This document shows, piece after piece, positions 1-64,000 of a stretch of DNA of 64,000 bases. The translations under genes were made by a program, and so were the position numbers. Under the pieces are notes generated by a model. It was given only the letters and a program-made list of their open reading frames with translations, searched no databases and had not been told where the DNA came from. The stretch comes from Escherichia phage EC128. Where the stretch lies: the sequence record ON210139.1; one strand, given 5' to 3'. Numbering within the stretch: position 1 is the first letter of the stretch; every line of letters begins with the position of its first letter.

Positions 1-115
1 GAGGTTTATCGCTTTCGCGAATTTTGTATATAATTGATGAGCCTGTCAAATCTCCTGATATGGATAAGATTTATAGTGTCCATATTGACACTGTACACTG
101 CTGCTGTAATATTAA

Positions 116-496
116 ATGTTGTATTGGTGGTATTACTCGTCCACAGTTTTTCGTAATCGGAATGCAATGATGACAGACACTCAGCTTTTCGAATATCTTT
201 ATTTTTCGCCAAAAACTATTAAAAATAAATTGGTGAATCATTTTGAAATTTTGGCAAATAACAACGTCTTGAGCGAATTTTATCCTAAGCAATACAAATT
301 ACAAAAAGGCGTATTCAAAGGATGTAGAGTTTTATGTACTGCTCCTAATGCACGGCTAATGAATAAAATTCCATATTTTACCATGGAATTTATTGATGGG
401 CCTTTTAAAGGACTAATCACACAGAGTTTAATGGCATATGATTCTGAGCCATTTTTAATTAAAGAACAATCTTGGATAAATTTATTTTCTAATTGA
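116..496 (+). CDS. hypothetical protein (start uncertain, alternative ATG at 167)
   Basis: 126-aa ORF, co-oriented with downstream genes. Confidence 0.4.
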
Positions 497-503
497 GGTT
501 TAT

Positions 504-866
504 ATGAAAGCATATCAAATTCTTGAAGGCACACATAAAGGTACTATTTATTTTGAAGATGGTATTCAAGCACGAATTATCGTTTCTAAAACCTTTAAAG
601 AGGACTCTTTTGTAGACCCAGAAATTTTCTATGGTTTGCATGCCCGTGAAATTGAAATTGAGCAACAGCCTACAGTTAAAATTGAAGGTGGTCAACACCT
701 GAACGTTAACGTTCTGCGTCGTGAAACTCTGGAAGATGCAGTTAAGCATCCGGAAAAATATCCGCAGCTGACCATCCGTGTATCCGGTTATGCAGTTCGC
801 TTTAACTCTCTGACTCCGGAACAGCAGCGCGACGTTATCGCTCGTACCTTTACCGAGAGTTTGTAA
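504..866 (+). CDS. autonomous glycyl-radical cofactor, GrcA/YfiD-like (T4 Y06I-like)
   Basis: C-terminal glycyl-radical motif [25 protein letters not shown]; 3' half has GC-rich host-like codons. Confidence 0.85.
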
Positions 867-1087
867 TGGCAAAGATAATTATTGAAGGTTCTGAAGATGT
901 GCTAAATGCTTTCGCCGAATGGTTTAGTAATTCAGGCGAACAGCAATTTAACGAAGCATGGAACATGGGTGATATTAATGGAATTTATCCTACTACAGAA
1001 ATTTCTGTTCAGGGATATGGCATTCATGAACCTATTCGTTTAGTTGAATACGATTTATGTACTGGTGAGGAAGTCAAATATGATTGA
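866..1087 (+). CDS. hypothetical protein
   Basis: 73-aa ORF; ATG overlaps upstream stop. Confidence 0.5.
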   Translation: MAKIIIEGSEDVLNAFAEWFSNSGEQQFNEAWNMGDINGIYPTTEISVQGYGIHEPIRLVEYDLCTGEEVKYD

Positions 1088-1346
1088 AGATATTAAAGGT
1101 TATAAGCCACATACTAACGAAAAAATCGGTAAAGTAAATGCTATTAAAGACGCTGAAGTTCGTTTAGGACTTATCTTTGACGCTTTATACGATGAATTCT
1201 GGGAAGCACTAGATAATTGCGAAGACTACGAATTCGCAAAGAATTATGCTGAAAGCCTCGATCAGCTAACTATTGCTAAAACGAAACTCAAAGAAGCTAG
1301 TATGTGGGCTTGTCGCGCGGTATTCCAACCAGAGGAAAAATATTAA
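1080..1346 (+). CDS. hypothetical protein
   Basis: start trimmed to ATG 1080 overlapping upstream stop. Confidence 0.5.
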
Positions 1347-1624
1347 TGGCTCAATTAAGCGCAGGGTTTGGTTATGAGTATTATACTGCCCCTCGTCGTG
1401 TATCTGTTGCTCCTAAGAAAATTCAAAGTCTTGATGATTTCCAGGAAGTAATTCGTAACGCTTTCCAGGACTATGCGCGTTATCTTAAAGAAGATTCACA
1501 GGACTGTCTCGAAGAAGATGAAATTGCTTATTATGAGCAGCGTCTTGAACAGCTTAAAAACCTACATGAGGTTCGTGCAGAAGTTACAAAGTCTATGAAT
1601 AAATTGATTAGATTTAAAGAATAA
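1346..1624 (+). CDS. hypothetical protein
   Basis: TAATG overlap with upstream ORF; 92 aa. Confidence 0.5.
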
Positions 1625-1626
1625 TT

Positions 1627-1656
1627 GTTTACTTTTCCTCTTGACTGTGGTATAAT
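1627..1656 (+). promoter_or_regulatory. early promoter (-35 GTTTAC, extended -10 TGGTATAAT)
   Basis: GTTTAC 1627-1632, TATAAT 1651-1656, then SD GAGGAG and ATG 1684. Confidence 0.6.
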
Positions 1657-1683
1657 TTTTCTATCAGTTAAGAGGAGAATAAC

Positions 1684-2145
1684 ATGACTATCAACACAGA
1701 AGTTTTTATCCGTCGAAATAAGCTCCGTCGTCACTTTGAGTCGGAGTTTCGTCAAATTAACAATGAGATTCGTGAGGCATCAAAAGCAGCAGGAGTCTCA
1801 TCGTTTCATCTAAAATATTCTCAACATCTTCTTGATCGTGCAATTCAACGGGAGATTGATGAGACATATGTTTTTGAATTATTCCACAAAATAAAAGACC
1901 ATGTTTTAGAAGTTAATGAATTCCTGAGTATGCCTCCGCGTCCTGACATTGACGAGGATTTTATTGATGGGGTTGAATATCGTCCTGGGCGTTTAGAAAT
2001 CACAGATGGAAATCTTTGGCTTGGATTTACAGTTTGTAAACCTAATGCGAAGTTCAAAGACCCGTCACTTCAATGTAGGATGGCCATTATCAACAGTCGT
2101 CGTTTACCAGGAAAGGCTTCTAAAGCAGTAATTAAAACTCAATGA
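1684..2145 (+). CDS. regB: RegB endoribonuclease
   Basis: 153 aa as for T4 RegB; position upstream of tk block; own early promoter. Confidence 0.7.
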   Translation: MTINTEVFIRRNKLRRHFESEFRQINNEIREASKAAGVSSFHLKYSQHLLDRAIQREIDETYVFELFHKIKDHVLEVNEFLSMPPRPDIDEDFIDGVEYRPGRLEITDGNLWLGFTVCKPNAKFKDPSLQCRMAIINSRRLPGKASKAVIKTQ

Positions 2146-2152
2146 GGTAAGC

Positions 2153-2698
2153 ATGAGAAAAGCACTACTCGCTGGTCTATTGGCCATTTCTATGATGGCA
2201 CATAGCTCCGAGCATACTTTCAGTAATGTCCAACTCGATAACATGCGTTACGCGTATCAATTCGGGGAACAATTTTCCAAGGATGGAAAATATAAAACAC
2301 ATAAAAATATCCACAAGAGCGGATTAGGTCATATAATGGCTGCTATTTTATGGCAAGAAAGCTCTGCCGGAGTTAATTTAAAATCTAAACCAAAGCATCA
2401 TGCCTACGGAATGTTCCAAAACTATTTGCCGACCATGCGAGCAAGAGTTAAGGAACTTGGTTATAATATGACCGATGCTGAAATAAAAAGAATGTTGAAT
2501 AAACGGTCCAATTCAGCTTCCTGGGCGTACATTGAACTTTCTTATTGGTTAAATATACATAAGGGCGATATAAGAAAAGCAATATCCTCTTATAATTCGG
2601 GATGGAATGTTAAAGCAGGTTCTAAATATGCTTCTGAAGTCCTAGAAAAGGCTAACTACCTTAAAAATAATAAACTGTTGGAAATAGTAAATGACTAA
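2153..2698 (+). CDS. secreted lytic-transglycosylase-like protein
   Basis: N-terminal signal peptide; SLT-like motifs WQESSAG, AYGMFQ, SYNSGW. Confidence 0.55.
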   Translation: MRKALLAGLLAISMMAHSSEHTFSNVQLDNMRYAYQFGEQFSKDGKYKTHKNIHKSGLGHIMAAILWQESSAGVNLKSKPKHHAYGMFQNYLPTMRARVKELGYNMTDAEIKRMLNKRSNSASWAYIELSYWLNIHKGDIRKAISSYNSGWNVKAGSKYASEVLEKANYLKNNKLLEIVND

Positions 2699-3032
2699 AA
2701 TTTTGGTTTTATGTGTAGGATTAATTTCATTTTCTGCGTTAGCAGATATATCATATTCTGAAGTTAGAGAGTATGTAAACCGTACTGCCGCGGATTATTG
2801 TGGGAAAAATAAAGCATGCCAAGCTGAATTTGCGCAGAAATTAATATATGCATATAAAGACGGAGAAAGAGATAAATCAAGCAGATATAAAAATGATACA
2901 TTGTTAAAACGATATGCTAAAAAGTGGAATACTTTAGAATGTTCAGTTGCGGAGGAGAAAGATAAAGCCGCTTGTCATTCAATGGTTGACCGTTTGGTAG
3001 ATTCTTATAATCGAGGATTGAGTACTAGATGA
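2691..3032 (+). CDS. secreted small protein
   Basis: 113 aa with signal peptide MTKILVLCVGLISFSALA. Confidence 0.5.
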   Translation: MTKILVLCVGLISFSALADISYSEVREYVNRTAADYCGKNKACQAEFAQKLIYAYKDGERDKSSRYKNDTLLKRYAKKWNTLECSVAEEKDKAACHSMVDRLVDSYNRGLSTR

Positions 3033-3508
3033 TTGTAAAATATATCAAGGGCGATATTGTCGCCCTATTTCTTCAAGGTAATATTATTGCGCACGGGTGT
3101 AACTGTTTTCATACTATGGGTTCAGGTGTAGCGGGTCAATTAGCAAGGGCCTATCCTAAAATTTTAGAAATAGATAAAACCACTACCGAGTACGGTTCTC
3201 GTGATAAATTAGGCGATATGTCTATTGTTTTTAAACATAATCCTACAGGATTTGGTATATGCTATAACCTGTATACACAATACGAACCGGGTCCTAATCT
3301 TGATTATGGTGCTTTAGTAAACTGCATGATAGAATTAAATCTACAGGCAGAGACTCTTTTGTTTAAACCAGTAATTTACATTCCACGCATAGGTTGTGGT
3401 ATTGCTGGCGGCGATTGGGATAAGGTTTCTAAATTAATCGACATGTTTACTCCTGATATTGATTTGATAGTGGTGGATTATGAAAGTACATTACCCGCAT
3501 CCGTTTGA
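3029..3508 (+). CDS. macro-domain (ADP-ribose binding/processing) protein
   Basis: motifs HGCNCFHTMGSGVAGQLA and PRIGCGIAGG. Confidence 0.55.
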   Translation: MIVKYIKGDIVALFLQGNIIAHGCNCFHTMGSGVAGQLARAYPKILEIDKTTTEYGSRDKLGDMSIVFKHNPTGFGICYNLYTQYEPGPNLDYGALVNCMIELNLQAETLLFKPVIYIPRIGCGIAGGDWDKVSKLIDMFTPDIDLIVVDYESTLPASV

Positions 3509-3692
3509 TCCTAAAAACAAAGCGGAAATTATTCGTCAATGGGAACGCATTTGCCGTACTAAATGCCCAATTAATAGTCCTCATGATGTAGATAAAGACT
3601 ATATTGGAACATTCGTTGAATATACCTTTATTGATAGGAAAGGTCGTAAACAACATGTAGAAGAATATTGCTTAAAGGTTACATGGTTATGA
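3480..3692 (+). CDS. hypothetical protein
   Basis: 70-aa ORF, overlaps upstream gene end. Confidence 0.5.
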   Translation: MKVHYPHPFDPKNKAEIIRQWERICRTKCPINSPHDVDKDYIGTFVEYTFIDRKGRKQHVEEYCLKVTWL

Positions 3693-3895
3693 GCCAAACT
3701 AGTATTCTTAAAAATGCCCATTGTGAAAATTGTAAATGGCCTGTTGTTTTTGCTTTATGTAATGATGAAATGGCCTGTGATTTTGACTATTGGTGCTATT
3801 GTTCTAATAAAGGATGCATCAATCATAAAGGTGAAGGATTTTATTCAGGATTTTATCCTTATCCTGATTTCGTTAAAGAAGGTAAACCAAAATGA
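3689..3895 (+). CDS. Cys-rich small protein
   Basis: CENCKW...CNDEMAC...CYCSNKGC; ATGA overlap. Confidence 0.45.
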   Translation: MSQTSILKNAHCENCKWPVVFALCNDEMACDFDYWCYCSNKGCINHKGEGFYSGFYPYPDFVKEGKPK

Positions 3896-4065
3896 ATAAT
3901 TTTGAGTTACAATATGAAGTGTTACGTGAACTTGATAATTTAATTGAACTCGCTGTTAATAAAGGTTTTGCCATTGGAATTGGTCAAAAAGATACTGATC
4001 ATTTAACTATGGAAATATTTAAGCAAAAACGAATTATTTTAAAACTTCTGGAAATTAATATATGA
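3892..4065 (+). CDS. hypothetical small protein (57 aa)
   Basis: hand-translated, not in track; ATGA overlaps at both ends. Confidence 0.35.
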   Translation: MNNFELQYEVLRELDNLIELAVNKGFAIGIGQKDTDHLTMEIFKQKRIILKLLEINI

Positions 4066-4247
4066 GTCTGAGCAAAGAACAAAAAGATAAATTGTTTGAG
4101 CTTATCCATGAACTTCTAGATGAGCATACAGAAGTAAACACCTTTTATGATGAATACGGCCCGCTATCTCCCGAACAGCAAGAAGAATTTGCTGACCGGT
4201 TTGATAAGAAAGAAAACGAATTAATAGCTTATGTGAATACGCTTTAA
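4062..4247 (+). CDS. hypothetical acidic protein
   Basis: 61-aa ORF. Confidence 0.5.
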   Translation: MSLSKEQKDKLFELIHELLDEHTEVNTFYDEYGPLSPEQQEEFADRFDKKENELIAYVNTL

Positions 4248-4256
4248 GAAGGTGAT

Positions 4257-4838
4257 ATGGCGAGTTTAATTTTTACTTATGCGGCAATGAATGCTGGAAA
4301 ATCTGCTTCTCTTTTGACTGCTGCACATAATTATAAAGAACGCGGAATGAGTGTATTAGTTCTTAAGCCTGCTATTGATACTCGCGATTCTGTCTGTGAA
4401 GTCGTTTCTCGCATTGGAATTAAGCAGGAAGCGAATATTATTACGGATGATATGGATATTTTTGAGTTCTATAAATGGGCTGAAGCACAAAAAGATATTC
4501 ATTGTGTATTTGTAGATGAGGCCCAGTTTTTAAAAACTGAACAGGTGCATCAATTAAGCCGAATTGTTGATACATATAATGTTCCTGTTATGGCTTATGG
4601 GCTAAGGACTGATTTCGCTGGAAAATTATTTGAAGGTTCTAAAGAACTTTTAGCGATTGCAGATAAACTTATTGAACTAAAAGCAGTTTGTCATTGCGGC
4701 AAAAAAGCGATTATGACAGCTCGATTAATGGAAGATGGAACACCAGTTAAAGAAGGTAATCAAATCTGTATTGGTGATGAAATTTATGTTTCTTTGTGTA
4801 GAAAACATTGGAATGAATTAACTAAAAAGCTCGGTTAG
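4257..4838 (+). CDS. tk: thymidine kinase
   Basis: P-loop NAGKSASL, zinc site CHCGKK, 193 aa. Confidence 0.9.
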   Translation: MASLIFTYAAMNAGKSASLLTAAHNYKERGMSVLVLKPAIDTRDSVCEVVSRIGIKQEANIITDDMDIFEFYKWAEAQKDIHCVFVDEAQFLKTEQVHQLSRIVDTYNVPVMAYGLRTDFAGKLFEGSKELLAIADKLIELKAVCHCGKKAIMTARLMEDGTPVKEGNQICIGDEIYVSLCRKHWNELTKKLG

Positions 4839-4847
4839 TGCAAAAGT

Positions 4848-4855
4848 TATAAATA
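4848..4855 (+). promoter_or_regulatory. late promoter TATAAATA
   Basis: exact TATAAATA 26 nt upstream of ATG 4881. Confidence 0.4.
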
Positions 4856-4880
4856 GGTTTATCTAACTAAAGGGGTATAT

Positions 4881-5093
4881 ATGCTACAATTAACTGAAAA
4901 GCAACTTCGCAATCTTACTGTTCTTCAATTAGATGAAATTCGTAGGGAAGTTGGAAATATCATTTCAGCTTTGCGTCGAGAAGTATCACTCAACCAATCT
5001 CCGGCAGACTATACTAGATTGCGAAATTTTGAAAAATACCTTGATAAAGTTAAGGCCGTGCACCGGCACAAAGTAAATACAGGACAAAAATGA
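4881..5093 (+). CDS. hypothetical protein
   Basis: 70-aa ORF with SD AAAGGGG. Confidence 0.5.
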
Positions 5094-5105
5094 TAGGAGG
5101 CCTTT

Positions 5106-5399
5106 ATGGCCTTAAAAGCAACGGCACTATTTGCCATGCTAGGATTAGCGTTTGCTTTATCTCCACCAATTGAAGCGAATGTCGATCCTCATTTTGATAA
5201 ATTTATGGAATCTGGTATTAGACACGTTTATATGCTTTTTGAAAACAAAAGCGTAGAATCATCTGAACAGTTCTATAGTTTTATGCGAACGACTTATAAA
5301 AATGACCCGTGCTCTTCCGATTTTGAATGTATAGAGCGAGGCGCGGAGATGGCACAATCATACGCTAGAATTATGAACATTAAATTGGAGACTGAATGA
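5106..5399 (+). CDS. rI: lysis-inhibition antiholin RI
   Basis: 97 aa, N-terminal signal-anchor, located just after tk as in T4. Confidence 0.65.
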   Translation: MALKATALFAMLGLAFALSPPIEANVDPHFDKFMESGIRHVYMLFENKSVESSEQFYSFMRTTYKNDPCSSDFECIERGAEMAQSYARIMNIKLETE

Positions 5400-5782
5400 A
5401 ATTCAGCGACTTTTCACAAAGTGGAAAACCTTCAAAGGCAGATGAATACTTAGGTTTATTAATGGCTGCACAAGCTTATTTTCATTCTGCGCATTTTGAA
5501 ACTAAAAGTTATGCTAGACACAAAGCATACGATTTTATTTTCTCTGAGTTGCCAGATTTGATTGATAAATTTGGTGAGCAATATTTGGGGTATTCTGGTA
5601 GAAAATACACGCCTTCTATTCCAGATGCCAGTAAACTTCCTACCGACACAATTAAAATGATTGATCGCATACTAGACCAATCTAACAGCATTTACAAAGA
5701 AATGCCTCCAGCCATTCAAAGCACGATAGATGATATTACTGGAATGTTTTACCAGAGCAAATATCTTCTTTCCCTCGAATAA
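5396..5782 (+). CDS. hypothetical protein
   Basis: 128-aa ORF, ATGA overlap with rI. Confidence 0.55.
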
Positions 5783-5787
5783 CATTA

Positions 5788-5810
5788 GTCTCCTTCGGGA
5801 GACTTTTTTC
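5788..5810 (+). terminator. rho-independent terminator (UUCG tetraloop)
   Basis: GTCTCC-TTCG-GGAGAC followed by TTTTTT. Confidence 0.65.
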
Positions 5811-5819
5811 ATTTTACCG

Positions 5820-5850
5820 GTTTACTTTCCATTTGAGCTGTGATACTATA
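5820..5850 (+). promoter_or_regulatory. early promoter
   Basis: GTTTAC 5820-5825, extended -10 TGTGATACTAT. Confidence 0.5.
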
Positions 5851-5877
5851 CAACCATCGGATAAAGAGGAGAACATC

Positions 5878-6066
5878 ATGAAAATTGAAGCACTTAATCA
5901 AGAAGGAAATATCTACGTCATCATTAACGGCGATTTTTTCGTCGACATGGATGAAGTTACCAGTGAAGAACTTGAAGAACTTCTTAAGAAACGTTATGAT
6001 ATGTGTGATGAAGCTGCAACTCATATGGCGTGTGCAATATTCTCTCTTTCATATGTGGTGGAATAA
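5878..6066 (+). CDS. small acidic protein (paralog family)
   Basis: SD GAGGAG then ATG 5878; 62 aa. Confidence 0.5.
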
Positions 6067-6269
6067 TGATTAGTATCGAACAAGCAGATAAAATTAAAGA
6101 ATTGGTAGCTTTAATTCGCAAAGCAGATGAGGAACTTAGTGACTTTGCTTGGTTTTCGGCAGGCATTGCAAATAAAGGTATTGAAGAATTTGAAGCTAAA
6201 GTTGATAATGCTGTAGAAGCTTTAGATATGTTTCTTGATGAAATTATCGATCACAATACGAGAGTTTAA
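6066..6269 (+). CDS. small acidic protein (paralog family)
   Basis: TAATG overlap; 67 aa. Confidence 0.5.
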   Translation: MISIEQADKIKELVALIRKADEELSDFAWFSAGIANKGIEEFEAKVDNAVEALDMFLDEIIDHNTRV

Positions 6270-6271
6270 GT

Positions 6272-6466
6272 ATGCTGACACACGAACAGTTTGAAAAAAT
6301 CATTAAATTAGCACGTGATGTTGAAATAGATTCATATCAATTAGCAGTTGAGCATTGTGAAGGATATTCATACGAAGGTATAGCAGCAGCTAAAAGAGAT
6401 TTGGATGAATCTAAAGCTAAGTTAGTTCAATATCTTGAAATGATTAGGTGGAATAATGAAAACTGA
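6272..6466 (+). CDS. small acidic protein (paralog family)
   Basis: 64-aa ORF. Confidence 0.5.
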   Translation: MLTHEQFEKIIKLARDVEIDSYQLAVEHCEGYSYEGIAAAKRDLDESKAKLVQYLEMIRWNNEN

Positions 6467-6629
6467 AAAGCAGATGTTTTTAATGAAGCTAATTGAAGAA
6501 TATGCTAATGCAGTTTCTGACTATGAGTGTTCTTCTCGTGAAAGGGGTATAGCTTTCGCAAAGGAAGAAATGAAAATCATGGTTGATGCTCATACAAAGC
6601 TTCAGAATTTTATCGAAAACGTCATTTAA
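6456..6629 (+). CDS. small acidic protein (paralog family)
   Basis: 57-aa ORF, hand-translated; overlaps upstream gene end. Confidence 0.4.
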   Translation: MKTEKQMFLMKLIEEYANAVSDYECSSRERGIAFAKEEMKIMVDAHTKLQNFIENVI

Positions 6630-6631
6630 TG

Positions 6632-6661
6632 GTTTACAAGTTGGCAAGGTTATGGTATAGT
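6632..6661 (+). promoter_or_regulatory. early promoter
   Basis: GTTTAC 6632-6637, TATAGT 6656-6661. Confidence 0.55.
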
Positions 6662-6793
6662 AATCTTGTCAACTGCCAAGGAGAAGAGAATGAAAGTTTT
6701 GTTTGTTGTGTATGTGATGATTCAATATAATTACCCAATGTTTACTTATAATCTGGTGAACAACATTATTGATATTATTCAAAGGAGTATGTA

Positions 6794-6979
6794 ATGACAA
6801 GTGAGCAGGCTTTTAAATTAAGAGAATTAATTGAGACGTATAGTAAAGCTGTTCATACATCAACAATTATTGATGAATCAGCTTTCTCCGGACATGCTAA
6901 CAAGATTAAATACAAAACTCTTATGGAAGAAGCTAAAGTAAATCTTGATTCTTATATTGAAACTTTAATTGGTAAATAA
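6794..6979 (+). CDS. small acidic protein (paralog family)
   Basis: 61-aa ORF. Confidence 0.5.
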   Translation: MTSEQAFKLRELIETYSKAVHTSTIIDESAFSGHANKIKYKTLMEEAKVNLDSYIETLIGK

Positions 6980-7113
6980 TATGAAAGCTGTAATTGAAAC
7001 AACTGATTTGTTCGGTGACCTAGTTATCGAAAAACGCGGTAATGTATACGTTCTGACGCAGGAAGACGATAGTATTACTATTCTTCCTATGGAACTGGCT
7101 GCGATTTTATCTT

Positions 7114-7509
7114 ATGCTCCCTCAAACTAATATTACAGGTGACCTCCAAGTTCGTTTTTATCGTGGCCTTTACGGCGGTAATATTGAAACTGAATTTATG
7201 TGTCTTTCTATCAACAATTGGGCAACATTCGTTGCCAAGGTGAAAGAATTCTTAGAATCTGAAACAGTCGAAACACCCGAAAAGGCTAAACTTCAATGGG
7301 CTAAAGATCGCGGTGCTAACATTATTAATCCAGTAGCTGCAAACTATACTACGACTTTGGATGTCAAGACTTCTTATGAAGATGGCGATGTCGTACTTGT
7401 TCGCCAAAATGATGATTCTCGAGCACATATTGTCACATTTACCAAAGACGAAGCTATTGCGCTAAAGACTTATCTTGATTCTGTCATTCCAACTATGATT
7501 TCAAAGTGA
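7114..7509 (+). CDS. hypothetical protein
   Basis: 131-aa ORF. Confidence 0.5.
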   Translation: MLPQTNITGDLQVRFYRGLYGGNIETEFMCLSINNWATFVAKVKEFLESETVETPEKAKLQWAKDRGANIINPVAANYTTTLDVKTSYEDGDVVLVRQNDDSRAHIVTFTKDEAIALKTYLDSVIPTMISK

Positions 7510-7515
7510 GGAAAT

Positions 7516-8043
7516 ATGTTTATTTCAAGTGGAAGTGGTTTAATTCGTGTTGAATTTAAAAATGACATCTTTCTTATTCAAGGAGATGATATTATTAAAA
7601 TGAGTTATGACGAAATCAAGAAAATTTGTCATGCTCTTGAAAGTCATGGAAAAGTGAACGCTGTTATTGATATTGGCGATTTATGGGTGACACTTTATGA
7701 AGTATCCGAAGGATTTAACATTGAAGATGAAAATAACATTTTAGCTATTGATAAAAGAAGTGATTTGTTTGATGTATTAAAAGTTTATGAACAGTCAAAT
7801 GGCGGAAGAAAAGCTGCATTGATTTATCAAAAACCACATTCATGTGGAACTGCTTCAATCATTTCAAATATTGAAGATGAAGATGAAGTTGATACTTATA
7901 TGTGTGTTTTAAAAGCTGGTGGTGACCGTCATCCGGATTTTATTTCTATTCGTCAAAACAATGGAGAAATTTCATTATCAAAATCAGAAGCTGAAGCTAT
8001 GATTAAGTATTTAACAACTGTTACGCCTTCAATGAAAGGATAA
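7516..8043 (+). CDS. hypothetical protein
   Basis: 175-aa ORF with SD GAGGAAATATG. Confidence 0.55.
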   Translation: MFISSGSGLIRVEFKNDIFLIQGDDIIKMSYDEIKKICHALESHGKVNAVIDIGDLWVTLYEVSEGFNIEDENNILAIDKRSDLFDVLKVYEQSNGGRKAALIYQKPHSCGTASIISNIEDEDEVDTYMCVLKAGGDRHPDFISIRQNNGEISLSKSEAEAMIKYLTTVTPSMKG

Positions 8044-8045
8044 TT

Positions 8046-8507
8046 ATGATTATTAATGAAAACTCTTGGCACTATAAATTATTCAAATTGTTTAACGATG
8101 AATGGCAACGACCTAAGACACTATGCGCATATTTTTGGTCTATTGCTATTCCTACATTTTTCGTTTCTATTTTTGGATGTGCTATACTCGTAGGGCTAAC
8201 AATTATTTGCGCAGAAAGCCTACAGCGTTGGCTTATTTTTGGTAGTTTATGGACTTTGCTTCCATCAGCATTTATACTTGCGCTTTTGGTTGTTTTACTT
8301 ATTATCGGTTCATTTGTTATTCCTGCACATTTGCGTGAAAAATATAAAGATTATAAATGGAAAAAGGATTATGCTTTACACGTAGAAAATATTGATAGGG
8401 CGTATAAAGGTTTACCTCCTATTCAACCAAAGAAATCGATTATCGTTGAATTTTTAAAAGCTCGTAAAGCTAAAGTATGTCCTGTTATTGAATATAAGGC
8501 TGAATGA
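8046..8507 (+). CDS. integral membrane protein
   Basis: 153 aa, three hydrophobic segments. Confidence 0.55.
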   Translation: MIINENSWHYKLFKLFNDEWQRPKTLCAYFWSIAIPTFFVSIFGCAILVGLTIICAESLQRWLIFGSLWTLLPSAFILALLVVLLIIGSFVIPAHLREKYKDYKWKKDYALHVENIDRAYKGLPPIQPKKSIIVEFLKARKAKVCPVIEYKAE

Positions 8508-9517
8508 TGAAAACAGTAATGAAAAGTTATTTTGGCAGTCATCTTTATGGAACTTCTACTCCAGAATCTGATGTAGATTTTAAAGAAATCTTTGTTCCTC
8601 CTGCTCGCGATATTCTTATCGGAAGTGTCAAAGAGCACATGAGTAAAAACACTAACAACACATCATCTAAAAACACTAAAGATGATATTGACCATGAACT
8701 ATACAGTCTTAAATATTTCTTTAAATTAGCAGCAGATGGTGAAACTGTAGCATTGGATATGCTTCACACTCCACCTGAACTAGTGGTTAAATCTGATTTG
8801 CCTGATGTGTGGAAGTTTATTCAAGACAACCGTTCTCGTTTTTATACGACTAACATGAAATCATATTTAGGATATGTCCGCAAGCAAGCTTCTAAATACG
8901 GTGTCAAGGGTTCTCGTTTGGCTGCATTACGTGATGTATTGAAAGTAGTTAATCAAATCCCTGAGCAATGGATTGATTACCAAGAAGATGGTTCTATTAA
9001 GCAGCGTCGCACTAAAGTTGAAGATATTAAGCATCGTCTTCCAGAAAACGAATTCTGTGAATGGGTGTTCCATAATCATGAGAAAACAGGCCCACAAACG
9101 TTCTACACTGTGTTGGGTCGTAAATATCAGACAACTCTTTCTCTTATTGAGCTTAAGCAGTCACTGAACAAATTAGATGCTGAATACGGTGAACGTGCTC
9201 GTAAGGCCGAAGCCAATGAAGGTATTGACTGGAAAGCTCTGAGCCATGCCTGCCGTGGTGGACTTCAACTATTGGAAATTTACAAAACTGGCGACTTGAT
9301 TTATCCACTCCAAGATGCTCCATTTATTCTCGACGTGAAGTTGGGTAAACATCCATTTAAAACAGTTCAAGAGTTTTTGGAAGATGTGGTCGATCAAGTA
9401 GAAGCAGCATCTACTGAAGCTTCTAAGAACGGTATGCCTAAAACAGTAGACATGAGTTTCTGGGATGACTTCCTTGAGAAGGTCTATCTTGAAAACCACC
9501 GAAGTTATTATAAATGA
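8504..9517 (+). CDS. nucleotidyltransferase-fold protein
   Basis: Pol-beta-type motif GSHLYGTSTPESDVDF; 337 aa. Confidence 0.55.
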   Translation: MMKTVMKSYFGSHLYGTSTPESDVDFKEIFVPPARDILIGSVKEHMSKNTNNTSSKNTKDDIDHELYSLKYFFKLAADGETVALDMLHTPPELVVKSDLPDVWKFIQDNRSRFYTTNMKSYLGYVRKQASKYGVKGSRLAALRDVLKVVNQIPEQWIDYQEDGSIKQRRTKVEDIKHRLPENEFCEWVFHNHEKTGPQTFYTVLGRKYQTTLSLIELKQSLNKLDAEYGERARKAEANEGIDWKALSHACRGGLQLLEIYKTGDLIYPLQDAPFILDVKLGKHPFKTVQEFLEDVVDQVEAASTEASKNGMPKTVDMSFWDDFLEKVYLENHRSYYK

Positions 9518-9519
9518 TA

Positions 9520-9546
9520 GGGAGCCTTCGGGCTCCCTTTTTTTAT
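9520..9546 (+). terminator. rho-independent terminator (UUCG tetraloop)
   Basis: GGGAGCC-TTCG-GGCTCCC then T-run. Confidence 0.65.
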
Positions 9547-9646
9547 TTCAAAAATTTTTCACAAAACGGTTTACAAGCATAAAGCTTTATGGTACTATAC
9601 AACTATCAACTACTGATACAGATTTGGAGAATAAAATGAAAACTGT
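9543..9646 (+). repeat. promoter-early/stem-loop (PeSL-like) module, copy A
   Basis: includes promoter GTTTAC 9569-9574; 9591-9642 identical to 38255-38306. Confidence 0.6.
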
Positions 9647-10604
9647 AACTATCAATAAGGGTATCTACTTCGGTAAAGAAATCTCTGGAACTTTTGAGCT
9701 CTTAGGTGAATGGTTCCCAGATAATGCTCCGGTAGATGCACAAGGAGATGGTAAAGTTTTTGTTGAAATTGACGGTAAGCGTCGCGGTGTTTGGGTTTAC
9801 AAATCAGACATTTCATATGATGGTGTAAAAGTTGAAGAAGTTAAAGAATCATATGAAGATATGAAAACCCGCATTAATAAAAGATTTAATGTTATGGGAA
9901 TGATGACGAATGGTATTATTAACGGAAACATTCGTTCATTAATTATCTCTGGTGCGGCGGGTATTGGTAAAACGTATTCTTTAGATAAAGCTTTGAATAA
10001 AGCAAATGATAATGGATACATTGAATATAAAAGCATTAACGGTAAAATCTCCGGTATCGGTCTTTATGAACAACTTTGGAATAATCGTGAAGAGAATTCT
10101 GTCCTTTTGATTGATGATGTGGATGTTTTCTCTGATATGGACATTCTTAATCTTCTGAAAGCTGCTCTGGACACTGGAGAGACCCGTAAAGTCTGCTGGA
10201 GCACTGCATCTTCTTACTTAGAAGAAAAAGGCATTGAGCGTGAGTTTGAATTTAAAGGAACGATTGTTTTTATCACAAACGTTGACATTGACCGCGAATT
10301 AGACCGTGGTACTAAACTTGCTCCACATTTACAAGCATTAGTGTCCCGCTCAGTTTATTTAGATTTGGGTGTTCACACTAATGAAGAAATTATGGTCAGG
10401 GTTGAAGATGTTATTCTTTCAACTGACATGATGCAAAAGCGCGGTCTTTCTGATGAAGAAACTTATAAAGCATTATCATGGATGAAAGTCAATGTTAATC
10501 GTTTACGCAATGTTTCACTGCGTACTGCTCTTTATCTTGCTGACTTTATTATGACCGACAAAAACGGTTGGGAAGAAATCGCTGAAACAGTATTATTAAA
10601 ATGA
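9636..10604 (+). CDS. AAA+/P-loop ATPase
   Basis: Walker A SGAAGIGKT, Walker B LLIDDVD; start trimmed to ATG 9636. Confidence 0.65.
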   Translation: MKTVTINKGIYFGKEISGTFELLGEWFPDNAPVDAQGDGKVFVEIDGKRRGVWVYKSDISYDGVKVEEVKESYEDMKTRINKRFNVMGMMTNGIINGNIRSLIISGAAGIGKTYSLDKALNKANDNGYIEYKSINGKISGIGLYEQLWNNREENSVLLIDDVDVFSDMDILNLLKAALDTGETRKVCWSTASSYLEEKGIEREFEFKGTIVFITNVDIDRELDRGTKLAPHLQALVSRSVYLDLGVHTNEEIMVRVEDVILSTDMMQKRGLSDEETYKALSWMKVNVNRLRNVSLRTALYLADFIMTDKNGWEEIAETVLLK

Positions 10605-11320
10605 AAAAATATTTTACTATCTATAAAACTGAAATATTAAATTTAAAGACAGGTATTAAGAAATACTATTATGGTCGACATATAACTAATAATATCAATG
10701 ATTCGTATGTTGGTAGTGGAAATTATATAGAACGTGTAAAAGTGTCAAATGACCACATATTATCAAAAACGGTTTTAGAAGTTTTTGATAATTATGATAA
10801 AATGGTACAAGCTGAAATATTATATATCATGGCAGGTAAATTGAAATATGGGAAAAACTGTGTTAACCTGTCATACGGGGGTGAAGGAGGAAAGGTTGCA
10901 GATGAAACTAGGATAAAATGCAAAAAGCATTCTATAAATTTATGGAAAAATCCTAATCATATACAGCATATGAAGAAAAAGATGAAAGAGGTCACATCCA
11001 CGCCGGAAGCTAAATTAAACACTTCAATAAAAACTTCGCAACGATATAAGGACCCGGTTTTTGTTAGAAAAGTTAGTAATATTATTAAAAAGAAACTAAG
11101 CAATCCTGTAGTAAAAGAAAAGCATATTAATGGAATTAAAGCTGCAAAGCGTTCTCATTTAACTATATGGCAGTATGAAGATGAATTATTCGAGCTCTGG
11201 AAAGAAACTAAATGTGGATGGAGAAAATTTACAAAGGAAGCTATAAAACACGGATATCCAAATGAACCGTATCGTAGTATGGTATCAACTTTTCAGAAAA
11301 GACATTTAGAAGAATCCTAA
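10601..11320 (+). CDS. free-standing GIY-YIG-like homing endonuclease (possibly mobD by position)
   Basis: N-terminal YYYGRH...YVGSG, repeated NUMOD-like motifs; paralog of 21849, 40071, 49456. Confidence 0.6.
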   Translation: MKKYFTIYKTEILNLKTGIKKYYYGRHITNNINDSYVGSGNYIERVKVSNDHILSKTVLEVFDNYDKMVQAEILYIMAGKLKYGKNCVNLSYGGEGGKVADETRIKCKKHSINLWKNPNHIQHMKKKMKEVTSTPEAKLNTSIKTSQRYKDPVFVRKVSNIIKKKLSNPVVKEKHINGIKAAKRSHLTIWQYEDELFELWKETKCGWRKFTKEAIKHGYPNEPYRSMVSTFQKRHLEES

Positions 11321-11402
11321 GACAAAAAGGCAGTTCAGAAATAGATTATATGGACTGCCATTAAAAAGATGACTAGAATTAAACTGGTGAATGGAGGTAG
11401 TG

Positions 11403-11705
11403 ATGTTATACTCAAAGGCTCGTGAAATTTACGAAACTAAGATTAAAGAAGCTGTATTTCAGTTCGCAACGACAATGCGATGGACAAATGATTGGGAGTA
11501 TTCAAAAAATCATAAGAAGCCCATGGTGACAAGAAAGGCTCATATGTTAGTGTTAATAGACCGTGAGCAGATTAAAGCCCGAGAAGCCCTCCAGAATCAT
11601 AAAAAGGCTGCCTTTGAATGGTTTATGGATAACACTGCTCCTGAGACTAAGAAAGCGGTAAGCGCGTGGTTCAGTGGAAAAAATTGTGAAAGAAGTTTCT
11701 TTTAG
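11403..11705 (+). CDS. hypothetical protein
   Basis: SD GGAGGT then ATG 11403; 100 aa. Confidence 0.5.
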   Translation: MLYSKAREIYETKIKEAVFQFATTMRWTNDWEYSKNHKKPMVTRKAHMLVLIDREQIKAREALQNHKKAAFEWFMDNTAPETKKAVSAWFSGKNCERSFF

Positions 11706-11765
11706 TGGTTTACAAGACCGTTCCTCTGTGGTACTATACAACTATCAACTACGGAGGAACAGAAA
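11703..11765 (+). repeat. PeSL-like module, partial copy
   Basis: GTTTACAAG...GGTACTATACAACTATCAACTAC shared with copies A and B. Confidence 0.45.
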
Positions 11766-12293
11766 ATGAACGCTAAAGATATTTTCAACCTGGTAAATTA
11801 CAACGATGGTAAATTTAAATCAGAAGCACAAAGCAAGTTCTTTAATGACATCTCAATCGGAGGTGAAATCACTGTTAATGGAGGACAAATTTACAAATCC
11901 CGTTGGAATTGGATCGTTATTATCGATGAGATTGGTATTGTAGAAATTTACAAGAATACGAATAAAAATCGTACATTACACTGGTCTCGTGATACTAACG
12001 AACAGTACAAAAAGGATAAAGCATCTAAATTATCTCGTGTAACTCAAGAAGATATTGAGTTCATCAAGAAAGATATTTTAATGTATGATAACTTAATTGC
12101 TGAAGAGCAAGCTGTTATTGATAAATTTGACGAAATTAAAGCTTCTCGTGAAATTCCTGATTTTATGAAAGAATCAGTAAATGAACGATACTCTCTCATT
12201 TCAGAGCGTATTGAAACTTACAAAAAGCAAAGAGCTGAACGCCAAAATACTCTTCGGAAGTTTGAAGAACGGTTAAAGACGGTACTCGCATAA
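11766..12293 (+). CDS. hypothetical protein with C-terminal coiled coil
   Basis: 175-aa ORF. Confidence 0.55.
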   Translation: MNAKDIFNLVNYNDGKFKSEAQSKFFNDISIGGEITVNGGQIYKSRWNWIVIIDEIGIVEIYKNTNKNRTLHWSRDTNEQYKKDKASKLSRVTQEDIEFIKKDILMYDNLIAEEQAVIDKFDEIKASREIPDFMKESVNERYSLISERIETYKKQRAERQNTLRKFEERLKTVLA

Positions 12294-12348
12294 CTGCTTT
12301 ATACCAAGGATGGTATAATGGTTCTAAGCCCTTTTAATTGAGATTATT

Positions 12349-12750
12349 ATGAAACAGTTGATAATTAAAAGATTGAATTTATTGATATGTTGTTTATGTA
12401 TAGTAATTGCATATGGTTATTATGCTATTAATGATTATATGCATTATAAAGATTATGATGTTACTGTAGTTAATACCCTTACAGGAACTCAAGGAAAGGG
12501 GTCTAGTTTATCGTTTATTGCTGTATATGAACTAAATGACGGTTATAGATTTAGTGAATATATTTCACCAGAGATGTATTCTTCAATAGAAAAAGGCGAT
12601 AATATTACTGTAAGTTTACGTCCTTTCGACGTAAAACAGACATGGTTTGATAATATTGTTTGGTTCTTTGGAATGGTATTAGTTCAATCTGTGTGTGGTG
12701 CTTATATAGTCTTTTCAATCTTATTCTGTGTATTTAGTAAAATTGAGTGA
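12349..12750 (+). CDS. membrane protein
   Basis: 133 aa, hydrophobic N and C termini. Confidence 0.5.
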   Translation: MKQLIIKRLNLLICCLCIVIAYGYYAINDYMHYKDYDVTVVNTLTGTQGKGSSLSFIAVYELNDGYRFSEYISPEMYSSIEKGDNITVSLRPFDVKQTWFDNIVWFFGMVLVQSVCGAYIVFSILFCVFSKIE

Positions 12751-12757
12751 GGAAAAT

Positions 12758-13645
12758 ATGTCAGCGGTAATTAATAATGTCAATGCAGTAATTAAATCTT
12801 TAGTTAATAAAAAATCAAATGAATGGACTGTACTTCAACGCGACAAGTCAGATAAATTTTTTCATAAATTTAACCCAGTACTAAATTTAAATGTTATTGA
12901 TAAAGATGTTCACGCCGAAATTTTAGATAAGTTTAAAGTTGATATTGGATTTGGATTAGAAAAACATTTACAACGAACAAACGAGTCTGGAATGCTTTTA
13001 TCTAATCGCATCATGAAAGCCCTTAATAAAATTGGAGCATTGTCTCGCATTAACGCGAGTGAAATTCTTCGCAATTATAATAAAGGATATGACCTTTATG
13101 GCCGACTAATGCCAAAATTATCATTCGACCAAATGATTGCGGATTTGTGGGAAAATCAACGACGATTATTAGCATTAGGTGCTCGATTAGCTAAAGGTCT
13201 AGATAAACAAATGATTTTTAAAACTAATAATACAGAAGACCTTAAATGCTTTAAATTTAGTACTCGTGGAGATGATTATTACGTCAGAGCTCACTCTACA
13301 GATTATGTTAATATGGGGCATCATCTCTGTTTAGCTTTTGAAGTTTTAAAAGAAGCTGGAACATTAGAATATGTGTCTGGTGCTAAATGCCCGATTGGTT
13401 CAAGTTGTATTTTAATTTATCGCCCGGATGAATCCAGTTCATCTAAATTGCCTACAAAACCTGCACCAGTTCGTAGTAACGAAAAACATTCTGAACAAAT
13501 TGATTATTTTAATAAGCAAATTGAAGAGCTGAATATTTCTATTCAACGATATGACGATGAAATTTTCAGACTATCTGGATTGAGTAGTAAAGCTAAATCT
13601 GAACGTGAAAAATTAATTAAAATTGTTGATTTACTTAAATCTTAA
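12758..13645 (+). CDS. coiled-coil protein, paralog 1 of 4
   Basis: SD GAGGAAAATATG; C-terminal heptad-rich tail. Confidence 0.55.
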   Translation: MSAVINNVNAVIKSLVNKKSNEWTVLQRDKSDKFFHKFNPVLNLNVIDKDVHAEILDKFKVDIGFGLEKHLQRTNESGMLLSNRIMKALNKIGALSRINASEILRNYNKGYDLYGRLMPKLSFDQMIADLWENQRRLLALGARLAKGLDKQMIFKTNNTEDLKCFKFSTRGDDYYVRAHSTDYVNMGHHLCLAFEVLKEAGTLEYVSGAKCPIGSSCILIYRPDESSSSKLPTKPAPVRSNEKHSEQIDYFNKQIEELNISIQRYDDEIFRLSGLSSKAKSEREKLIKIVDLLKS

Positions 13646-13653
13646 GGAACACC

Positions 13654-14673
13654 ATGAAAACTCGTTCTCAAATTGAAGATATGGTTCGTAATGCCAGTTA
13701 TACTCGTGATGTTATGACATTTTTGTGCCAAAATAATTTAGACCCTGATAAAGTTAATCGTGATATTCACTTTAAATATCTAAATAGCATTGAATTGTTA
13801 CGTCATTTTAGTAAAGCGGGGTATATTACACAAATGACTGCTCGTGAGCAGCTCACCGATTTCTGTAAAACTATTGATTATAAAAATCCTCTATTTGTTC
13901 AAGGCGTTGGTCAGAGTAAGGTCGATTTATCATCTGGATTTTTCAATCCAAATCATTATCGTCTTGAATGGAGATTTATTGCTCTATTCCGTAAACAATT
14001 AAAGCAAATTTTGTCTACTGCTAGTCGATTAAAAGGTTCTGATATTAACTTAAAGAATCTGAAATTTGATGGTTATACTCTTCAAATGGAAGTAAGACCA
14101 TCTAAAGAAAATAATAGAACTGCACGAATTAGCTTTAAGCCTAATACTAAAAATTCTCTTTCAATTTGTGAATGCCTTAAATCGCAGTTGACAGAAGCAT
14201 TTAAGTATATGGATGTTGTTGCTGCTGTTCAATCTAAGATTTTACCTCGTTTTGAGCGAAATTGGGAACATACAACAACATATGAACTTGATATGATCGT
14301 TTCATTTAAATACGATTTTTTGAGAAAGGACGAAGTCCCGCAAGAGAAAAAGCAAGAAGTGCAAGATAACTTAAATTTATCCAATTACTCATCAAACGAT
14401 CCTAAATTTTGGATGTATAGTTCAGGTAATAAAGATGCATGGAAATTCAATAAAGTGAATTTTCTTCCTGTTGAAAATCCGAGTCTTAAACCTGTTGAAA
14501 AATGGCACGCGGATGCGATTGAGAAGTCTATCAAGGCAGTAGATGATGAACTCGTTAAAGCAACTAATGAAGTGTTAGAAGCTGAAAAGATGTTAGAAAA
14601 AGCTCAAGAAAAAGTCAAAAATCTCGCGAAGCAACGTTCTAAACTGAACAATGCACTAAATGCACTAAACTAG
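13654..14673 (+). CDS. coiled-coil protein, paralog 2 of 4
   Basis: 339 aa; shares FR.F.KQ.K.ILS.AS.L motif. Confidence 0.6.
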   Translation: MKTRSQIEDMVRNASYTRDVMTFLCQNNLDPDKVNRDIHFKYLNSIELLRHFSKAGYITQMTAREQLTDFCKTIDYKNPLFVQGVGQSKVDLSSGFFNPNHYRLEWRFIALFRKQLKQILSTASRLKGSDINLKNLKFDGYTLQMEVRPSKENNRTARISFKPNTKNSLSICECLKSQLTEAFKYMDVVAAVQSKILPRFERNWEHTTTYELDMIVSFKYDFLRKDEVPQEKKQEVQDNLNLSNYSSNDPKFWMYSSGNKDAWKFNKVNFLPVENPSLKPVEKWHADAIEKSIKAVDDELVKATNEVLEAEKMLEKAQEKVKNLAKQRSKLNNALNALN

Positions 14674-14702
14674 TTTACTTTGCCACAAGGATGTGGTATA
14701 AT
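14673..14702 (+). promoter_or_regulatory. early promoter
   Basis: GTTTACTTTGCCACAAGGATGTGGTATAAT; near-identical copy at 63742. Confidence 0.6.
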
Positions 14703-14730
14703 GTTCTTACTTTCTACTGAGGAGATTATT

Positions 14731-15732
14731 ATGACTCGTAACGAATATATCAAATCATTCAATAGCGTTATTGATGATAAAGTTAAACCTGTGTTTAGTC
14801 AGAATAGTGTTATTTCCATTATCAATCAATGGCTAAATAATATTGATGTAAGCATTGTTTCTTCCAGCAAATTTATTCACGAAGTTCGTGAAATTTCTAG
14901 TCGTACAGATAAAGATGACATTAAGAAAACCTTTAAAGGGTCTCGTCTTCTTTCATACTTAGTCAACAGAGATATTCTTGGTAAATTTGGGAAAGAAATT
15001 AAACGAACTAAAGATGTAATAGGATACAGTTGGTTCGGTGATGTTAATTCTTATCATCTTAATAATAAAGAAGACCCTGAGAATATTTTTACTCGTCGTT
15101 GGATTAGTAATTTTAGACTTTTCAAGAAGCAAATTCTAAAATCAGCTTCTAAATTATGCTATGGTGATTATCGTCAAATCCATCCTTGGGCTTCTGATAT
15201 GATTATCATAAAAGAATATGAGCTTGATAAAAATAAAGCAGCTATTTTTGTGAATTATGAATTTTTTACACCAGAAGCTAATCAAAAGAACATTAATAAA
15301 TTTTTCTCAATTGCTAGCGATATAACTCGTCAGTTAGAGACCGCATTACTTTGTATGGAAACAGTAGAAAATATTCATACTTATCCTTTTAAGAATATAT
15401 GCGGTTGGGAAGGATATAAAATTGTAGTTAGTCTCCGTGAAGTAAAGTGTGCGTACTCACCGACTGATAAAGAAATTTACCAACAAAAATGTGATGAAAT
15501 TGTGAATACTCCTAAAGAAGAAACTACCCTTGAGGAACTAATGGAATGTCTTGACGATTCGCCTGAACCAGTAGAAATTCGTCCAGAAGTTATTGCACTA
15601 GAAAAAGCTTATAAAGAAGTTCTAGAAATTTCTAATAAAGCGCAGAAAGAATATGAGCAGGCTAAAAGGATTTGGGAAGAATCTGTTAATCGCCTGGATC
15701 GTCTTGAACAAGCTTTACAGTTAATTAAGTAA
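14731..15732 (+). CDS. coiled-coil protein, paralog 3 of 4
   Basis: start trimmed to ATG 14731 after SD GAGGAG. Confidence 0.6.
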   Translation: MTRNEYIKSFNSVIDDKVKPVFSQNSVISIINQWLNNIDVSIVSSSKFIHEVREISSRTDKDDIKKTFKGSRLLSYLVNRDILGKFGKEIKRTKDVIGYSWFGDVNSYHLNNKEDPENIFTRRWISNFRLFKKQILKSASKLCYGDYRQIHPWASDMIIIKEYELDKNKAAIFVNYEFFTPEANQKNINKFFSIASDITRQLETALLCMETVENIHTYPFKNICGWEGYKIVVSLREVKCAYSPTDKEIYQQKCDEIVNTPKEETTLEELMECLDDSPEPVEIRPEVIALEKAYKEVLEISNKAQKEYEQAKRIWEESVNRLDRLEQALQLIK

Positions 15733-15784
15733 TTTAAAGCCAAGGATGGCTCGGAGTATAAATCATTAACCAAGTGAGAAGAAC

Positions 15785-16714
15785 ATGAAAACTCGTAAAC
15801 ATTATATTGATTATTTTGACAGCCTTATTACTAAACATCGTAATTATCAGATCGGGCACAGAGCAGTAATCAATAATATTCTTCGTGATTTCCTTCAATA
15901 TGTTGGCCAGGAAAATCATATCTGTAAAGATACTCAGAACGCTTATTCTCATTCGTTAGGCAATTTGCTTCAATGGTTTAAACGTTCTCGTCTGTTATCT
16001 TCTACTGTAGCTCGTGATAACATTGAAAACTTTATGAAGCCGAGCTTCATTAAATCTGCGACATCTATAACCGATTTGGTTGAATTTACTATTGTTAACG
16101 ATGTTAAAAAGACCCATTTGGCTGATTGGTTATCTACCATTCCCGAAACTAAATTTGCTGATAAATTCGCTTGTCAATTCAATGACCAAGTGAATATGCT
16201 TTTTAAGCATGCTCGTAAACTATTTACCGCGGGCGATGACCGTACAAATACAGTTCATGTTAAGGATTGGGTTATTGCTGATGAAGTAACACATAAGCCA
16301 GGTGGTTCATCAGTATTAATTAATATCCAGGTTCCTTATTATTACTCACGTAATCTCGGCACCATGAACTCTAGAGAAATTAATAAGCACAACAAAACTA
16401 TTCGTTCGTTGTCTTATAAACTCCGCATGATGTTAAAAATCATGGACGTAGTAGAAATGTATGACGAAACCGAAGATAATGGTTCAATGCTGTACAGTTC
16501 ACGCATTCTAATTAAACTGAAGAACCCTAATACATATAAGCCAGTTGTAAAAGAACCTAAAGCAGAAAAGGCTGATAACCTGAGTGAAGAACGCGAATAT
16601 CTCAAATCTCGACTGGTTGAAGTTGAAGCCCAGATTGCCGAACACACCAAATTGTTAAAAGCTCTTAATGCAAAAGCAAATGGTTTACGTAATGCTATTG
16701 AGGTACTGAAATGA
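15785..16714 (+). CDS. coiled-coil protein, paralog 4 of 4
   Basis: 309 aa, C-terminal coiled coil. Confidence 0.6.
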   Translation: MKTRKHYIDYFDSLITKHRNYQIGHRAVINNILRDFLQYVGQENHICKDTQNAYSHSLGNLLQWFKRSRLLSSTVARDNIENFMKPSFIKSATSITDLVEFTIVNDVKKTHLADWLSTIPETKFADKFACQFNDQVNMLFKHARKLFTAGDDRTNTVHVKDWVIADEVTHKPGGSSVLINIQVPYYYSRNLGTMNSREINKHNKTIRSLSYKLRMMLKIMDVVEMYDETEDNGSMLYSSRILIKLKNPNTYKPVVKEPKAEKADNLSEEREYLKSRLVEVEAQIAEHTKLLKALNAKANGLRNAIEVLK

Positions 16715-17007
16715 AAAAGCGCTTATTAGAAGATATTGCCGAAGCTTCAGATTTTCCTGAATGGACTCCATGCGCTGGGTTTGATAAAGGGCTGCTAGTT
16801 ACCGACGATTTAGACTTTAAACCTCCAGCATGGGATGCCATTATGGCTATGGTTAGTCGTCGTGAGCAATCTTCTAAGAATGTTCCAAACTGCCCAAAGT
16901 GTGGTACTGAACAGGTACAATTAGTTCATTGGCAGACTAGTATTCTTCGTTATAAATGTCGTCATTGCAAACACCGATTTAACCGAGAAGAAAATGACCA
17001 AGCGTAA
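16711..17007 (+). CDS. zinc-ribbon protein
   Basis: CPKCG...CRHCKH; ATGA overlap. Confidence 0.5.
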
Positions 17008-17236
17008 AGAATATATGGAGATTGCTGAAAAGGCAGTCCGTGAATTAGCAATAGCGTATTATAATGAACATGGTAAATTTCCTGATAGATACAGCGTGCT
17101 TAAATCTGCTTTAACTCGTTCATATAAAAATATGCTATCAGAAGTAAGTGATATTATATACAAACATAAAGAACAAACAGGCCAAAGTCTTGATTACGAC
17201 GAGACTTTTAAACAAGTATTAGGAATTAAGGAATAA
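16994..17236 (+). CDS. hypothetical protein
   Basis: 80-aa ORF. Confidence 0.5.
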
Positions 17237-17237
17237 T

Positions 17238-17501
17238 ATGTTTAAAGTATATGGTTATGATAGCAACATCCACAAATGCGTGTATTGCGATAATGCAAAA
17301 CGTCTTTTGACCGTGAAGAAACAGCCGTTTGAATTTATCAACATTATGCCGGAAAAAGGTGTTTTTGATGATGAGAAAATCGCTGAGCTTCTGACTAAAC
17401 TAGGTCGTGATACTCAAATCGGCTTAACAATGCCTCAGGTATTTGCTCCTGATGGAAGTCATATTGGTGGATTTGACCAATTGCGGGAATACTTTAAATG
17501 A
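17238..17501 (+). CDS. nrdC: glutaredoxin/thioredoxin NrdC
   Basis: 87 aa, active site CVYC. Confidence 0.85.
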   Translation: MFKVYGYDSNIHKCVYCDNAKRLLTVKKQPFEFINIMPEKGVFDDEKIAELLTKLGRDTQIGLTMPQVFAPDGSHIGGFDQLREYFK

Positions 17502-17713
17502 TGCTCGAAGGAACTGATTATATCCATGATTACCGCGGAAGCGCGGTATATGTAGGTGATGAAGTTGTAGTTTATTATGGGTATGGAACTTTGATGACAG
17601 CAAAGGTTATTCAAATTAAAAATAATCGTGCTAAACTTGAAGTTTATTATTCTAATGGTGAAAAGTCTATTTCTAAGTGGAAATATGGCGATTGTATGGT
17701 CAAACTGGGGTAA
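17498..17713 (+). CDS. hypothetical protein
   Basis: 71-aa ORF, ATGA overlap. Confidence 0.5.
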   Translation: MMLEGTDYIHDYRGSAVYVGDEVVVYYGYGTLMTAKVIQIKNNRAKLEVYYSNGEKSISKWKYGDCMVKLG

Positions 17714-17715
17714 AT

Positions 17716-17886
17716 ATGATTTACGATATTAATGTAGCAAGAGCTCCGTCAATGGTTACTATTCCTGCTAAAGAACTAGATCGTCTTCATAAAATTGAAG
17801 AACTTCTTTGGGAAATTGAATCTGATTTGCCATCAGGATTAGAATCCTGGATTGATTATGAAGAACTTAATAAGCTTCGGGGTTAA
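17716..17886 (+). CDS. hypothetical small protein
   Basis: SD GGGG then ATG 17716; 56 aa. Confidence 0.4.
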   Translation: MIYDINVARAPSMVTIPAKELDRLHKIEELLWEIESDLPSGLESWIDYEELNKLRG

Positions 17887-18008
17887 ACCTTGGTGGGCGG
17901 CTAGATGGGAAACTGTAGAGCCAGAGCCGGAAGAACCGGTTTACACTGATGAAGAAACAGTATATAATGAACCAACGATAAATGACTTAATTGATATGGA
18001 GATGGGAC

Positions 18009-18494
18009 ATGATTACAGTAGATAAGTGGTTTAGAATTAATCGTGCTGATACAGGGCTATGTAATTACTGGCCGGAACTTAGTGCAGGTACTGTCTTTAA
18101 AGTTCGTGAACTTGCAAAAGAATGTGAAGATGATATAGAGCCTGACACTGGAATTGTTGAAATTGAACTTTCCGACGGAAAGATTATTAATATCTATGAT
18201 AAGCCAATTACATATTGGTGCTTATGGAATACTGAATCAGTCGAAAATGGCGAAATTGAAGAAGTTGTAGAGCGAACTAATCAAGTTGTTCAGAAGCCTA
18301 AAGCCGATTTTCAAGGTGAACGTATTTCATACGCACTAGCTAAATTAGCTGCGCAAGAAAATAACGATGGCTATGAAGGTAACCTGATGCAAGCTGCCGC
18401 AGAGTACATTGAATGGCTTGAAACTCAAATTTCTTTTTCTGACCAAAAGATTCGGCAATATAAGCGATTGAATCAAATGTTTTACAATACTTGA
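18009..18494 (+). CDS. pin: Pin protease inhibitor (tentative)
   Basis: 161 aa from ATG 18009; lies between nrdC and 49 as in T4. Confidence 0.45.
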   Translation: MITVDKWFRINRADTGLCNYWPELSAGTVFKVRELAKECEDDIEPDTGIVEIELSDGKIINIYDKPITYWCLWNTESVENGEIEEVVERTNQVVQKPKADFQGERISYALAKLAAQENNDGYEGNLMQAAAEYIEWLETQISFSDQKIRQYKRLNQMFYNT

Positions 18495-18505
18495 AAATAA
18501 TAAAT

Positions 18506-18530
18506 ACCCTTATCTATTTAAGGTAAGGGT
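18506..18530 (+). promoter_or_regulatory. hairpin sequestering the gene 49 ribosome-binding site
   Basis: ACCCTTA...TAAGGGT 7-bp stem ends 5 nt before ATG 18536. Confidence 0.4.
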
Positions 18531-18535
18531 TTATT

Positions 18536-19009
18536 ATGTTATTGACTGGCAAATTATATAAAAAAGAAAAACAGAAATTTTATGATGCACAAAATGGTAA
18601 ATGCTTAATTTGCCAACGAGAACTAAATCCTGACGTTCAAGCTAATCACCTCGACCATGACCATGAATTAAATGGACCAAAAGCAGGAAAGGTACGTGGA
18701 TTGCTTTGTAATCTATGCAATGCCGCAGAAGGTCAAATGAAGCATAAATTTAATCGTTCTGGCTTAAAGGGACAGGGTGTTGATTATCTTGAATGGTTAG
18801 AAAATTTACTTACTTACTTAAAATCCGATTACACCCAAAATAATATTCACCCTAACTTCGTTGGAGATAAATCAAAGGAATTTTCTCGTTTAGGAAAAGA
18901 GGAAATGATGGCTGAGATGCTTCAAAGAGGATTTGAATATAATGAATCTGACACCAAAACACAATTAATAGCTTCATTTAAGAAGCAGCTTAGAAAGAGT
19001 TTAAAATGA
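18536..19009 (+). CDS. 49: endonuclease VII (Holliday junction resolvase)
   Basis: 157 aa, His-Me finger HLDHDH...N, four Cys. Confidence 0.85.
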   Translation: MLLTGKLYKKEKQKFYDAQNGKCLICQRELNPDVQANHLDHDHELNGPKAGKVRGLLCNLCNAAEGQMKHKFNRSGLKGQGVDYLEWLENLLTYLKSDYTQNNIHPNFVGDKSKEFSRLGKEEMMAEMLQRGFEYNESDTKTQLIASFKKQLRKSLK

Positions 19010-19543
19010 CAATTGAAAAAGAAATTGAAGGATTGATTCATAAAACTAATAAAGACCTTTTGAACGAGAATGCTAATAAAGATTCTCGTGTTTTTCCAAC
19101 TCAACGGGACCTTATGGCTGGTATTGTGTCTAAACACATTGCCAAAAATATGGTCCCGTCTTTTATTATGAAAGCGCATGAAAGCGGAATTATCCATTTC
19201 CATGATATTGATTATTCCCCTGCTCTTCCATTTACTAATTGCTGTTTAGTAGATTTAAAAGGAATGCTTGAGAACGGATTTAAGCTCGGTAATGCACAGA
19301 TTGAAACTCCTAAATCAATTGGCGTTGCTACTGCAATTATGGCACAAATTACTGCACAGGTTGCTTCCCATCAATATGGCGGAACGACTTTTGCGAATGT
19401 AGATAAAGTACTTTCTCCTTATGTTAAACGCACCTATGCAAAACATATTGAAGATGCAGAAAAATGGCAAATCGCCGATGCGTTGAATTATGCTCAATCT
19501 AAAACAGAAAAAGACGTATACGATGCATTCCAAGCTTATGAGT
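19006..19543 (+). CDS. nrdD: anaerobic ribonucleotide reductase NrdD, exon 1
   Basis: ends at U of AUGAGU, which pairs with intron guide GCUCAU; exons sum to 605 aa. Confidence 0.85.
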
Positions 19544-19747
19544 TAACGTAAGTCAAGCTCATGTAAAATCTGCCTAAAACGGGAAACTCTCACTGAGACA
19601 ATCCGTTGCTAAATCAGCGGTAGCTGTAAATGCCCAACGACTATCCCTGATGAATGTAAGGGAGTAGGGTCAAGCGACCCGAAACGGCAGACAACTCTTA
19701 GAGTTGAAGATATAGTCTGAACTGCATGGCGACATGCAGCTGTTTAT

Positions 19748-19771
19748 CCTCGTATAAATACGAATACGAGG
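19748..19771 (+). promoter_or_regulatory. late promoter inside an SD-sequestering hairpin
   Basis: CCTCGTA-TAAATACGAA-TACGAGG; TATAAATA 19753-19760; SD GAGG in 3' arm. Confidence 0.55.
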
Positions 19772-19778
19772 TGAAACG

Positions 19779-20555
19779 ATGAAATGGAAATTAAGAAAAA
19801 GCTTAAAAATTGACAATTCTGTAGCATTTACCTATATGGTAAGATTTCCTGATAAGTCTTTTTATATAGGTTTTAAAAAATTCAAAACTATATATGGTAA
19901 AGATACAAATTGGAAAGAATACAATTCGTCATCTAAGCTTGTTAAAGAAAAGCTTAAAGATTATAAAGCTAAGTGGATAATTCTTCAAGTTTTTGATTCT
20001 TATGAATCGGCCCTTAAACATGAAGAAATGCTTATTAGGAAACATTTTAATAACGAATTTATTCTTAATAAATCTATAGGTGGATATAAATTTAACAAAT
20101 ATCCGGATTCAGAAGAACATAAGCAAAAACTTAGTAATGCCCATAAAGGTAAAATCTTATCTTTAAAACATAAAGATAAGATACGAGAGAAATTGATTGA
20201 GCATTATAAAAATAATAGTAGAAGTGAAGCTCATGTTAAAAATAATATTGGTAGTAGAACGGCTAAAAAGACTGTTTCTATAGCTTTAAAATCCGGAAAT
20301 AAATTTAGAAGTTTTAAATCAGCTGCAAAATTTCTTAAATGCTCTGAAGAACAGGTTAGTAATCATCCAAATGTTATAGATATAAAAATAACAATTCATC
20401 CCGTCCCAGAATATGTTAGAATAAATGACAATATCTATAAATCATTTGTGGATGCTGCTAAAGATTTAAAACTCCACCCAAGTCGTATTAAAGATTTGTG
20501 CTTAGATGACAATTATCCAAATTACATTGTTTCATATAAACGGGTAGAGAAGTAG
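19779..20555 (+). CDS. I-TevII: intron-encoded homing endonuclease I-TevII
   Basis: 258-aa ORF inside the intron; divergent GIY-YIG N-terminus. Confidence 0.75.
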   Translation: MKWKLRKSLKIDNSVAFTYMVRFPDKSFYIGFKKFKTIYGKDTNWKEYNSSSKLVKEKLKDYKAKWIILQVFDSYESALKHEEMLIRKHFNNEFILNKSIGGYKFNKYPDSEEHKQKLSNAHKGKILSLKHKDKIREKLIEHYKNNSRSEAHVKNNIGSRTAKKTVSIALKSGNKFRSFKSAAKFLKCSEEQVSNHPNVIDIKITIHPVPEYVRINDNIYKSFVDAAKDLKLHPSRIKDLCLDDNYPNYIVSYKRVEK

Positions 20556-20576
20556 CGAACTCTACTGAACACATTG

Positions 20577-21856
20577 ATGAAGTGAACACGTTATTCAGTT
20601 CAAACGGACAAACGCCTTTTGTAACAATTACATTTGGTACGGGAACTGACTGGACTGAACGAATGATTCAGAAAGCAATTTTGAAAAATCGTATTAAAGG
20701 TCTTGGTCGTGATGGGATAACTCCTATTTTCCCTAAGCTTGTTATGTTCGTTGAAGAAGGTGTTAATCTTTATAAAGACGATCCGAACTATGATATTAAG
20801 CAGCTTGCTCTAGAGTGTGCAAGCAAAAGGATGTATCCTGATATTATTTCAGCTAAGAACAATAAAGCTATCACTGGTTCATCTGTTCCTGTTTCTCCAA
20901 TGGGTTGCCGTAGTTTCTTGAGCGTATGGAAAGATTCGACTGGTAATGAAATTCTTGATGGACGTAATAATCTTGGTGTTGTAACACTGAATCTTCCTCG
21001 CATCGCGTTAGATTCTTATATTGGAACACAGTTCAATGAACAGAAATTTGTTGAATTATTCAATGAACGAATGGATTTGTGTTTTGAAGCATTGATGTGT
21101 AGAATTAGTTCCTTAAAAGGAGTTAAAGCTACTGTTGCTCCTATTCTTTACCAAGAAGGTGCATTCGGGGTTCGTCTTAAACCTGATGACGATATAATTG
21201 AGTTATTTAAAAGCGGTAGAAGTTCAGTGTCCCTAGGATACATTGGTATTCACGAATTGAATATTCTTGTTGGTCGTGATATTGGACAAGAAATTTTAAC
21301 TAAAATGAATACTCATCTTAAACAATGGACTGAAAGAACTGGTTTTGCTTTTAGTTTGTATTCTACTCCTGCTGAAAACCTGTGCTATCGCTTCTGTAAA
21401 CTTGATACCGAAAAATATGGAAGTGTAAAAGATGTTACCGATAAAGGCTGGTACACTAACAGTTTCCACGTTTCGGTAGAAGAAAATATTACTCCATTTG
21501 AAAAGATTTCTCGCGAAGCCCCATATCATTTCATTGCGACAGGTGGTCACATTTCTTATGTTGAACTTCCTGATATGAAAAATAACTTAAAAGGTCTTGA
21601 GGCCGTATGGGATTATGCTGCACAACATTTAGATTATTTTGGTGTTAACATGCCGGTAGATAAATGTTTTACATGCGGAAGTACCCATGAAATGACTCCT
21701 ACTGAAAACGGATTTGTTTGTTCTATTTGTGGAGAAACTGATCCTAAAAAGATGAACACCATAAGAAGAACATGCGGATATCTTGGAACTCCTAGCGTTG
21801 TTCCATGGAATTTAGGTAAAATGAAAGAAATGGTAAAACGAGTAAAACATGCATAG
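20577..21856 (+). CDS. nrdD: anaerobic ribonucleotide reductase NrdD, exon 2
   Basis: C-terminal glycyl-radical RRTCGYLG and Zn ribbon CFTCG...CSICG. Confidence 0.85.
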
Positions 21857-22679
21857 GTATTATATAATTTATAAAATAACAAATATAATTAATTCAAAGG
21901 AATATATCGGTGCGCATAGCACCGATAACATAAATGACGGTTATATGGGGTCAGGAACATTGATTCGTGCCGCTTTATTAAAATATGGTAGAAAAAATTT
22001 TAATAAAGAAATTTTACATGTTTTTGATAATGAAAAACAAATGTATGATAAAGAAGCTGAACTTGTAACCGAAGAGTATTGTCTAAAAGAAAATACATAT
22101 AATATTAAACCTGGTGGAAAAGGTGGAACTGCCTATGAACAGACACTTGAACATCGCCGCAAAAATAGTTTAGCAAATAAAGGTAAAAAGAGAACAGAAG
22201 AAACTAAAATAGCTATTTCACGTGCTTTAAAGAAATATAAACGTACGCCAGAGCATCAAGCAAATTTAAATAAAGCCGTAAGCATAGCTATGAAGCGAAA
22301 AGATGTTAGAAGTAAATTAGCTGGAGAGCGGTCTGAGAAAGATAAATTATCTATATCAAACGGTGTTAAAAAATATTACAATTCTTTGAGTGAAGAAGAA
22401 CGCGAACTTCATCGCAAGCGAATTATTGAAGGTAAAAAGAATTCTCCCATGTCATTGGAATCTAGACAAAAGCTTTCAAAAGCTTTAAAAGGACTTCAAG
22501 TTGGTTCAAAAAATCCAATGTATGGAAAAATTTCTCCAACTAGCAAAACCGTTTCAGTTGACGGTATTAAATATGATTCAATTAAAAAGTGCTCAAATGC
22601 CATAAAAGTTTCTAGACATCTTATACTAAAACGCTGTAATTCTACTGATGAAGCTTGGAAAAATTGGATATTATTATGA
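21849..22679 (+). CDS. free-standing GIY-YIG-like homing endonuclease (possibly mobC by position)
   Basis: YYIIYKITN...KEYIGAH, NUMOD repeats, C-terminal H-T-H-like. Confidence 0.65.
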   Translation: MHRYYIIYKITNIINSKEYIGAHSTDNINDGYMGSGTLIRAALLKYGRKNFNKEILHVFDNEKQMYDKEAELVTEEYCLKENTYNIKPGGKGGTAYEQTLEHRRKNSLANKGKKRTEETKIAISRALKKYKRTPEHQANLNKAVSIAMKRKDVRSKLAGERSEKDKLSISNGVKKYYNSLSEEERELHRKRIIEGKKNSPMSLESRQKLSKALKGLQVGSKNPMYGKISPTSKTVSVDGIKYDSIKKCSNAIKVSRHLILKRCNSTDEAWKNWILL

Positions 22680-23146
22680 ATTATGACAGAATATACCCGT
22701 GCTGCTTTGTGAATGGCCCTGGATGCAGGGTCGTTCTTTTCGTTACAGGTTGTTTGCATAAATGTGAAGGGTGTTATAATAAATCAACATGGAATGCTAG
22801 AAATGGTGTTCCATTCACTGGTGAAACACTAGAACAATTAATTGAATGTTTGAATAATGATTATATAGAAGGATTGACTATAACCGGAGGTGACCCTCTT
22901 TATCCTGATAACAGAGACGTGATTCACTCTGTGGTTCAAACTATTAAAAATCTTTATCCCAATAAAAGCATTTGGTTGTGGACAGGATATAAGTTTGAAG
23001 ATATTAAACAACTAGAAATGCTTAAATATGTTGATGTTATTATTGATGGGAAGTATGAGAAAAATCTTCCGACTAAAAAGCTGTGGCGAGGATCAGATAA
23101 TCAGCGACTTTGGTCAAATACCGATGGGGTGTGGACACATGATTAA
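22676..23146 (+). CDS. nrdG: anaerobic RNR activase NrdG (radical SAM)
   Basis: cysteine cluster GCLHKCEGC; 156 aa. Confidence 0.85.
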   Translation: MNYDRIYPCCFVNGPGCRVVLFVTGCLHKCEGCYNKSTWNARNGVPFTGETLEQLIECLNNDYIEGLTITGGDPLYPDNRDVIHSVVQTIKNLYPNKSIWLWTGYKFEDIKQLEMLKYVDVIIDGKYEKNLPTKKLWRGSDNQRLWSNTDGVWTHD

Positions 23147-23261
23147 ATTGAATTACATTATGGATACTATAAATGATATGATTTTTCATTTTGGTCCAGA
23201 ATTTTATTCGCAATATAGTTTAGTGCTTATCAATGCTTGGTTAATCAATTAAGGGTAAAAT

Positions 23262-23477
23262 ATGTATAAATTTCGTAAAGGTTTAGCTGATTTTCTTACA
23301 ACTGTAACATTCTTTCTGTTTATGGCAGTTGGAGCTATTTTCCTTATTCCTTTTATTGCTATATTTTTCGTGATTAGTTTAATTTCTCCAGAAAAGGGCT
23401 TATCTTCTAGTGAGTTCAATGAGCGTCTGGATAAAATTACTAACAAGCTGAATGCGGTTCTTGATAAAAAGGATTAA
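23262..23477 (+). CDS. small membrane protein
   Basis: 71 aa, central hydrophobic segment. Confidence 0.5.
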   Translation: MYKFRKGLADFLTTVTFFLFMAVGAIFLIPFIAIFFVISLISPEKGLSSSEFNERLDKITNKLNAVLDKKD

Positions 23478-23479
23478 TT

Positions 23480-23791
23480 ATGATTAGTTTTGAGCGGTAT
23501 GTAGTAGAGAGTTGGAAGGGTTTTGATATGTTCGGTAATGACTATTATTTTTACGAATGTAGTCTAAATCCTAGTTTTTGGGCTGGACGTGAACGAGATC
23601 TCGAAGAAATTAATGCTCGTGCCGAATTGTTAGGTGAACTGCCTACGGTTTATTTTACCTTTGATGCATCTGGATTTGTTATCCAGGTTTATTTTCCTGA
23701 AGAAAACTCTGGCGAGAATTCTGTTAATCCTCCTTATTGGGCTTACCAAGGAATTATTTCTCGTGGAACAAAACTCGAACTTAAAGAATAA
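23480..23791 (+). CDS. hypothetical protein
   Basis: 103-aa ORF. Confidence 0.5.
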   Translation: MISFERYVVESWKGFDMFGNDYYFYECSLNPSFWAGRERDLEEINARAELLGELPTVYFTFDASGFVIQVYFPEENSGENSVNPPYWAYQGIISRGTKLELKE

Positions 23792-24086
23792 GATTGAAGT
23801 CTATGGAATTCCAGATGAAGTAGGTCGTTGTCCTGGATGTCAATCAGTTACAAAACTTCTAAAGGAGCTCAATGCTCCTTTTACTTTCTATAAAGTTCTT
23901 ACAAATAATGGTAAGATTGAGTATGATCGTCCGCTGATTGTATCTCTTGCTAAACGCGCTGGATTCACATCTCTTAACATTCGTTATCCAGTCATTTTCA
24001 TTAATGATTCTAGACAAAAGAACATTAAACACTTCAAAGAAACTCTCATTTCACTTGGATATGATAGAGATATCATAGAAGATTAA
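23763..24086 (+). CDS. nrdH: glutaredoxin-like NrdH (start uncertain, GTG 23763 or ATT 23793)
   Basis: CPGC motif; no in-frame ATG near N-terminus; SD AAGGA before GTG. Confidence 0.55.
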   Translation: MEQNSNLKNKIEVYGIPDEVGRCPGCQSVTKLLKELNAPFTFYKVLTNNGKIEYDRPLIVSLAKRAGFTSLNIRYPVIFINDSRQKNIKHFKETLISLGYDRDIIED

Positions 24087-24089
24087 GAC

Positions 24090-24110
24090 GGGCCCTCTGG
24101 GCCTTTCTTT
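24090..24110 (+). terminator. putative rho-independent terminator
   Basis: GGGCCC-TCT-GGGCC then TTTCTTT. Confidence 0.4.
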
Positions 24111-24184
24111 CTCACATTCTGTATATTACCATTCTAAGCTATCGTTCCTTTCTTATCATTCCCTAAAATATTTTTCACAAAGTT

Positions 24185-24214
24185 GTTTACAACAAGTTCA
24201 AACTATGGTATTAT
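24185..24214 (+). promoter_or_regulatory. early promoter
   Basis: GTTTAC 24185-24190, TGGTATTAT -10. Confidence 0.5.
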
Positions 24215-24244
24215 TAACATATGAATTACCTTTGAGGAATTGAT

Positions 24245-24421
24245 ATGGTTGATAAAGAGATTAAAATTGACCAGTATTATCGTGTTAACGGACATATCGT
24301 TATTGTTACAGCAGTCGATGATCTAGATGTTCATTATACTGTGATTAAATGGAACAAACGTATGATTTGTGATCGTGCTGTATTTAGTTCAGTTGCTAAG
24401 GAAATTAAACTCCATGGGTAA
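24245..24421 (+). CDS. hypothetical small protein (58 aa)
   Basis: SD GAGGAA then ATG; hand-translated. Confidence 0.4.
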   Translation: MVDKEIKIDQYYRVNGHIVIVTAVDDLDVHYTVIKWNKRMICDRAVFSSVAKEIKLHG

Positions 24422-24707
24422 AACGTATCGTCGTAAAGACTTGAAAGTTCGTGATTATGACTATTTCGGAAAGCGTAAAGCTCCTGATGGTGTAAGTCAT
24501 AAAGATATGGTTGAAAACATTTTTCGCTCAGATAAATGGCGTAGAATGAAAGGTATTGATTCAGAAGTTAAAGATGAGTTAAATCGTCAATTACGCGGTG
24601 AAGTAAGAAAGTTGAAAAAATCAGTTTACATTGACGATGATTTTGATTATAATACTTCTCAACGAGTTGCTAAACGTAAATCAAACGAGTGTTATCGTTA
24701 CAGCTGA
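24414..24707 (+). CDS. hypothetical basic protein
   Basis: start trimmed to ATG 24414. Confidence 0.5.
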   Translation: MGKTYRRKDLKVRDYDYFGKRKAPDGVSHKDMVENIFRSDKWRRMKGIDSEVKDELNRQLRGEVRKLKKSVYIDDDFDYNTSQRVAKRKSNECYRYS

Positions 24708-24714
24708 GGAAAAT

Positions 24715-24846
24715 ATGAATATCAAACGCATGCTTTTTAAACAAGGGTTATACACTTTAAATGTTACTCCAAAAGGCGATACAACTAAGTGGTCAGTAAA
24801 TGACTGGATTAAATTTATTGATGAAAATGGCAATTGGGAAATTTAA
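24715..24846 (+). CDS. hypothetical small protein (43 aa)
   Basis: SD GAGGAAAATATG. Confidence 0.35.
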   Translation: MNIKRMLFKQGLYTLNVTPKGDTTKWSVNDWIKFIDENGNWEI

Positions 24847-25047
24847 ATGAATCCTGAATCTAAATTATCGCAGCGAATTGCTGAAGAACGCGCCAAATTT
24901 TTCCAGAACATGAAACACAATGGTATTGAGGATGAAGTTTTTCTAAATTGGTTCTGGAATAATAAGTATGCAGCATGTGAAGGAGCTTTGTCATTGTCAG
25001 TCGCAATGATGTATGAAGGCTGGAAGGGTGCCAAAAAGTTTAGCTAA
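24847..25047 (+). CDS. hypothetical protein
   Basis: 66-aa ORF, TAAATG junction. Confidence 0.5.
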   Translation: MNPESKLSQRIAEERAKFFQNMKHNGIEDEVFLNWFWNNKYAACEGALSLSVAMMYEGWKGAKKFS

Positions 25048-25065
25048 GGGCTTCGGCCCTTTTTG
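25047..25065 (+). terminator. rho-independent terminator (UUCG tetraloop)
   Basis: GGGC-TTCG-GCCC then TTTTT. Confidence 0.6.
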
Positions 25066-25099
25066 GATAATAAAATTTTAACGTAATTGAGGATAATGT

Positions 25100-25426
25100 A
25101 TGACTATTCAAATTAAAAACGCCATCAATTCTTACGCATATGATAAAGTAGTTTCTTTGCTAGAAAAAGGCGATATTGTAACTCCTCAAATTTTGGATAA
25201 ATGGGAAAAAGAGCTTCATCAGACGATGAAACAGAATGATCAGAAGATTGGACGTAATACTGTCCGTGAATTGCTGGTTCAATATATCTTGTCAGAATTT
25301 GATGTTAAAGCTTTTGGTGTAGAATCTAAAGCTTATCAAAAGCATGAAATTTCCGATAAGACTATTCGTCGCATGAAAAATCAACGCAAGAAAAAATTTG
25401 CAGACCTGAAAATTACTAAGGTATAA
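25100..25426 (+). CDS. hypothetical protein
   Basis: 108-aa ORF with SD GAGGATAATG. Confidence 0.55.
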   Translation: MTIQIKNAINSYAYDKVVSLLEKGDIVTPQILDKWEKELHQTMKQNDQKIGRNTVRELLVQYILSEFDVKAFGVESKAYQKHEISDKTIRRMKNQRKKKFADLKITKV

Positions 25427-25428
25427 TT

Positions 25429-25644
25429 ATGAACGAAGCTCTTATTAACGATTTGCGTCTTGCTGGATATGAAGTAAATACAAATGGCATTGGTTTAACT
25501 CAAATTGAAGGAAATGGATTCATCCTTGAGTATGAATTTAGCCAATGGTGGTTATACGCTAATTACGGCGAATTGATTGAATACGTTGACCAATTTGATT
25601 CACTAGATGCAGCTCTCGAAGCGGCTAAGTTGATGAATGTATGA
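25429..25644 (+). CDS. hypothetical acidic protein
   Basis: 71-aa ORF. Confidence 0.5.
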   Translation: MNEALINDLRLAGYEVNTNGIGLTQIEGNGFILEYEFSQWWLYANYGELIEYVDQFDSLDAALEAAKLMNV

Positions 25645-25910
25645 AATTTATTAATATTTCTATTACTATTGAAAATTATGGCATTTTCTATGTTGACCAA
25701 TACATGAAAATTTCATTTTTCCCAAATAAGACTGGTGTTGGATATTGGGAAAGTCATGTTTCTGAATTAAATGAAAGTGAATATGCTAGCACACATGAAA
25801 AGTTTTTAGACTTTTTATATCATGCTGATTTAACTAGTCATTATATAGATATTCATGAATTTAAAAAGATGATGGAGAAAGTGTTCCAAGCATACTGTTT
25901 ACTTAGATAA
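25641..25910 (+). CDS. hypothetical protein
   Basis: 89-aa ORF, ATGA overlap. Confidence 0.5.
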   Translation: MKFINISITIENYGIFYVDQYMKISFFPNKTGVGYWESHVSELNESEYASTHEKFLDFLYHADLTSHYIDIHEFKKMMEKVFQAYCLLR

Positions 25911-25926
25911 CTGATTCATCCTCTAT

Positions 25927-25953
25927 GCTTTAAGATAGATCTTCAAATATTAT
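25927..25953 (+). promoter_or_regulatory. middle promoter (MotA box + -10)
   Basis: TGCTTTA 25927-25933, TATTAT 14 nt downstream. Confidence 0.45.
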
Positions 25954-25990
25954 GATATAATAGATCTATGAATTGAGCTAAGAGGTGAAA

Positions 25991-26548
25991 ATGTCAGAAA
26001 CTAAGCCTAAATATAATTACGTAAACAATAAAGAGCTTTTACAAGCTATTATTGATTGGAAAACAGAATTAGCAAATAATAAAGACCCAAATAAAGTAGT
26101 TCGTCAGAATGATACTATCGGATTAGCCATTATGCTTATTGCAGAAGGCTTATCTAAACGTTTCAACTTTTCAGGATACACCCAGTCTTGGAAACAAGAA
26201 ATGATTGCAGATGGTGTAGAAGCTTCTATTAAGGGGCTTCACAATTTTGATGAAACGAAATATAAAAACCCACATGCGTATATAACTCAAGCTTGTTTTA
26301 ATGCATTCGTCCAACGTATTAAAAAAGAACGTAAGGAAGTTGCAAAGAAATATAGTTACTTCGTTCACAATGTCTATGACAGCCGTGACGACGATATGGT
26401 TGCGTTAGTAGATGAAACTTTTATTCAAGACATCTACGATAAAATGACGCATTACGAAGAATCAACCTATAGAACACCGGGGGCTGAAAAGAAAAGTGTT
26501 GTAGACGATTCTCCTAGTTTGGATTTTTTATATGAGGCTAACGATTAA
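25991..26548 (+). CDS. 55: late-transcription sigma factor gp55
   Basis: 185 aa from ATG 25991, N-terminus [17 protein letters not shown]. Confidence 0.9.
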
Positions 26549-26750
26549 CCTCTCCGGATTCTTGGAAGAAATACCTGAAGTTGAAGCTATTCCCTATTTA
26601 CTTAAAATGTATCTCAGGGAAGTTTTAGCTCTTGACATTGATATTGATCCAGAAAATCCGTATGATACCGCTTTTAAATCTAATGGTGTAGAATTAAACT
26701 ATCGGTATCATTTAACAGATGATGATTTTTATTTTATATTAGAGAAATAA
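26532..26750 (+). CDS. hypothetical protein
   Basis: 72-aa ORF. Confidence 0.5.
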
Positions 26751-26751
26751 T

Positions 26752-27069
26752 ATGACTGATAAACCCGAAATTAATGATGAAGTGGAAAAGCTTATTTCTT
26801 CTATTGAAGAAAAGAACCGTCTTGAAGCAGAAAGAAAAGCAAATAAGTTATTGTCTAAAAACAAACGCGAACTGAATCGTCTTTATAAGCACGCTCAGAT
26901 TGCAGCTGAAAATAATAATTTTGCTCAATACGAATATGCTATCAAGAAAAGTCGGGATATTCTGAAACAGCCATATAACGATGAACTCATCAGTATTCTT
27001 TGGAAGACTACTAGATCGCAGATTGAGGATATGATTGATGCTTACACACGTAAAATTCAAGCGTCTTAA
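26752..27069 (+). CDS. hypothetical protein
   Basis: 105-aa ORF. Confidence 0.5.
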   Translation: MTDKPEINDEVEKLISSIEEKNRLEAERKANKLLSKNKRELNRLYKHAQIAAENNNFAQYEYAIKKSRDILKQPYNDELISILWKTTRSQIEDMIDAYTRKIQAS

Positions 27070-27241
27070 AATTAATGCAGGATTTACTGAATCTTTGAAT
27101 GGTCATCTTTGTGTGAAAATTTCTGAAAAAGAATACCATGATAGTTCAATTAAAGAAGTTAATCCTCCTATTGTAAGAGCAGACCCTAATATGAAAGTGT
27201 GGGTTGATTCTTATCAAGTCAAAAAATGGTGGCAGTTATGA
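27035..27241 (+). CDS. hypothetical protein
   Basis: 68-aa ORF. Confidence 0.4.
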   Translation: MMLTHVKFKRLKINAGFTESLNGHLCVKISEKEYHDSSIKEVNPPIVRADPNMKVWVDSYQVKKWWQL

Positions 27242-27244
27242 AAG

Positions 27245-27418
27245 ATGAACATCCAGACTTCTGAAATAGATTATAATAAAATTCGTTCCTCTAAAGAGGA
27301 AATGATGAGACGCTTTAAAGAGTCTCATGATAAAGCTAAAGCAGAAGGAACTATAACATATAAGCGCATAAAATTTAAAAGTTCTAATGAGCCTCTGTAT
27401 GGCGTATTATGTGGATAG
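27245..27418 (+). CDS. hypothetical small protein (57 aa)
   Basis: hand-translated; ends in hairpin TAGGAGC-TTCG-GCTCCTA. Confidence 0.35.
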   Translation: MNIQTSEIDYNKIRSSKEEMMRRFKESHDKAKAEGTITYKRIKFKSSNEPLYGVLCG

Positions 27419-27436
27419 GAGCTTCGGCTCCTATAT

Positions 27437-27460
27437 TGCTTTATAAAATTTTGGTAAAAT
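27437..27460 (+). promoter_or_regulatory. middle promoter candidate
   Basis: TGCTTTA 27437-27443, TAAAAT 12 nt downstream. Confidence 0.4.
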
Positions 27461-27484
27461 AAACCAAAACAAAGAGGATATTAA

Positions 27485-28687
27485 ATGAAAGTATGTATTT
27501 TTATGGCTCGAGGTCTTGAAGGTTGTGGTGTAACTAAATTTTCTCTTGAGCAACGTGATTGGTTTATTAAAAATGGTCATGAAGTAACTTTGGTTTATGC
27601 TAAAGATAAATCATTTACTCGTACAAGTTCTCATGACCACAAATCATTTTCAATTCCAGTTATTTTAGCTAAAGAATACGATAAAGCACTTAAGCTGGTA
27701 AATGATTGTGATATTCTAATTATTAATTCTGTTCCTGCTACTTCCGTTCAAGAAGCCACGATTAATAACTATAAAAAACTTTTAGATAATATTAAACCTT
27801 CTATTCGTGTTGTAGTTTATCAGCATGATCATTCTGTTCTTTCTTTGCGTCGAAATTTGGGATTAGAAGAAACTGTTCGTCGAGCTGATGTTATTTTTAG
27901 CCATTCTGATAATGGTGATTTTAATAAAGTTCTGATGAAAGAATGGTATCCAGAAACTGTTTCTCTGTTTGATGATATTGAAGAAGCACCAACAGTATAT
28001 AACTTTCAGCCTCCTATGGATATTGCGAAGGTTCGGTCAACTTATTGGAAAGATGTTTCTGAAATTAACATGAACATCAACCGTTGGATTGGTCGTACGA
28101 CTACATGGAAAGGTTTTTATCAGATGTTTGATTTTCATGAAAAATTCTTAAAACCTGCTGGTAAATCCACTGTAATGGAAGGTCTTGAACGTTCCCCTGC
28201 TTTTATTGCAATTAAGGAAAAAGGTATTCCGTATGAATATTATGGTAATCGTGAGATTGATAAAATGAATCTCACGCCGAATCAACCGGCACAAATCCTA
28301 GATTGTTATATTAATAGTGAAATGCTTGAACGAATGAGTAAATCTGGCTTTGGATATCAGTTGAGTAAACTTAACCAGAAATACTTACAACGCTCACTCG
28401 AATATACTCATCTTGAATTAGGTGCTTGCGGTACAATTCCTGTTTTCTGGAAATCAACGGGTGATAATTTAAAATTCCGTGTTGATAATACTCCTTTGAC
28501 CTCACATGATAGCGGTATCATTTGGTTTGATGAAAATGACATGGAATCAACATTCGAGCGTATTAAAGAATTGTCATCTGACCGAGCTCTTTATGACCGT
28601 GAGCGAGAAAAAGCATATGAATTTTTGTATCAGCACCAAGATTCAAGCTTCTGTTTTAAAGAACAGTTTGACATTATTACAAAATAA
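27485..28687 (+). CDS. a-gt: DNA alpha-glucosyltransferase
   Basis: 400 aa; N-terminus IFMARGLEGCGVTKF. Confidence 0.9.
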   Translation: MKVCIFMARGLEGCGVTKFSLEQRDWFIKNGHEVTLVYAKDKSFTRTSSHDHKSFSIPVILAKEYDKALKLVNDCDILIINSVPATSVQEATINNYKKLLDNIKPSIRVVVYQHDHSVLSLRRNLGLEETVRRADVIFSHSDNGDFNKVLMKEWYPETVSLFDDIEEAPTVYNFQPPMDIAKVRSTYWKDVSEINMNINRWIGRTTTWKGFYQMFDFHEKFLKPAGKSTVMEGLERSPAFIAIKEKGIPYEYYGNREIDKMNLTPNQPAQILDCYINSEMLERMSKSGFGYQLSKLNQKYLQRSLEYTHLELGACGTIPVFWKSTGDNLKFRVDNTPLTSHDSGIIWFDENDMESTFERIKELSSDRALYDREREKAYEFLYQHQDSSFCFKEQFDIITK

Positions 28688-28688
28688 A

Positions 28689-28703
28689 GGGCTTCGGCCC
28701 TTT
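28689..28703 (+). terminator. UUCG-tetraloop terminator/stability hairpin
   Basis: GGGC-TTCG-GCCC then TTT. Confidence 0.55.
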
Positions 28704-28726
28704 AGCTTTATGCGGAGTTTGATATA

Positions 28727-28867
28727 ATGATATTTCTTGGATATGTGATACTTTTTCTCGCGCTTTATCTTTTCACTAGAGCATGTTGGATTGGGTTCTT
28801 TAGCACACCAGATGGGTTTATTTCAATAATTTTATTTTGCATTTCAATGACGGTTCTTGATATATGA
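28727..28867 (+). CDS. small hydrophobic membrane peptide (46 aa)
   Basis: hand-translated; ATGA overlap with gene 47. Confidence 0.35.
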   Translation: MIFLGYVILFLALYLFTRACWIGFFSTPDGFISIILFCISMTVLDI

Positions 28868-29883
28868 AAATTTTAAATTTAGGTGATTGGCATTTAGGCG
28901 TTAAAGCTGATGATGAGTGGATTCGCGGTATTCAAATTGATGGAATTAAACAAGCAATAGAATATTCTAAGAAAAATGGAATTACTACCTGGATTCAATA
29001 CGGTGATATTTTTGATGTGCGAAAAGCAATCACGCATAAAACTATGGAGTTTGCCCGTGAAATAGTTCAAATGCTTGATGGTGCTGGAATCACATTACAT
29101 ACTATTGTAGGAAATCACGATCTTCACTACAAAAATGTAATGCATCCAAATGCCTCTACTGAGCTTTTGGCTAAATATCCTAATGTTAAAGTATATGATA
29201 AGCCTACTACAGTAGATTTTGACGGATGTTTGATTGATTTAATTCCTTGGATGTGTGAAGAAAATACTGGTGAAATTCTTGAGCATATCAAAACTTCATC
29301 TGCTTCTTTTTGTGTTGGTCACTGGGAACTGAATGGATTTTATTTTTATAAAGGAATGAAATCTCACGGTCTTGAACCTGATTTCCTTAAGACTTATAAA
29401 GAAGTGTGGTCTGGTCACTTCCATACTATCTCTGAGGCTGCAAACGTCAGATATATTGGGACACCATGGACACTAACTGCAGGTGACGAGAATGACCCTC
29501 GTGGGTTCTGGATGTTTGATACAGAAACAGAACGAATGGAATTTATTCCAAACAATACTACCTGGCATCGTAGAATTCATTATCCATTTAAAGGAAAAAT
29601 TGACTATAAAGATTTTACAAATCTATCAGTACGTGTTATAGTAACTGAAGTAGACAAAAATCTGACGAAGTTCGAATCTGAACTAGAAAAAGTTGTGCAT
29701 TCATTACGAGTTGTGTCAAAGATTGATAACTCTGTCGAGTCAGATGACAGTGAAGAAGTTGAAGTTCAATCGCTTCAGACGTTGATGGAAGAATACATTA
29801 ATGCAATTCCAGACATCACTGATTCTGACCGTGAAGCACTTATTCAATATGCAAATCAGTTATATGTAGAGGCAACACAATGA
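28864..29883 (+). CDS. 47: recombination nuclease subunit gp47 (Mre11/SbcD-like)
   Basis: phosphoesterase motifs GDWHLG, GNHD; 339 aa. Confidence 0.9.
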   Translation: MKILNLGDWHLGVKADDEWIRGIQIDGIKQAIEYSKKNGITTWIQYGDIFDVRKAITHKTMEFAREIVQMLDGAGITLHTIVGNHDLHYKNVMHPNASTELLAKYPNVKVYDKPTTVDFDGCLIDLIPWMCEENTGEILEHIKTSSASFCVGHWELNGFYFYKGMKSHGLEPDFLKTYKEVWSGHFHTISEAANVRYIGTPWTLTAGDENDPRGFWMFDTETERMEFIPNNTTWHRRIHYPFKGKIDYKDFTNLSVRVIVTEVDKNLTKFESELEKVVHSLRVVSKIDNSVESDDSEEVEVQSLQTLMEEYINAIPDITDSDREALIQYANQLYVEATQ

Positions 29884-30143
29884 CTTTTGATGAATTTAAA
29901 AATGTTATGATGGGTCAGCATTTTGAATGCGAAGTAAAAGATGATATTGGGCATAAAGAAATTATTGAATATTGGTTTGAACCGCTAGAGGTTGAAGATA
30001 ATTGTATTAAAAAGGTTACGGTCTGCACTGATTGGGCTGTATCTTTTAACTTCAACATTTTAGATAATGACACACCTAAATCATTACGAGATATGGCTGT
30101 ATCTTGTATTAAGGATGCATACTGTGAAGTTTTCGACATTTGA
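29880..30143 (+). CDS. hypothetical protein
   Basis: 87-aa ORF, ATGA overlap. Confidence 0.5.
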   Translation: MTFDEFKNVMMGQHFECEVKDDIGHKEIIEYWFEPLEVEDNCIKKVTVCTDWAVSFNFNILDNDTPKSLRDMAVSCIKDAYCEVFDI

Positions 30144-30330
30144 CATTAATGATGAATTCATAGCAAATATTGATTACACCGAAGAAGATTCTAGATATGT
30201 TGGAATAATTTATATCACATCAAAAGCAGCACAAGGTGTTGTTTGCATGGCTGAATTTGATGAATACTTTTTAGATTATGATGATATGATAGAATGGTCT
30301 AAAAGATACATTAAAAGGAATCTTTTGTGA
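30115..30330 (+). CDS. hypothetical protein (start uncertain)
   Basis: SD AAGGA then ATG 30115. Confidence 0.4.
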   Translation: MHTVKFSTFDINDEFIANIDYTEEDSRYVGIIYITSKAAQGVVCMAEFDEYFLDYDDMIEWSKRYIKRNLL

Positions 30331-32009
30331 AGAATTTTAAACTAAACCGAGTTAGGTATCAAAATATAATGTCAGTAGGTGGAAATCCTATTGACATTCA
30401 ACTAGATAAGGTTCAAAAAACTCTTATTACTGGACGAAATGGCGGTGGTAAGTCTACTATGTTAGAAGCCATCACATTTGGGCTTTTTGGCAAGCCATTT
30501 CGTGATGTAAAGAAAGGTCAATTAATAAACAGCACAAATAAGAAAGAACTTTTAGTTGAACTGTGGATGGAATATGATGAGAAAAAGTACTATATCAAAA
30601 GAGGACAAAAACCAAACGTTTTCGAAATCACCGTTAACGGTACACGTCTTAATGAATCTGCCAGCAGTAAAGATTTCCAAGCAGAATTTGAACAGCTTAT
30701 CGGAATGTCATATGCCAGTTTCAAGCAGATTGTTGTCCTTGGTACAGCAGGGTATACCCCTTTCATGGGTTTGTCGACCCCTGCGCGAAGAAAGCTTGTG
30801 GAAGACCTGCTTGAGGTAGGAACATTAGCTGAAATGGATAAGCTTAATAAAGCACTAATACGTGAATTAAATTCACAAAACCAAGTGCTTGATGTTAAAA
30901 AAGATAGTATTATCCAACAAATTAAAATATATAATGATAATGTTGAACGCCAGAAAAAATTAACTGGTGAAAACCTTATTCGTCTGCAAAATATGTATGA
31001 TGATTTGGCAAAAGAAGCTAGAACGCTAAAATCGGAAATAGAAGAAGCTAATGAAAGATTAGTTAATATTGTTTTAGATGAAGACCCGACTGATGCATTT
31101 AATAAAATCGGTCAAGAAGCAGTTTTAATTAAATCAAAAATTGACTCGTATAATAAAGTCATTAATATGTATCACGAAGGTGGATTATGTCCAACCTGTT
31201 TGTCACAATTAAGTTCCGGTGATAAAGTTGTTTCTAAAATTAAAGATAAAATTTCTGAATGCACGCATTCGTTTGAACAGCTTTCAACACATCGTGATAA
31301 TTTAAAAGTTCTTGTTGATGAATACCGAGATAATATTAAAACTCAGCAGTCGTTGGCAAATGATATTCGCAATAAAAAGCAATCTCTGATCGCAGCAGTA
31401 GATAAAGCTAAAAAAGTTAAAGCGGCTATAGAAAAAGCATCTTCTGAGTTTATTGACCATGCTGATGAAATAGCACTGCTTCAAGAAGAACTTGATAAAA
31501 TTGTTAAGACAAAAACTAATTTAGTAATGGAAAAATACCACCGAGGAATTTTGACTGATATGCTCAAAGATTCTGGTATTAAAGGTGCTATTATTAAAAA
31601 GTACATTCCATTATTTAATAAGCAGATTAACCATTATCTTAAAATAATGGAAGCGGATTATGTGTTTACATTAGATGAAGAATTTAATGAGACAATTAAA
31701 TCCCGTGGTCGCGAAGATTTTAGTTATGCTTCATTTAGTGAAGGTGAAAAAGCGCGAATTGATATTGCTCTTTTATTTACTTGGCGTGATATTGCTTCTA
31801 TTGTATCTGGTGTTAGTATTAGTACATTAATACTCGATGAAGTGTTTGATGGGTCATTTGATGCCGAAGGTATTAAAGGTGTAGCTAATATTATAAATTC
31901 AATGAAAAACACTAATGTTTTTATAATTTCGCATAAAGACCATGACCCGCAAGAATACGGTCAGCATCTTCAAATGAAGAAAGTTGGTCGATTTACTGTA
32001 ATGGTTTAA
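30327..32009 (+). CDS. 46: recombination nuclease/ATPase subunit gp46 (Rad50/SbcC-like)
   Basis: Walker A GRNGGGKST, coiled coil with CPTC zinc hook, Walker B LILDEVFD; GTG start; 560 aa. Confidence 0.9.
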   Translation: MKNFKLNRVRYQNIMSVGGNPIDIQLDKVQKTLITGRNGGGKSTMLEAITFGLFGKPFRDVKKGQLINSTNKKELLVELWMEYDEKKYYIKRGQKPNVFEITVNGTRLNESASSKDFQAEFEQLIGMSYASFKQIVVLGTAGYTPFMGLSTPARRKLVEDLLEVGTLAEMDKLNKALIRELNSQNQVLDVKKDSIIQQIKIYNDNVERQKKLTGENLIRLQNMYDDLAKEARTLKSEIEEANERLVNIVLDEDPTDAFNKIGQEAVLIKSKIDSYNKVINMYHEGGLCPTCLSQLSSGDKVVSKIKDKISECTHSFEQLSTHRDNLKVLVDEYRDNIKTQQSLANDIRNKKQSLIAAVDKAKKVKAAIEKASSEFIDHADEIALLQEELDKIVKTKTNLVMEKYHRGILTDMLKDSGIKGAIIKKYIPLFNKQINHYLKIMEADYVFTLDEEFNETIKSRGREDFSYASFSEGEKARIDIALLFTWRDIASIVSGVSISTLILDEVFDGSFDAEGIKGVANIINSMKNTNVFIISHKDHDPQEYGQHLQMKKVGRFTVMV

Positions 32010-32064
32010 TTTATAAGAGATTATGCTTTAATTTATTAGAGTATAATCTCTATGGAGGAAAAAC

Positions 32065-32253
32065 ATGGAATATTCAACTGGACAGCATCTATTAACTTTT
32101 CCTGAAATAAAACGATATATTCTGAGAAATAATTTTTCTAATGAAGAGCATATAGTTACTGAATCTATGCTTAGGAATGCATTTAAAGCAGAATATACAA
32201 AAATAATGTCCAATAGAAATGAAGCTTGGACTGTTACTGATTATTATGACTAA
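32065..32253 (+). CDS. hypothetical protein
   Basis: 62-aa ORF with SD GGAGGAAAAACATG. Confidence 0.5.
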   Translation: MEYSTGQHLLTFPEIKRYILRNNFSNEEHIVTESMLRNAFKAEYTKIMSNRNEAWTVTDYYD

Positions 32254-32262
32254 AGGTGTATT

Positions 32263-32652
32263 ATGACTAAAATTACTGTGAATTATACTGTTGATGTAAA
32301 AGATATTCAGCCAAAACACGTGCGTTCTGAATCAAATCCACAAAACCAAAATAAAATTCGTCGAGCATGGGTTTTGTCTCTTTCTGATAACGCAATGGAA
32401 GTTATTCAGAACAAAATTAAATCTGCACCTGCTCGTCATGCGTATTATGAAGCTATCGATCGTGAAGTAAGTAATAAATGGATTGAACTAATGCGCAAAC
32501 ATACTACAGAATCCCTAAACGCCGGTGCTAAATTTATTATGACTTCATGTGGTGAACGCCTTGAAGATGATTATTGCGGTAATGCAGATGAACGTCTAAT
32601 TGTTGCTGCTCAAATTGTCGCTGAAACAATTGCGGCTGATTTTAATCGTTAA
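32263..32652 (+). CDS. rpbA: RNA polymerase-binding protein RpbA
   Basis: 129 aa; lies between 46 and 45. Confidence 0.7.
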
Positions 32653-32653
32653 T

Positions 32654-32678
32654 TGCTTTATTAAATTAGTTATAAAAT
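32654..32678 (+). promoter_or_regulatory. middle promoter candidate for gene 45
   Basis: TGCTTTA 32654-32660, TATAAAAT downstream. Confidence 0.45.
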
Positions 32679-32707
32679 TAAATCTCATTTGAATTGAAGG
32701 AAATTAC

Positions 32708-33394
32708 ATGAAACTGTCTAAAGATACTACTGCTCTGCTTAAAAATTTCGCTACTATTAACTCCGGTATTATGCTTAAATCCGGTCAATTTATTATGACT
32801 CGCGCAGTTAATGGTACAACTTATGCAGAAGCAAATATTTCTGACGTTATTGATTTTGATGTAGCGATTTACGATTTGAACGGTTTTCTCGGTATTCTGT
32901 CTCTAGTTAATGATGATGCAGAAATTTCCCAGTCAGAAGATGGAAATATTAAAATTGCTGATGCTCGTTCAACAATTTTTTGGCCAGCAGCCGATCCGAG
33001 TACAGTAGTTGCTCCTAATAAACCAATTCCATTCCCGGTAGCATCTGTTGTTACTGAAATTAAAGCTGAAGACCTTCAACAACTGTTGCGTGTATCTCGC
33101 GGTCTGCAGATTGATACAATTGCTATCACAGTAAAAGAAGGTAAAATCGTAATTAACGGTTTTAATAAAGTAGAAGATTCTGCTTTGACCCGTGTTAAAT
33201 ATTCTTTGACTCTTGGTGATTATGATGGTGAAAATACATTTAATTTCATTATCAATATGGCAAATATGAAAATGCAACCAGGAAATTATAAACTTCTGCT
33301 CTGGGCAAAAGGTAAACAAGGTGCTGCTAAATTTGAAGGTGAACACGCGAATTATGTAGTAGCTCTTGAAGCTGATTCTACCCACGACTTTTAA
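32708..33394 (+). CDS. 45: sliding clamp gp45
   Basis: 228 aa; heads the 45-44-62-regA-43 array. Confidence 0.9.
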   Translation: MKLSKDTTALLKNFATINSGIMLKSGQFIMTRAVNGTTYAEANISDVIDFDVAIYDLNGFLGILSLVNDDAEISQSEDGNIKIADARSTIFWPAADPSTVVAPNKPIPFPVASVVTEIKAEDLQQLLRVSRGLQIDTIAITVKEGKIVINGFNKVEDSALTRVKYSLTLGDYDGENTFNFIINMANMKMQPGNYKLLLWAKGKQGAAKFEGEHANYVVALEADSTHDF

Positions 33395-33398
33395 TAAA

Positions 33399-33413
33399 GG
33401 GCTTCGGCCCTTT
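33399..33413 (+). terminator. UUCG-tetraloop terminator/stability hairpin
   Basis: GGGC-TTCG-GCCC then TTT. Confidence 0.55.
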
Positions 33414-33445
33414 ATAATTTACACTAAAACTTGAATGAGGAAATT

Positions 33446-34405
33446 ATGATTACTGTAAATGAAAAAGAACACATTCTTGAACAGAAATATCGTCCATCTA
33501 CTATCGATGAATGTATTCTTCCCGCCTTTGATAAAGAAACCTTTAAATCTATTACAAGTAAAGGTAAGATTCCACATATTATTCTTCATTCTCCTTCTCC
33601 AGGAACAGGTAAAACAACCGTAGCAAAAGCATTGTGTCATGATGTAAATGCTGATATGATGTTTGTGAATGGGTCAGATTGTAAAATTGATTTCGTTCGT
33701 GGTCCTTTGACTAATTTTGCCAGCGCCGCTTCATTTGATGGTCGTCAAAAAGTAATCGTTATTGATGAATTTGACCGCTCAGGGTTAGCAGAGTCTCAGC
33801 GACATCTTCGTTCCTTTATGGAAGCTTATAGTTCAAACTGTAGTATTATTATTACTGCTAACAATATTGATGGTATTATTAAACCACTTCAGTCACGCTG
33901 TCGAGTTATTACATTCGGTCAACCGACCGATGAAGATAAAATTGAAATGATGAAGCAGATGATTCGTCGATTGACTGAAATCTGTAAGCATGAAGGAATT
34001 GCTATAGCTGATATGAAAGTTGTAGCAGCTTTGGTTAAAAAGAATTTTCCTGATTTTCGTAAAACTATTGGCGAGCTCGATAGTTATTCATCTAAAGGTG
34101 TTTTGGATGCTGGTATTTTATCACTGGTTACTAACGATCGTGGTGCTATTGATGATGTTCTTGAGTCTCTCAAAAATAAAGATGTTAAACAACTCAGAGC
34201 TTTAGCACCAAAATATGCAGCTGATTATTCGTGGTTCGTGGGTAAACTTGCTGAAGAAATCTATTCACGTGTAACACCACAGAGTATTATTCGTATGTAC
34301 GAAATTGTCGGCGAAAATAATCAGTATCATGGTATTGCAGCTAATACGGAATTGCATCTAGCTTATCTTTTCATTCAGTTAGCATGTGAAATGCAGTGGA
34401 AGTGA
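33446..34405 (+). CDS. 44: clamp-loader ATPase gp44
   Basis: Walker [11 protein letters not shown]; 319 aa from ATG 33446. Confidence 0.9.
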
Positions 34406-34406
34406 T

Positions 34407-34970
34407 ATGAGCTTATTTGAAGATGATATTCAATTAAACGAGCATCAAGTTGCTTGGTATTCAAAAGATTGGACCGCTGTCCAATCCGCTGCTGATTCTT
34501 TTAAAGAAAAAGCTGAAAATGAATTTTTTGAAATAATTGGAGCTATTAATAATAAAACTAAATGCTCTATTGCTCAAAAAGATTATTCAAAATACATGGT
34601 TGAGAATGCATTATCACAATTTCCTGAATGCATGCCAGCTGTATATGCAATGAATTTAATCGGTTCTGGATTAAGTGATGAAGCTCATTTTAATTATCTG
34701 ATGGCTGCAGTTCCTCGTGGTAAAAGATATGGTAAATGGGCAAAACTGGTTGAAGATTCCACCGAAGTATTGATTATTAAGTTACTTGCTAAACGGTATC
34801 AAGTTAATACAAATGATGCAATTAACTATAAATCAATTCTTACTAAAAATGGAAAACTTCCTTTAGTATTAAAAGAACTAAAAGGTTTAGTCACGGATGA
34901 TTTTTTGAAAGAAGTGACTAAGAACGTAAAAGAACAGAAACAACTCAAAAAACTAGCATTGGAATGGTAA
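34407..34970 (+). CDS. 62: clamp-loader subunit gp62
   Basis: 187 aa, immediately after 44. Confidence 0.85.
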
Positions 34971-34971
34971 A

Positions 34972-35340
34972 ATGATTGAAATTACTCTTAAAAAACCTGA
35001 AGATTTTCTGAAAGTAAAAGAAACTTTGACTCGTATGGGAATTGCTAATAATAAAGATAAAGTTCTGTATCAGTCCTGTCATATTCTTCAGAAAAAAGGA
35101 CTATATTATATCGTTCATTTTAAAGAAATGCTTCGTATGGATGGTCGCCAAGTTGAAATGACAGAAGAAGATGAAGTTCGTCGTGATTCGATTGCATGGC
35201 TGTTAGAAGATTGGGGACTGATTGAAATCGTTCCTGGTCAAAGAACTTTTATGAAAGATTTAACTAATAACTTCCGAGTTATTTCTTTTAAACAAAAACA
35301 TGAATGGAAACTCGTTCCTAAATATACGATTGGTAATTAA
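34972..35340 (+). CDS. regA: translational repressor RegA
   Basis: 122 aa, between 62 and 43. Confidence 0.85.
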   Translation: MIEITLKKPEDFLKVKETLTRMGIANNKDKVLYQSCHILQKKGLYYIVHFKEMLRMDGRQVEMTEEDEVRRDSIAWLLEDWGLIEIVPGQRTFMKDLTNNFRVISFKQKHEWKLVPKYTIGN

Positions 35341-35344
35341 GCAA

Positions 35345-35364
35345 GGGGCTTCGGCCCCTTATTT
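35345..35364 (+). terminator. UUCG-tetraloop terminator/stability hairpin
   Basis: GGGGC-TTCG-GCCCC then TTATTT. Confidence 0.6.
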
Positions 35365-35418
35365 GGAGTATAATATATCAAGAGCCTAATAACTCGGGCT
35401 ATAAACTAAGGAATATCT

Positions 35419-38115
35419 ATGAAAGAATTTTATATCTCTATTGAAACAGTCGGAAATAACATCGTTGAACGTTATATTGATGAAAACGGAAAGGAACGTA
35501 CTCGTGAAGTAGAATATCTTCCGACTATGTTTAGGCATTGTAAGGAAGAGTCAAAGTACAAAGACATCTATGGTAAAAATTGCGCTCCTCAAAAATTTCC
35601 ATCAATGAAAGATGCTCGAGATTGGATGAAGCGAATGGAAGACATCGGTCTCGAAGCTCTCGGTATGAACGATTTTAAACTCGCTTATATCAGTGATACA
35701 TATGGTTCAGAAATTGTTTATGACCGAAAATTTGTTCGTGTAGCTAACTGTGACATTGAGGTTACTGGTGATAAATTTCCTGACCCAATGAAAGCTGAAT
35801 ATGAAATTGATGCTATCACTCATTATGATTCAATTGACGATCGTTTTTACGTCTTTGATTTGTTGAATTCAATGTACGGTTCAGTATCAAAATGGGATGC
35901 AAAGTTAGCTGCTAAGCTTGACTGTGAAGGTGGTGATGAAGTTCCTCAAGAAATTCTTGACCGAGTAATTTATATGCCATTTGATAATGAGCGTGATATG
36001 CTCATGGAATATATCAATCTTTGGGAACAGAAACGACCTGCTATTTTTACTGGTTGGAATATTGAGGGATTTGACGTTCCGTATATCATGAATCGCGTTA
36101 AAATGGTTCTCGGTGAACGCAGTATGAAACGTTTCTCTCCAATCGGTCGAGTAAAATCTAAACTAATTCAAAATGTGTACGGTAGCAAAGAAATTTATTC
36201 TATTGATGGCGTATCTATTCTTGATTATTTAGATTTGTATAAGAAATTCGCATTTACTAATTTGCCGTCATTCTCTTTGGAATCAGTTGCTCAACATGAA
36301 ACCAAAAAAGGTAAATTACCATACGACGGTCCTATTAATAAACTTCGTGAGACTAATCATCAACGATACATTAGTTATAACATCATTGACGTAGAATCAG
36401 TTCAAGCAATTGATAAAATTCGCGGGTTTATCGATCTAGTTTTAAGTATGTCTTATTACGCTAAAATGCCTTTTTCTGGTGTAATGAGTCCTATTAAAAC
36501 TTGGGATGCTATTATTTTTAACTCATTGAAAGGTGAACACAAGGTTATTCCTCAACAAGGTTCGCACGTTAAACAAAGTTTTCCGGGTGCATTTGTGTTT
36601 GAACCTAAGCCAATTGCTCGTCGATATATTATGAGTTTTGACTTGACGTCTCTGTATCCGAGTATTATTCGTCAGGTTAACATTAGTCCTGAGACTATTC
36701 GTGGGCAGTTTAAAGTTCATCCAATTCATGAATATATCGCAGGAACAGCTCCTAAACCGAGTGATGAATATTCTTGTTCTCCGAATGGATGGATGTATGA
36801 TAAGCATCAAGAAGGTATCATTCCAAAGGAAATCGCTAAAGTATTTTTCCAGCGTAAAGATTGGAAAAAGAAAATGTTCGCTGAAGAAATGAATGCCGAA
36901 GCTATTAAAAAGATTATTATGAAAGGCGCAGGGTCTTGTTCAACTAAACCAGAAGTTGAACGATATGTTAAGTTCAGTGATGATTTCTTAAATGAACTAT
37001 CGAATTATACTGAATCTGTTCTCAATAGTCTGATTGAGGAATGTGAAAAAGCAGCTACACTTGCTAATACAAATCAGCTGAACCGTAAAATTCTCATTAA
37101 CAGTCTTTATGGTGCTCTTGGTAATATTCATTTCCGTTACTATGATTTGCGAAATGCTACTGCTATCACAATTTTCGGCCAAGTTGGTATTCAGTGGATT
37201 GCTCGTAAAATTAATGAATATCTGAATAAAGTATGCGGAACTAATGATGAAGATTTCATCGCAGCAGGTGATACTGATTCGGTATATGTTTGCGTAGATA
37301 AAGTTATTGAAAAAGTTGGTCTTGACCGATTCAAAGAGCAGAACGATTTAGTTGAATTCATGAATCAGTTCGGTAAGAAAAAGATGGAACCTATGATTGA
37401 TGTTGCATATCGTGAGTTATGTGATTATATGAATAACCGCGAGCATCTGATGCATATGGACCGTGAAGCTATTTCTTGCCCTCCACTTGGTTCAAAGGGC
37501 GTTGGTGGATTTTGGAAAGCGAAAAAGCGTTATGCTCTGAACGTTTATGATATGGAAGATAAACGATTTGCTGAACCGCATCTAAAAATCATGGGTATGG
37601 AAACTCAACAGAGTTCAACACCAAAAGCAGTGCAAGAAGCTCTCGAAGAAAGTATTCGTCGTATTCTTCAGGAAGGTGAAGAGTCTGTCAAAGAATACTA
37701 CAAGAACTTCGAGAAAGAATATCGTCAACTTGACTATAAAGTTATTGCTGAAGTAAAAACTGCGAACGATATAGCAAAATATGATGATAAAGGTTGGCCA
37801 GGATTTAAATGTCCGTTCCATATTCGCGGTGTGCTAACTTATCGTCGAGCTGTTAGTGGTCTGGGTGTAGCTCCAATTTTGGATGGAAATAAAGTAATGG
37901 TTCTTCCATTGCGTGAAGGAAATCCATTTGGTGACAAGTGCATTGCTTGGCCGTCGGGCACAGAACTTCCAAAAGAAATTCGTTCTGATGTACTGTCTTG
38001 GATTGACTACTCAACTTTGTTCCAAAAATCGTTTGTTAAACCGCTTGCGGGTATGTGTGAATCGGCTGGTATGGACTATGAAGAAAAAGCTTCGTTAGAC
38101 TTCCTGTTTGGCTGA
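35419..38115 (+). CDS. 43: DNA polymerase gp43 (family B)
   Basis: 898 aa; exonuclease FDIE and polymerase YGDTDS motifs. Confidence 0.95.
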   Translation: MKEFYISIETVGNNIVERYIDENGKERTREVEYLPTMFRHCKEESKYKDIYGKNCAPQKFPSMKDARDWMKRMEDIGLEALGMNDFKLAYISDTYGSEIVYDRKFVRVANCDIEVTGDKFPDPMKAEYEIDAITHYDSIDDRFYVFDLLNSMYGSVSKWDAKLAAKLDCEGGDEVPQEILDRVIYMPFDNERDMLMEYINLWEQKRPAIFTGWNIEGFDVPYIMNRVKMVLGERSMKRFSPIGRVKSKLIQNVYGSKEIYSIDGVSILDYLDLYKKFAFTNLPSFSLESVAQHETKKGKLPYDGPINKLRETNHQRYISYNIIDVESVQAIDKIRGFIDLVLSMSYYAKMPFSGVMSPIKTWDAIIFNSLKGEHKVIPQQGSHVKQSFPGAFVFEPKPIARRYIMSFDLTSLYPSIIRQVNISPETIRGQFKVHPIHEYIAGTAPKPSDEYSCSPNGWMYDKHQEGIIPKEIAKVFFQRKDWKKKMFAEEMNAEAIKKIIMKGAGSCSTKPEVERYVKFSDDFLNELSNYTESVLNSLIEECEKAATLANTNQLNRKILINSLYGALGNIHFRYYDLRNATAITIFGQVGIQWIARKINEYLNKVCGTNDEDFIAAGDTDSVYVCVDKVIEKVGLDRFKEQNDLVEFMNQFGKKKMEPMIDVAYRELCDYMNNREHLMHMDREAISCPPLGSKGVGGFWKAKKRYALNVYDMEDKRFAEPHLKIMGMETQQSSTPKAVQEALEESIRRILQEGEESVKEYYKNFEKEYRQLDYKVIAEVKTANDIAKYDDKGWPGFKCPFHIRGVLTYRRAVSGLGVAPILDGNKVMVLPLREGNPFGDKCIAWPSGTELPKEIRSDVLSWIDYSTLFQKSFVKPLAGMCESAGMDYEEKASLDFLFG

Positions 38116-38128
38116 TAGAATAAATCTA

Positions 38129-38149
38129 GGGACCTCCAGGTCCCTTTTT
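38129..38149 (+). terminator. rho-independent terminator
   Basis: GGGACC-TCCA-GGTCCC then TTTTT. Confidence 0.65.
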
Positions 38150-38206
38150 CATACAAGTAATATAAATCTATACTTAGGAAAAATAGATGATTCTAGGTCC
38201 TGTAAA

Positions 38207-38310
38207 TTCATTAAAAATTTTTTCACAAAACTGTTTACAAGACTGTTCTTCCATGGTACTATACAACTATCAACTACTGATACAGATTTGGAGAATAAAA
38301 TGAAAATTGT
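38207..38310 (+). repeat. PeSL-like module, copy B
   Basis: GTTTAC 38233-38238; 38255-38306 identical to 9591-9642. Confidence 0.6.
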
Positions 38311-38536
38311 TATGGGGTGCTTAGCAGTTTGTTTAGTTGCATTAGCAGCAGTTCCATTTGTTAGTGTTGAAAATGATACTCAACCTGTGATTGAATCTAG
38401 CACCGTTATTCACACTAATGGTAAAATATCAGTTAAAATTGATGATAATCTTCATGTGAATACTAATGGAACGCTGGGTGTTCAATTAGGTAATATCTGT
38501 GTAAGCACTACTGGAGTAATTACTACTTGTATTTGA
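38300..38536 (+). CDS. small secreted/membrane protein
   Basis: 78 aa from ATG 38300, hydrophobic N-terminus. Confidence 0.5.
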   Translation: MKIVMGCLAVCLVALAAVPFVSVENDTQPVIESSTVIHTNGKISVKIDDNLHVNTNGTLGVQLGNICVSTTGVITTCI

Positions 38537-38546
38537 GGAAATTATT

Positions 38547-38927
38547 ATGAAAATCGCTATTTTGGTTATTGCATTAGGTCTTACTGGTTGTGTAGCTCAA
38601 GGACCGGTAGTAAATCAGTCTGATGTAGGAAAAATTGTAAACTGTTCAAGCAAATTTTATAATCCTAATGTCAAGTGTTATAAAGAAGCTCCAAAACAGA
38701 CAGTAGAACAAATGCAGGCGAATTTTGACGAGGCTATTCGTCCAGATGAATCTGCTCAAGCATATCGTAATTCGGATGTAATTACACGCGAAGAAAAAAT
38801 TGAAAACTACTGTGCAGAACTTTGGGCAAATTGGGCTAATAATTACCAATGGCGTACAGGTAAAAATGCTCCGATGGAGTATGTAGTGAATTCTTATAAT
38901 TCATGTGTAAAAAATTTGACTAAGTGA
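38547..38927 (+). CDS. putative lipoprotein
   Basis: signal peptide with lipobox LTGC. Confidence 0.55.
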   Translation: MKIAILVIALGLTGCVAQGPVVNQSDVGKIVNCSSKFYNPNVKCYKEAPKQTVEQMQANFDEAIRPDESAQAYRNSDVITREEKIENYCAELWANWANNYQWRTGKNAPMEYVVNSYNSCVKNLTK

Positions 38928-38934
38928 GGAAAAC

Positions 38935-39186
38935 ATGGAAACTTTAGTAGCAGGTTCAATTTTTATGGTTTTAGTTTCAGGTGTGTTGGCTATTATTATA
39001 TACATGCTTCCATGGTTTATCGCCTTGATGCGTGGGTCAAAATCGACAGTAGGAATCTTTTTCACATCTTTACTGTTTAACTGGTCAATCATTGGTTGGT
39101 TTATTACATTTATTTGGTCAATTGCAGGTGAAACTAAAAAGTCTGCGCAGCCAAATCAGGTAATTATCATCAGAGAGAAGGAATGA
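38935..39186 (+). CDS. imm: immunity (superinfection exclusion) membrane protein Imm
   Basis: 83 aa, two transmembrane helices, between 43 and 42. Confidence 0.6.
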   Translation: METLVAGSIFMVLVSGVLAIIIYMLPWFIALMRGSKSTVGIFFTSLLFNWSIIGWFITFIWSIAGETKKSAQPNQVIIIREKE

Positions 39187-39332
39187 AAAGCAAAATTATA
39201 GCAGCATTGCTTTTAATCTTGATGGTTATAATAAGTATATACTATAGTGTAACGGTTCCTCTTATGATTCCAACTATTATTTTAGGTTGGAGTTTATTAC
39301 TGTTACAAATTAAATATGAATGCATCAATTGA
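39183..39332 (+). CDS. small membrane peptide (49 aa)
   Basis: hand-translated; ATGA overlap with imm. Confidence 0.35.
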   Translation: MKSKIIAALLLILMVIISIYYSVTVPLMIPTIILGWSLLLLQIKYECIN

Positions 39333-39339
39333 GGTTTAA

Positions 39340-40080
39340 ATGATTAACGATTATATGACAGTTGAAGAAATCCGTCTTGATTTGGGTCTTGCATTAAAGG
39401 AAAAAGATTTCGTAATTGATAAAACCGGGGTTAAAACTATTGAAATTATTGGTGCATCATTTGTAGCAGATGAACCTTTTATTTTTGGCGCTCTTAATGA
39501 TGAATACATTCAGCGTGAACTTGAATGGTATAAATCTAAGAGCTTGTTCGTTAAAGATATTCCAGGTGAAACACCGAAGATTTGGCAGCAGGTAGCATCT
39601 TCTAAAGGCGAAATTAACTCGAATTATGGTTGGGCTATCTGGTCAGAAGATAACTATGCTCAGTATGATATGTGTTTAGCTGAACTTGGTCAAAATCCTG
39701 ATTCTCGACGTGGTATCATGATTTATACTCGTCCATCCATGCAATTTGACTACAATAAAGATGGTATGTCAGATTTCATGTGTACGAATACAGTACAGTA
39801 CCTGATTCGTGATAAGAAAGTCAATGCGGTTGTTAGCATGAGAAGCAATGATTGCTGGGCAGGCTATCGTAATGATTATGCTTGGCAAAAATACGTACTA
39901 GATAAATTAGTATCTGATTTGAATGCAGGCGACCCATCGCGGCAATATAAAGCAGGTTCTATTATATGGAACGTTGGAAGTCTTCATGTGTACGAAAATC
40001 AGTTTTATTTAGTTGACCATTGGTGGAACACCGGTGAGACTCATATTGCTAAAAAGGATTATACTGGAAAATGGAAGTAA
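39340..40080 (+). CDS. 42: dCMP hydroxymethylase gp42
   Basis: 246 aa, thymidylate-synthase-like. Confidence 0.9.
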   Translation: MINDYMTVEEIRLDLGLALKEKDFVIDKTGVKTIEIIGASFVADEPFIFGALNDEYIQRELEWYKSKSLFVKDIPGETPKIWQQVASSKGEINSNYGWAIWSEDNYAQYDMCLAELGQNPDSRRGIMIYTRPSMQFDYNKDGMSDFMCTNTVQYLIRDKKVNAVVSMRSNDCWAGYRNDYAWQKYVLDKLVSDLNAGDPSRQYKAGSIIWNVGSLHVYENQFYLVDHWWNTGETHIAKKDYTGKWK

Positions 40081-40712
40081 ATGTGCCACATGTTTATAAG
40101 TATAAACATCCTAAAACTAAAAAGTGGTATATAGGAAGTCATGATGGTCACAACCCGAATTATGACGGTTCGGGTGTAGTTTGGCAACATGCTAAAAAGA
40201 AATATGGAATAAAATCCTTTAATAAAGAAATATTATATGAAGGACCAATGTTTAGACAGGTTGAAGAAATTATTTTAACTTGTTTAGATGCTGCTAATTG
40301 TCCGGATTCATATAATTTAAAGAATGAAGCATGGGGAGGAAGTTTTCCAGGCAAATTAAATGGAATGTACGGTAAAAAACTATCTCCAGAAGAAAGATAT
40401 AAGTGCGGAAATGCCTTTCGTGGAATCAAGCGTCCTGATCATTCTAAAAGAATGAAAGGCGAAGGTAATCCAATGTATGGTAAAAATGAGCAGGCATATG
40501 GAATTATAAATCGAGCAAAGGAAAATTCTGGTAAAACTTATGAAGAAATTTTTGGCGCAGAAAAAGCTAAAATAATTAAAGAAACGATGTCTAAAAATCG
40601 TAAAGGAAAACCTCATAATTTGATAGAAAAAATATGTCCGCATTGCGGACTAAAAGGACGTGGGCCAAATATGACAAGATACCATTTTGACAAATGTAAG
40701 GCACTTAAATGA
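40071..40712 (+). CDS. free-standing GIY-YIG-like homing endonuclease (possibly segA)
   Basis: KKWYIGSH...YDGSG, NUMOD-like repeats, C-terminal CPHCG zinc motif. Confidence 0.6.
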   Translation: MEVNVPHVYKYKHPKTKKWYIGSHDGHNPNYDGSGVVWQHAKKKYGIKSFNKEILYEGPMFRQVEEIILTCLDAANCPDSYNLKNEAWGGSFPGKLNGMYGKKLSPEERYKCGNAFRGIKRPDHSKRMKGEGNPMYGKNEQAYGIINRAKENSGKTYEEIFGAEKAKIIKETMSKNRKGKPHNLIEKICPHCGLKGRGPNMTRYHFDKCKALK

Positions 40713-41551
40713 TTCAATTCGTAATTCCAAGCTATCAACGCGTAGGGGCAGTTTCTGCCCTTGATATGTTTCCGACTGATTATGAACCACATATTGTAGT
40801 GCGTGAACACGAAGAAAAAGCTTATTATGATGCTTATGGGTCTAAAGCTAAAATTGTAACTATTCCTGATGATGTTAATGGAATTGCCGGTACTCGTAAA
40901 GCAATTACTGATATGTATGCAGGTCAACGAATCTGGATGATTGATGATGATACTACTATTCGTATGAGTTCAATACGAAAGAGAGACGATAAACGGCGCG
41001 TAGATAAAATTAATCAATTAACTCGTGAACAGTTCTATGAATTAATTCAATACGTTGAGGATGCTATGGATTGCGGGTATTATCACGGTCATGCTCGTCT
41101 ACCAATTTTTAAAATTACTTCATCTTGGGGTAATTATCGTGAAAACTCATATGGATTCACGAATACATGGTATGACCTCGGAAAACTTACGACAGAACAA
41201 ATTGGGTATGGAAAAATTGATTTATGTGAAGATATGTACGCATTTCTCAATTTAATTAATCAAGGTTATCCGCATTTGGCCTTGTTCAAATATCTAGTTG
41301 TATCTGGAAAATCACACGCTCCCGGCGGGTGCAGTTCAATTCGTAGTAATTCTAAACATAATAGAGCGCTTGAACAAATCAATAGAGAGTTTCCAGAGCA
41401 AGCTTGTTGGAAAACTTCTAATATTGAAAAACGAAAATCGTTGGGTGAAGAAGACGAGCCATTAAAGGTTCTTCGCATGTGTGTTTCTCGTAAAGAAAAA
41501 TCAGAAGCATTTCATAAGTTTAATGCTATTCATCCAATAGCAGTTGATTAA
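40709..41551 (+). CDS. 280-aa protein at the beta-gt locus; possibly a glucosyltransferase
   Basis: position between 42 and uvsX; shorter than the 351 aa I recall for T4 beta-gt. Confidence 0.45.
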   Translation: MIQFVIPSYQRVGAVSALDMFPTDYEPHIVVREHEEKAYYDAYGSKAKIVTIPDDVNGIAGTRKAITDMYAGQRIWMIDDDTTIRMSSIRKRDDKRRVDKINQLTREQFYELIQYVEDAMDCGYYHGHARLPIFKITSSWGNYRENSYGFTNTWYDLGKLTTEQIGYGKIDLCEDMYAFLNLINQGYPHLALFKYLVVSGKSHAPGGCSSIRSNSKHNRALEQINREFPEQACWKTSNIEKRKSLGEEDEPLKVLRMCVSRKEKSEAFHKFNAIHPIAVD

Positions 41552-41628
41552 TGCCTAAATTTATTGTGTTATAATTACTCTATCTTTAACCAGTGAGGAA
41601 AATATAATGATGCCTATGGAAAAAATGA

Positions 41629-42810
41629 ATGTCTATTGCAGATTTAAAATCCCGTTTGATTAAAGCTTCCACTTCTAAAATGACTGCTGAACTGACTACA
41701 TCTAAATTCTTTAATGAAAAGGATGTAATTCGTACAAAAATTCCAATGCTTAATATTGCTATTTCTGGTGCGATTGATGGTGGTATGCAGTCTGGTTTAA
41801 CTATTTTCGCAGGGCCTTCTAAACACTTTAAATCAAATATGTCTTTGACTATGGTTGCGGCGTATTTGAACAAATATCCTGACGCGGTTTGTCTATTCTA
41901 TGATAGCGAATTTGGTATTACTCCAGCTTATTTGCGATCCATGGGAGTTGACCCGGAACGAGTAATTCATACGCCGATTCAGTCAGTTGAACAACTGAAA
42001 ATTGATATGGTGAACCAGCTTGAAGCTATTGAGCGTGGTGAAAAGGTTATTGTATTCATCGACTCAATCGGTAATATGGCTTCTAAGAAAGAAACGGAAG
42101 ATGCCTTGAATGAAAAATCTGTGGCAGATATGACTCGTGCTAAATCACTGAAGTCATTATTCCGTATTGTTACTCCTTATTTTAGCATTAAAAATATTCC
42201 ATGTGTTGCGGTTAACCATACAATTGAAACAATTGAAATGTTTAGTAAAACCGTGATGACAGGTGGTACAGGCGTAATGTATTCGGCTGATACTGTATTC
42301 ATTATCGGTAAGCGTCAGATTAAAGATGGTTCTGATCTTCAGGGGTATCAATTTGTTCTAAATGTAGAAAAATCTCGTACCGTTAAAGAAAAAAGTAAAT
42401 TCTTTATTGATGTTAAATTTGACGGTGGTATCGATCCTTATTCTGGATTGTTAGATATGGCTCTAGAATTAGGATTTGTAGTAAAACCTAAAAATGGCTG
42501 GTATGCTCGTGAATTTCTTGACGAAGAAACCGGCGAGATGATTCGCGAAGAAAAATCTTGGCGTGCAAAAGATACCAACTGCACTACATTCTGGGGTCCT
42601 TTATTTAAGCATCAACCATTCCGAGATGCTATTAAACGTGCTTATCAGTTAGGTGCTATTGATAGTAATGAAATTGTTGAAGCTGAAGTTGATGAATTGA
42701 TTAACTCAAAGGTTGAAAAATTTAAATCTCCAGAAAGTAAAAGTAAATCAGCTGCTGATTTAGAAACTGACCTCGAACAGTTAAGTGATATGGAAGAATT
42801 TAATGAATAA
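41629..42810 (+). CDS. uvsX: recombinase UvsX (RecA-like)
   Basis: 393 aa, RecA fold, acidic C-terminal tail. Confidence 0.95.
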   Translation: MSIADLKSRLIKASTSKMTAELTTSKFFNEKDVIRTKIPMLNIAISGAIDGGMQSGLTIFAGPSKHFKSNMSLTMVAAYLNKYPDAVCLFYDSEFGITPAYLRSMGVDPERVIHTPIQSVEQLKIDMVNQLEAIERGEKVIVFIDSIGNMASKKETEDALNEKSVADMTRAKSLKSLFRIVTPYFSIKNIPCVAVNHTIETIEMFSKTVMTGGTGVMYSADTVFIIGKRQIKDGSDLQGYQFVLNVEKSRTVKEKSKFFIDVKFDGGIDPYSGLLDMALELGFVVKPKNGWYAREFLDEETGEMIREEKSWRAKDTNCTTFWGPLFKHQPFRDAIKRAYQLGAIDSNEIVEAEVDELINSKVEKFKSPESKSKSAADLETDLEQLSDMEEFNE

Positions 42811-43147
42811 AGATGATTTAGACTTAGATCTAGAAATTATCGATGAATCCCCCTCTTCGGAGGGGGAAGAAGAAAGAAAAGAACGTCTTTTTAATGAATC
42901 TCTTAAGATAATTAAATCTGCCATGGAAAATGTTATCCAGGAGATTGTCATTAAACTAGAAGATGGTTCTACACACATTGTGTATGTGACAAAATTAGAT
43001 TGGGTTGATGGAAAGGTTGTAATGGACTTTGCTGTTCTTGACCAAGAAAGAAAAGCTGAGTTAGCTCCTCATGTAGAAAAATGTATTACAATGCAACTGC
43101 AAGATGCATTTAATAAAAGGTCAAAGAAAAAGTTTAAATTCTTTTAA
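42803..43147 (+). CDS. 40: gp40
   Basis: between uvsX and 41; start trimmed to ATG 42803. Confidence 0.55.
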   Translation: MNKDDLDLDLEIIDESPSSEGEEERKERLFNESLKIIKSAMENVIQEIVIKLEDGSTHIVYVTKLDWVDGKVVMDFAVLDQERKAELAPHVEKCITMQLQDAFNKRSKKKFKFF

Positions 43148-43156
43148 GGAGTAAGT

Positions 43157-44584
43157 GTGGTAGAAATTATTCTTTCTCATCTTATATTTGATCAAGCTTA
43201 TTTTTCAAAAGTTTGGCCATATATGGATTCAGAATATTTTGAAAGTGGTCCAGCTAAAAATACATTCAAATTAATTAAATCTCATGTCAATGAGTATCAT
43301 AGCGTTCCATCTATTAATGCGTTAAATGTTGCATTAGAAAATAGTTCATTTACTGAAACAGAATATTCTGGTGTAAAAACACTTATTTCAAAACTAGCTG
43401 ATTCTCCGGAAGACCACAGCTGGTTAGTAAAAGAAACAGAAAAATATGTTCAGCAAAGGGCGATGTTTAATGCTACGTCTAAAATAATCGAAATTCAAAC
43501 TAATGCTGAGCTTCCTCCGGAAAAACGAAATAAGAAAATGCCAGATGTAGGTGCTATTCCTGACATCATGCGCCAAGCATTATCAATTTCATTTGATAGT
43601 TACGTTGGTCATGATTGGATGGATGACTACGAAGCACGCTGGCTATCTTATATGAATAAAGCTCGTAAAGTTCCGTTTAAACTCAGAATTCTAAACAAAA
43701 TTACGAAAGGCGGAGCTGAAACTGGAACACTGAACGTTTTAATGGCTGGCGTTAACGTTGGTAAGTCATTAGGTCTGTGTTCATTGGCAGCAGATTATTT
43801 GCAGCTCGGACATAATGTTCTTTACATTTCCATGGAAATGGCAGAAGAAGTCTGTGCTAAGCGTATTGATGCTAATATGCTTGATGTTTCTCTTGATGAC
43901 ATTGATGATGGGCATATTTCTTACGCTGAGTATAAAGGAAAAATGGAAAAATGGCGTGAGAAATCTACTCTCGGTCGTTTAATCGTTAAACAGTATCCTA
44001 CTGGTGGAGCAGATGCTAATACATTTCGGTCGCTTTTAAATGAATTAAAGCTCAAGAAGAATTTTGTTCCAACAATCATTATTGTTGACTATCTAGGTAT
44101 TTGTAAATCTTGCCGCATTAGAGTTTATTCAGAAAATAGTTACACAACTGTTAAAGCCATCGCAGAAGAATTGCGTGCTCTGGCTGTTGAAACTGAAACT
44201 GTTCTTTGGACTGCAGCACAGGTTGGTAAACAGGCTTGGGATTCTTCTGATGTTAACATGAGCGATATTGCAGAATCTGCTGGTCTTCCAGCAACAGCTG
44301 ATTTTATGCTTGCGGTCATTGAAACCGAGGAGTTAGCAGCTGCTGAACAACAACTCATTAAGCAAATCAAATCACGATATGGTGATAAGAATAAGTGGAA
44401 TAAGTTTTTGATGGGTGTTCAAAAGGGAAATCAGAAATGGGTAGAAATTGAACAAGATTCTACTCCAACTGAAGTGAACGAAGTAGCAGGTTCACAACAG
44501 ATTCAGGCTGAGCAGAATCGCTATCAAAGAAATGAATCCACTCGAGCTCAGTTAGATGCTTTGGCGAATGAATTAAAATTTTAG
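43157..44584 (+). CDS. 41: replicative helicase gp41 (DnaB-like)
   Basis: 475 aa, Walker A GVNVGKS, GTG start. Confidence 0.95.
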   Translation: MVEIILSHLIFDQAYFSKVWPYMDSEYFESGPAKNTFKLIKSHVNEYHSVPSINALNVALENSSFTETEYSGVKTLISKLADSPEDHSWLVKETEKYVQQRAMFNATSKIIEIQTNAELPPEKRNKKMPDVGAIPDIMRQALSISFDSYVGHDWMDDYEARWLSYMNKARKVPFKLRILNKITKGGAETGTLNVLMAGVNVGKSLGLCSLAADYLQLGHNVLYISMEMAEEVCAKRIDANMLDVSLDDIDDGHISYAEYKGKMEKWREKSTLGRLIVKQYPTGGADANTFRSLLNELKLKKNFVPTIIIVDYLGICKSCRIRVYSENSYTTVKAIAEELRALAVETETVLWTAAQVGKQAWDSSDVNMSDIAESAGLPATADFMLAVIETEELAAAEQQLIKQIKSRYGDKNKWNKFLMGVQKGNQKWVEIEQDSTPTEVNEVAGSQQIQAEQNRYQRNESTRAQLDALANELKF

Positions 44585-44613
44585 TTTACAAGCTGACGAG
44601 ACTATGGTATAGT
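44584..44613 (+). promoter_or_regulatory. early promoter with inverted repeat
   Basis: GTTTAC 44584-44589, TATAGT -10 flanked by AGACTA/TAGTCT. Confidence 0.55.
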
Positions 44614-44642
44614 AGTCTTGTTGGTTAAATGAGGAGATTGTT

Positions 44643-44825
44643 ATGGAATTGGTAAAGGTAGTTTTTATGGGGTGGTTTAAGAATGAAAGCATGTTTACTA
44701 AAGAAACCACAATGATGAAAGATGACGTTCAATGGGTTACTACTCAGTATGCTGAAGTTAATAAAGCATTAGTTAAAGCTTTCATTGATGACAAGAAAGT
44801 ATGTGAAGTGGATTGCCGAGGATAA
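44643..44825 (+). CDS. dmd: Dmd-like antitoxin (tentative)
   Basis: 60 aa, first gene after 41 as for T4 61.5. Confidence 0.45.
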   Translation: MELVKVVFMGWFKNESMFTKETTMMKDDVQWVTTQYAEVNKALVKAFIDDKKVCEVDCRG

Positions 44826-44826
44826 T

Positions 44827-45084
44827 ATGCATATTGTTTTATTTAAACCTACTCCGTATAACGTCAGGAAAAATACGCAATTCAAAGCACTTATTGCAGA
44901 TACGTGGGAATTGGTGCTAGATATTCCAGCAGAAGAAAGTCCTCCATTTGGTCGAGTGGAATTTATTAAGTTTGCTGTACGTCCTACGAAGCGACAGATT
45001 CGTCAATGTAAAAGATACTTTCGTAAAATCGTCAAGCTAGAGAAACAGTTTGTAACATGTGATTACGCAGAAGTTTTAAAATAA
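44827..45084 (+). CDS. hypothetical basic protein
   Basis: SD GAGGATAATATG; 85 aa. Confidence 0.5.
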   Translation: MHIVLFKPTPYNVRKNTQFKALIADTWELVLDIPAEESPPFGRVEFIKFAVRPTKRQIRQCKRYFRKIVKLEKQFVTCDYAEVLK

Positions 45085-45086
45085 CT

Positions 45087-45116
45087 GTTTACTTTTGTTG
45101 GAAATTGAGATATTAT
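45087..45116 (+). promoter_or_regulatory. early promoter
   Basis: GTTTAC 45087-45092, TATTAT -10. Confidence 0.5.
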
Positions 45117-45144
45117 ATAAACATAAACTACTGAGGAGATTATC

Positions 45145-45438
45145 ATGAAAAAATTTGTTTTTGCTGCAATTTTTGCTTTAGCTTCTTGTGCTGCTCAGCC
45201 TGCTATGGCAGGTTATGATAAAGATTTGTGCGAATGGTCTATGACTGCAGATCAGACTGAAGTTGAAACTCAAATTGAAGCGGATATTATGAATATCGTT
45301 GAGCGCGATCGTCCTGAAATGAAAGCTGAAGTGCAAAAACAACTTAAGTCTGGTGGTGTAATGCAGTATAATTATGTTCTGTATTGCGATAAAAACTTTA
45401 ATAATAAAAATATCATCGCTGAAGTGGTAGGTGAATAA
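45145..45438 (+). CDS. sp: periplasmic protein, Spackle-like (tentative)
   Basis: 97 aa with cleavable signal peptide ...AQPAMA. Confidence 0.45.
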   Translation: MKKFVFAAIFALASCAAQPAMAGYDKDLCEWSMTADQTEVETQIEADIMNIVERDRPEMKAEVQKQLKSGGVMQYNYVLYCDKNFNNKNIIAEVVGE

Positions 45439-46064
45439 TGCTTTATCAAATGCACAAGTGTAAAGACACGTACAAATATAAAGGTGCCCAGTGTTATATC
45501 ATTAATCGTGAAAACGCAGGTCCAGGCCATTCGCATCAATCACGGTTTGTATTCGTTAAAAATAATGAAATTATAGCAGTTGCTAATTATATGCTTGTGA
45601 CCAATGATGTTAATCCGGTGCCTTTCACATATGACAATCTAATGGACTTGGCATATGATTATAATTGGTTTAATCATGATACTTTGGCTCATATTGAAGG
45701 CGTAGGATTTGACATCTCTTATTCTAGTTATTCGTTGTGCCCTATGAGCCGAGCTCATAAAGAGCCTGAATATTTTTCATTTCGTCGGCGTGTAGACTTT
45801 AAACGCAGTACAGAGTATGTCGGTGGAATCTTTGTTAAAGATAATCGAATTACTCGCATTATTTATCCTTTGGGCTTTGGTCAAAAAGATATTGATGTTG
45901 ATTTAGACTTTACTGAAAATATCATTAATCATATTGCTTCTGTGTATTTTGATATTGATCACAAAATTGTAATATGTGGATATGAATTGCCATCTGAAAA
46001 ACAGTCTAAAGTAAATGTTTCTATTGATGACCAAATTTTTAATGCTTTTATGAATAGAGGTTAA
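45438..46064 (+). CDS. hypothetical protein (61.2 position)
   Basis: 208-aa ORF, ATGA overlap. Confidence 0.55.
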   Translation: MLYQMHKCKDTYKYKGAQCYIINRENAGPGHSHQSRFVFVKNNEIIAVANYMLVTNDVNPVPFTYDNLMDLAYDYNWFNHDTLAHIEGVGFDISYSSYSLCPMSRAHKEPEYFSFRRRVDFKRSTEYVGGIFVKDNRITRIIYPLGFGQKDIDVDLDFTENIINHIASVYFDIDHKIVICGYELPSEKQSKVNVSIDDQIFNAFMNRG

Positions 46065-46065
46065 T

Positions 46066-46230
46066 ATGAAAACATATAAAGAATTTATTAAAGAAGATAT
46101 GGTCGCTGGAGATTCAGGTGGTAATCCTGAAAATATCTCTACTGGAACAACATCAGGTGCTGTAGTAAATAAAGGTCCTGAACAGATTCCTAAAAAGAAA
46201 AAAGAGGAATCTAAAGAAAAAGAAGAGTAA
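46066..46230 (+). CDS. small Lys/Glu-rich protein (54 aa)
   Basis: hand-translated; fills gap before 61. Confidence 0.35.
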   Translation: MKTYKEFIKEDMVAGDSGGNPENISTGTTSGAVVNKGPEQIPKKKKEESKEKEE

Positions 46231-46232
46231 AA

Positions 46233-47261
46233 ATGTCATCAATACCTTGGATTGATAATGAGTTTGCATACCGTGCATTAGCTCATTTACCTAAATTCAC
46301 ACAAGTAAATAATAGTTCAACTTTTAAATTACGGTTTAGATGCCCAGTGTGTGGAGATTCAAAAACCGACCAGAATAAAGCTCGTGGATGGTATTATGGC
46401 GATAATAATGAAGGAAATATTCATTGTTATAACTGTAACTATCATGCACCAATCGGAATATATTTAAAGGAGTTTGAACCTGATTTATATCGTGAGTATA
46501 TCTTTGAAATAAGAAAAGAAAAAGGTAAAAGTCGTCCAGTAGAAAAACCTAAAGAACTTCCTAAACAACCTGAGAAGAAAATAATTAAATCTCTTCCGTC
46601 ATGTGTTAGATTAGATAAACTGACGGAAGACCATCCAATTATAAAATATGTAAAAGCTCGTTGTATTCCAAAGGATAAATGGAAATATCTTTGGTTTACA
46701 ACCGAATGGCCTAAATTGGTTAATAGCATAGCACCGGGAACATATAAAAAGGAAATACCTGAGTCTCGTCTTGTTATTCCAATTTATAATGCTAATGGAA
46801 AAGCTGAGTCTTTTCAAGGACGTGCATTAAAGAAAGATGCTCCTCAAAAATATATCACCATCAAAGCTTATCCTGAAGCAACAAAAATCTATGGAGTCGA
46901 ACGAGTTAAAGATGGTGATGTATATGTTCTAGAAGGACCTATAGATTCACTTTTTATTGAAAATGGTATAGCTATTACGGGTGGTCAATTAGACCTAGAA
47001 GTTGTTCCATTTAAAGATAGACGAGTGTGGGTCTTAGATAATGAACCTCGTCACCCTGACACTATTAAACGAATGACTAAATTAGTTGATGCAGGAGAAA
47101 GGGTTATGTTTTGGGATAAATCTCCCTGGAAATCAAAAGATGTTAATGATATGATTAGAAAGGAAGGTGCAACCCCTGAACAAATTATGGAATATATGAA
47201 AAATAATATTGCCCAGGGGTTAATGGCTAAAATGCGGCTATCTAAATATGCTAAGATTTAA
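46233..47261 (+). CDS. 61: DNA primase gp61
   Basis: 342 aa, zinc ribbon CPVCG...CYNC, TOPRIM-like core. Confidence 0.9.
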   Translation: MSSIPWIDNEFAYRALAHLPKFTQVNNSSTFKLRFRCPVCGDSKTDQNKARGWYYGDNNEGNIHCYNCNYHAPIGIYLKEFEPDLYREYIFEIRKEKGKSRPVEKPKELPKQPEKKIIKSLPSCVRLDKLTEDHPIIKYVKARCIPKDKWKYLWFTTEWPKLVNSIAPGTYKKEIPESRLVIPIYNANGKAESFQGRALKKDAPQKYITIKAYPEATKIYGVERVKDGDVYVLEGPIDSLFIENGIAITGGQLDLEVVPFKDRRVWVLDNEPRHPDTIKRMTKLVDAGERVMFWDKSPWKSKDVNDMIRKEGATPEQIMEYMKNNIAQGLMAKMRLSKYAKI

Positions 47262-47458
47262 ATTAACCCAACTAAAGCAAATGCTAAATCTACGAATGTA
47301 TCAAGAGTAACTACTGGAATACTAACGCCATGAGCAATAGCAACTGGCGATAAAACAAAATTCCAAAGTAAAATTCCTATCATAGCAGAAATAGTAAAAG
47401 CTATACGTTTCTTATTACCTTTTATGGCATTAACAAGTGCCATTAATTTTTGTACCAT
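47258..47458 (-). CDS. small two-helix membrane protein, opposite orientation
   Basis: 66 aa; strong SD AAGGAGG 5 nt before its ATG; converges on gene 61 stop. Confidence 0.45.
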   Translation of the reverse strand: MVQKLMALVNAIKGNKKRIAFTISAMIGILLWNFVLSPVAIAHGVSIPVVTLDTFVDLAFALVGLI

Positions 47459-47493
47459 ATGTCCTCCTTTAAATTAATATTTATCATAAATTT

Positions 47494-47523
47494 GTTTACT
47501 TTCTCAGCTTGTTATGGTATTAT
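47494..47523 (+). promoter_or_regulatory. early promoter
   Basis: GTTTAC 47494-47499, TGGTATTAT -10. Confidence 0.55.
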
Positions 47524-47548
47524 AAAATAAATTGCTGAGGATGATATA

Positions 47549-48888
<1,340 letters not shown>

Positions 48889-48950
48889 TTGCTTACATAT
48901 TCAAATGATATAATTATTTAACTTATTGATGAATTGAAAGGAAAAATAAC

Positions 48951-49466
48951 ATGCCACATTTCAACGAATGTAGTCAACTGATCGAAGGCGCTGATAAAGC
49001 TCAAAATGAGTATTGGGATATTCTCGGTGATGAAAAAGACCCGCTGCAGGTTATGCTTGATATGCAGAAATCTTTACAGGTTCGTTTAGCAAATGACCGC
49101 GAATACTGTTATCATCCAGATAAATTAGAAACTGCCGGTGATGTTGTTTCTTGGATGCGTGAACAAAAAGACTGTATTGATGATGAATTCCGCGAACTTC
49201 TGACTTCTCTTGGTGAAATGTCACGTGGTGAAAAAGATGCATCGGCAGTTTGGAAAAAATGGAAAGCACGTTATATTGAAGCGCAAGAAAAACGCATTGA
49301 TGAAATGTCCCCAGAAGATCAGCTCGAAATTAAATTTGAGCTTGTGGATATATTTCATTTCGTATTAAATATGTTTGCTGGCCTTGGAATGAATGCGGAA
49401 GAAATCTTTAAACTTTATTATTTGAAAAATAAACATAATTTTGAACGTCAAGATAATGGGTATTAA
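48951..49466 (+). CDS. 56: dCTPase/dCTP pyrophosphatase gp56
   Basis: 171 aa, MazG-like; between dam and soc. Confidence 0.8.
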   Translation: MPHFNECSQLIEGADKAQNEYWDILGDEKDPLQVMLDMQKSLQVRLANDREYCYHPDKLETAGDVVSWMREQKDCIDDEFRELLTSLGEMSRGEKDASAVWKKWKARYIEAQEKRIDEMSPEDQLEIKFELVDIFHFVLNMFAGLGMNAEEIFKLYYLKNKHNFERQDNGY

Positions 49467-50130
49467 ACAAAAATTTTATAGAACATATATAGTAAAAGTT
49501 AGGACGCCGAAAGGCGTCTTTTGGTACGCTGGGAAACATGAATCATTTATTGTAAATCCATATGATGATAAATATCCGGGGTCAGGCAAAATACTATGGA
49601 ACATATATCGTAAGTATGGTTTTAATTATAAAATACGTTGGTCAAAATGCCATGGTTCTAGAGAAAAATCATATGAAGTTGAACGCGAGCTAATATCTGC
49701 ATTAAAACGTAAACACCCAGATACTTGCATTAATATTTCTCCTGGTGGTCAGGGTGGAGAAGGAAGAAAATGGACTGAGCAACAACGATTAGAACATAAA
49801 CTTAGATTAAACAATCCTGAAACAAAAACTCGGATGAAGAATTCACAACGTATAGCCCAAAATAGAGCAGAACGAAAAGCTCGGCAATCTGAAGTAATGA
49901 AAAAGTTTTATTCGAATGGCGGAAATAAAAAGATTTCAGAAGGAACTTCAAGGGCGCAAAGAAAAGCGCCGCATTGGCATGAACCGCTTAAAAGCGAAAT
50001 ACATGAGTTATGGGTTTCTTTAGGTAAACCAGCAACAGGCCCGGTTGTAAAGGCGCTTAAAGGAAAATATGATGTAACAAGTTCAGCTCTTAAGAATTTA
50101 ATTTACTTATTCAGAAAAGAAGATATATAA
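49456..50130 (+). CDS. segF: free-standing GIY-YIG-like homing endonuclease (SegF-like)
   Basis: FWYAGKH...YPGSG, NUMOD-like repeats; adjacent to gene 56. Confidence 0.55.
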   Translation: MGIKQKFYRTYIVKVRTPKGVFWYAGKHESFIVNPYDDKYPGSGKILWNIYRKYGFNYKIRWSKCHGSREKSYEVERELISALKRKHPDTCINISPGGQGGEGRKWTEQQRLEHKLRLNNPETKTRMKNSQRIAQNRAERKARQSEVMKKFYSNGGNKKISEGTSRAQRKAPHWHEPLKSEIHELWVSLGKPATGPVVKALKGKYDVTSSALKNLIYLFRKEDI

Positions 50131-50133
50131 ATA
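50126..50133 (+). promoter_or_regulatory. late promoter TATAAATA for soc
   Basis: exact TATAAATA 31 nt upstream of soc ATG. Confidence 0.55.
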
Positions 50134-50163
50134 ATCATGTAATTTAAATAAAAGGAGAATTAC

Positions 50164-50409
50164 ATGGCTAGTACTCGCGGTTATGTTAATATCAAAACAT
50201 TTGAGCAGAAATTAGATGGAAATAAGAAAATTGAAGGAAAGGAAATTTCAGTAGCTTTCCCTCTTTATTCTGATGTTCACAAAATTTCTGGCGCTCATTA
50301 CCAGACATTCCCTTCAGAAAAAGCAGCATATACTACTGTATATGAAGAAAATCAGCGTACTGAATGGATTGCTGCAAACGAAGATTTGTGGAAAGTAACT
50401 GGTGAATAA
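50164..50409 (+). CDS. soc: small outer capsid protein Soc
   Basis: 81 aa; SD AAAGGAG. Confidence 0.8.
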   Translation: MASTRGYVNIKTFEQKLDGNKKIEGKEISVAFPLYSDVHKISGAHYQTFPSEKAAYTTVYEENQRTEWIAANEDLWKVTGE

Positions 50410-50415
50410 ATTCAA

Positions 50416-50439
50416 GGACTCCTTCGGGAGTCCTTTTTC
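50416..50439 (+). terminator. rho-independent terminator (UUCG tetraloop)
   Basis: GGACTCC-TTCG-GGAGTCC then TTTTTC. Confidence 0.7.
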
Positions 50440-50448
50440 ATTTAAATG

Positions 50449-50478
50449 GTTTACTTTCCAAAATGAGTATGGTATAAT
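50449..50478 (+). promoter_or_regulatory. early promoter
   Basis: GTTTAC 50449-50454, TGGTATAAT -10. Confidence 0.6.
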
Positions 50479-50504
50479 AGAATTATCTTATAGAGGAGAG
50501 CACT

Positions 50505-50711
50505 ATGTTAAATCGCTGGATTAAACCAAATGAAGATTTAGATATTATCATTTCACGACATGTAATGAAGAAATATGAACTACAACCATGGTCTACAGAA
50601 GTTGTTGTGCATTCATTTATGATGTACGCAGATGGTTCTGTCGAATTTAATGCAGAGATTCGATATGATTATGGTGAAAAGCAAGTCGAATTCAAAAGAG
50701 GCTTTTTGTAA
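50505..50711 (+). CDS. hypothetical protein
   Basis: 68-aa ORF with SD GAGGAGAG. Confidence 0.5.
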   Translation: MLNRWIKPNEDLDIIISRHVMKKYELQPWSTEVVVHSFMMYADGSVEFNAEIRYDYGEKQVEFKRGFL

Positions 50712-51052
50712 TGTTTATCTTTAATTGGTTTAAAAGTTTCTTTACAGATTTTTTCTCTACGACTCCTGGAGAAGGTGTAGTTCCTATTTCAAATGACTAC
50801 CTTCCTTTAACTGTAGTTGAATATGTTTATATGGGAGATGGAACAGTCGAAGCAGTCACTATGACTTATGAAGAAGCCCAAGAATATTATAAAAATCCTT
50901 GGCGCTGGTCAGTACCTACTACATCATCTAATGCACAGAATACACAGTCTAGTTCTGATTCATATGATACTAATGTTCCTGTTCATGTATGGATGGGCGA
51001 TTCATGTGGAAGTTCTTGTGATTCTGGTTGTTCATCTACATCTTGCGATTGA
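50711..51052 (+). CDS. hypothetical protein with Cys/Ser-rich C-terminus
   Basis: C-terminal [16 protein letters not shown]. Confidence 0.5.
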
Positions 51053-51060
51053 GGAAAATT

Positions 51061-51546
51061 ATGGAAGCGATTTTGTTTGAAATGTATATTAGCAGTAATA
51101 GCATGTCGTTTGCTAAAGATGTTCCAATTACTGTAGCCGTAGTGATTGATAAGGGTTATTGTAACCCTATGTATCTCGTAGAAAATTTCGTTTCAATGCC
51201 AGTTCCAGAAGATGTTGAAATAAAACTTAAAAAGATCGGAATTATTGAAACTGTGCCAAATAGTCCGTTTAGAGCAATTGAAGCATTTACTAAATCCGAA
51301 TACATTAATGTTAGCGCAGAACAATATAATGGTAATCCTTTATCTTTTTATTCGTACGATTCAGTATATGACTGGAAAATAAATGAAGGAAATAAATTTA
51401 TAATTGCGAGTGAAGATGCTTTATCATACTTTATTTATTATGTATGGAATAATTTAAACCCAAATTTGCTAAAAATTCATGAATTTGACGATGCTCCTAC
51501 TATTGTTTTAGGTAAAATAAATGAAAGTTCTGAAGAAGATTCTTGA
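51061..51546 (+). CDS. hypothetical protein
   Basis: SD GAGGAAAATT then ATG 51061. Confidence 0.5.
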
Positions 51547-51724
51547 ATGGCTCAATAGACCAAACTCAATGTATATTGATGATGGCTGTGTTGAACAAGC
51601 AAATAAAGAAATGCAGAACGAATCAGAAGAGTGGATGAAATCTATGATTAAAGCTGAGCAAGAAAAGAAATTAGAGCGCTCAGCTCTTAAATTAATGAGA
51701 GATATTTACGGTGATAAATCATGA
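51521..51724 (+). CDS. hypothetical protein
   Basis: 67-aa ORF. Confidence 0.4.
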
Positions 51725-51885
51725 GCAAAGATATGACGTTAGAAGAGGCCAAAGCAAAAGCAAATGAAGCCTTGGATTTGCTTCTTAAAATTGGCAGTAA
51801 AATGATGGAAGAAAATGAGAAATATATCCAGGAAAACAAAATTCCTGACGGTCCATTAGTAGGCAAAAGGAAATCACATGATTGA
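51721..51885 (+). CDS. hypothetical small protein (54 aa)
   Basis: hand-translated; ATGA overlaps at both ends. Confidence 0.35.
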
Positions 51886-52348
51886 AGTAGCAAAACATTA
51901 TTCAATAGAATTTATGTCCAAAGAAGGTAAATCAGTAAATACACTTGATAAAAATTGCTCGTTAATTATTCCTTTAGCAGAAAATCCGGATATTTTAATT
52001 AAAGATATAAAAGAAAGAAAATATCCAGAAAATATTATTCTAATTATAAAGCATACTGAAGATATTTTGCAGAATACTGATTCACCGTTTTCTTCTTCTG
52101 AAGCTTTAACTATTAAAGGCTATAAAAGAGCTCATGAATATGGTCTTTTTGACATGTTTGAAGACGATAAAGTTAAATTAGCGAGTCAACCTTCTAAAAG
52201 TAAAACATTCATTATTGAAGATATTAAAGATATAAATGCATTTGTTAGGATGGTCTGGGCTCATTTTGATGTTGGACTACGCTGGAGAATGTCCGAAGAA
52301 GAAAGAAAGATTGTTGAAGCTAATCGTCACTTTGGTTTTTATCGCTAG
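51878..52348 (+). CDS. hypothetical protein
   Basis: 156-aa ORF. Confidence 0.5.
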
Positions 52349-52356
52349 GAATTAAT

Positions 52357-52539
52357 ATGAATTTATTTGAGATGTTAGAAGATAATCATTCTACGAATAT
52401 CCAGAATGATTCTAGTGATTATAAGAAAGAGTACCGTATAGTATTACAGAATTATGGAATTGAAGCCCCAGATGCTCTTCTAGAAAAACTAGCTTCATAC
52501 CATCTTGACCCTCCGCCCTGGGCTCCCTGGGCAAAATAA
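52357..52539 (+). CDS. hypothetical protein
   Basis: 60-aa ORF. Confidence 0.45.
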   Translation: MNLFEMLEDNHSTNIQNDSSDYKKEYRIVLQNYGIEAPDALLEKLASYHLDPPPWAPWAK

Positions 52540-52550
52540 TTCAAAAAGTT

Positions 52551-52580
52551 GTTTACTTTCCTTTCTAACGATGATATGAT
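52551..52580 (+). promoter_or_regulatory. early promoter
   Basis: GTTTAC 52551-52556, TATGAT -10. Confidence 0.5.
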
Positions 52581-52606
52581 AGCTTCTGAAGTATACGGAG
52601 GCTATC

Positions 52607-53230
52607 ATGATTATTAATCTTGCAGATGTTGAACAGTTATCTATAAAAGTTGAAAGCGTTGATTTTCAATATGATATGTATAAAAAGGTCTGTGAAAAAT
52701 TTACTGACTTTGAGCAGTCTGTTCTTTGGCAATGTATGGAAGCTAAAAAGAATGAAGCTCTTCATCGGCAATTGAATAAAATCATTAAAAAGCATTTAAC
52801 TAAATCACCTTATCAGTTATATCGTGGTATATCAAAATCAACAGAAGAACTTATTAAAGATTTACAAGTTGGAGAAGTGTTTTCAACGAACAGGGTAGAT
52901 TCATTTACTACTAGTTTGCTCACAGCATGTTCTTTTTCTTACGCTGAATATTTTACTAAAATAATACTTCGCTTAAAAACTAATAAAGCTTTTAATTATT
53001 CTGACCATATCAGCGATATTATACTTTCTTCTCCTAATACTGAGTTTAAGTACACGTATGAAGATACTGATGGGCTAGATTCAGAGCGTACTGATAACTT
53101 AATGATGATTGTGCGTGAACAAGAATGGATGATTCCAATTGGAAAGTATAGAATAACTTCTATTTCAAAAGAAAAATTACACGATTCATTTGGAACATTT
53201 AAAGTTTATGATATTGAGGTAGTTGAATGA
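52607..53230 (+). CDS. modB: ADP-ribosyltransferase ModB
   Basis: R-S-E motif (YRGI, STN, EQEWMIP); 207 aa. Confidence 0.6.
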   Translation: MIINLADVEQLSIKVESVDFQYDMYKKVCEKFTDFEQSVLWQCMEAKKNEALHRQLNKIIKKHLTKSPYQLYRGISKSTEELIKDLQVGEVFSTNRVDSFTTSLLTACSFSYAEYFTKIILRLKTNKAFNYSDHISDIILSSPNTEFKYTYEDTDGLDSERTDNLMMIVREQEWMIPIGKYRITSISKEKLHDSFGTFKVYDIEVVE

Positions 53231-53829
53231 AATACTCAGTAATGCAACTAAAAGATTTTAAAATAAAATCAATGGATGCATCGGTGCGTGCTTCTATTCG
53301 TGAAGAATTACTTTCTGAAGGGTTTAATTTATCTGAAATTGAACTTTTAATTCATTGTATTACCAACAAACCAGATGACCATACTTGGTTAAATGAAATA
53401 ATCAAATCTCGTTTGGTTCCAAACGATAAACCTCTTTGGAGAGGTGTTCCAGCTGAGACTAAGCAGGTGTTAAATCAAGGAATTGATATTATTACATTTG
53501 ATAAAGTAGTATCAGCTTCATATGATAAAAATATAGCTCTACATTTTGCTTCCGGTTTAGAGTATAACACACAAGTTATTTTTGAATTCAAAGCTCCTAT
53601 GGTATTCAATTTCCAGGAGTATGCTATAAAAGCTCTACGCTGTAAAGAATACAATCCAAACTTTAAGTTTCCGGATAGTCATCGTTATCGTAATATGGAA
53701 TTAGTTTCAGATGAACAAGAAGTAATGATACCAGCTGGAAGTGTATTTAGAATTGCAGATAGATATGAGTACAAAAAGTATTCAACATACACTATCTATA
53801 CTCTTGATTTTGAAGGATTTAATCTATAA
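53227..53829 (+). CDS. modA: ADP-ribosyltransferase ModA
   Basis: R-S-E motif (WRGV, SAS, EQEVMIP); 200 aa; paralog of upstream gene. Confidence 0.6.
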   Translation: MKYSVMQLKDFKIKSMDASVRASIREELLSEGFNLSEIELLIHCITNKPDDHTWLNEIIKSRLVPNDKPLWRGVPAETKQVLNQGIDIITFDKVVSASYDKNIALHFASGLEYNTQVIFEFKAPMVFNFQEYAIKALRCKEYNPNFKFPDSHRYRNMELVSDEQEVMIPAGSVFRIADRYEYKKYSTYTIYTLDFEGFNL

Positions 53830-53885
53830 TGGAAGGACTTAGATTCATTATACCATGAAAGTTTTAAAGCATTTTTCATAAAGTT

Positions 53886-53918
53886 GTTTACAAGTTAAAG
53901 TAAAAATGTTATAGTATA
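53886..53918 (+). promoter_or_regulatory. early promoter
   Basis: GTTTAC 53886-53891, TATAGTAT -10. Confidence 0.5.
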
Positions 53919-53951
53919 AGTAGTTAACCGTCCGTAAGATGTGAGAAAAAT

Positions 53952-54698
53952 ATGAAGCTGTCTAATAACCAAATTCGTAAAATTAAACGTCGTCTAGAGC
54001 ATACCCAGGCATCTGCAAAAAGACGTTCTAAAGATTTTAACTTAGACTTCAATTACATTAAGAACATTTTAGATCAGAAAGTTTGTGCTTACTCAGGAGA
54101 ACCTTTTGATAATCGTGTTGAAGGAGAGAAATTATCATTAGAACGTTTTGATAATAACGTTGGATACATTAAAGGGAATGTTATTGCAGTAAAGAAAAAG
54201 TATAATACATTTCGTTCTGATTATACTTTAGAAGAGTTGATTGAAAAGCGTGATTTATTTGCTTTGCGAATTGGTCGTTCATCTGCGAAAAAAGTTCATA
54301 AACTAAATTTAGATGAAAAGAAATGGGCTAAAATCAAAAAGACTTATAATCAAATTAAAGCTATACAGAAAAAACGTGAAAACCGAATTGAACACATTTC
54401 TAAGCTTTCTAAATCAAAACAGACCTCTGATATTAAGCTAAGGATTATAGCACTTAAAGCTCGTATTGATGGTTCTCGCATAGCAGAAGGCGCTGAAGTT
54501 GTTAAATTGAACGTTCTTCTTAAAGGCTCGGATTGGAAAATTGTGAAAAAGCTGTCAGAAGCAGAAATGCAATATGATATGTGTGATAAAATTATTCAAG
54601 GTGTAGAGCGGTATCAAAATTTGTCTTTTATTGATAAACTTAAACTGAAAAGAGGATACCCGCTAAATTGTTCAATTTTTAAACTTATCCGAGGATAA
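53952..54698 (+). CDS. basic protein, possibly Srd
   Basis: 248 aa, Lys/Arg-rich; between modA and dda. Confidence 0.4.
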   Translation: MKLSNNQIRKIKRRLEHTQASAKRRSKDFNLDFNYIKNILDQKVCAYSGEPFDNRVEGEKLSLERFDNNVGYIKGNVIAVKKKYNTFRSDYTLEELIEKRDLFALRIGRSSAKKVHKLNLDEKKWAKIKKTYNQIKAIQKKRENRIEHISKLSKSKQTSDIKLRIIALKARIDGSRIAEGAEVVKLNVLLKGSDWKIVKKLSEAEMQYDMCDKIIQGVERYQNLSFIDKLKLKRGYPLNCSIFKLIRG

Positions 54699-54699
54699 T

Positions 54700-55011
54700 A
54701 TGGTTTATGTATACGCGATAGTTTACCGAGACAAAGACGGATTTACGGCGCCAGTTCCGCTTGATGAACATCGTCCTGCTGTATTTTTTGAATGGAAGAT
54801 TGCTGATAAAGTATTTACCACTCTTAAAGAGCAGTATCGACTAGCTTTAGGTAAAGGAATTCCAAGATTAGTTGAGACTCCACGTAAATTTTGGTTTAAT
54901 AAAATAGAAGTTAAACATGTTAAGCCTGACGTAGACACGCAAAGATTATATCAGCGAATTTTAGATACTGGGCGTATTGTTAGTATACCAATTGCAGGGA
55001 ATTTACGATGA
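54700..55011 (+). CDS. hypothetical protein
   Basis: 103-aa ORF. Confidence 0.5.
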   Translation: MVYVYAIVYRDKDGFTAPVPLDEHRPAVFFEWKIADKVFTTLKEQYRLALGKGIPRLVETPRKFWFNKIEVKHVKPDVDTQRLYQRILDTGRIVSIPIAGNLR

Positions 55012-56327
55012 CATTTGATGATTTGACCGAAGGCCAGAAAAATGCCTTTAACATTGTTATGAAGGCTATTAAAGAAAAGAAACACCATGTAACTATTAAT
55101 GGACCTGCCGGTACCGGTAAGACTACTCTTACTAAGTTCATCATTGAAGCTTTAATATCTACGGGTGAAACTGGTATTATTTTAGCAGCTCCTACTCATG
55201 CAGCTAAAAAGATTCTTTCAAAACTATCAGGGAAAGAAGCAAGTACTATTCATAGTATTCTTAAAATTAACCCAGTAACATATGAAGAAAATGTCCTCTT
55301 CGAGCAGAAGGAAGTACCAGATTTAGCTAAATGCAGAGTATTAATCTGCGATGAAGTGTCAATGTATGATAGAAAGCTATTTAAAATTCTGCTTTCAACT
55401 ATCCCGCCGTGGTGTACTATAATTGGAATAGGTGATAATAAGCAAATTAGACCTGTTGACCCAGGAGAAAATACTGCTTATATCAGTCCATTCTTTACAC
55501 ACAAAGATTTTTATCAGTGTGAACTTACTGAAGTTAAACGCAGTAATGCTCCTATTATTGATGTAGCTACTGATGTTCGCAACGGTAAGTGGATTTATGA
55601 TAAAGTTGTTGACGGTCATGGAGTACGTGGATTTACTGGTGATACCGCTTTACGCGATTTTATGGTAAATTATTTTTCAATCGTAAAATCACTAGACGAT
55701 TTGTTTGAAAATCGCGTAATGGCATTTACGAATAAATCTGTTGATAAGTTAAATAGCATTATTCGCAAAAAGATTTTTGAAACTGATAAAGATTTTATCG
55801 TTGGTGAAATTATTGTAATGCAGGAACCATTAATTAAAACATATAAAATTGATGGAAAGCCTGTGTCAGAAATTATTTTTAATAACGGACAATTAGTTCG
55901 TATTATAGAAGCAGAGTATACATCAACCTTTGTTAAAGCTCGTGGTGTTTCTGGAGAATACTTAATTCGTCATTGGGATTTAACAGTAGAAACTTACGGC
56001 GATGATGAATATTATCGTGAAAAGATTAAAATAATTTCATCTGATGAAGAGCTATATAAGTTTAACCTATTTTTAGGTAAAACGGCAGAAACTTATAAAA
56101 ATTGGAACAAAGGCGGAAAAGCTCCATGGAGTGATTTTTGGGATGCTAAATCACAGTTCAGTAAAGTGAAAGCACTTCCTGCATCAACATTCCATAAAGC
56201 TCAGGGTATGTCTGTAGACCGTGCTTTCATTTATACGCCTTGTATTCATTATGCAGATGCTGAATTGGCCCAACAACTTCTTTATGTTGGTGTTACCCGT
56301 GGTCGTTATGATGTATTTTATGTATGA
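55008..56327 (+). CDS. dda: DNA helicase Dda (SF1B)
   Basis: Walker A GPAGTGKTT, Walker B LICDEVSM; 439 aa. Confidence 0.9.
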   Translation: MTFDDLTEGQKNAFNIVMKAIKEKKHHVTINGPAGTGKTTLTKFIIEALISTGETGIILAAPTHAAKKILSKLSGKEASTIHSILKINPVTYEENVLFEQKEVPDLAKCRVLICDEVSMYDRKLFKILLSTIPPWCTIIGIGDNKQIRPVDPGENTAYISPFFTHKDFYQCELTEVKRSNAPIIDVATDVRNGKWIYDKVVDGHGVRGFTGDTALRDFMVNYFSIVKSLDDLFENRVMAFTNKSVDKLNSIIRKKIFETDKDFIVGEIIVMQEPLIKTYKIDGKPVSEIIFNNGQLVRIIEAEYTSTFVKARGVSGEYLIRHWDLTVETYGDDEYYREKIKIISSDEELYKFNLFLGKTAETYKNWNKGGKAPWSDFWDAKSQFSKVKALPASTFHKAQGMSVDRAFIYTPCIHYADAELAQQLLYVGVTRGRYDVFYV

Positions 56328-56348
56328 TTAAATTTGAGGAAGCTATTC

Positions 56349-56594
56349 GTGGAAATAACTAAAGATCAGTTTTATCTTCTTCAAGATAAAGTAAGCGAAA
56401 TTTATGAAATAGCTTATAGCAAAAATCGCAAAAATGTGAAAACTGAATCAGGCAAGTTAATGCTTCAATTGGAAGAAATTGAACGAGATTTGATTGCGTT
56501 AGAATTCTTTTGTGGTGAAGTAAAAACTGTTACAATCAGTGATTACATTTTAGGTGAAATTAGCCATCTTTATAAGGCGGTTATTAATGATTGA
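56349..56594 (+). CDS. hypothetical protein (tandem paralog 1)
   Basis: SD GAGGAAG then GTG 56349. Confidence 0.45.
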   Translation: MEITKDQFYLLQDKVSEIYEIAYSKNRKNVKTESGKLMLQLEEIERDLIALEFFCGEVKTVTISDYILGEISHLYKAVIND

Positions 56595-56829
56595 ATTAAG
56601 TTTGCAGCAGTTTAAATCTCTTATGACAAATGTTAAAGCTGTCATTGAGAAAAATTCGGGTCCTGAAAATATTACTATTCGCGAAAAAGCTTTAAAGATA
56701 ATATACAGTCTTGAAGAGATGCAAAAAGATATTGAATCTATGGCAAAATTTATTGATGAGCCTATTAATAAAGTTTATATTCAAGATTATACTGTAGGTC
56801 AAATTCGTGATTTAGCAAGGAAAATTTAA
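56587..56829 (+). CDS. hypothetical protein (tandem paralog 2)
   Basis: similar length and residue pattern to 56349 ORF. Confidence 0.45.
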   Translation: MIELSLQQFKSLMTNVKAVIEKNSGPENITIREKALKIIYSLEEMQKDIESMAKFIDEPINKVYIQDYTVGQIRDLARKI

Positions 56830-57512
56830 TGTTTGATTTTATTATAGATTTTGAAACAATGGGAAGCGGTGAAAAAGCAGCTGTTATTGATTTGGCTGTA
56901 ATTGCTTTTGACCCTAATCCAGAAGTCGTTGAAACATTCGATGAATTAGTTTCACGTGGCATTAAAATCAAGTTTGATTTAAAAAGCCAAAAAGGACATC
57001 GTCTTTTTACTAAAAGCACTATCGAATGGTGGAAAAATCAGTCTCCCGAAGCTCGAAAAAATATTGCGCCATCAGATGAAGATGTAAGCACTATCGATGG
57101 TATTGCAAAATTTAATGATTACATCAATGCACATAACATCGATCCTTGGAAATCTCAGGGCTGGTGCCGTGGAATGTCGTTTGATTTTCCAATTTTAGTC
57201 GATCTCATTCGCGATATTCAACGTCTTAATGGTGTTTCCGAGAATGAGCTTGATACGTTTAAGTTAGAACCTTGTAAATTTTGGAATCAGCGTGATATTC
57301 GTACCAGAATTGAAGCACTTCTGCTTGTTCGTGATATGACCACATGCCCCCTTCCAAAGGGAACTTTAGATGGATTCGTTGCACATGATTCTATTCATGA
57401 TTGTGCGAAAGACATCCTGATGATGAAGTATGCTTTGCGATATGCTATGGGTCTTGAAGATGCTCCGTCAGAGGAAGAGTGCGATCCTCTGTCTCTTCCA
57501 ACAAAACGATAA
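56829..57512 (+). CDS. dexA: exonuclease A (DEDDh 3'-5' exonuclease)
   Basis: N-terminal DFETMG, 227 aa. Confidence 0.85.
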   Translation: MFDFIIDFETMGSGEKAAVIDLAVIAFDPNPEVVETFDELVSRGIKIKFDLKSQKGHRLFTKSTIEWWKNQSPEARKNIAPSDEDVSTIDGIAKFNDYINAHNIDPWKSQGWCRGMSFDFPILVDLIRDIQRLNGVSENELDTFKLEPCKFWNQRDIRTRIEALLLVRDMTTCPLPKGTLDGFVAHDSIHDCAKDILMMKYALRYAMGLEDAPSEEECDPLSLPTKR

Positions 57513-57518
57513 AAAGTT

Positions 57519-57548
57519 GTTTACTTCCTCGGTTAGTTGTGGTATTAT
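57519..57548 (+). promoter_or_regulatory. early promoter
   Basis: GTTTAC 57519-57524, TGGTATTAT -10. Confidence 0.55.
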
Positions 57549-57575
57549 AACATCATAGCTACTGAGGATAATAAA

Positions 57576-58079
57576 ATGAAAATTTATCGTGTTGAATCAT
57601 CTTTTAGTATTCTTAATTGTGAAGATGCTATAACAATACGTCGAAATCTTTGTGTTCAAATAACGCCATACAGGAGTATAATAGATTCATGGAGCGAAGA
57701 GTGGTTATTACACGTAGGTTATGATAGACCTAATTTTATGCATCATAGTAATGATAACAAAAGAATTCCTCTTCCGCGCGAAGACAAATTATTAGTTAAA
57801 AATGCTAATATAGCAATTAATACTAACTTTGAGAAAGAAGAATATGTAGGCGTAGATCATTATATTCCTGGATGGTTTATAGCTCTTTATCATTTTGCTT
57901 TCGCTAGTGAGTATGATATGATGAGATGGTTCACGCGAGAAGAGCGGGAAGAATTATCTTCTAAAGGATTTTATCTCGCTGTATACGAAGTTCCTGAAGA
58001 TGAAGTTATCATTGGTGGGCACCAAGTAATGTTCCGCAAATCGCATGCTGAACTCGTAGATTTTATTGAAATGAGATAA
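57576..58079 (+). CDS. hypothetical protein
   Basis: SD GAGGATAATAAA then ATG 57576. Confidence 0.55.
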   Translation: MKIYRVESSFSILNCEDAITIRRNLCVQITPYRSIIDSWSEEWLLHVGYDRPNFMHHSNDNKRIPLPREDKLLVKNANIAINTNFEKEEYVGVDHYIPGWFIALYHFAFASEYDMMRWFTREEREELSSKGFYLAVYEVPEDEVIIGGHQVMFRKSHAELVDFIEMR

Positions 58080-58081
58080 TT

Positions 58082-58624
58082 ATGAAATTTAATTATAATC
58101 CTGAATACATACCAAATCCGGTAGCTAAACCGTTTGCTATGGATATAGCAAGCATGTACGGCACTCTTGTTAAACCATTAGAAATTAAGGAAACATTTAT
58201 GACTGCTCGGACCATCGAAATTGGCAAAACCTACAAACTGGTTGAAACTGAAATTAAAACTACTGAACTAAATTTGGGTTATAAAGCATTGACTAATGCT
58301 TTTGGTGAAGGCGAGTTTGTGGTTAAAAGCTTTTCAAAAAGTAACTGGTATGATAAGAATAAAGCTTACGTGATTCGAGTACACCGTTTAGATAATGATG
58401 AAGTAATTAAAACTATAGTCTTTGAAGCAGAGCTTATCCTCTTCAAAGAAGTTGATCCTACTGACCTTTTGGCTCATGCAGTAGCTATTAAGACCCCATT
58501 TATTTCGGTCTGTGGTTGGGTAACAGACCAATGGATTGAAGATGGTGTTGAACTTCTGAACGTTGTTCATGCGGGTGATTTTAGCGTAGTACCTCGTAGT
58601 GCAGTGGTAGCTATTTTGAATTAA
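58082..58624 (+). CDS. hypothetical protein (paralog of 58701 ORF)
   Basis: shared C-terminal motif CGWVTDQWIEDGVELLNVV. Confidence 0.55.
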   Translation: MKFNYNPEYIPNPVAKPFAMDIASMYGTLVKPLEIKETFMTARTIEIGKTYKLVETEIKTTELNLGYKALTNAFGEGEFVVKSFSKSNWYDKNKAYVIRVHRLDNDEVIKTIVFEAELILFKEVDPTDLLAHAVAIKTPFISVCGWVTDQWIEDGVELLNVVHAGDFSVVPRSAVVAILN

Positions 58625-58626
58625 TA

Positions 58627-58656
58627 GTTTACAAACTCTTGGGACCAGAGTATAAT
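58627..58656 (+). promoter_or_regulatory. early promoter enclosed by short inverted repeat
   Basis: GTTTAC 58627-58632, TATAAT 58651-58656, GGGACC...GGTCC flanking -10. Confidence 0.55.
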
Positions 58657-58700
58657 GGTCCTGTGGAGTATAAAATCTTTTTAACAAGTGAGAGATAACT

Positions 58701-59189
58701 ATGATTATTAATATTGGTGAAATTGCTCGTGTGTCTGATAAATCCCGTTCTAAAGCAGCAGGAAAATTGGTCGAAATTGTAAGCATTCAGCTTAAACACG
58801 GCGTTAAAGATGAAGATTCTGAAGTAAAAGTGCGTATCATTCCTAAAGATGGAAAGTCTAAACCTCAGTTTGGTTATGTTCGCGCGAAATTTCTTGAATC
58901 TGCGTTTTTGAAAGCTGTTCCCGCTAAAGGAATTGAAACGATTGATACTTCGCATGTAGGTGTAGACTTTAAGTGGAAACTCGGTCAAGCTATCAAGTTC
59001 ATTGCTCCTTGTGAATTTAAATTTATCAAAGATGATGGAAAGGCTGTTTATACTCGTGCTATGTGTGGATACATTACCGATCAATGGGTAGAAGATGGTG
59101 TTAAGCTGTACAATGTGGTATTTTTAGGAACATACAAAGTCATTCCTGAAAGTTGGATTAAACACTATAGCAATGCTCTCTATGCATAA
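58701..59189 (+). CDS. hypothetical protein, possibly MotB
   Basis: 162 aa; shares CGYITDQWVEDGVKLYNVV with 58082 ORF. Confidence 0.5.
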   Translation: MIINIGEIARVSDKSRSKAAGKLVEIVSIQLKHGVKDEDSEVKVRIIPKDGKSKPQFGYVRAKFLESAFLKAVPAKGIETIDTSHVGVDFKWKLGQAIKFIAPCEFKFIKDDGKAVYTRAMCGYITDQWVEDGVKLYNVVFLGTYKVIPESWIKHYSNALYA

Positions 59190-59197
59190 AGTTTAAA

Positions 59198-59295
59198 TTT
59201 TTTCATAAAACTATATACATCAGTAGTTGATTATGGTACTATATCAATATCAACTACTGATACAGAAAACAACTTGGAGAATAAAATGGAAATTC
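59198..59295 (+). repeat. degenerate PeSL-like module with 4-codon remnant ORF
   Basis: TGGTACTATA...CAACTACTGATACAGA...TTGGAGAATAAAATGGAAATTCGCTAA. Confidence 0.45.
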
Positions 59296-59359
59296 GCTAA
59301 AGGTGCTGATACTCTTCTGAAACGCATCGCTCCAATGTTTAATTAATGAGGAAATTGTA

Positions 59360-59575
59360 ATGAAACGTAAAATTGTTCAGAACTGCACTAATGATGAATT
59401 TGAAGATGTATTATTTGATCCAAATTTGGTAGTAGTTCAAAAGGAACATACTAGCAAGTTTACTCACTTGACTTCTGTTTATGTGTATGAGAAAGTCGGT
59501 GATAAACAGCCAATTTACGGTGTATTTCGTGAAATTACTGAAGACGGCACAACTTACTGGAAGGAAATTTATTAA
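59360..59575 (+). CDS. hypothetical protein
   Basis: 71-aa ORF with SD GAGGAAATTGTAATG. Confidence 0.5.
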
Positions 59576-59994
59576 TGGCTATTAAATTTGAAGTTAATAA
59601 ATGGTATCAATTTAAAAATAAACAAGCTCAAGAAAATTTTATTAAAGACCATACTGATAACGGAATCTATGCGCGACGTTTAGGTATGTATCCTTTTAAA
59701 ATTTTAGATGTGGATGCTCTTGGGCGTCCTATTAAAATTTTGTCATCTACTGGAAATTTAGTACTATCTTCTGGTAAAGATGTTTTGGATGAAGACTTTA
59801 TTTGGCTTTCAAAAAGTGAAGCTGGGTTCTTTGATGAAGTGGAAAATCCATATCAGGCAGCTGAAGAGCAAGAGCAGGAAGAGCAAGAACAAATAGAAGA
59901 TTTCACAGAATTCCCGGTAATGAAAGTTATTATTGAAAATAATGAACAGGCATGGTCTTTGTATCAGATGTTGAAAGCTCACTTTAAGGAATAA
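59575..59994 (+). CDS. hypothetical protein with acidic C-terminal repeat
   Basis: 139 aa, [10 protein letters not shown] tract. Confidence 0.5.
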
Positions 59995-59996
59995 TT

Positions 59997-60173
59997 ATGC
60001 CGCTTTATGATTATAAATGTCAATCCAAAGACTGCGCAAAAGAATACGAAAAAATCAAGAAAATTTCTGAAAGGGATACTGATGTATGTCCTGATTGTCA
60101 TCGGATTGCTATTCGGTTAGTTTCCGCTCCTAAGCATGTGAATGGTGGATTTTACGACTTACTTAAAGGGTGA
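59997..60173 (+). CDS. FmdB-like zinc-ribbon protein (58 aa)
   Basis: YDYKC...C...CPDC, hand-translated. Confidence 0.4.
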   Translation: MPLYDYKCQSKDCAKEYEKIKKISERDTDVCPDCHRIAIRLVSAPKHVNGGFYDLLKG

Positions 60174-60175
60174 TT

Positions 60176-60547
60176 ATGTTTAAAATCGGTAAGAAATATC
60201 GTATTCGCGAAGGCGAAGAAAAGAAATATCTAATGTCTGCTATTTATAGGAATGGTTCTATTAATGCTGTAATATCTACAAGCGAATTTATCGTTGAAGA
60301 TATGAAAGGTCATAATGTTACGATGATTAGTACAGCGTCTGGAAATAATGGAAAAATTCTTCACAGTATGCAGAGTAATGTTCTAATTTATGCTGAAGAA
60401 TTTGACTTCTTCGAAGAAGTTCCCGAAAATTTTGATTTTGGATGCACTATCACTATGAAATCTGGTGACCCTCTTTCCTTTACAGTTAAAGATGAAAGAA
60501 GTCGCTTGAGAGTTATTAGTCTCCTTCAAGCCATTAAATTTAAGTGA
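60176..60547 (+). CDS. hypothetical protein
   Basis: start at ATG 60176. Confidence 0.5.
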   Translation: MFKIGKKYRIREGEEKKYLMSAIYRNGSINAVISTSEFIVEDMKGHNVTMISTASGNNGKILHSMQSNVLIYAEEFDFFEEVPENFDFGCTITMKSGDPLSFTVKDERSRLRVISLLQAIKFK

Positions 60548-60813
60548 AAATTATGAAATATGTTAATCGTTCTATCGCAGCATTAGTATTAGCAGTATCT
60601 TTAGTAGGATGTACTGATGCTGATAATGCAACTAAAATTTTATCATCAAGTGGTTTTACTAATATTGAAATCACTGGATATAACTGGTTCGGTTGCTCTG
60701 AAAATGATTTCCAACATACTGGATTTCGTGCTATTGGACCTACTGGGCAGAAAGTAGAAGGAACAGTATGTTCTGGTCTATTCTTCAAGGATTCGACTAT
60801 TCGTTTTAAATAA
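60544..60813 (+). CDS. putative lipoprotein
   Basis: signal peptide with lipobox LVGC. Confidence 0.5.
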   Translation: MKIMKYVNRSIAALVLAVSLVGCTDADNATKILSSSGFTNIEITGYNWFGCSENDFQHTGFRAIGPTGQKVEGTVCSGLFFKDSTIRFK

Positions 60814-60814
60814 A

Positions 60815-60831
60815 AGGCCTTCGGGCCTTTA
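60815..60831 (+). terminator. UUCG-tetraloop terminator/stability hairpin
   Basis: AGGCC-TTCG-GGCCT then TTT. Confidence 0.55.
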
Positions 60832-60855
60832 GCTTTATGATTATTGGAGTATAAT
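60831..60855 (+). promoter_or_regulatory. middle promoter candidate for gene 39
   Basis: AGCTTTA MotA-box variant, 12 nt, TATAAT 60850-60855. Confidence 0.45.
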
Positions 60856-60882
60856 ATTCCCGAAACCAAACGAGGATAAGTG

Positions 60883-62433
60883 ATGATTAAGAATGAAATT
60901 AAAATTCTGAGCGATATTGAACATATCAAAAAGCGTAGCGGCATGTACATTGGTTCTTCTGCTAATGAAATGCATGAGCGCTTTCTGTTTGGTAAATGGG
61001 AAAGTGTTCAGTATGTACCTGGTCTTGTTAAGCTTATTGATGAAATTATCGATAACTCAGTAGATGAAGGTATTCGTACTAAGTTTAAATTCGCAAATAA
61101 AATTAATGTTACTATTAAAAACAATCAAGTAACAGTTGAAGATAACGGTCGCGGTATTCCACAAGCGATGGTTAAAACACCTACCGGTGAAGAAATTCCT
61201 GGTCCTGTTGCTGCATGGACTATTCCAAAAGCAGGTGGTAACTTCGGTGATGATAAAGAACGCGTCACTGGCGGTATGAATGGTGTTGGTTCTAGTTTGA
61301 CAAACATTTTTTCTGTGATGTTTGTTGGTGAAACTGGCGACGGTCAAAATAATATTGTAGTTCGTTGTTCAAATGGCATGGAAAATAAATCATGGGAAGA
61401 TATTCCTGGAAAATGGAAAGGAACTCGTGTTACTTTCATTCCTGATTTTATGTCATTTGAAACTAATGAATTGTCCCAAGTTTATCTTGACATTACACTA
61501 GATCGTCTCCAGACACTTGCAGTAGTTTATCCTGATATTCAATTTACCTTTAATGGTAAAAAGGTTCAGGGCAATTTTAAGAAATATGCACGACAGTATG
61601 ATGAGCATGCTATCGTTCAAGAACAAGAAAACTGTTCTATTGCAGTTGGTCGTTCACCGGATGGTTTTCGTCAATTAACTTATGTGAATAACATTCACAC
61701 TAAGAATGGTGGCCATCACATTGACTGTGTTATGGATGATATTTGTGAAGACCTTATTCCACAAATCAAACGTAAGTTCAAAATTGATGTGACTAAAGCG
61801 CGTGTCAAAGAATGTTTGACTATCGTTATGTTTGTCCGTGATATGAAAAACATGCGATTTGATTCTCAAACTAAAGAGCGTTTGACTTCTCCATTTGGCG
61901 AAATTCGTAGTCATATTCAGCTTGATGCTAAAAAGATTTCACGCGCTATTCTAAATAATGAAGCAATTCTAATGCCGATTATCGAAGCTGCTTTGGCTCG
62001 TAAATTGGCGGCAGAAAAAGCAGCAGAAACTAAAGCAGCTAAAAAGGCTTCTAAAGCTAAGGTTCATAAACATATCAAAGCGAACCTTTGCGGTAAAGAT
62101 GCTGACACTACTCTTTTCTTGACTGAGGGTGATTCTGCTATCGGATATCTTATTGATGTTCGTGATAAAGAACTTCACGGTGGTTATCCATTGCGCGGTA
62201 AAGTTCTCAACAGTTGGGGTATGTCTTATGCAGATATGCTTAAAAACAAAGAACTATTTGATATTTGCGCAATCACTGGTCTAGTTCTCGGTGAAAAGGC
62301 GTTTGAAGAAAAAGAAGATGGCGAGTGGTTTACTTTCGAACTAAATGGCGATACAATTATCGCAAATGAAAATGATGAAGTACAGATTAATGGTAAATGG
62401 ATAACAGTAGGTGAATTACGAAAAAATCTATAA
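60883..62433 (+). CDS. 39: DNA topoisomerase II large subunit, ATPase part (gp39)
   Basis: 516 aa, GyrB-type GHKL ATPase and TOPRIM motifs. Confidence 0.9.
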   Translation: MIKNEIKILSDIEHIKKRSGMYIGSSANEMHERFLFGKWESVQYVPGLVKLIDEIIDNSVDEGIRTKFKFANKINVTIKNNQVTVEDNGRGIPQAMVKTPTGEEIPGPVAAWTIPKAGGNFGDDKERVTGGMNGVGSSLTNIFSVMFVGETGDGQNNIVVRCSNGMENKSWEDIPGKWKGTRVTFIPDFMSFETNELSQVYLDITLDRLQTLAVVYPDIQFTFNGKKVQGNFKKYARQYDEHAIVQEQENCSIAVGRSPDGFRQLTYVNNIHTKNGGHHIDCVMDDICEDLIPQIKRKFKIDVTKARVKECLTIVMFVRDMKNMRFDSQTKERLTSPFGEIRSHIQLDAKKISRAILNNEAILMPIIEAALARKLAAEKAAETKAAKKASKAKVHKHIKANLCGKDADTTLFLTEGDSAIGYLIDVRDKELHGGYPLRGKVLNSWGMSYADMLKNKELFDICAITGLVLGEKAFEEKEDGEWFTFELNGDTIIANENDEVQINGKWITVGELRKNL

Positions 62434-63229
62434 TGACTTAATAGTGCGGGGTAAAACCCGCGTTTCTAAATTTAAGGGTGAAATTCATCATATCCTTCCA
62501 AGATCAATGGGAGGTTCTGATGATAAAGAAAATTTGGTGAAACTGACTTTTCGTGAACATTTTTTAGCACATTTTCTACTATATAAAATTCATCGTAATC
62601 GTGAAATGGCATATGCGATGAATAGAATGTTAAACACTGAAAAATATTTACGTTCTAGTAAATTATATGAAATTGCTAGAATTTACCATCAAAGAGCAGT
62701 ATCTGAATGGTCAAAAAACTTTATGAAAGATAAAGTTTTAATGAGAAGTATTAAATCGGGTAAATGCGCCTTATTAATTAAAGGATCATTTAACCCAAAG
62801 GAATGGTGCGGTGTTAATAAAGGTGTTAAGCTTCCTGGAATTAAAGGCATGACATGCTTTAAAAATGAAAAAGGCGAAGTTTTTCGTCTTCATGTTAATG
62901 ATCCACGCATTAAAGCTGAAAAATTAGTTGGTATTGGAAATACTGTTGCTGCTACTGCAAAAGCAGCTGAACTTGAAAAAGCGAAACCATGGTATAATAA
63001 ATCAGCGACAAATCCAGAGGCTGTAAAATTAATACCAAATTTATATGAATGGTACGTCACGAAATATGACCCCGATCATTATAAACGAACGGGAGTTGCT
63101 AAATGGAAATCAGTTAATAATATAACTGTGAATTCAAAATTATTCGGCCGAGCATTTAATGAATTTAAACGCGGTTGGATTCCTGATGAAAAGTTCTATG
63201 AGGTGTATAATGAAATTTGTAAAAATTGA
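62411..63229 (+). CDS. mobA: HNH homing endonuclease MobA
   Basis: HNH motif EIHHILPRSMGGSDDKENLVKLTFREH; overlaps ends of 39 and 60; start GTG 62411 or 62444. Confidence 0.65.
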   Translation: MNYEKIYNDLIVRGKTRVSKFKGEIHHILPRSMGGSDDKENLVKLTFREHFLAHFLLYKIHRNREMAYAMNRMLNTEKYLRSSKLYEIARIYHQRAVSEWSKNFMKDKVLMRSIKSGKCALLIKGSFNPKEWCGVNKGVKLPGIKGMTCFKNEKGEVFRLHVNDPRIKAEKLVGIGNTVAATAKAAELEKAKPWYNKSATNPEAVKLIPNLYEWYVTKYDPDHYKRTGVAKWKSVNNITVNSKLFGRAFNEFKRGWIPDEKFYEVYNEICKN

Positions 63230-63347
63230 TTCTTCTAGCGTTGATATGAAAAAATATAAATTGCAGAACAATGTTCGTCGTTCTATTAAATCCTCTTCAA
63301 TGAACTATGCGAATGTCGCTATTATGACAGACGCAGATCACGATGGA
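63210..63347 (+). CDS. 60: topoisomerase II subunit gp60, codons 1-46 up to take-off GGA
   Basis: 46 codons ending ...DADHDG then TAG. Confidence 0.85.
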
Positions 63348-63397
63348 TAGCCTTCGGGCTATCTATAGAAATACCTCATAATTAAGAGATTATTGGA
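63348..63397 (+). promoter_or_regulatory. 50-nt translational bypass (hop) element
   Basis: take-off GGA 63345-63347, TAG, hairpin with UUCG loop, landing GGA 63395-63397; downstream frame continues. Confidence 0.85.
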
Positions 63398-63742
63398 TTA
63401 GGTTCTATTTATCCTTCTCTGCTCGGATTTTTTAGTAATTGGCCAGAATTGTTTGAGCAAGGACGAATTCGCTTTGTCAAAACTCCTGTAATCATCGCTC
63501 AGGTCGGTAAAAAACAAGAATGGTTTTATACAGTCGCTGAATATGAGAGTGCTAAAGATGCTCTACCTAAACATAGCATCCGTTATATTAAGGGACTTGG
63601 CTCTTTGGAAAAATCTGAATATCGTGAGATGATTCAAAACCCAGTATATGATGTTGTTAAACTTCCTGAGAACTGGAAAGAGCTTTTTGAAATGCTCATG
63701 GGAGATAATGCTGACCTTCGCAAAGAATGGATGAGCCAGTAG
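63398..63742 (+). CDS. 60: topoisomerase II subunit gp60, codons 47-160
   Basis: resumes at UUA after landing GGA; no in-frame ATG; total 160 aa. Confidence 0.85.
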   Translation, partial: LGSIYPSLLGFFSNWPELFEQGRIRFVKTPVIIAQVGKKQEWFYTVAEYESAKDALPKHSIRYIKGLGSLEKSEYREMIQNPVYDVVKLPENWKELFEMLMGDNADLRKEWMSQ

Positions 63743-63771
63743 TTTACTTTACCACAAGGATGTGGTATAAT
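63742..63771 (+). promoter_or_regulatory. early promoter
   Basis: GTTTACTTTACCACAAGGATGTGGTATAAT, near-identical to 14673. Confidence 0.6.
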
Positions 63772-63796
63772 TAATTGGGCAAATGAGGATATTGGA

Positions 63797-64000
63797 ATGA
63801 AATCATATAAAGTAAATTTAGAACTTTTTGATAAAGCAGTTCATCGAGAATATAGAATCATTCAACGCTTTTTCGATATGGGAGAAGCCGAAGAATTTAA
63901 AAACCGCTTTAAAGATATTAGAGATAAAATTCAATCCGACACCGCAACTAAAGATGAACTACTAGAAGTTGCTGAAGTTATTAAGCGTAATATGAATTAA
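63797..64000 (+). CDS. hypothetical protein (rIIA.1 position)
   Basis: 67-aa ORF; stop coincides with window end. Confidence 0.5.
   Translation: MKSYKVNLELFDKAVHREYRIIQRFFDMGEAEEFKNRFKDIRDKIQSDTATKDELLEVAEVIKRNMN

Follow-up and report, generated by a model that had tools for sequence, protein, structure and literature searches.

We analyzed a 64-kb window of Escherichia phage EC128 DNA (the whole stretch under study, to which all positions refer) and focused on an ORF located between gene 42 and uvsX. The ORF call gave an intact reading frame of 280 aa on the + strand at 40709..41551, which starts with ATG and encodes a protein with the N-terminus MIQFVIPSYQR. Upstream we found gene 43 (DNA polymerase, 35419..38115), the imm-region ORFs and gene 42, and downstream uvsX (41629..42810), past which genes 40 and 41 follow. 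This is the order 43-imm-42-[beta-gt]-uvsX-40-41 of the T4 record NC_000866, with the 280-aa ORF in place of T4 beta-gt. An earlier note on this DNA had placed the ORF by the succession of gene 42, the ORF and uvsX. Indeed, uvsX is the next gene on one side, but on the other side gene 42 is not adjacent, as a seg-like ORF of 213 aa (40071..40712, + strand) is intercalated after it. The note had also set the ORF apart from T4 beta-gt by its length and its N-terminus, and we could confirm both differences from the ORF and NC_000866: T4 beta-gt comprises 351 aa and begins with MKIAIINMG.

The intercalated ORF encodes a GIY-YIG Seg-like homing endonuclease (32% identity to T4 SegA, E 5e-9; PHROG 314 'homing endonuclease', E 1.8e-31). 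It is inserted exactly at the stop-start junction of gene 42 and the transferase gene, where an overlap of these two genes was seen in T2, T6, Lutter and Geo. Only 77 phage records carry this ORF, once each and in 71 of the 77 at an identity of at least 99%; one record names it SegD. The genes on either side vary far more, and such uniformity would be expected of a mobile gene that has spread recently. We observed that the final ~90 nt of gene 42 (~39990-40080, + strand) are densely substituted compared to phages without the insert, which looks like either a cleavage-resistant homing-endonuclease target or a co-conversion tract. Judged from the sequences, the insertion and the pattern at the 3' end of gene 42 would fit homing. 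A second Seg-like homing endonuclease ORF of 229 aa (PHROG 314, E 2e-23) is located at 49441-50130 (+ strand) and overlaps the end of a gp56-like gene. Downstream of gene 41 we further recognized a homologue of the anti-DarT factor AdfA (45438-46064, + strand; 208 aa, PF23813, E 5e-137). The window also encodes a Dam-type D12 adenine methyltransferase (48109..48888, + strand; 259 aa, PF02086, E 6.5e-51), directly preceded by an ORF of 186 aa (47549..48109, + strand) that matches phrog_8706 and has no Pfam match.

Within 39100-41800 neither promoter-like sites (12 versus 12.4 expected from shuffles) nor terminator-like sites (2 versus 1.3 expected) were observed in excess, and no tRNAs were found in the 64-kb window. 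One hairpin picked up by the terminator-like scan lies inside codons 12-19 of the 280-aa ORF (40743-40763, + strand; 9-bp stem, TAGGGGCAG TTT CTGCCCTTG). T2, T6 and Solly share its sequence unchanged; as such sites are no commoner than in shuffles, we claim no function for it.

Identity and predicted fold of the 280-aa protein

Applying a Pfam search we found that residues 3-207 of the protein match positions 2-205 of the 205 positions of PF20691 (TET-associated glycosyltransferase, TAGT) with 39.1 bits at a gathering cutoff of 27.5. PHROG 842 'beta-glucosyl-HMC-alpha-glucosyltransferase' was matched with E 3.9e-87, whereas NCBIfam holds no model for the protein. Over its full length of 280 aa the protein is 96% identical to the proteins that occupy this slot in T2 (AP018813, MH751506) and T6 (AP018814), and it is 99% identical to YP_010071787 of phage Lutter, the "beta-glucosyl-HMC-alpha-glucosyltransferase" of RefSeq. 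The gene is widely spread: megablast returned 478 phage records with 90-99.8% identity, and the hosts of the matched Tequatrovirus phages are Escherichia, Shigella, Yersinia, Salmonella and Citrobacter. From a pN/pS of 0.07-0.10 compared to T2, Solly and EH2 we can conclude that the gene is under purifying selection. No similarity to the two T4 glucosyltransferases was detected, as BLASTP produced only chance matches to T4 beta-gt (best E = 4.4) and nothing better than E 0.87 to T4 alpha-gt, and the Pfam search gave no match to PF09198 (beta-gt). The earlier note had suggested a T2/T6-type enzyme in the beta-gt slot and had named full-length high identity to T4 beta-gt as the observation that would speak against it; the 96% identity, PHROG 842, PF20691 and the lack of any likeness to beta-gt all support its suggestion. 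We are therefore highly confident that the ORF is a T2/T6-type beta-glucosyl-HMC-alpha-glucosyltransferase gene (ba-gt, ggt; Pfam TAGT), and no evidence contradicts this assignment. With the ba-gt genes of T2 and T6 it has in common the slot between gene 42 and uvsX, the length of 280 aa, the partner gene alpha-gt and all family-invariant residues, while ~11 amino-acid differences separate it from each of them and a seg-like ORF is inserted upstream of it.

With 10 homologues as input, AlphaFold2 gave a model with a mean pLDDT of 71.6 and a pTM of 0.74. Its N-terminal half is a confident alternation of strands and helices (pLDDT 80-94 for residues 1-80), although the model is moderate overall, with pLDDT <50 at residues 127-149 and 195-210. 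Searching viral models with Foldseek, we obtained the ba-gt protein of Klebsiella phage PKO111 as the best match (E 2e-32), followed by TAGT-domain proteins and then by GT2/GT-A proteins. According to the model the protein has a GT-A fold (nucleotide-diphospho-sugar transferase) and not the GT-B fold with two Rossmann domains; a published AF3 model of the T6 protein shows a GT-A fold as well (PMC13216743). A sequence search of the PDB revealed no solved relative of the family.

For better evaluation of individual residues we collected 358 TAGT representatives at 50% identity in an exhaustive HMMER search (E up to 0.001), aligned 142 of them and counted conservation. All 142 members have D80, D175 and G207, and R11 is Arg in each of the 138 members aligned at this position. 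Nearly as strongly conserved are D79 (Asp in 140/142), G206 (Gly in 140/142), G186 (Gly in 137/142), R212 (134/142), D81 (Asp in 133/142), R63 (133/142) and E174 (120/142), and the window protein keeps every one of these residues. The codon of R11 (40739..40741, + strand) belongs to an N-terminal IPSYxR loop, which by analogy to the 'IPxYN' motif of GT2 enzymes would be a nucleotide-sugar binding loop. D79-D80-D81 (40943..40951, + strand; GATGATGAT) form a DxD-type motif conserved in the family, which in the model comes after a beta-strand predicted with confidence (residues 74-79) and, by analogy to GT2 enzymes, would be expected to hold the metal and the diphosphate of UDP-glucose. Since the donor is UDP-alpha-glucose and the linkage of the product is beta, the enzyme must be an inverting transferase, and D175 in the 'CED' sequence (E174-D175, 41228..41233, + strand) is a candidate catalytic base resembling the 'ED'/'TED' of inverting GT2 enzymes.

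T4 beta-gt uses UDP-glucose and makes a beta linkage on hmC-containing DNA. The window enzyme has the slot, the UDP-glucose donor and the beta linkage on hmC DNA in common with it (PF09198; PDB 1JG7), but the sequences are unrelated, the lengths differ and the predicted GT-A fold contrasts with GT-B in T4. The acceptors differ too, as T4 beta-gt acts on bare hmC and ba-gt on alpha-glucosyl-hmC. Compared to the TAGT family at large, the whole PF20691 profile is matched, and the GT-A fold as well as R11, DDD, ED, GG and R212 are conserved. However, hmC arises here at the level of the nucleotide, through a dCMP hydroxymethylase, and not through a TET/JBP dioxygenase acting on DNA, and the acceptor is a sugar that is already on the base. 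An association with TET/JBP is not expected, because gp42 supplies the hmC here, which holds for all T-even phages.

Partner genes and published sugar patterns

The alpha-glucosyl-hmC acceptor is made by a DNA alpha-glucosyltransferase, and the window contains the gene of this enzyme (alpha-gt, 27485..28687, + strand). The encoded protein shares 395 of 400 residues with T4 alpha-gt (99%) and matches PF11440 (E 1.7e-258) and PHROG 2888. The source of hmC is gene 42 (39340..40080, + strand), which is syntenic with T4 gene 42 and encodes a dCMP hydroxymethylase of 246 aa (PF00303, thymidylate-synthase family). A dCTPase/dUTPase of 171 aa, which prevents unmodified C from entering the DNA, is encoded at 48951..49466 (+ strand; PF08761 dUTPase_2; PHROG 173, NTP pyrophosphohydrolase), and its size and map position suggest that it is gp56. 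With alpha-gt, gp42 and this gp56-type dCTPase present in the window, the acceptor for the second glucosylation can be made. A tblastn search with T4 beta-gt through the whole 64-kb window yielded no match (E 8.8), and the gene set of the window is thus alpha-gt plus TAGT without beta-gt, the T2/T6 type. It is unlikely that beta-gt lies elsewhere in the genome, beyond the 64-kb window, because all three glucosyltransferase types occur together in only 1 of 753 genomes (PMC13216743). Our analysis shows the identity and family of the protein, its fold and its conserved residues, together with the partner genes and the lack of beta-gt in the window.

The survey of these 753 genomes equates ba-gt with the PF20691 TAGT and reports that phage genomes generally pair a TAGT with alpha-GT or beta-GT (PMC13216743, NAR 2026). 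The combination of alpha-GT and TAGT is the common arrangement, while the T4 pair of alpha-gt and beta-gt was found in 6 of the 753 genomes (PMC13216743). Alpha-gt together with ba-gt is the usual state in Tequatrovirus and T4 is the exception, a point that was absent from the earlier note.

We take the chemistry and the phenotypes from papers on orthologues that are at least 96% identical, so that they apply to EC128 by analogy. According to the classical figures T2 DNA carries ~70% alpha-glucosyl-hmC, 5% gentiobiosyl-hmC and ~25% bare hmC, and T6 DNA ~3% alpha-glucosyl-hmC, 72% gentiobiosyl-hmC and ~25% bare hmC (bioRxiv 10.64898/2026.02.25.707755). In the Durham phages Geo, BGP and EL, HPLC/MS revealed 5hmdC, alpha-glucosyl and alpha-gentiobiosyl forms at ~1:2:2, whereas Solly, EH2 and others contain about one-third 5hmdC and two-thirds gentiobiosyl forms (PMC13390438, AEM 2026). 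Beta-glucosyl-hmC was absent from all Durham phages measured, and the authors ascribe the second glucose to the TAGT in the position of T4 beta-gt (PMC13390438). The suggestion of the earlier note that hmC may be decorated differently from T4 is supported by Geo and EL, whose proteins are two residues apart from ours and whose DNA contains alpha-glucosyl- and gentiobiosyl-hmC and no beta-glucosyl-hmC (PMC13390438).

Alleles and the extent of di-glucosylation

By megablast the window gene is 99.8, 99.8 and 98.9% identical at the nucleotide level to the Durham TAGT genes of Geo, BGP and EL, respectively. The window protein is two residues apart from the proteins of Geo, EL and Lutter. At the nucleotide level the gene is 2 nt apart from the Geo and Lutter genes, and both changes are nonsynonymous, resulting in R46K (codon 40844-40846, + strand) and R233C (codon 41405-41407, + strand). 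These two replacements are private to the window allele, and the exact allele was found in no record of the phage collection searched. Of 142 family members, 91 have a gap at position 46, and K, T, R or S is found at position 233, so that both replacements are probably tolerated. Regarding the remaining variable positions we observed two haplotypes: V50 I89 K95 R97 I101 S202 H203 in the window, Lutter, Geo and EL, and I50 M89 R95 C97 V101 A202 Q203 in T2, T6, Solly and EH2. The seg-like ORF that follows gene 42 in the window is absent from this place in Geo. On the basis of the allele, a sugar pattern like that of Geo would be the best guess for EC128.

Both T2 records (L003:4283-5125 and L010:1786-2628, both on the - strand) carry R11H and P251S, while the rest of the T2 haplotype is common to the highly di-glucosylating phages Solly, EH2 and T6. 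R11H hits the Arg of the IPSYxR loop that is found in 138 of 138 aligned TAGT family members. Judged from this position, R11H may be a candidate explanation for the low gentiobiosyl-hmC level (~5%) of T2.

The two public T6 records each show a different apparent lesion. In MH550421 (L008:301-1143) an amber TAG is present at codon 10 of ba-gt and the CDS is annotated from Met20, and in AP018814 / RefSeq NC_054907 (L004:4135-4974) one GAT of the GATGATGAT repeat is lost, which changes DDD to DD within the near-invariant acidic motif. The resulting version of 279 aa is the RefSeq protein and served as the TAGT query in the literature. Two different ba-gt lesions are odd for a phage with 72% gentiobiosyl-hmC; they could be stock mutations or errors of sequencing or assembly. 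We considered the missing Asp as a hallmark of T6 tied to high di-glucosylation and rejected this idea, because the second T6 record has DDD and the deletion comprises one unit of the GATGATGAT repeat.

A tentative reading of these alleles, which we consider possible but doubtful, is that natural ba-gt alleles set the extent of di-glucosylation, with R11H as a possible cause of the ~5% level in T2 and the window phage as an intermediate 'Geo-type'. The split into two haplotypes fits this reading, as the window/Geo/EL type goes along with ~40% gentiobiosyl-hmC and the Solly/EH2/T6 type with about two-thirds or more.

A related question is whether the gene, although a genuine ba-gt, is quantitatively altered in allele or expression and possibly hypomorphic, so that EC128 would contain little gentiobiosyl-hmC, as T2 does. 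The cause could be R46K and R233C, since the two nucleotides that set the gene apart from its nearest alleles (Geo, Lutter) each change an amino acid, or the seg-like insertion, which might alter expression by breaking the ATGA overlap with gene 42: where gene 42 and ba-gt share a stop-start overlap in T2, T6 and Lutter, both genes overlap with the seg-like ORF here. Moreover, the T2 allele is 96% identical to ours and goes with only ~5% di-glucosylation. However, the two replacements affect a frequently gapped and a variable position, every strongly conserved residue is intact, an ATGA still joins the ba-gt start codon to a stop codon upstream, and the occurrence of the same insertion in 77 phages suggests that it is tolerated, which makes an altered gene improbable. 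We regard it as very unlikely that this TAGT-family enzyme has another specificity and transfers a different sugar or acts directly on bare hmC or beta-glucosyl-hmC. The family is broad, as the 358 representatives collected at 50% identity show. Among 753 phage genomes, 288 have a TAGT but neither alpha-gt nor beta-gt, and a TAGT can be partnered with either of these two glucosyltransferases (PMC13216743), from which it follows that specificities within the family probably differ. But the copy studied here is at least 96% identical to the ones that make gentiobiosyl-hmC in T6, Geo and EL, and it co-occurs with alpha-gt. An arabinosyltransferase of the RB69 type was set aside, given that alpha-gt is present in the window and that the measured phages with a near-identical gene carry glucose and not arabinose. 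Finally, a shortened or diverged beta-gt placing beta-monoglucose on hmC as in T4 has nothing but its location between gene 42 and uvsX in its favour and is refuted by the BLASTP result (E 4.4) and the GT-A fold as opposed to GT-B in T4 (fold search; PMC13216743), in line with the lack of beta-glucosyl-hmC in measured relatives.

Proposed pathway and sensitivity to host defences

For a T2/T6-type ba-gt we propose the following pathway. gp42 would make hm-dCMP, and the phage polymerase would incorporate hmC into the DNA. Alpha-gt would then use host UDP-glucose to attach an alpha-linked glucose to hmC, and ba-gt would add the glucose of a second UDP-glucose at O6 of the first in beta-1,6 linkage, resulting in alpha-gentiobiosyl-hmC. 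In this step D79-D81 most likely bind the diphosphate of UDP together with a divalent metal, and the base would be D175. The phage DNA should consequently hold unglucosylated hmC, alpha-glucosyl-hmC and gentiobiosyl-hmC and no beta-glucosyl-hmC, in a ratio of hmC, alpha-glucosyl and gentiobiosyl forms that may approach 1:2:2, judged from the Geo/EL allele. Di-glucosylation would shield the DNA from readers of alpha-monoglucosyl-hmC such as the Brig1 glycosylase and the BapA glucosidase, while the bare hmC, about one quarter to one third, would stay open to hmC-specific defences.

Experiments with T6 illustrate these effects. Deletion of ba-gt from T6 abolished gentiobiosyl-hmC and left alpha-glucosyl-hmC only (PMC11078745, Nature 2024), and in plaque assays and in vitro the deletion phage was more sensitive to Brig1 (PMC11078745). 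The statement of the earlier note that glycosylation affects the sensitivity to defences is thereby documented. In a further study, BapA stripped glucose from the DNA of a T6 delta-g-gt phage and did not remove it from gentiobiosyl-hmC (bioRxiv 10.64898/2026.02.25.707755).

Taken together, the ba-gt finding is correct and already known, and it represents the commonest genomic arrangement, so that the surprise lies with T4. The ba-gt gene of T2 and T6 was reportedly cloned in 1993 by Winkler and Ruger, in work that the references of PMC11946311 give as NAR 21:1500; the deletion in T6 followed in 2024 and the survey of 753 genomes in 2026. Our analysis adds nothing new to this record and is of use for annotation and for the choice of phages. 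Which host defences see a T-even phage is decided by the sugars on its hmC, and the defences concerned include McrBC, GmrSD/BrxU, the glycosylases Brig1 and Brig3, the BapA glucosidase and CRISPR-Cas. For EC128 the set of alpha-gt and ba-gt predicts gentiobiosyl-hmC and some bare hmC in the DNA, and with it a profile of defence sensitivity that would be T2/T6-like and not T4-like.

What the first reader, a model, noticed from the sequence alone, without database searches (positions are those of the whole stretch)
47258..47458. Opposite-strand membrane-protein gene inside a block of co-directional early genes
A 66-aa ORF on the minus strand has a very strong SD (AAGGAGG 5 nt before its ATG) and ends right at the stop of primase gene 61. 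It encodes two hydrophobic helices. Convergent placement implies separate regulation and possible antisense interference with early transcription.
Basis: seen in the sequence. Interest (0 to 1): 0.5.

Follow-up and report, generated by a model that had tools for sequence, protein, structure and literature searches.

The report
Conserved small late membrane-protein gene
The 66-codon reverse-strand ORF next to the primase gene is a real, conserved gene of T4-like phages for a tiny membrane protein, probably switched on late in infection; relatives list it as a hypothetical protein, the T4 reference genome omits it, and its function is unknown.

Summary
The window is a T4-like (Tequatrovirus) genome. 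The minus-strand ORF 47258-47458 exists as described. AAGGAGG lies 4 nt (not 5) before the ATG. The ORF's stop overlaps the stop of primase gene 61 by 4 bp.

It is a real gene:
- It matches phrog_2024 over its full length (E=8e-31).
- It is intact in 685 of 692 matching phage records.
- It keeps the same convergent position beside the primase in at least six genera.
- dN/dS is 0.10-0.32, and variation is biased to third codon positions.
- GC by codon position is 46/33/15%.

An xATAAATA motif, like the T4 late promoter TATAAATA, sits 12-30 nt upstream of the start in 14 of the 15 loci first compared and in four more divergent metagenome loci. That 7-mer is otherwise four-fold depleted in the window.

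AlphaFold (pLDDT 80) and a published TMHMM run give one transmembrane helix (about residues 19-42) plus a short C-terminal helix, not two membrane spans. W32, N33 and P38 are invariant.

The family is confined to T4-like phages and carries no name with any functional support. T4's reference annotation lacks it. Holin and RI-like readings were tested and not supported. Antisense interference remains untested.

Verdict: ordinary, already catalogued, function unknown.

The parts
47258..47458 (-). Protein-coding gene, 66 aa (phrog_2024; orthologue of RB69ORF029w / RB32ORF030w / VR7ORF033w; same protein as vB_EcoM_F1 F1_0032)
   Evidence: Full-length PHROG match E=8e-31. 685 of 692 phage records hold a full-length copy. 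dN/dS 0.10-0.32. Variable sites by codon position 6/2/12.
47463..47469 (-). Shine-Dalgarno AAGGAGG, 4 nt (ACAT) before the ATG
   Evidence: A GGAG-type SD is kept in all 19 loci inspected (GGAGG in most, GGAG in Mosigvirus).
47478..47485 (-). T4 late-promoter-like motif GATAAATA (consensus TATAAATA), 19 nt before the ATG; the predicted leader is about 14 nt
   Evidence: xATAAATA lies 12-30 nt upstream in 14/15 loci plus L021-L024. ATAAATA occurs 11 times against 42.8+-5.6 expected in the window. A promoter is annotated at this spot in phage Lutter. Function is inferred, not shown.
47405..47455 (-). N-terminal amphipathic helix (residues 2-13) and basic patch KGNKKR (13-18); predicted cytoplasmic
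   Evidence: Net charge +5, with no acidic residue.
47333..47404 (-). Transmembrane helix, residues 19-42 (IAFTISAMIGILLWNFVLSPVAIA), with invariant W32, N33 and P38
   Evidence: TMHMM 21-41 for the RB69 orthologue.
47273..47305 (-). Short C-terminal helix, residues 52-62 (LDTFVDLAFAL), with an acidic residue at 53 (47 of 52) and Asp at 57 (27 of 52); predicted on the periplasmic side
47258..47261 (.). TTAA: overlapping TAA stop codons of gene 61 (+) and the small gene (-)
   Evidence: A convergent end-to-end overlap with the primase gene (1-4 bp) is kept in most genera.
47424..47453 (+). Terminator-like hairpin ATGGCATTAACAAGTGCCAT plus a T-run on the gene 61 strand, lying inside codons 6-12 of the small gene
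   Evidence: Annotated as a terminator in fPS-65. Present only in Tequatrovirus.
47495..47523 (+). Early-type sigma-70 promoter-like site for the downstream 186-aa gene and dam (context: back-to-back with the late motif)
   Evidence: Promoters are annotated at the same place in Lutter and fPS-65.
46233..47261 (+). Gene 61 DNA primase (context: the convergent neighbour)

Best explanation
This is a genuine protein-coding gene of T-even-type phages. In this block of early genes it is the only gene on the opposite strand. It is most likely transcribed from its own late (gp55-type) promoter, GATAAATA, as a short-leader mRNA carrying a strong SD. It encodes a 66-aa inner-membrane protein with three parts: a basic cytoplasmic N-terminus, one transmembrane helix (about residues 19-42) and a 24-residue tail on the periplasmic side that contains a short acidic, hydrophobic helix. 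The invariant residues (W32, N33, P38, and nearly always A40, G44, P48, V50) cluster in the outer half of the TM helix and the loop just after it. I therefore infer that it works through helix-helix contacts in or at the outer face of the inner membrane, either with itself or with a partner, during the late phase, when lysis timing, exclusion and assembly at the membrane are decided. Shown here: the gene is real, conserved, under purifying selection, hydrophobic, and associated with the promoter motif. Inferred: late timing, topology, and any role at the envelope. The specific function is unknown.
For: - Coding: phrog_2024 matches over the full length at E=8e-31. tblastn finds 692 phage records, 685 of them full length. 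NG86 dN/dS is 0.10-0.32 within and between Tequatrovirus, Mosigvirus, Gaprivervirus, Kanagawavirus and Marfavirus. Variable sites by codon position are 6/2/12 and 6/0/12, like the 4/0/7 of the adjacent end of gene 61. GC1/2/3 is 46/33/15%. Indels are whole codons.
- Synteny: it is always convergent with the primase gene and the only opposite-strand gene of the block, whatever lies on the other side, be it dam, the 186-aa gene, 56 or small ORFs.
- Promoter: xATAAATA lies 12-30 nt upstream in 14/15 loci, and exact TATAAATA occurs in IME523, P545, Kosakonia 305 and L023/L024. ATAAATA is four-fold depleted in the window, 11 against 42.8+-5.6. Five of the 11 sites precede an SD and an ORF, including rI.1, gene 49 and soc. 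The homology break between T4 and this window falls immediately upstream of the motif. The -13 position is reported to be poorly conserved in T4-like phages (PMC1524935).
- Membrane protein: GRAVY is +1.28. AF2 with 52 sequences gives pLDDT 80 and helices 2-14, 16-42 and 52-63. Published TMHMM gives 21-41 for RB69ORF029w.
Against: - There is no expression data. No transcript, ribosome footprint or peptide has been seen for it, and the T4 time-course omics paper read here makes no mention of unannotated ORFs or antisense transcripts.
- In this window and in T4 the motif is GATAAATA, 7 of 8, with G at -13. Nolan 2006 reports A or T there and did not list a late promoter for RB69ORF029w in the supplementary files searched.
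- SEA1 lacks the motif.
- The T6 RefSeq record has ATT in place of the ATG, and ECCR664 has a frameshift, so the gene may be dispensable.
- Nothing points to a specific function: there is no Pfam, NCBIfam, PADLOC, PDB or fold match outside the family.
Confidence: 0.8

Rival explanations
1. The hydrophobic segment is a cleavable signal peptide. Signal peptidase I cuts after residue 42 (P38-V-A-I-A42 | H-G) and releases a 24-residue hydrophobic peptide (HGVSIPVVTLDTFVDLAFALVGLI) into the periplasm or onto the outer face of the membrane. That peptide would be the active species.
For: Position 40 (-3) is Ala in 47/52 members and Leu in 5/52. Position 42 (-1) is Ala, Thr or Ser in 50/52. P38 (-5) is invariant. 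Position 43 is never Pro. Several near-invariant residues (G44, P48, V50) lie in the would-be mature part.
Against: The hydrophobic core before P38 is 19 residues, which is the length of an anchor rather than of a typical signal peptide core. It follows an 18-residue N-terminal extension. W32 and N33 inside it are invariant, which is unusual for a segment that is merely discarded. SignalP 3.0 was negative for RB69ORF029w, which was scored instead as TM 21-41.
Confidence: 0.12
2. It is a small holin or pinholin-like protein that permeabilises the inner membrane, as the UniRef label 'Holin' on one member suggests.
For: It is small, hydrophobic and probably late. It has polar residues inside the membrane segment: N33 is invariant and Asp28 occurs in 22 of 52 members. 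UniRef and BFVD name the OE5505 orthologue 'Holin'.
Against: Only one membrane-spanning helix is predicted. The protein ends in hydrophobic residues, with no charged C-terminal tail. It is not next to an endolysin or spanin gene in any locus. No member hits any other PHROG family at E<0.05 (all 16 match phrog_2024; the weak remainder are unannotated families plus one 'replication protein'), so none hits a holin family. T4 already has its holin, T (established knowledge). Other members carry plainly wrong transferred names such as 'DNA packaging ATPase', 'dCTP pyrophosphatase' and 'head morphogenesis protein', so such labels carry no weight.
Confidence: 0.06
3. The functional product is the RNA. 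A late transcript antisense to the 3' end of the gene 61 mRNA shuts down or processes early messages, and the ORF is secondary.
For: The arrangement is convergent and overlapping. No terminator-like site follows the ORF on the minus strand for about 620 nt, and the one then found (46635-46622) is weak and at the chance level. The ORF lies between the stop of gene 61 and a terminator-like hairpin, so it sits inside the 3' UTR of the gene 61 mRNA. Antisense late transcripts are known in T4, for example for gene 32 (Belin 1987, cited in PMC3014915).
Against: The pattern of change is that of a protein: dN/dS is 0.1-0.3, variation is biased to third positions, indels are whole codons, and a strong SD is kept at the start in all 19 loci inspected. 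The amino-acid motif WN..xP..xG..xPxV is kept where the DNA has diverged to saturation (pS 0.6-0.95). In VR7 the gene ends 206 bp away from gene 61, so the overlap is not obligatory. An antisense side-effect in addition to the protein is not excluded.
Confidence: 0.05
4. It is a chance ORF in an intergenic or 3' UTR region that is conserved for other reasons (terminator, promoters).
For: Random antisense ORFs of 68-95 aa exist nearby. The T4 reference annotation does not list it.
Against: All of the coding evidence above applies. The reading frame stays open at 25-55% amino-acid identity across genera. The terminator hairpin is confined to Tequatrovirus whereas the ORF is not.
Confidence: 0.02

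Closest known systems
phrog_2024: RB69ORF029w (NP_861719), RB32ORF030w, VR7ORF033w and hundreds of 'hypothetical protein' CDS in Tequatrovirus, Mosigvirus, Gaprivervirus, Kanagawavirus, Marfavirus and Gelderlandvirus
   Same: Same family, same length (62-74 aa), same position convergent with primase gene 61, and the same SD and xATAAATA upstream. The exact protein is already in NCBI as F1_0032 of phage vB_EcoM_F1.
   Different: Nothing of substance. The T4 reference records (AF158101.6, NC_000866.4) leave the orthologue unannotated. The exact T4 sequence was found only in raw-read (Logan) assemblies, with no accession.
T4 RI antiholin (N-terminal signal-anchor-release domain)
   Same: A small T-even envelope protein with a late promoter in front of its operon (TATAAATA before rI.1 at 4848). 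Its N-terminal hydrophobic segment ends in P-x-x-x-A. T4 RI residues 1-20 align with ORF residues 19-38 at 8/20 identities, E=0.008 in a single comparison.
   Different: The similarity vanishes against this window's own RI (E=0.33) and is not kept in RI of other genera. RI has a periplasmic domain of about 70 residues (PF24205) that is absent here. This protein has an 18-residue, +5 N-terminal extension that RI lacks. I judge this to be not homologous.
Class II holins and pinholins (for example phage 21 S21-68)
   Same: Similar size, hydrophobic, with polar residues in the membrane segment, and presumed late expression.
   Different: See the membership rows: one TM rather than two, no charged C-terminal tail, and no lysis-cassette context.
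Late-promoter-driven genes embedded in T4 early regions (soc, gene 49, the rI.1-rI operon)
   Same: The same signal architecture in this very window: (T/A)ATAAATA, 18-30 nt, SD, ATG.
   Different: Those genes lie on the same strand as the early genes. This one is on the opposite strand, and its motif has G at -13.

Membership tests
phrog_2024 / RB69ORF029w family | Full-length sequence match to the family profile | tested here: met
   E=8.1e-31, residues 2-66 on profile positions 1-65 of 65. All 16 diverse members match.
phrog_2024 / RB69ORF029w family | Position: convergent with the 3' end of primase gene 61 | tested here: met
T4 late genes | TATAAATA at -13 to -6 of the transcription start | tested here: inconclusive
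   The window has GATAAATA, 7 of 8, 19 nt before the ATG. Orthologues have A, C or T at the first position, and several have exact TATAAATA. The core 7-mer is strongly depleted elsewhere in the window.
T4 late genes | Transcription dependent on gp55, gp33 and the gp45 sliding clamp, starting after DNA replication begins | not testable with these tools
   No expression data are available. The T4 omics paper read here makes no mention of unannotated ORFs or antisense transcripts.
Holins (class II / pinholin) | Two or more transmembrane domains | tested here: not met
   AF2 gives one long helix (16-42) and a 12-residue helix (52-63). TMHMM gives one TM for the RB69 orthologue.
Holins (class II / pinholin) | Charged, hydrophilic C-terminal tail | tested here: not met
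   The protein ends ...AFALVGLI.
Holins (class II / pinholin) | Gene next to endolysin or spanin genes | tested here: not met
   The neighbours are the primase and dam, 56 or small ORFs in all loci.
Holins (class II / pinholin) | Forms lethal membrane lesions when expressed | not testable with these tools
   Needs an experiment.
RI antiholin family (PF24205) | Periplasmic RI domain | tested here: not met
   No Pfam hit. Only 24 residues follow the TM. Pairwise similarity is limited to the hydrophobic segment and is not reproducible.
Sec signal peptide with a signal peptidase I site | Small residues at -1 and -3, helix breaker near -5, no Pro at +1 | tested here: met
   P38, A40 (47/52; Leu in 5) and A/T/S at 42 (50/52).
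Sec signal peptide with a signal peptidase I site | Short hydrophobic core (about 7-15 residues) close to the N-terminus; positive call by a trained predictor | tested here: not met
   The core is 19 residues and starts at residue 19. SignalP 3.0 was negative for RB69ORF029w.

The most novel reading that the evidence does not exclude
T4 and its relatives carry a conserved late inner-membrane protein that the reference T4 annotation has missed. It would be an unrecognised component of a classic T-even envelope process, such as lysis timing or lysis inhibition, superinfection exclusion, or membrane-associated assembly. It would act through its invariant W-N...P membrane motif, or as a 24-residue periplasmic peptide released by signal peptidase.
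Probability: 0.2. Interest if true: 0.6.

Novelty: already known. Interest (0 to 1): 0.3.

Why it matters
This matters modestly. The gene has been catalogued as a hypothetical protein in hundreds of T4-like genomes since the RB69 annotation, and it forms phrog_2024, so nothing new has been discovered. Three points are useful:

1. The reference T4 records (AF158101.6, NC_000866.4) omit it. Studies that rely on that annotation cannot see it; the time-resolved T4 omics paper read here makes no mention of unannotated ORFs.
2. It is one of the few opposite-strand genes in the early region, and its own late-type promoter motif is conserved across genera.
3. Its invariant polar residues within the membrane segment make it a tractable candidate for an unassigned late function at the envelope.

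If it turned out to take part in lysis inhibition or exclusion, it would add a component to a textbook system.

Tried and rejected
- Homology to known families: Pfam, NCBIfam and PADLOC gave no hit. A PDB sequence search with the family profile gave only a chance-level hit to NqrE membrane helices, E=0.77. Foldseek against BFVD returned only family members, and against PDB nothing. The afdb50 library was unavailable.
- Wider family: an HMM search of 1.84 billion representatives gave 6 hits, all from the same family or fragments of it. A profile search of 5.8 billion proteins gave 115 hits, all 41-74 aa and all from T4-like phages, with no informative names.
- RI antiholin lead: T4 RI's first 20 residues aligned at E=0.008. 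The match failed against the window's own RI and against RI from five other genera, so I rejected it as compositional.
- Holin label: not supported (see the membership rows).
- Terminator hairpin as the reason for conservation: it is present only in Tequatrovirus.
- Sigma-70 promoter for the minus strand: only one weak 9/12 match, at 47568-47541.
- Literature: ten full-text searches found no paper that names or studies this ORF. The Miller 2003 T4 genome review is not held.

Full report
**What the window is.** The region carries, all on the + strand:
- helicase gene 41 (43157-44584)
- the dmd-to-61.1 cluster, including spackle (45145-45438)
- primase gene 61 (46233-47261)
- a 186-aa ORF (47549-48109)
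- dam (48109-48888)
- gene 56 (48951-49466)
- a segF-like ORF
- soc (50164-50409)

DNA search shows 95-99% identity to hundreds of Tequatrovirus genomes. T4 itself has the same order, in the opposite orientation.

**The observation.**
- The minus-strand ORF 47258-47458 starts with ATG and encodes 66 aa.
- AAGGAGG (47463-47469) is followed by ACAT and then the ATG, so the spacer is 4 nt, not 5.
- AAGGAGG occurs only three times in the window on both strands.
- The TAA of gene 61 (47259-47261) and the TAA of the ORF (47258-47260, minus strand) share the palindrome TTAA.
- Length alone means little here, because antisense ORFs of 68-95 aa occur by chance nearby. I therefore tested the case for a gene by comparison with other genomes.

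**Is it a gene?**
- The protein matches phrog_2024 (function unknown) over its whole length, E=8e-31.
- tblastn finds it in 692 phage records, 685 of them full length. Identity is 86-100% in Tequatrovirus, about 54% in Mosigvirus (RB69ORF029w) and 48% in Gaprivervirus (VR7ORF033w).
- A search with the VR7 protein reaches Kanagawavirus, Marfavirus and Gelderlandvirus at 31-37% identity.
- In every locus inspected it is the only opposite-strand gene of the block. It converges on the primase gene, usually with a 1-4 bp overlap of the two ends. What lies on the other side varies: dam, the 186-aa gene, 56 or small ORFs.
- Nei-Gojobori dN/dS is 0.10-0.32 in all comparisons where dS is measurable. 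Synonymous sites are saturated between genera (pS 0.6-0.95) while the protein motif is kept.
- Variable sites fall 6/2/12 by codon position in Tequatrovirus and 6/0/12 in Mosigvirus. The adjacent end of gene 61 shows a similar 4/0/7.
- GC by codon position is 46/33/15%.
- Length differences are whole codons.
- The exceptions are a 1-nt deletion in an A-run in ECCR664 and ATT in place of ATG in the T6 RefSeq record.
- I conclude that the ORF is a real protein-coding gene.

**How it is probably expressed.**
- An xATAAATA motif lies 12-30 nt upstream of the start codon in 14 of the 15 loci first compared, and it is also present in the four more divergent metagenome loci:
  - GATAAATA in this window, T4 and Lutter
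  - AATAAATA in T6 and RB69
  - CATAAATA in VR7 and L021
  - exact TATAAATA in IME523, P545, Kosakonia 305 and L023/L024
- The T4 late promoter is TATAAATA at -13 to -6, and the -13 T is reported to be poorly conserved among T4-like phages (PMC1524935).
- In this window ATAAATA occurs 11 times against 42.8+-5.6 expected. Five of the 11 sites are followed within 18-30 nt by an SD, an ATG and an ORF: rI.1, gene 49, a 258-aa ORF, soc and this ORF.
- The sequence upstream of the motif is unrelated between T4 and this window, and homology begins at the motif.
- In Kosakonia-type loci the intergenic gap is about 22 bp and still holds TATAAATA and GGAGG.
- The annotators of phage Lutter placed a promoter at the same spot.
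- No convincing sigma-70 promoter faces this way. The neighbouring + strand genes have an early-type promoter at 47495-47523.
- Late, gp55-dependent transcription is therefore the best inference, but it is not shown. G at -13 is not the commonest variant, SEA1 lacks the motif, and Nolan et al. did not list a late promoter here for RB69 in the supplementary files searched.

**Relation to gene 61 transcription.**
- On the + strand a terminator-like hairpin with a T-run (47424-47453) lies inside codons 6-12 of the small gene. It is annotated as a terminator in fPS-65.
- So in Tequatrovirus the small gene sits inside the 3' UTR of the gene 61 message. The hairpin is absent in the other genera, so it does not explain the conservation.
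- No minus-strand terminator-like site follows the ORF for about 620 nt. The only one further on (46635-46622, inside gene 61) is a weak 5-bp stem, and the count is at the level the shuffles give. A late transcript might therefore continue antisense into gene 61.
The protein-type conservation shows it cannot be the main reason the ORF exists. In VR7 the gene ends 206 bp from gene 61.

**The protein.**
- GRAVY is +1.28. Residues 1-18 carry five basic and no acidic residues.
- AlphaFold2 with 52 family sequences gives pLDDT 80 (86-91 for residues 21-60) and helices 2-14, 16-42 and 52-63. A shallower alignment gave the same picture.
- Nolan et al. reported one TM (21-41) and no signal peptide for RB69ORF029w.
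- The positive-inside rule puts the N-terminus in the cytoplasm and the last 24 residues on the periplasmic side. This topology is inferred.
- Over 52 diverse members, M1, W32, N33 and P38 are invariant, and A40, G44, P48 and V50 are at least 90% conserved.
- Three sequence types can be told apart: the T4 type, an 'MGTLFYQIWKL' type with Asp28 in the membrane segment, and an 'MTTKKKPLF' type. Gaprivervirus carries two types in tandem.
- P38-x-A40-x-(A/T/S)42 followed by (H/Q/N)-G fits the -3,-1 rule for signal peptidase I in 50/52 members. That keeps a cleaved-peptide rival alive. The 19-residue core, the long basic N-terminal extension, the invariant W-N inside the core and the negative SignalP result argue for an uncleaved anchor.

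**What it is not.**
- There is no Pfam, NCBIfam or PADLOC hit, no PDB sequence or fold relative, and BFVD returns only family members.
- The 'Holin' label on one UniRef entry is not supported. The protein has one TM and no charged C-terminal tail, it sits in no lysis context, and no member hits any PHROG family with a holin annotation. Other members carry obviously wrong transferred names.
- A resemblance to the signal-anchor-release domain of T4 RI (E=0.008) did not survive comparison with the window's own RI or with RI from other genera.

**Status in the databases and literature.**
- The exact protein is in NCBI as a hypothetical protein of phage vB_EcoM_F1. All named members of the clusters read are 'hypothetical' or 'uncharacterized'.
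- The T4 reference records leave a 309-bp unannotated gap that contains the orthologue at 93.9% identity. A 2020s re-annotation of a T4 strain calls it a hypothetical protein.
- Ten full-text searches found no study of it. The time-resolved T4 transcriptome and proteome paper makes no mention of unannotated ORFs or antisense transcripts.
- The protein would yield only one convenient tryptic peptide (LMALVNAIK), so it is easy to miss by proteomics. This last point is my own inference from the sequence.

**Verdict.**
It is a separately regulated membrane-protein gene, most likely late. Antisense interference is speculative.
- The gene is already catalogued and is ordinary for a T4-like genome. 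Its function is unknown.
- Confidence that it is a real gene for a small membrane protein, most likely transcribed late, is 0.8.
- The specific mechanism I favour is intramembrane or periplasm-face contacts that affect a late envelope event. This is inference, and I hold it with low confidence.

Noticed in passing
window 47549-48109 (+), next to dam at 48109-48888: The 186-aa ORF (phrog_8706) gives weak Type II restriction-enzyme hits: PADLOC REase_II E=9e-5, and Pfam DpnII E=0.0045, below the cut-off. It has a D...E.K-like stretch, [20 protein letters not shown]. Its stop overlaps the ATG of the GATC methylase gene dam. T4 lacks this gene. It lies within the 1.3-kb stretch that about 145 of 503 matching records cover by at least 80%. 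There is no PDB sequence match.
   Followed up: partly
whole window, both strands: The late-promoter core ATAAATA is four-fold under-represented (11 sites against 42.8+-5.6 expected). Five of the 11 sites sit 18-30 nt before an SD and an ORF: rI.1 at 4881, gene 49 at 18536, a 258-aa ORF at 19779, this ORF, and soc at 50164.
   Followed up: partly
L008 (VR7) 1495-1692 and 1701 onward; ESCO47_00130/00131 (P0118, P0141): Gaprivervirus genomes carry two diverged paralogues of the small gene in tandem: the T4 type, then the 'MGTLFYQIWKL' type. In VR7 the second copy reads on into the end of the primase gene.
   Followed up: partly
L003 (T6 RefSeq NC_054907) 1501-1503; L009 (ECCR664) about 1500: T6 has ATT where all relatives have the ATG start, and its annotation starts at Met6. 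ECCR664 has a 1-nt deletion in the AAAAAG run, which shifts the frame. These may be real loss or sequencing errors.
   Followed up: no
window 47424-47453 (+): A terminator-like hairpin for the gene 61 transcript lies inside codons 6-12 of the small gene, so one stretch of DNA serves as coding sequence on one strand and as a putative terminator on the other. It is found only in Tequatrovirus.
   Followed up: partly
AF158101.6 / NC_000866.4 (T4) 17738-17938, + strand: The reference T4 annotation has no feature for the orthologue (93.9% identical). Its exact sequence was found only in raw-read (Logan) assemblies, with no protein accession.
   Followed up: yes
database names of family members (P0025, P0100, P0122; T6 KMB99_gp033): Members carry mutually inconsistent automatic names: 'Holin', 'dCTP pyrophosphatase', 'DNA packaging ATPase' and 'putative head morphogenesis protein'. 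All appear to be mis-transfers.
   Followed up: partly

Follow-up and report, generated by a model that had tools for sequence, protein, structure and literature searches.

The best described counterpart of the locus analysed here is the mobA/gene 60 bypass cassette of phage T4, designated 'clade 1' (Huang et al., 1988; Bonocora et al., 2011; Manning and Atkins, 2022). The ribosomal hop in gene 60 is the classic extreme of programmed translational recoding, and the MobA element illustrates how, with neither intron nor intein, a homing endonuclease can colonise an essential gene. Published elements are 1097-1106 nt long and replace 55-75 nt of the parental gene; a 64-nt deletion and an extra 9 nt after the coding gap are the values of the T4 clade (Manning and Atkins, 2022). 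MobA is reported to nick the T2 allele and to home in mixed infections, and the bypass insert to keep MobA from cutting its own genome (Bonocora et al., 2011, as cited in later work).

A full-length MobA homologue also lies between the halves of the same gene in two other Straboviridae, Proteus phage PM2 and Aeromonas phage AS-gz. There, too, a short gene 60 head runs as far as DADxD, is closed by a stop and is followed by resumed reading at GQGSIYP, but MobA identity is only 55% and 37%, respectively, and the gaps are of different sequence. In PM2 reading resumes in the frame of the gene 60 head.

MobE, a related free-standing HNH endonuclease, splits another essential gene, nrdA of Aeromonas phage Aeh1, where new C- and N-terminal tails are reported to let the halves reassemble. 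MobE-type nucleases encoded beside nrdA share 45-57% identity with the N-terminal ~100 aa of MobA. They differ in target gene, in the lack of translational bypass and in an unrelated C-terminal DNA-binding part (the match covers aa 1-~110 only). Homing endonucleases encoded in introns or inteins, such as those of the T4 td, nrdB and nrdD group I introns, are selfish in the same manner: cleavage of the empty allele by the nuclease leads to copying of the element by repair, and the inserted element interrupts the nuclease target. In contrast to these systems, the MobA element is unspliced, the rescue being by protein split and ribosomal hopping. Finally, the mitochondrial 'byp' elements of the yeast Magnusiomyces capitatus are described as short mobile coding inserts that ribosomes skip between matched codons, but they are unrelated in sequence, carry no endonuclease and occur in many copies per genome.

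Genes 39, mobA and 60 of phage EC128

The window analysed is a 64,000-nt stretch of Escherichia phage EC128 (ON210139.1), to which all positions refer (Table 1). The region of genes 39 and 60 very probably carries a T4-type MobA element, a selfish cassette that invaded a contiguous gene for the large subunit of topoisomerase II within the TOPRIM domain; none of our observations contradicts this reading. Every feature of the T4 cassette that is readable from sequence (TOPRIM site, 1106 nt for 64 nt, ORFs, gap, hairpin) is common to EC128, and the same three genes with equal lengths are annotated in phage T4T (HM137666). The host genome, however, is not that of T4; the part of gene 39 that precedes the element shows about 2.6% divergence from T4T. 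EC128 also differs from the old T4 reference record in having mobA as an uninterrupted ORF. The EC128 cassette is already known from the literature (Bonocora et al., 2011; Manning and Atkins, 2022), and EC128 adds to the roughly 40 known natural carriers a further one in which mobA is intact.

Table 1. Features of the split topoisomerase locus in the EC128 window.
Feature	Position	Strand	Basis
Gene 39 (gp39, 516 aa)	60883..62433	+	ORF and translation; T4T gene 39 of equal length
Whole MobA element, 1106 nt	62301..63406	+	blastn against T2; replaces 64 nt (T2 locus L001 2437-2500)
Element-encoded gp39 C-terminal extension, 43 aa (FEEKEDGEW...GELRKNL), and stop codon	62302..62433	+	protein comparison with T2 gp39
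mobA, predicted free-standing HNH homing endonuclease gene, 272 aa, intact	62411..63229	+	PHROG 655, motif alignment, T4T identity
Gene 60 start and unique element-encoded N-terminal extension, 30 aa	63210..63299	+	translation; no T2 gp39 counterpart
HomR, 16 codons (MNYANVAIMTDADHDG)	63300..63347	+	codon alignment to T2 LNYHNIAIMTDADHDG
Take-off stem-loop, 10 bp, UUCG loop	63343..63366	+	RNA fold
Coding gap, 50 nt	63348..63397	+	sequence; T4T annotation as translational bypass region
Gene 60, second segment (codons 47-160 and stop)	63398..63742	+	translation; Pfam TOPRIM_C

The start codon of gene 39 is ATG 60883 (the mechanically called ORF opens one codon upstream, at GTG 60880), and the gene ends with TAA 62431-62433. 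In its product, the ATPase and the transducer are combined with the N-terminal TOPRIM half (TEGDSA, aa 414-419); there are Pfam matches to DNA_gyraseB and HATPase_c and a PHROG 543 match with E=1.4e-229. Gene 60 starts at ATG 63210, preceded by a GAGG Shine-Dalgarno sequence. Its codon 46, GGA 63345-63347, is followed by TAG 63348-63350; reading restarts at TTA 63398 and proceeds to the stop at 63740-63742, giving 46 + 114 = 160 aa. The second segment codes for the rest of TOPRIM towards its C-terminus and for the C-terminal region of GyrB, and gp60 bears the DADHDG half of TOPRIM and TOPRIM_C.

All domains of a type IIA topoisomerase (GHKL ATPase, transducer, TOPRIM, C-terminal region) are present but shared out over gp39 and gp60, unlike in the single polypeptide of GyrB/ParE-like ATPase subunits. 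Both T-even topoisomerase II structures, 8ylu (T6) and 8yo3 (T4), are matched with E<=1e-131. One GyrB-like subunit is divided into halves between genes 39 and 60. The initial annotation had placed the end of gene 39 at 62433 and a bypass-containing gene 60 at 63210 and had read the latter as the C-terminal continuation of the former. These coordinates agree with ours, the layout is that of the T4T annotation, and the TEGDSA and DADHDG halves of TOPRIM are indeed divided between the two genes. It had also reported an HNH ORF filling the whole gap between them and overlapping both neighbours. The ORF and the overlaps (23 nt with gene 39 and 20 nt with gene 60, in different frames) were correctly identified, but the insertion is more than the gap, as the C-terminal 43 aa of gp39 and the N-terminal 46 aa of gp60 are likewise element-encoded.

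mobA reads from GTG 62411 to TGA 63227-63229, and its overlap with gene 39 hinges on this start. The old T4 reference record opens mobA at an in-frame GTG equivalent to 62444; we favour GTG 62411 because alignments with homologues and family profiles begin at residue 1. An ORF of 819 nt in AT-rich DNA, a PHROG 655 match at E=2.5e-57 and the same layout in about 40 phage records are together far beyond chance. The length of the ORF fits the 269-279 aa expected of the nuclease of such elements, and it overlaps both element-encoded extensions out of frame.

MobA of EC128 is predicted to be an HNH homing endonuclease. PHROG 655 is annotated as 'homing endonuclease', and there is a further match to PHROG 12434, 'HNH endonuclease' (2e-11). 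The catalytic HNH motif EIHHILPRSMGGSDDKENLVKLTFREH (aa 24-50) is recognised by profiles of the HNH superfamily, the Pfam HNH (PF01844) score of 20.1 bits being marginally under the curated cut-off of 21.4. The EIHHILPRSMGGSDDKENLV...H motif can also be aligned with the HNH motifs in a group II intron maturase and in Cas8-HNH fusions. The protein is identical to T4T MobA at 271 of 272 positions, the sole difference being A169 instead of T. Among PDB sequences no close relative of MobA has been solved, only the ~28-aa HNH motif being matched, and tblastn revealed no MobA paralogue elsewhere in the window with a score better than E=0.7. A resemblance of aa 60-112 to domain III of baseplate gp6 (Pfam, PDB) was below threshold and was taken as chance. 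A promoter and terminator consensus scan for mobA expression signals was uninformative, with fewer promoter-like sites than in shuffled sequences.

Boundaries of the element and the coding gap

In a blastn comparison with the uninterrupted gene 39 of T2, positions 60701-62300 and 63407-64000 of the window align and nothing between them does. Homology breaks at 62300/62301, and gp39 identity with T2 gp39 stops at the corresponding residues ...GLVLGEKA; bases 60883-62300 of gene 39 are homologous to the uninterrupted gene, while its final 43 codons belong to the insert. On the other side, the first 9 nt after the coding gap (63398-63406) are still recoded element sequence, and T2 homology picks up at 63407. 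With 1106 nt in place of 64 nt, the EC128 element fits the published ranges of both element size and replaced length, and it agrees exactly with the T4-clade values, the 9 extra nt included. Insertion site, size, ORF overlaps and coding gap, as far as they can be read from sequence, are all those of a MobA-bypass element.

Five contributions of the element can be distinguished: the 43-aa gp39 tail, the nuclease gene, the 30-aa gp60 head, a recoded copy of the 16-codon target and the bypass. The gp39 tail is part of a ~69-aa insertion into TOPRIM that is apparent when T4 topoisomerase II (8yo3) is compared with that of T6 (8ylu). The N-terminal extension of gp60 amounts to 46 aa in all, of which 30 are unique and 16 recoded. 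The 30-aa head includes the nascent-peptide signal KKYKLQNNVRRSIKSSS, and a role of the nascent peptide in bypass is known from the literature.

HomR re-encodes the stretch of target that the element has displaced from the contiguous gene, and its last codon is the take-off GGA. Over HomR and the 9 nt that follow the gap, EC128 departs from T2 at 18 of 57 nt; this affects 13 codons, 10 of which keep their amino acid. The 300-nt flanks adjoining the recoded region are only 1.3% and 5.7% different from T2.

The coding gap and the gene 60 head are identical to those of T4T. The gap opens with the TAG codon and contains an SD-like GAG (63386-63388) and the landing GGA (63395-63397). It has the composition expected of a bypass region: it lies right after the recoded region, take-off and landing codons are a matched GGA pair, a stop follows take-off, and a stem-loop is present. 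The take-off stem-loop has a predicted energy of -14.7 kcal/mol (z=-4.78), none of 200 shuffled sequences folding as well, and its 5' arm holds the take-off GGA and the UAG. Bypass efficiency is given in the literature as ~50%.

Distribution and origin of the element

The cassette is present in about 40 of ~500 close relatives (tequatrovirus records), while the others have an uninterrupted 1821-nt gene; the EC128 region is 98-99.9% identical to the about 40 phage records of the same arrangement. Comparison with uninterrupted T-even genes, suggested as a check in the initial annotation, showed that most close relatives, T2, T6 and RB14 among them, are contiguous, with 64 nt where EC128 has 1106 nt. 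T6, bacterial GyrB/ParE and human Topo II align straight across the insertion site. Since type IIA topoisomerases are contiguous across this site from bacteria to humans, the split is the derived state. The T2 boundaries, the recoded target and the ancestral contiguity all speak for the earlier reading of the locus as a mobile cassette that invaded a contiguous gene; raw sequence alone had sufficed for correct gene structure, bypass and mobile-cassette reading.

The endonuclease and the bypass always occur together, even in the distant Proteus and Aeromonas phages. Some relatives have a split gene but no nuclease (Manning and Atkins, 2022). As these retain the element-derived tails, they have lost the nuclease secondarily and are compatible with the invasion model.

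The element is nearly identical across carriers (99.6-99.9%), whereas the carrier flanks are more diverged. EC128 and T4T differ at 5 positions in the 1106-nt element versus 36 in the 1400 nt upstream. The best overall match of EC128 is phage BF15 (98.9%), and the nearest relatives of its distal gene 39 are cassette-free phages (98.5%), T4 reaching at most 97.7%. In 61801-62300, T2 differs from EC128 at 34 positions and T4T at 9. This had the appearance of a cassette-linked co-conversion tract, which was rejected, as T2 is simply divergent there. A database search with these 500 nt upstream of the element found no such tract, carriers and non-carriers being equally similar: cassette-free FriedrichZschokke, fFiEco06, G29 and others are 98.0-98.4% identical and T4 is 98.2% identical. 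There is therefore no direct sequence trace of recent homing into the EC128 genome in this segment.

The missing tract would suit a cassette that is now an immobile remnant, with MobA inactive or non-homing and the split and bypass kept because they are required by the topoisomerase. The slightly subthreshold Pfam HNH score points the same way, and progressive decay, in which the nuclease is pseudogenised or lost and the bypass retained, is described in the literature for some phages. We nevertheless consider this very improbable for EC128: mobA is intact over 272 codons with its HNH motif kept and a product nearly identical to T4T MobA, the near-identity of the element amid more diverged flanks points to recent spread, and homing activity has been reported for MobA of the T4 clade.

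A second alternative reverses the polarity, with the split being ancestral and T2, T6 and RB14 having gained their undivided gene by a later fusion once the intervening ORF was lost. A cryo-EM paper leaves 'gene-fusion or gene-separation' as alternatives, and secondary re-fusion has been reported for one Aeromonas clade. However, the re-fused Aeromonas genes keep the element-derived tails, which T2 is without, and T2 aligns to the cellular enzymes without the ~69 extra residues. At the insertion site T2 has its own 64 nt and no deletion scar, and the recoded region is strongly different from it. Contiguity of cellular GyrB/ParE and eukaryotic Topo II at this exact site, as well as of about 90% of the close relatives, also stands against an ancestral split, and we regard this alternative as effectively refuted.

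T-even phages do have group I introns with homing endonucleases, and the bypass is reportedly viewed by Bonocora et al. as a descendant of a degenerate group I intron. Joining of the halves as RNA or protein, by a self-splicing group I intron or an intein with a homing endonuclease, nevertheless has next to no probability here: a Rfam scan of 60500-64000 for group I introns or any described RNA gave three noise-level matches only, far below gathering scores, with no family match even at E<=1, none of the three proteins has a Hint/intein domain (Pfam), gene 39 closes with a stop, gene 60 is opened by an SD and ATG of its own, and published work gives the T4 enzyme three separate subunits. The EC128 element does not belong to either of these classes.

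Proposed mode of spread, enzyme rescue and self-protection

For the MobA element, as the preferred reading of the locus, we propose a mechanism of three parts, drawing on the literature and on our own reasoning. First, MobA would nick cassette-free gene 39 alleles of a co-infecting phage, and recombinational repair off the cassette-bearing genome would copy the cassette in (homing). Second, the enzyme would be rescued without an intron or intein. The element would provide the upstream half (gp39) with a stop codon and the 43-aa tail and the downstream half (gp60) with a new ribosome-binding site, a start codon and the 30-aa head, and would supply the recoded copy of the 16 displaced codons. 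The two polypeptides and gp52 could then reassemble into an active enzyme.

Third, the 50-nt insert just after the recoded target would disrupt the MobA site, leaving the carrier uncut. Ribosomes would cope with this insert by taking off at codon 46 (GGA) and landing on the identical codon 50 nt further on, presumably aided by the nascent peptide, the take-off stem-loop with its UAG stop and the internal SD-like GAG.

We also speculate that the 46-aa gp60 head peptide, released at the UAG by about half of the ribosomes, and the ~69-aa TOPRIM pendant may have a function of their own, although we think this unlikely. Such a function could be regulatory, assembly-related or anti-host-defence and, if real, might help to explain the retention of the element in about 8% of tequatroviruses. 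Similar questions on the function of the element have been raised in a preprint.

Organisation of the interrupted topoisomerase gene

In the raw sequence and among the listed ORFs alike, gene 39, the middle ORF (mobA) and gene 60 follow one another on the plus strand, and the coordinates that the initial annotation had assigned to all three are correct. The mechanically called gene 39 ORF opens at GTG 60880, one codon before the ATG. mobA shares 23 nt with gene 39 and 20 nt with gene 60, in differing frames. In gene 60, the take-off GGA is directly followed by TAG (63348-63350), a second, landing GGA (63395-63397) precedes the resumption of reading 50 nt past the take-off codon, and the joined product is 160 aa long.

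Coordinates of the genes and bypass signals at the interrupted locus (window positions)
Feature	Position	Strand	Properties
Gene 39	ATG 60883 to TAA 62431-62433	+	516 aa
Middle ORF (mobA)	GTG 62411 to TGA 63227-63229	+	272 codons
Gene 60, first segment	ATG 63210 to GGA 63345-63347	+	46 codons; GAGG ribosome-binding site upstream
Take-off hairpin	63343-63366	+	10 bp, UUCG loop; GGA and UAG within 5' arm
SD-like GAG	63386-63388	+	6 nt upstream of landing GGA
Gene 60, second segment	TTA 63398 to stop 63740-63742	+	114 codons; frame different from first segment

gp39 matches Pfam DNA_gyraseB and HATPase_c, the GyrB/ParE models of NCBIfam and PHROG 543, the phage topoisomerase II large-subunit family (E=1.4e-229); the second segment of gp60 matches Pfam TOPRIM_C and the GyrB C-terminus. 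Since the TOPRIM glutamate motif TEGDSA lies in gp39 (aa 414-419) and the DxD motif (IMTDADHDG), encoded last before the take-off codon, ends the gene 60 head, the split passes through the TOPRIM metal-binding site.

The middle ORF product, MobA, matches PHROG 655 'homing endonuclease' (E=2.5e-57). Its motif EIHHILPRSMGGSDDKENLVKLTFREH aligns with the HNH domains of group II intron maturase and Cas8-HNH fusions, and the Pfam HNH model gives 20.1 bits, slightly below the 21.4 cut-off. A weak, sub-threshold likeness of MobA aa 60-112 (62588-62746) to the C-terminal domain III of baseplate gp6 (19.8 bits in Pfam, where the cut-off is 27; E=0.18 for PDB 9f4a) is probably due to chance.

Among sigma-70-like promoter sites in the region, the best match (10/12) is TTTACT-17-TATAAT at 63743-63771, which includes an extended -10 TG. 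Its first base directly follows the gene 60 stop codon, and the rIIA.1 homologue lies downstream, at 63797.

Insertion boundaries, recoded target and bypass signals

In T2, gene 39 is a single 1818-nt gene. Window positions 60701-62300 and 63407-64000 align to T2 while none of the intervening sequence does; the window thus has 1106 nt (62301-63406) where T2 has 64 nt. The T2 protein reads ...GLVLGEKA-ENLNYHNIAIMTDADHDG-LGSIYPSLL... across the site. The upstream half in the window continues after GLVLGEKA with 43 new residues and a stop, followed by mobA; the downstream half has a new start, 30 new residues, MNYANVAIMTDADHDG, the 50-nt gap and LGSIYPSLL... The displaced T2 segment is re-encoded, by 16 codons before the gap and three after it. 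Of the 57 nt in this recoded stretch, 18 are unlike those of T2, with ten of the 13 changed codons being synonymous; the 300-nt flanks beside it are just 5.7% and 1.3% different.

These measurements match the anatomy published for the MobA element, which spans 1097-1106 nt, deletes 64 nt and adds a C-terminal extension of about 44 aa and an N-terminal extension including a homologous region; nine recoded nucleotides past the gap are a feature of the T4 clade alone. The element is one more natural copy of an already known and thoroughly described one, and the locus is a good positive control for a first-stage reader, of low interest as a discovery.

The hop-driving elements known from the literature are those seen here: the take-off hairpin (-14.7 kcal/mol, z=-4.78, none of 200 shuffles as good), the SD-like GAG and the nascent-peptide segment, found as KKYKLQNNVRRSIKSSS in the gene 60 head. 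A review/preprint summary of the primary paper (Bonocora et al., 2011) has about half of the ribosomes crossing the gap. Another hairpin, AAAGGCC-UUCG-GGCCUUU, lies at 60813-60830, directly behind the 39.1 homologue and ahead of gene 39. The core of this hairpin, GCCUUCGGGC, is strikingly identical to the top of the take-off stem-loop (63350-63359). UUCG-tetraloop hairpins are common in T4, and this is probably just one of them.

The annotation of T4T (HM137666) has exactly the same layout, with a 1551-nt gene 39, an 819-nt mobA and gene 60 in two joined pieces with a 50-nt 'non-coding translational bypass region'. MobA is identical to that of T4T at 271 of 272 positions, and the gene 60 head and bypass show zero differences. 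A dead remnant in EC128 is unlikely, as the mobA ORF is intact and near-identical to its T4T counterpart.

In the old T4 reference (NC_000866.4, 2145-2941), mobA is divided in two, a 'defective' mobA and ORF 60.1. What distinguishes this record from the window (62527-62933) and T4T is 11 single-base insertions, most of them G, which fall between 62543 and 62750 in window coordinates. At least eight independent T4 re-sequencing records align with the window over 1201 nt, gap-free. Reviews have repeated the mobA 'pseudogene' of the T4 reference, which may stem from early sequencing errors and not from biology. In another 'T4' record, MZ375356.1 (151,790 bp), only 76% of window 62300-63500 finds a match, divided over two pieces (501-1417), which implies that mobA has lost about 285 nt internally while gene 60 and the bypass are kept. 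The record may represent a strain with a laboratory deletion or an intermediate of natural decay.

Ancestral state of the gene

Escherichia phage BF15 matches the region at 98.9% identity, and many tequatroviruses do so at 97-98%. The distal part of gene 39 is at least 95% identical in about 500 phage records, some 40 of which carry the cassette; the remaining ones match over 1821 nt in two aligned pieces, i.e., have the uninterrupted gene, annotated in RB14, for instance, as '60plus39'. The TOPRIM region of T2 gp39 aligns unbroken to T6 topo II (8ylu), bacterial GyrB/ParE and human Topo II, and a fused T4 gp39-gp60 construct (8yo3) aligns in two stretches with about 69 extra residues between them. 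Because the outgroups align straight across the site and 8yo3 has extra residues, the contiguous state is ancestral and the split derived. The same alignments, together with the 64 nt of native sequence that T2 has at the site, contradict the reverse order, an ancestral split with a secondarily contiguous gene. Separate stop and start codons of the halves and the lack of any Rfam or Hint signal contradict an intron or intein as well. The T2 boundaries, outgroup alignments and HNH match support the mobile cassette in an ancestral contiguous gene proposed in the initial annotation, and the comparison it suggested, with an uninterrupted gene 39, bears this out.

According to a 2024 cryo-EM study, the element-encoded TOPRIM insertion of about 70 aa hangs outside the domain, barely affects relaxation activity and probably aids assembly of the split subunit.

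A 125-codon ORF (60170-60547) between the 39.2 and 39.1 homologues has a hypothetical protein as its counterpart at the T2 locus (L001, 314-631) and is missing from T4T; alignment bins 60301-60600 against T4T show gaps and high mismatch. It is a small indel polymorphism adjoining the topoisomerase gene.

Mobility of the element

Conservation is higher in the element than in its host gene: against T4T, the element has five differences in 1106 nt and the 1400 nt upstream have 36. Cassette-free phages of the Pu-Krd-SF series are the closest relatives in the distal 868 nt of gene 39 (98.5%), with T4 outside the best 60 matches and hence at 97.7% or less. The cassette is 99.6% identical to that of T4, so its phylogeny disagrees with that of the flank. 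No cassette-linked co-conversion tract was found upstream of the cassette.

Full-length MobA homologues reside within the same gene in Proteus phage PM2 (55% identity) and Aeromonas phage AS-gz (37%). In both, a short downstream ORF ends with DADxD and a stop, and after a few dozen nucleotides the topoisomerase reading is taken up again at GQGSIYP. Following the review/preprint account of the primary paper, MobA places its nick close to the centre of the region to which the recoded stretch is homologous, and nicking is prevented not by the polymorphisms alone but by the bypass insert about 20 nt downstream.

MobA has its N-terminal 100 aa or so in common with free-standing endonucleases of the MobE type that lie next to nrdA and other genes. 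Five places per genome match MobA in T4T and pSe_SNUABM_01; no MobA paralogues were found in the 64-kb window (best tblastn E=0.7). Genes of the mobB-E type may be absent from this part of the phage or lie outside the window. Another annotated homing endonuclease, about 60% identical to the first 70 aa of MobA only, adjoins the topoisomerase II large-subunit gene in two relatives, vB_Eco_F27 (OP870146.1, 4240-4452) and phi25-307 (NC_055734.1, 152564-152776) and may be a further free-standing nuclease targeting the same neighbourhood.

Follow-up and report, generated by a model that had tools for sequence, protein, structure and literature searches.

A locus corresponding to the programmed translational bypass of phage T4 gene 60 in Escherichia phage EC128

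The stretch of Escherichia phage EC128 DNA analysed here (the window) is 64,000 nucleotides long, and all coordinates given below are positions within it. The locus of interest lies on the plus strand and comprises gene 39, the homing endonuclease gene mobA and gene 60, whose features are collected in Table 1. The product of gene 39 carries ATPase and transducer domains, and its last ~44 codons (62301-62433) form a C-terminal extension that is encoded by a mobile cassette. The mobA ORF overlaps gene 39 by 23 nucleotides and gene 60 by 20 nucleotides, and it is out of frame with both. Its Pfam match to the HNH family is weak (20.1 bits against a gathering cut-off of 21.4), and the full-length ORF differs from the annotated mobA of phage T4T at 3 of 819 bases. 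This intact reading frame of 272 amino acids resembles those of T4T and the newer T4 assemblies, whereas mobA is fragmented in the T4 reference record NC_000866.

There are 46 codons in gene 60 between the ATG at 63210 and the point where the reading frame is interrupted. They encode MKFVKIDSSSVDMKKYKLQNNVRRSIKSSSMNYANVAIMTDADHDG and close with GAT GGA as codons 45 and 46, after which an in-frame TAG is encountered. The 50 nucleotides that follow the first GGA are closed in all three frames, with TAG codons at 63348 and 63366 (frame 0), a TAA at 63379 (frame 1) and another TAA at 63383 (the landing frame). The take-off and landing codons are both GGA, lie 50 nucleotides apart and are readable by the same peptidyl-tRNA. 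Immediately after the landing codon, the UUA at 63398 opens a run of 114 sense codons that ends at the TAG at 63740-63742, and the joined product of the two coding segments is 160 amino acids long. The second segment encodes the rest of the TOPRIM domain and the C-terminal associated domain.

An earlier note on this DNA had described a frame of 46 codons that reaches GGA and then TAG, a second GGA exactly 50 nucleotides further on, and a 114-codon frame that continues to 63742 to give 160 amino acids in total. Sequence reading and translation reproduce all of these statements to the base. The accompanying statement that the second frame contains no in-frame ATG holds for its first 77 codons and fails beyond them, where ATGs are found at 63629, 63692, 63698 and 63731 (codons 78, 99, 101 and 112 of the segment). 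The earliest start-like codon in this frame is a TTG at 63449, and there is no Shine-Dalgarno sequence accompanied by a start codon near the 5' end of the second segment.

Table 1. Features of the gene 39-mobA-gene 60 locus in window coordinates
Feature	Position	Strand	Basis and remarks
Gene 39, N-terminal part of topoisomerase II large subunit	60883..62433	+	Pfam HATPase_c and DNA_gyraseB; collinear with T4 gene 39
MobA mobile cassette, 1106 nt	62301..63406	+	blastn against the uninterrupted RB32 gene
mobA, ORF for a 272-aa HNH-family homing endonuclease	62411..63229	+	ORF list; same coordinates as annotated mobA of T4T and BF15
Shine-Dalgarno sequence GAGG of gene 60	63200..63203	+	read from sequence; 6-nt spacer to ATG; invariant in the Pm5461/SEA1 alignment
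Gene 60 codons 1-46, first coding segment	63210..63347	+	translation; ATG at 63210-63212; same sequence as in T4 and PDB 5NP6 chain C
Nascent-peptide signal, codons 14-30 (KKYKLQNNVRRSIKSSS)	63249..63299	+	identical to T4; acts in the ribosomal exit tunnel according to the literature
Predicted 5' stem-loop upstream of the take-off hairpin	63308..63335	+	MFE and centroid fold of 63285-63470; sequence identical to T4; function from the literature
Take-off stem-loop, 10 bp, UUCG tetraloop	63343..63366	+	folds; take-off GGA and UAG lie within the 5' arm
Take-off codon GGA (Gly46)	63345..63347	+	sequence, translation and T4 comparison
UAG stop codon, in the A site at take-off	63348..63350	+	sequence and translation; 6 of 7 clade representatives have TAG after this codon position
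50-nt non-coding gap	63348..63397	+	closed in all three frames; coincides with the misc_feature of T4 records
Shine-Dalgarno-like GAG, 6 nt 5' of the landing codon	63386..63388	+	sequence; spacer AUUAUU; role from the literature
Landing codon GGA	63395..63397	+	sequence and T4 comparison; sole GGA within the gap
Gene 60 codons 47-160 and stop, second coding segment	63398..63742	+	translation; Pfam TOPRIM_C; identical to T4 gp60 and 8YO3
Predicted structure 3' of the landing site, candidate 'forward slippage barrier'	63407..63468	+	fold of 63285-63470; identical to T4; role from the literature

The bare arrangement of a codon, a stop, the same codon 20-100 nucleotides further on and at least 100 open codons occurs at 61 sites on the plus strand of the window, compared with 0.7 in shuffled sequences. 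This pattern is common because the genes are densely packed on one strand, and with such counts we dropped it as evidence. The gene 60 site nevertheless stands above chance because no frame stays open through the gap, because protein homology continues across the junction, and because the site is identical to the experimentally studied element of phage T4.

The take-off hairpin has the sequence AUGGAUAGCC-UUCG-GGCUAUCUAU. A hairpin with a UUCG loop had been noticed before at this place, and it is real, but its stem of 10 pairs is longer than had been written. Within a 65-nucleotide context the hairpin has a predicted folding energy of -17.5 kcal/mol with a z-score of -2.75 relative to dinucleotide shuffles. 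The overall z-score for the fold of 63285-63470, from which the two flanking structures in Table 1 are predicted, is -2.31. Outside the T4 clade, the 5' and 3' stem-loops are described as poorly conserved (bioRxiv 10.1101/2022.08.31.505936). The take-off hairpin is not terminator-like because no T-run follows it, and a promoter/terminator scan does not call a terminator at this position. On the strength of that scan, we rejected the reading of the hairpin as an intergenic terminator between two genes. A scan of the whole window at Rfam gathering thresholds gave no family at the bypass site and returned only the group I intron at 19508-19739. Rfam lacks a family for the bypass element, and therefore there is no independent match to an RNA model.

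There are five phages, namely T4, T4T, RB55, RB59 and BF15, whose genomes match positions 62400-64000 over the full length with 99.6% identity in a megablast search of phage genomes. Alignment of the 533-nucleotide gene 60 with its T4 counterpart (NC_000866.4, 2458-2990), which the earlier note had put forward as a check, reveals only two differences (T/C at 63553 and C/T at 63721). Both are synonymous and both are located downstream of the gap. No difference from T4 exists in the 50-nucleotide gap, the hairpin, the GAG, the nascent peptide of 46 residues or any of the coding sequence ahead of the gap, and the joined protein of 160 amino acids is 100% identical to T4 gp60. Moreover, in the T4 and T4T records gene 60 is entered as a joined CDS in two pieces, together with a misc_feature, labelled 'non-coding translational bypass region in mRNA', that corresponds exactly to 63348-63397 in the window. 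The suggestion that this is the classic T4 gene 60 hop is borne out by these observations.

Thus, the window and T4 have in common the GGA/GGA codon pair, the UAG, the UUCG take-off hairpin, the GAG located 6 nucleotides before the landing codon and the length of the gap, and in both genomes the element is flanked by gene 39/mobA on one side and rIIA.1 on the other. The genome that surrounds gene 60 in the window is that of a mosaic T4 relative and not of T4 itself, with mostly ~93-98% identity in aligned segments. We conclude that the locus is almost certainly the programmed translational bypass of phage T4 gene 60, here in the genome of a phage that is closely related to T4 and mosaic.

The protein product can be followed across the junction in several structures and homologues, where the identities of the matched structure entries are taken from PMC11461880. 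Residues 1-46 of gp60 match chain C of PDB entry 5NP6, which is the nascent peptide in a ribosome that has stalled at take-off. In the cryo-EM structure of T4 gp39-gp60 (8YO3), residues 517-676 correspond to the complete gp60 of 160 amino acids with 100% identity. The stretch across the bypass junction of the joined product is IMTDADHDGLGSIYPSLLGFFSNWPELFEQGR, and the peptide that spans the G46-L47 junction is DADHDGLGSIYPSLLGFF. This junction, at which MTDADHDG is followed by LGSIYPSLLG, aligns without gaps to the T6 entry 8YLU and to RB32 gp39. The uninterrupted T6 large subunit in 8YLU reads AIMTDADHDGLGSIYPSLLG unbroken through the junction. Eukaryotic topoisomerase II, gyrase B and ParE give weaker matches that likewise run unbroken through residues ~25-158, and Pfam places TOPRIM_C in the distal part of gp60. 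The hop is thus located within the DxDxDG motif, a conserved element of the TOPRIM domain. The conserved protein is restored only by the exact G46-L47 junction.

Residues of the nascent peptide with a role in bypass include KKYK, Y16, Q19, V22 and R24 (bioRxiv 10.1101/2022.08.31.505936, PMC5009743). The whole set of residues implicated in the literature (KKYK, Y16, Q19, V22, R24, Y33, M39, T40 and H44) is present in EC128 because the peptide is identical to that of T4. Among these, Y16 and Q19 are shared by every one of the seven clade representatives considered below.

The origin of the gap can be examined by comparison with phage RB32, whose '60plus39' gene of 605 amino acids is uninterrupted. 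By blastn, homology to RB32 is restricted to 60880-62300 and 63407-64000. Likewise, protein homology to the uninterrupted RB32 gp39 stops at residue 473-474, and DNA homology stops at 62300. These limits indicate that 1106 nucleotides (62301-63406) replace 64 nucleotides of the ancestral gene. The replaced region contains the ~44-amino-acid C-terminal extension of gp39, mobA, the N-terminal extension of gp60, the 50-nucleotide gap and 9 further nucleotides. The published MobA element is 1097-1106 nucleotides long, is accompanied by a 64-nucleotide deletion in the worked example, and has 9 extra nucleotides in its E. coli clade (bioRxiv 10.1101/2022.08.31.505936). MobA elements are recognised as inserts of ~1.1 kb in place of ~55-75 nucleotides of the uninterrupted gene, and the cassette in the window is such an insert.

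Of the 500 phage records with a match, about 50 extend across the gap. The others match the downstream part only and carry the uninterrupted gene, as exemplified by T2, T6, RB32 and RB10. In terms of DNA, the gap forms the 3' end of a mobA cassette whose insertion divided a topoisomerase gene, single in the ancestor, into genes 39 and 60. According to later literature that cites Bonocora et al. 2011 (pmid 21930924, PMC3182709), the gap protects the carrier genome from cleavage by MobA.

There are 73 phage records that match the 46-amino-acid N-terminal segment by tblastn, of which 41 have at least 95% identity and 32 fall below 60%. Our comparison set consists of the window (equivalent to T4) and one representative per divergent group, which makes seven clade representatives. 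The take-off and landing codons are GGA and GGA across a gap of 50 nucleotides in the window and T4, GGG and GGA across 51 nucleotides in Proteus phage Pm5461, and GGU and GGC across 48 nucleotides in Salmonella phage SEA1, where the endonuclease gene has been lost. They are GAU and GAC across 43 nucleotides in Acinetobacter phage fHyAci03, GAC and GAC across only 17 nucleotides in Aeromonas phage AS-gz, and GGU and GGU across 52 nucleotides in Shewanella phage Thanatos-1, whose hairpin has a UUAG loop. In Acinetobacter phage Stupor the codons are GGU and GGC, and the take-off Gly codon is followed by a sense codon instead of a stop, which has been identified as the rare Arg codon AGG (bioRxiv 10.1101/2022.08.31.505936).

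The measured gaps of 17-52 nucleotides cover all three frame offsets, yet the codon pair is always readable by one tRNA, as a tRNA re-pairing mechanism predicts. The cassettes of Pm5461, S16/SEA1, fHyAci03, Stupor, AS-gz and Thanatos-1 share their insertion point in the TOPRIM DxDxDG motif with the window. They resemble it further in their one-tRNA codon pairs, in the usual presence of UAG after the take-off codon, in the CC-UUCG-GG hairpin and in Y16 and Q19. Unlike the window, they have other codon pairs and gaps that range over 17-52 nucleotides, and identity in the N-terminal extension is only 52-59%. The GAG before the landing codon is also kept in Pm5461, SEA1 and fHyAci03.

In a five-clade alignment, the take-off hairpin is 100% paired and 4 of its 10 pairs exhibit compensatory changes on both sides. 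The observed covariation values are reached by at most 4 of 500 shuffles, and all slid registers fall to 20-42% pairing. Although five sequences are a small sample, we consider this result to be clear. The divergent cassettes, their codon pairs and the compensatory changes in the hairpin have already been published by Manning & Atkins (bioRxiv 10.1101/2022.08.31.505936). We also scanned IMG/VR viral contigs with GGNTAGCCTTCGGGCTA, which returned 100 stretches. Only that of Pm5461 has the D.D.DG take-off context, and the other matches are unrelated CC-UUCG-GG hairpins that were not considered further.

Perhaps gene 60 is simply broken, either as a pseudogene or as two independent genes that produce a 46-amino-acid peptide and a separately initiated C-terminal protein, although we find this very unlikely. 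Two separate CDSs are indeed annotated in the records of BF15, Pm5461, SEA1, Stupor, AS-gz and Thanatos-1, which also confirms a previous warning that the site is easy to misannotate, and the TTG at 63449 could open an ORF of 97 amino acids. However, no Shine-Dalgarno sequence is located ahead of this TTG, and a protein begun there would be missing 17 conserved residues of the TOPRIM domain (LGSIYPSLLGFFSNWPE), which are aligned in the uninterrupted homologues. In addition, the arrangement with its matched codons is kept across seven clades, and the gap is identical to that of T4, for which the literature describes a single bypass product. At least 41 phage genomes, recorded independently, contain the same 50 nucleotides with an identity of 95% or higher, which leaves virtually no chance that the interruption is a sequencing or assembly artefact in the window.

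Stops in all three frames inside the gap of the window rule out simple readthrough or a +/-1 shift, and homologues that lack the interruption show no additional residues at the junction. Thus, it is exceedingly improbable that the two frames are connected by readthrough of the stop codon or by conventional frameshifting of the +/-1 or +2 type, even though readthrough is formally possible in Pm5461, where the 51-nucleotide gap is in frame and contains a single TAG. Readthrough across the gap is also negligible according to the literature. Splicing, wherein the 50 nucleotides would be an intron or intron remnant whose removal makes the mature mRNA collinear with the protein, is to be considered because T4-type phages carry self-splicing group I introns, such as that at 19508-19739 in the window. 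We regard it as extremely unlikely, since 50 nucleotides are far too few for a catalytic core and there is no Rfam intron match at 63348-63397. The original 1988 work reportedly found the 50 nucleotides to be present in the mRNA. Furthermore, in vitro translation of unspliced gene 60 mRNA is described in the literature as reproducing bypassing.

For the programmed bypass that we favour, we infer both the ribosomal mechanism and the single protein product in EC128 from T4 experiments on the identical sequence (PMC5462505, PMC6551183, PMC11194080, PMC5009743, bioRxiv 10.1101/2022.08.31.505936). Ribosomes would start at the ATG at 63210 and translate 46 codons, during which the nascent peptide (the KKYK...RR...SSS region) would contact the exit tunnel and slow the ribosome. 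With peptidyl-tRNA-Gly on the GGA at 63345-63347 in the P site and the UAG in the A site, the anticodon would unpair and the tRNA would be retained in the ribosome, and RF1 is expected to be no effective competitor at the UAG during take-off. The apical part of the UUCG hairpin would then form in the A site, where EF-G may drive a pseudo-translocation, and mRNA structures that refold behind the ribosome would favour forward movement. The ribosome would slide across the 50 nucleotides until the tRNA re-pairs at the GGA at 63395-63397, probably aided by anti-Shine-Dalgarno pairing with the GAG located 6 nucleotides upstream. Decoding would resume at the UUA at 63398 to yield one topoisomerase II subunit, gp60, of 160 amino acids.

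In T4, nearly half of the ribosomes reach the far side of the gap (bioRxiv 10.1101/2022.08.31.505936), and when unspliced gene 60 mRNA is translated in vitro, the stop peptide seen at 10 degrees C is converted to the bypass product at 37 degrees C. Given this partial efficiency and temperature dependence, one possibility is that the bypass acts as a regulatory valve that sets the stoichiometry of gp60 to gp39 in response to temperature or the state of translation. The released 46-amino-acid peptide might instead have its own function. We consider such roles to be unlikely.

The bypass element is already thoroughly known and is not a discovery in EC128. Knowledge of bypassing in gene 60 dates from 1988, genetics, kinetics and cryo-EM have been used to dissect it, and its relatives in other phages are catalogued. 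It is one of very few cases in which ribosomes skip part of an mRNA, and the recoding site could be recognised from the raw sequence by the author of the earlier note. The practical value of the present observation is for annotation. Gene 60 should be recorded as one joined CDS (63210..63347, 63398..63742) in which the gap is flagged, and not as two ORFs or a pseudogene.

Gene 60 has some features in common with programmed frameshifting, as in the -1 event of dnaX and the +1 event of prfB, wherein a slow A-site codon and re-pairing of the peptidyl-tRNA are also involved (PMC5009743). Stimulators located in the mRNA or the nascent peptide are common to both processes (PMC5009743). However, frameshifting re-pairs the tRNA on an overlapping codon 1-2 nucleotides away, whereas in gene 60 re-pairing occurs 50 nucleotides downstream and the frames between are closed. 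The 'byp' elements described in the literature for mitochondria of the yeast Magnusiomyces capitatus resemble gene 60 in that inserts of 27-55 nucleotides are skipped between matched codons to give one protein. They differ in that their sequence is unrelated and that there are 81 inserts, which have spread in the manner of GC-cluster elements. In addition, the codon that follows take-off in 'byp' elements is an unassigned sense codon, whereas in gene 60 it is a stop codon.

Judged from its sequence, the source of the window is a mosaic relative of T4 and not T4 itself. The full window (1-64000) corresponds to about T4 2200-64400 read in reverse complement, with mostly 93-98% identity in the aligned blocks. 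Stretches that lack a T4 counterpart occur in both the first half (3169-3477, 3693-4257, 6797-7375, 7534-8496, 10583-11317, 16051-16586 and 21792-22676) and the second half (40072-41641, 47485-48022, 58054-58512 and 60178-60551).

Divergence from T4 is not uniform along positions 60900-64000. There are 42 differences in 1400 nt of gene 39 (60900-62299), or about 3.0%, whereas the mobA cassette, the homing-endonuclease insert between genes 39 and 60 (62301-63406), diverges by only ~0.45% and the region on its 3' side (63407-64000) by ~0.7%. This uneven pattern fits a recent exchange in which the cassette and its 3' flank would have been shared with a T4-like donor. The mobA gene itself (62411-63229, + strand) is intact and encodes 272 amino acids, as it does in T4T and in phage BF15. 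In contrast, the T4 reference NC_000866.4 differs from the window by ~11 single-base indels in the mobA ORF, and the NC_000866 annotation carries a 'defective' mobA fragment and a separate ORF 60.1.

A stretch (17885-21792) that is collinear with T4 47506-43599 without gaps contains the split nrdD gene, together with I-TevII, which the nrdD intron encodes. A scan of the whole window located a group I intron within this stretch. Between nrdD and nrdG, where T4 carries the HNH endonuclease mobC, the window has a different ORF of 276 amino acids with a GIY-YIG-like N-terminus (YIIYKITN...YIGAHS). This site seems to have exchanged one homing endonuclease for another. Elsewhere, at 27469-27494, the window lacks ~860 nt of T4 sequence, among them the gene for the HNH homing endonuclease MobB (mobB, T4 37885-38679), and the a-gt and a-gt.2 regions that flank this sequence in T4 are connected there by ~24 nt. 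Two ORFs are extra relative to T4, and neither has a match in Pfam. The longer of the two begins with a GIY-YIG-like motif (YFTIYKTE...YYYGRH).

The T4 beta-glucosyltransferase and segA region is likewise replaced by two other ORFs, of 213 and 280 amino acids, the former having no match in Pfam. This replacement suggests that DNA glucosylation in the phage follows a pattern unlike that of T4.

Features located in the window
Feature	Position	Strand	Characteristics
239-aa ORF	10601-11320	+	extra relative to T4, at T4 ~54.3 kb
Group I catalytic intron	19508-19739	+	Rfam RF00028, 98 bits, full model
276-aa ORF	21849-22679	+	NUMOD3 and I-TevI-type DNA-binding motifs
213-aa ORF	within 40071-41551	+	GIY-YIG-like N-terminus
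280-aa ORF	within 40071-41551	+	TET-associated glycosyltransferase family, PF20691, 1e-09
186-aa ORF	47549-48109	+	extra relative to T4, between dam and gene 61
Predicted sigma-70-type promoter	63743-63771	+	TTTACT, 17 nt, TG-TATAAT; 10/12, good match

Among the public records compared, only those of T4, T4T, HY01 and fHyAci03 mention the translational bypass of gene 60. The records of BF15, Pm5461, SEA1, Stupor, AS-gz and Thanatos-1 give no joined product; in them the bypassed gene is entered as a pair of separate CDSs or labelled as hypothetical proteins. In the Aeromonas phage AS-gz (392-560) the gap was counted as 17 nt (GAC TAG CGGGGTTAATC GAC), whereas the Aeromonas gap has been given as 'just 20 nt' (Manning & Atkins, bioRxiv 10.1101/2022.08.31.505936). 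This discrepancy probably reflects a different counting convention or the use of a different phage.

The predicted promoter is located directly 3' of the gene 60 stop codon and upstream of rIIA.1 (63797-64000).
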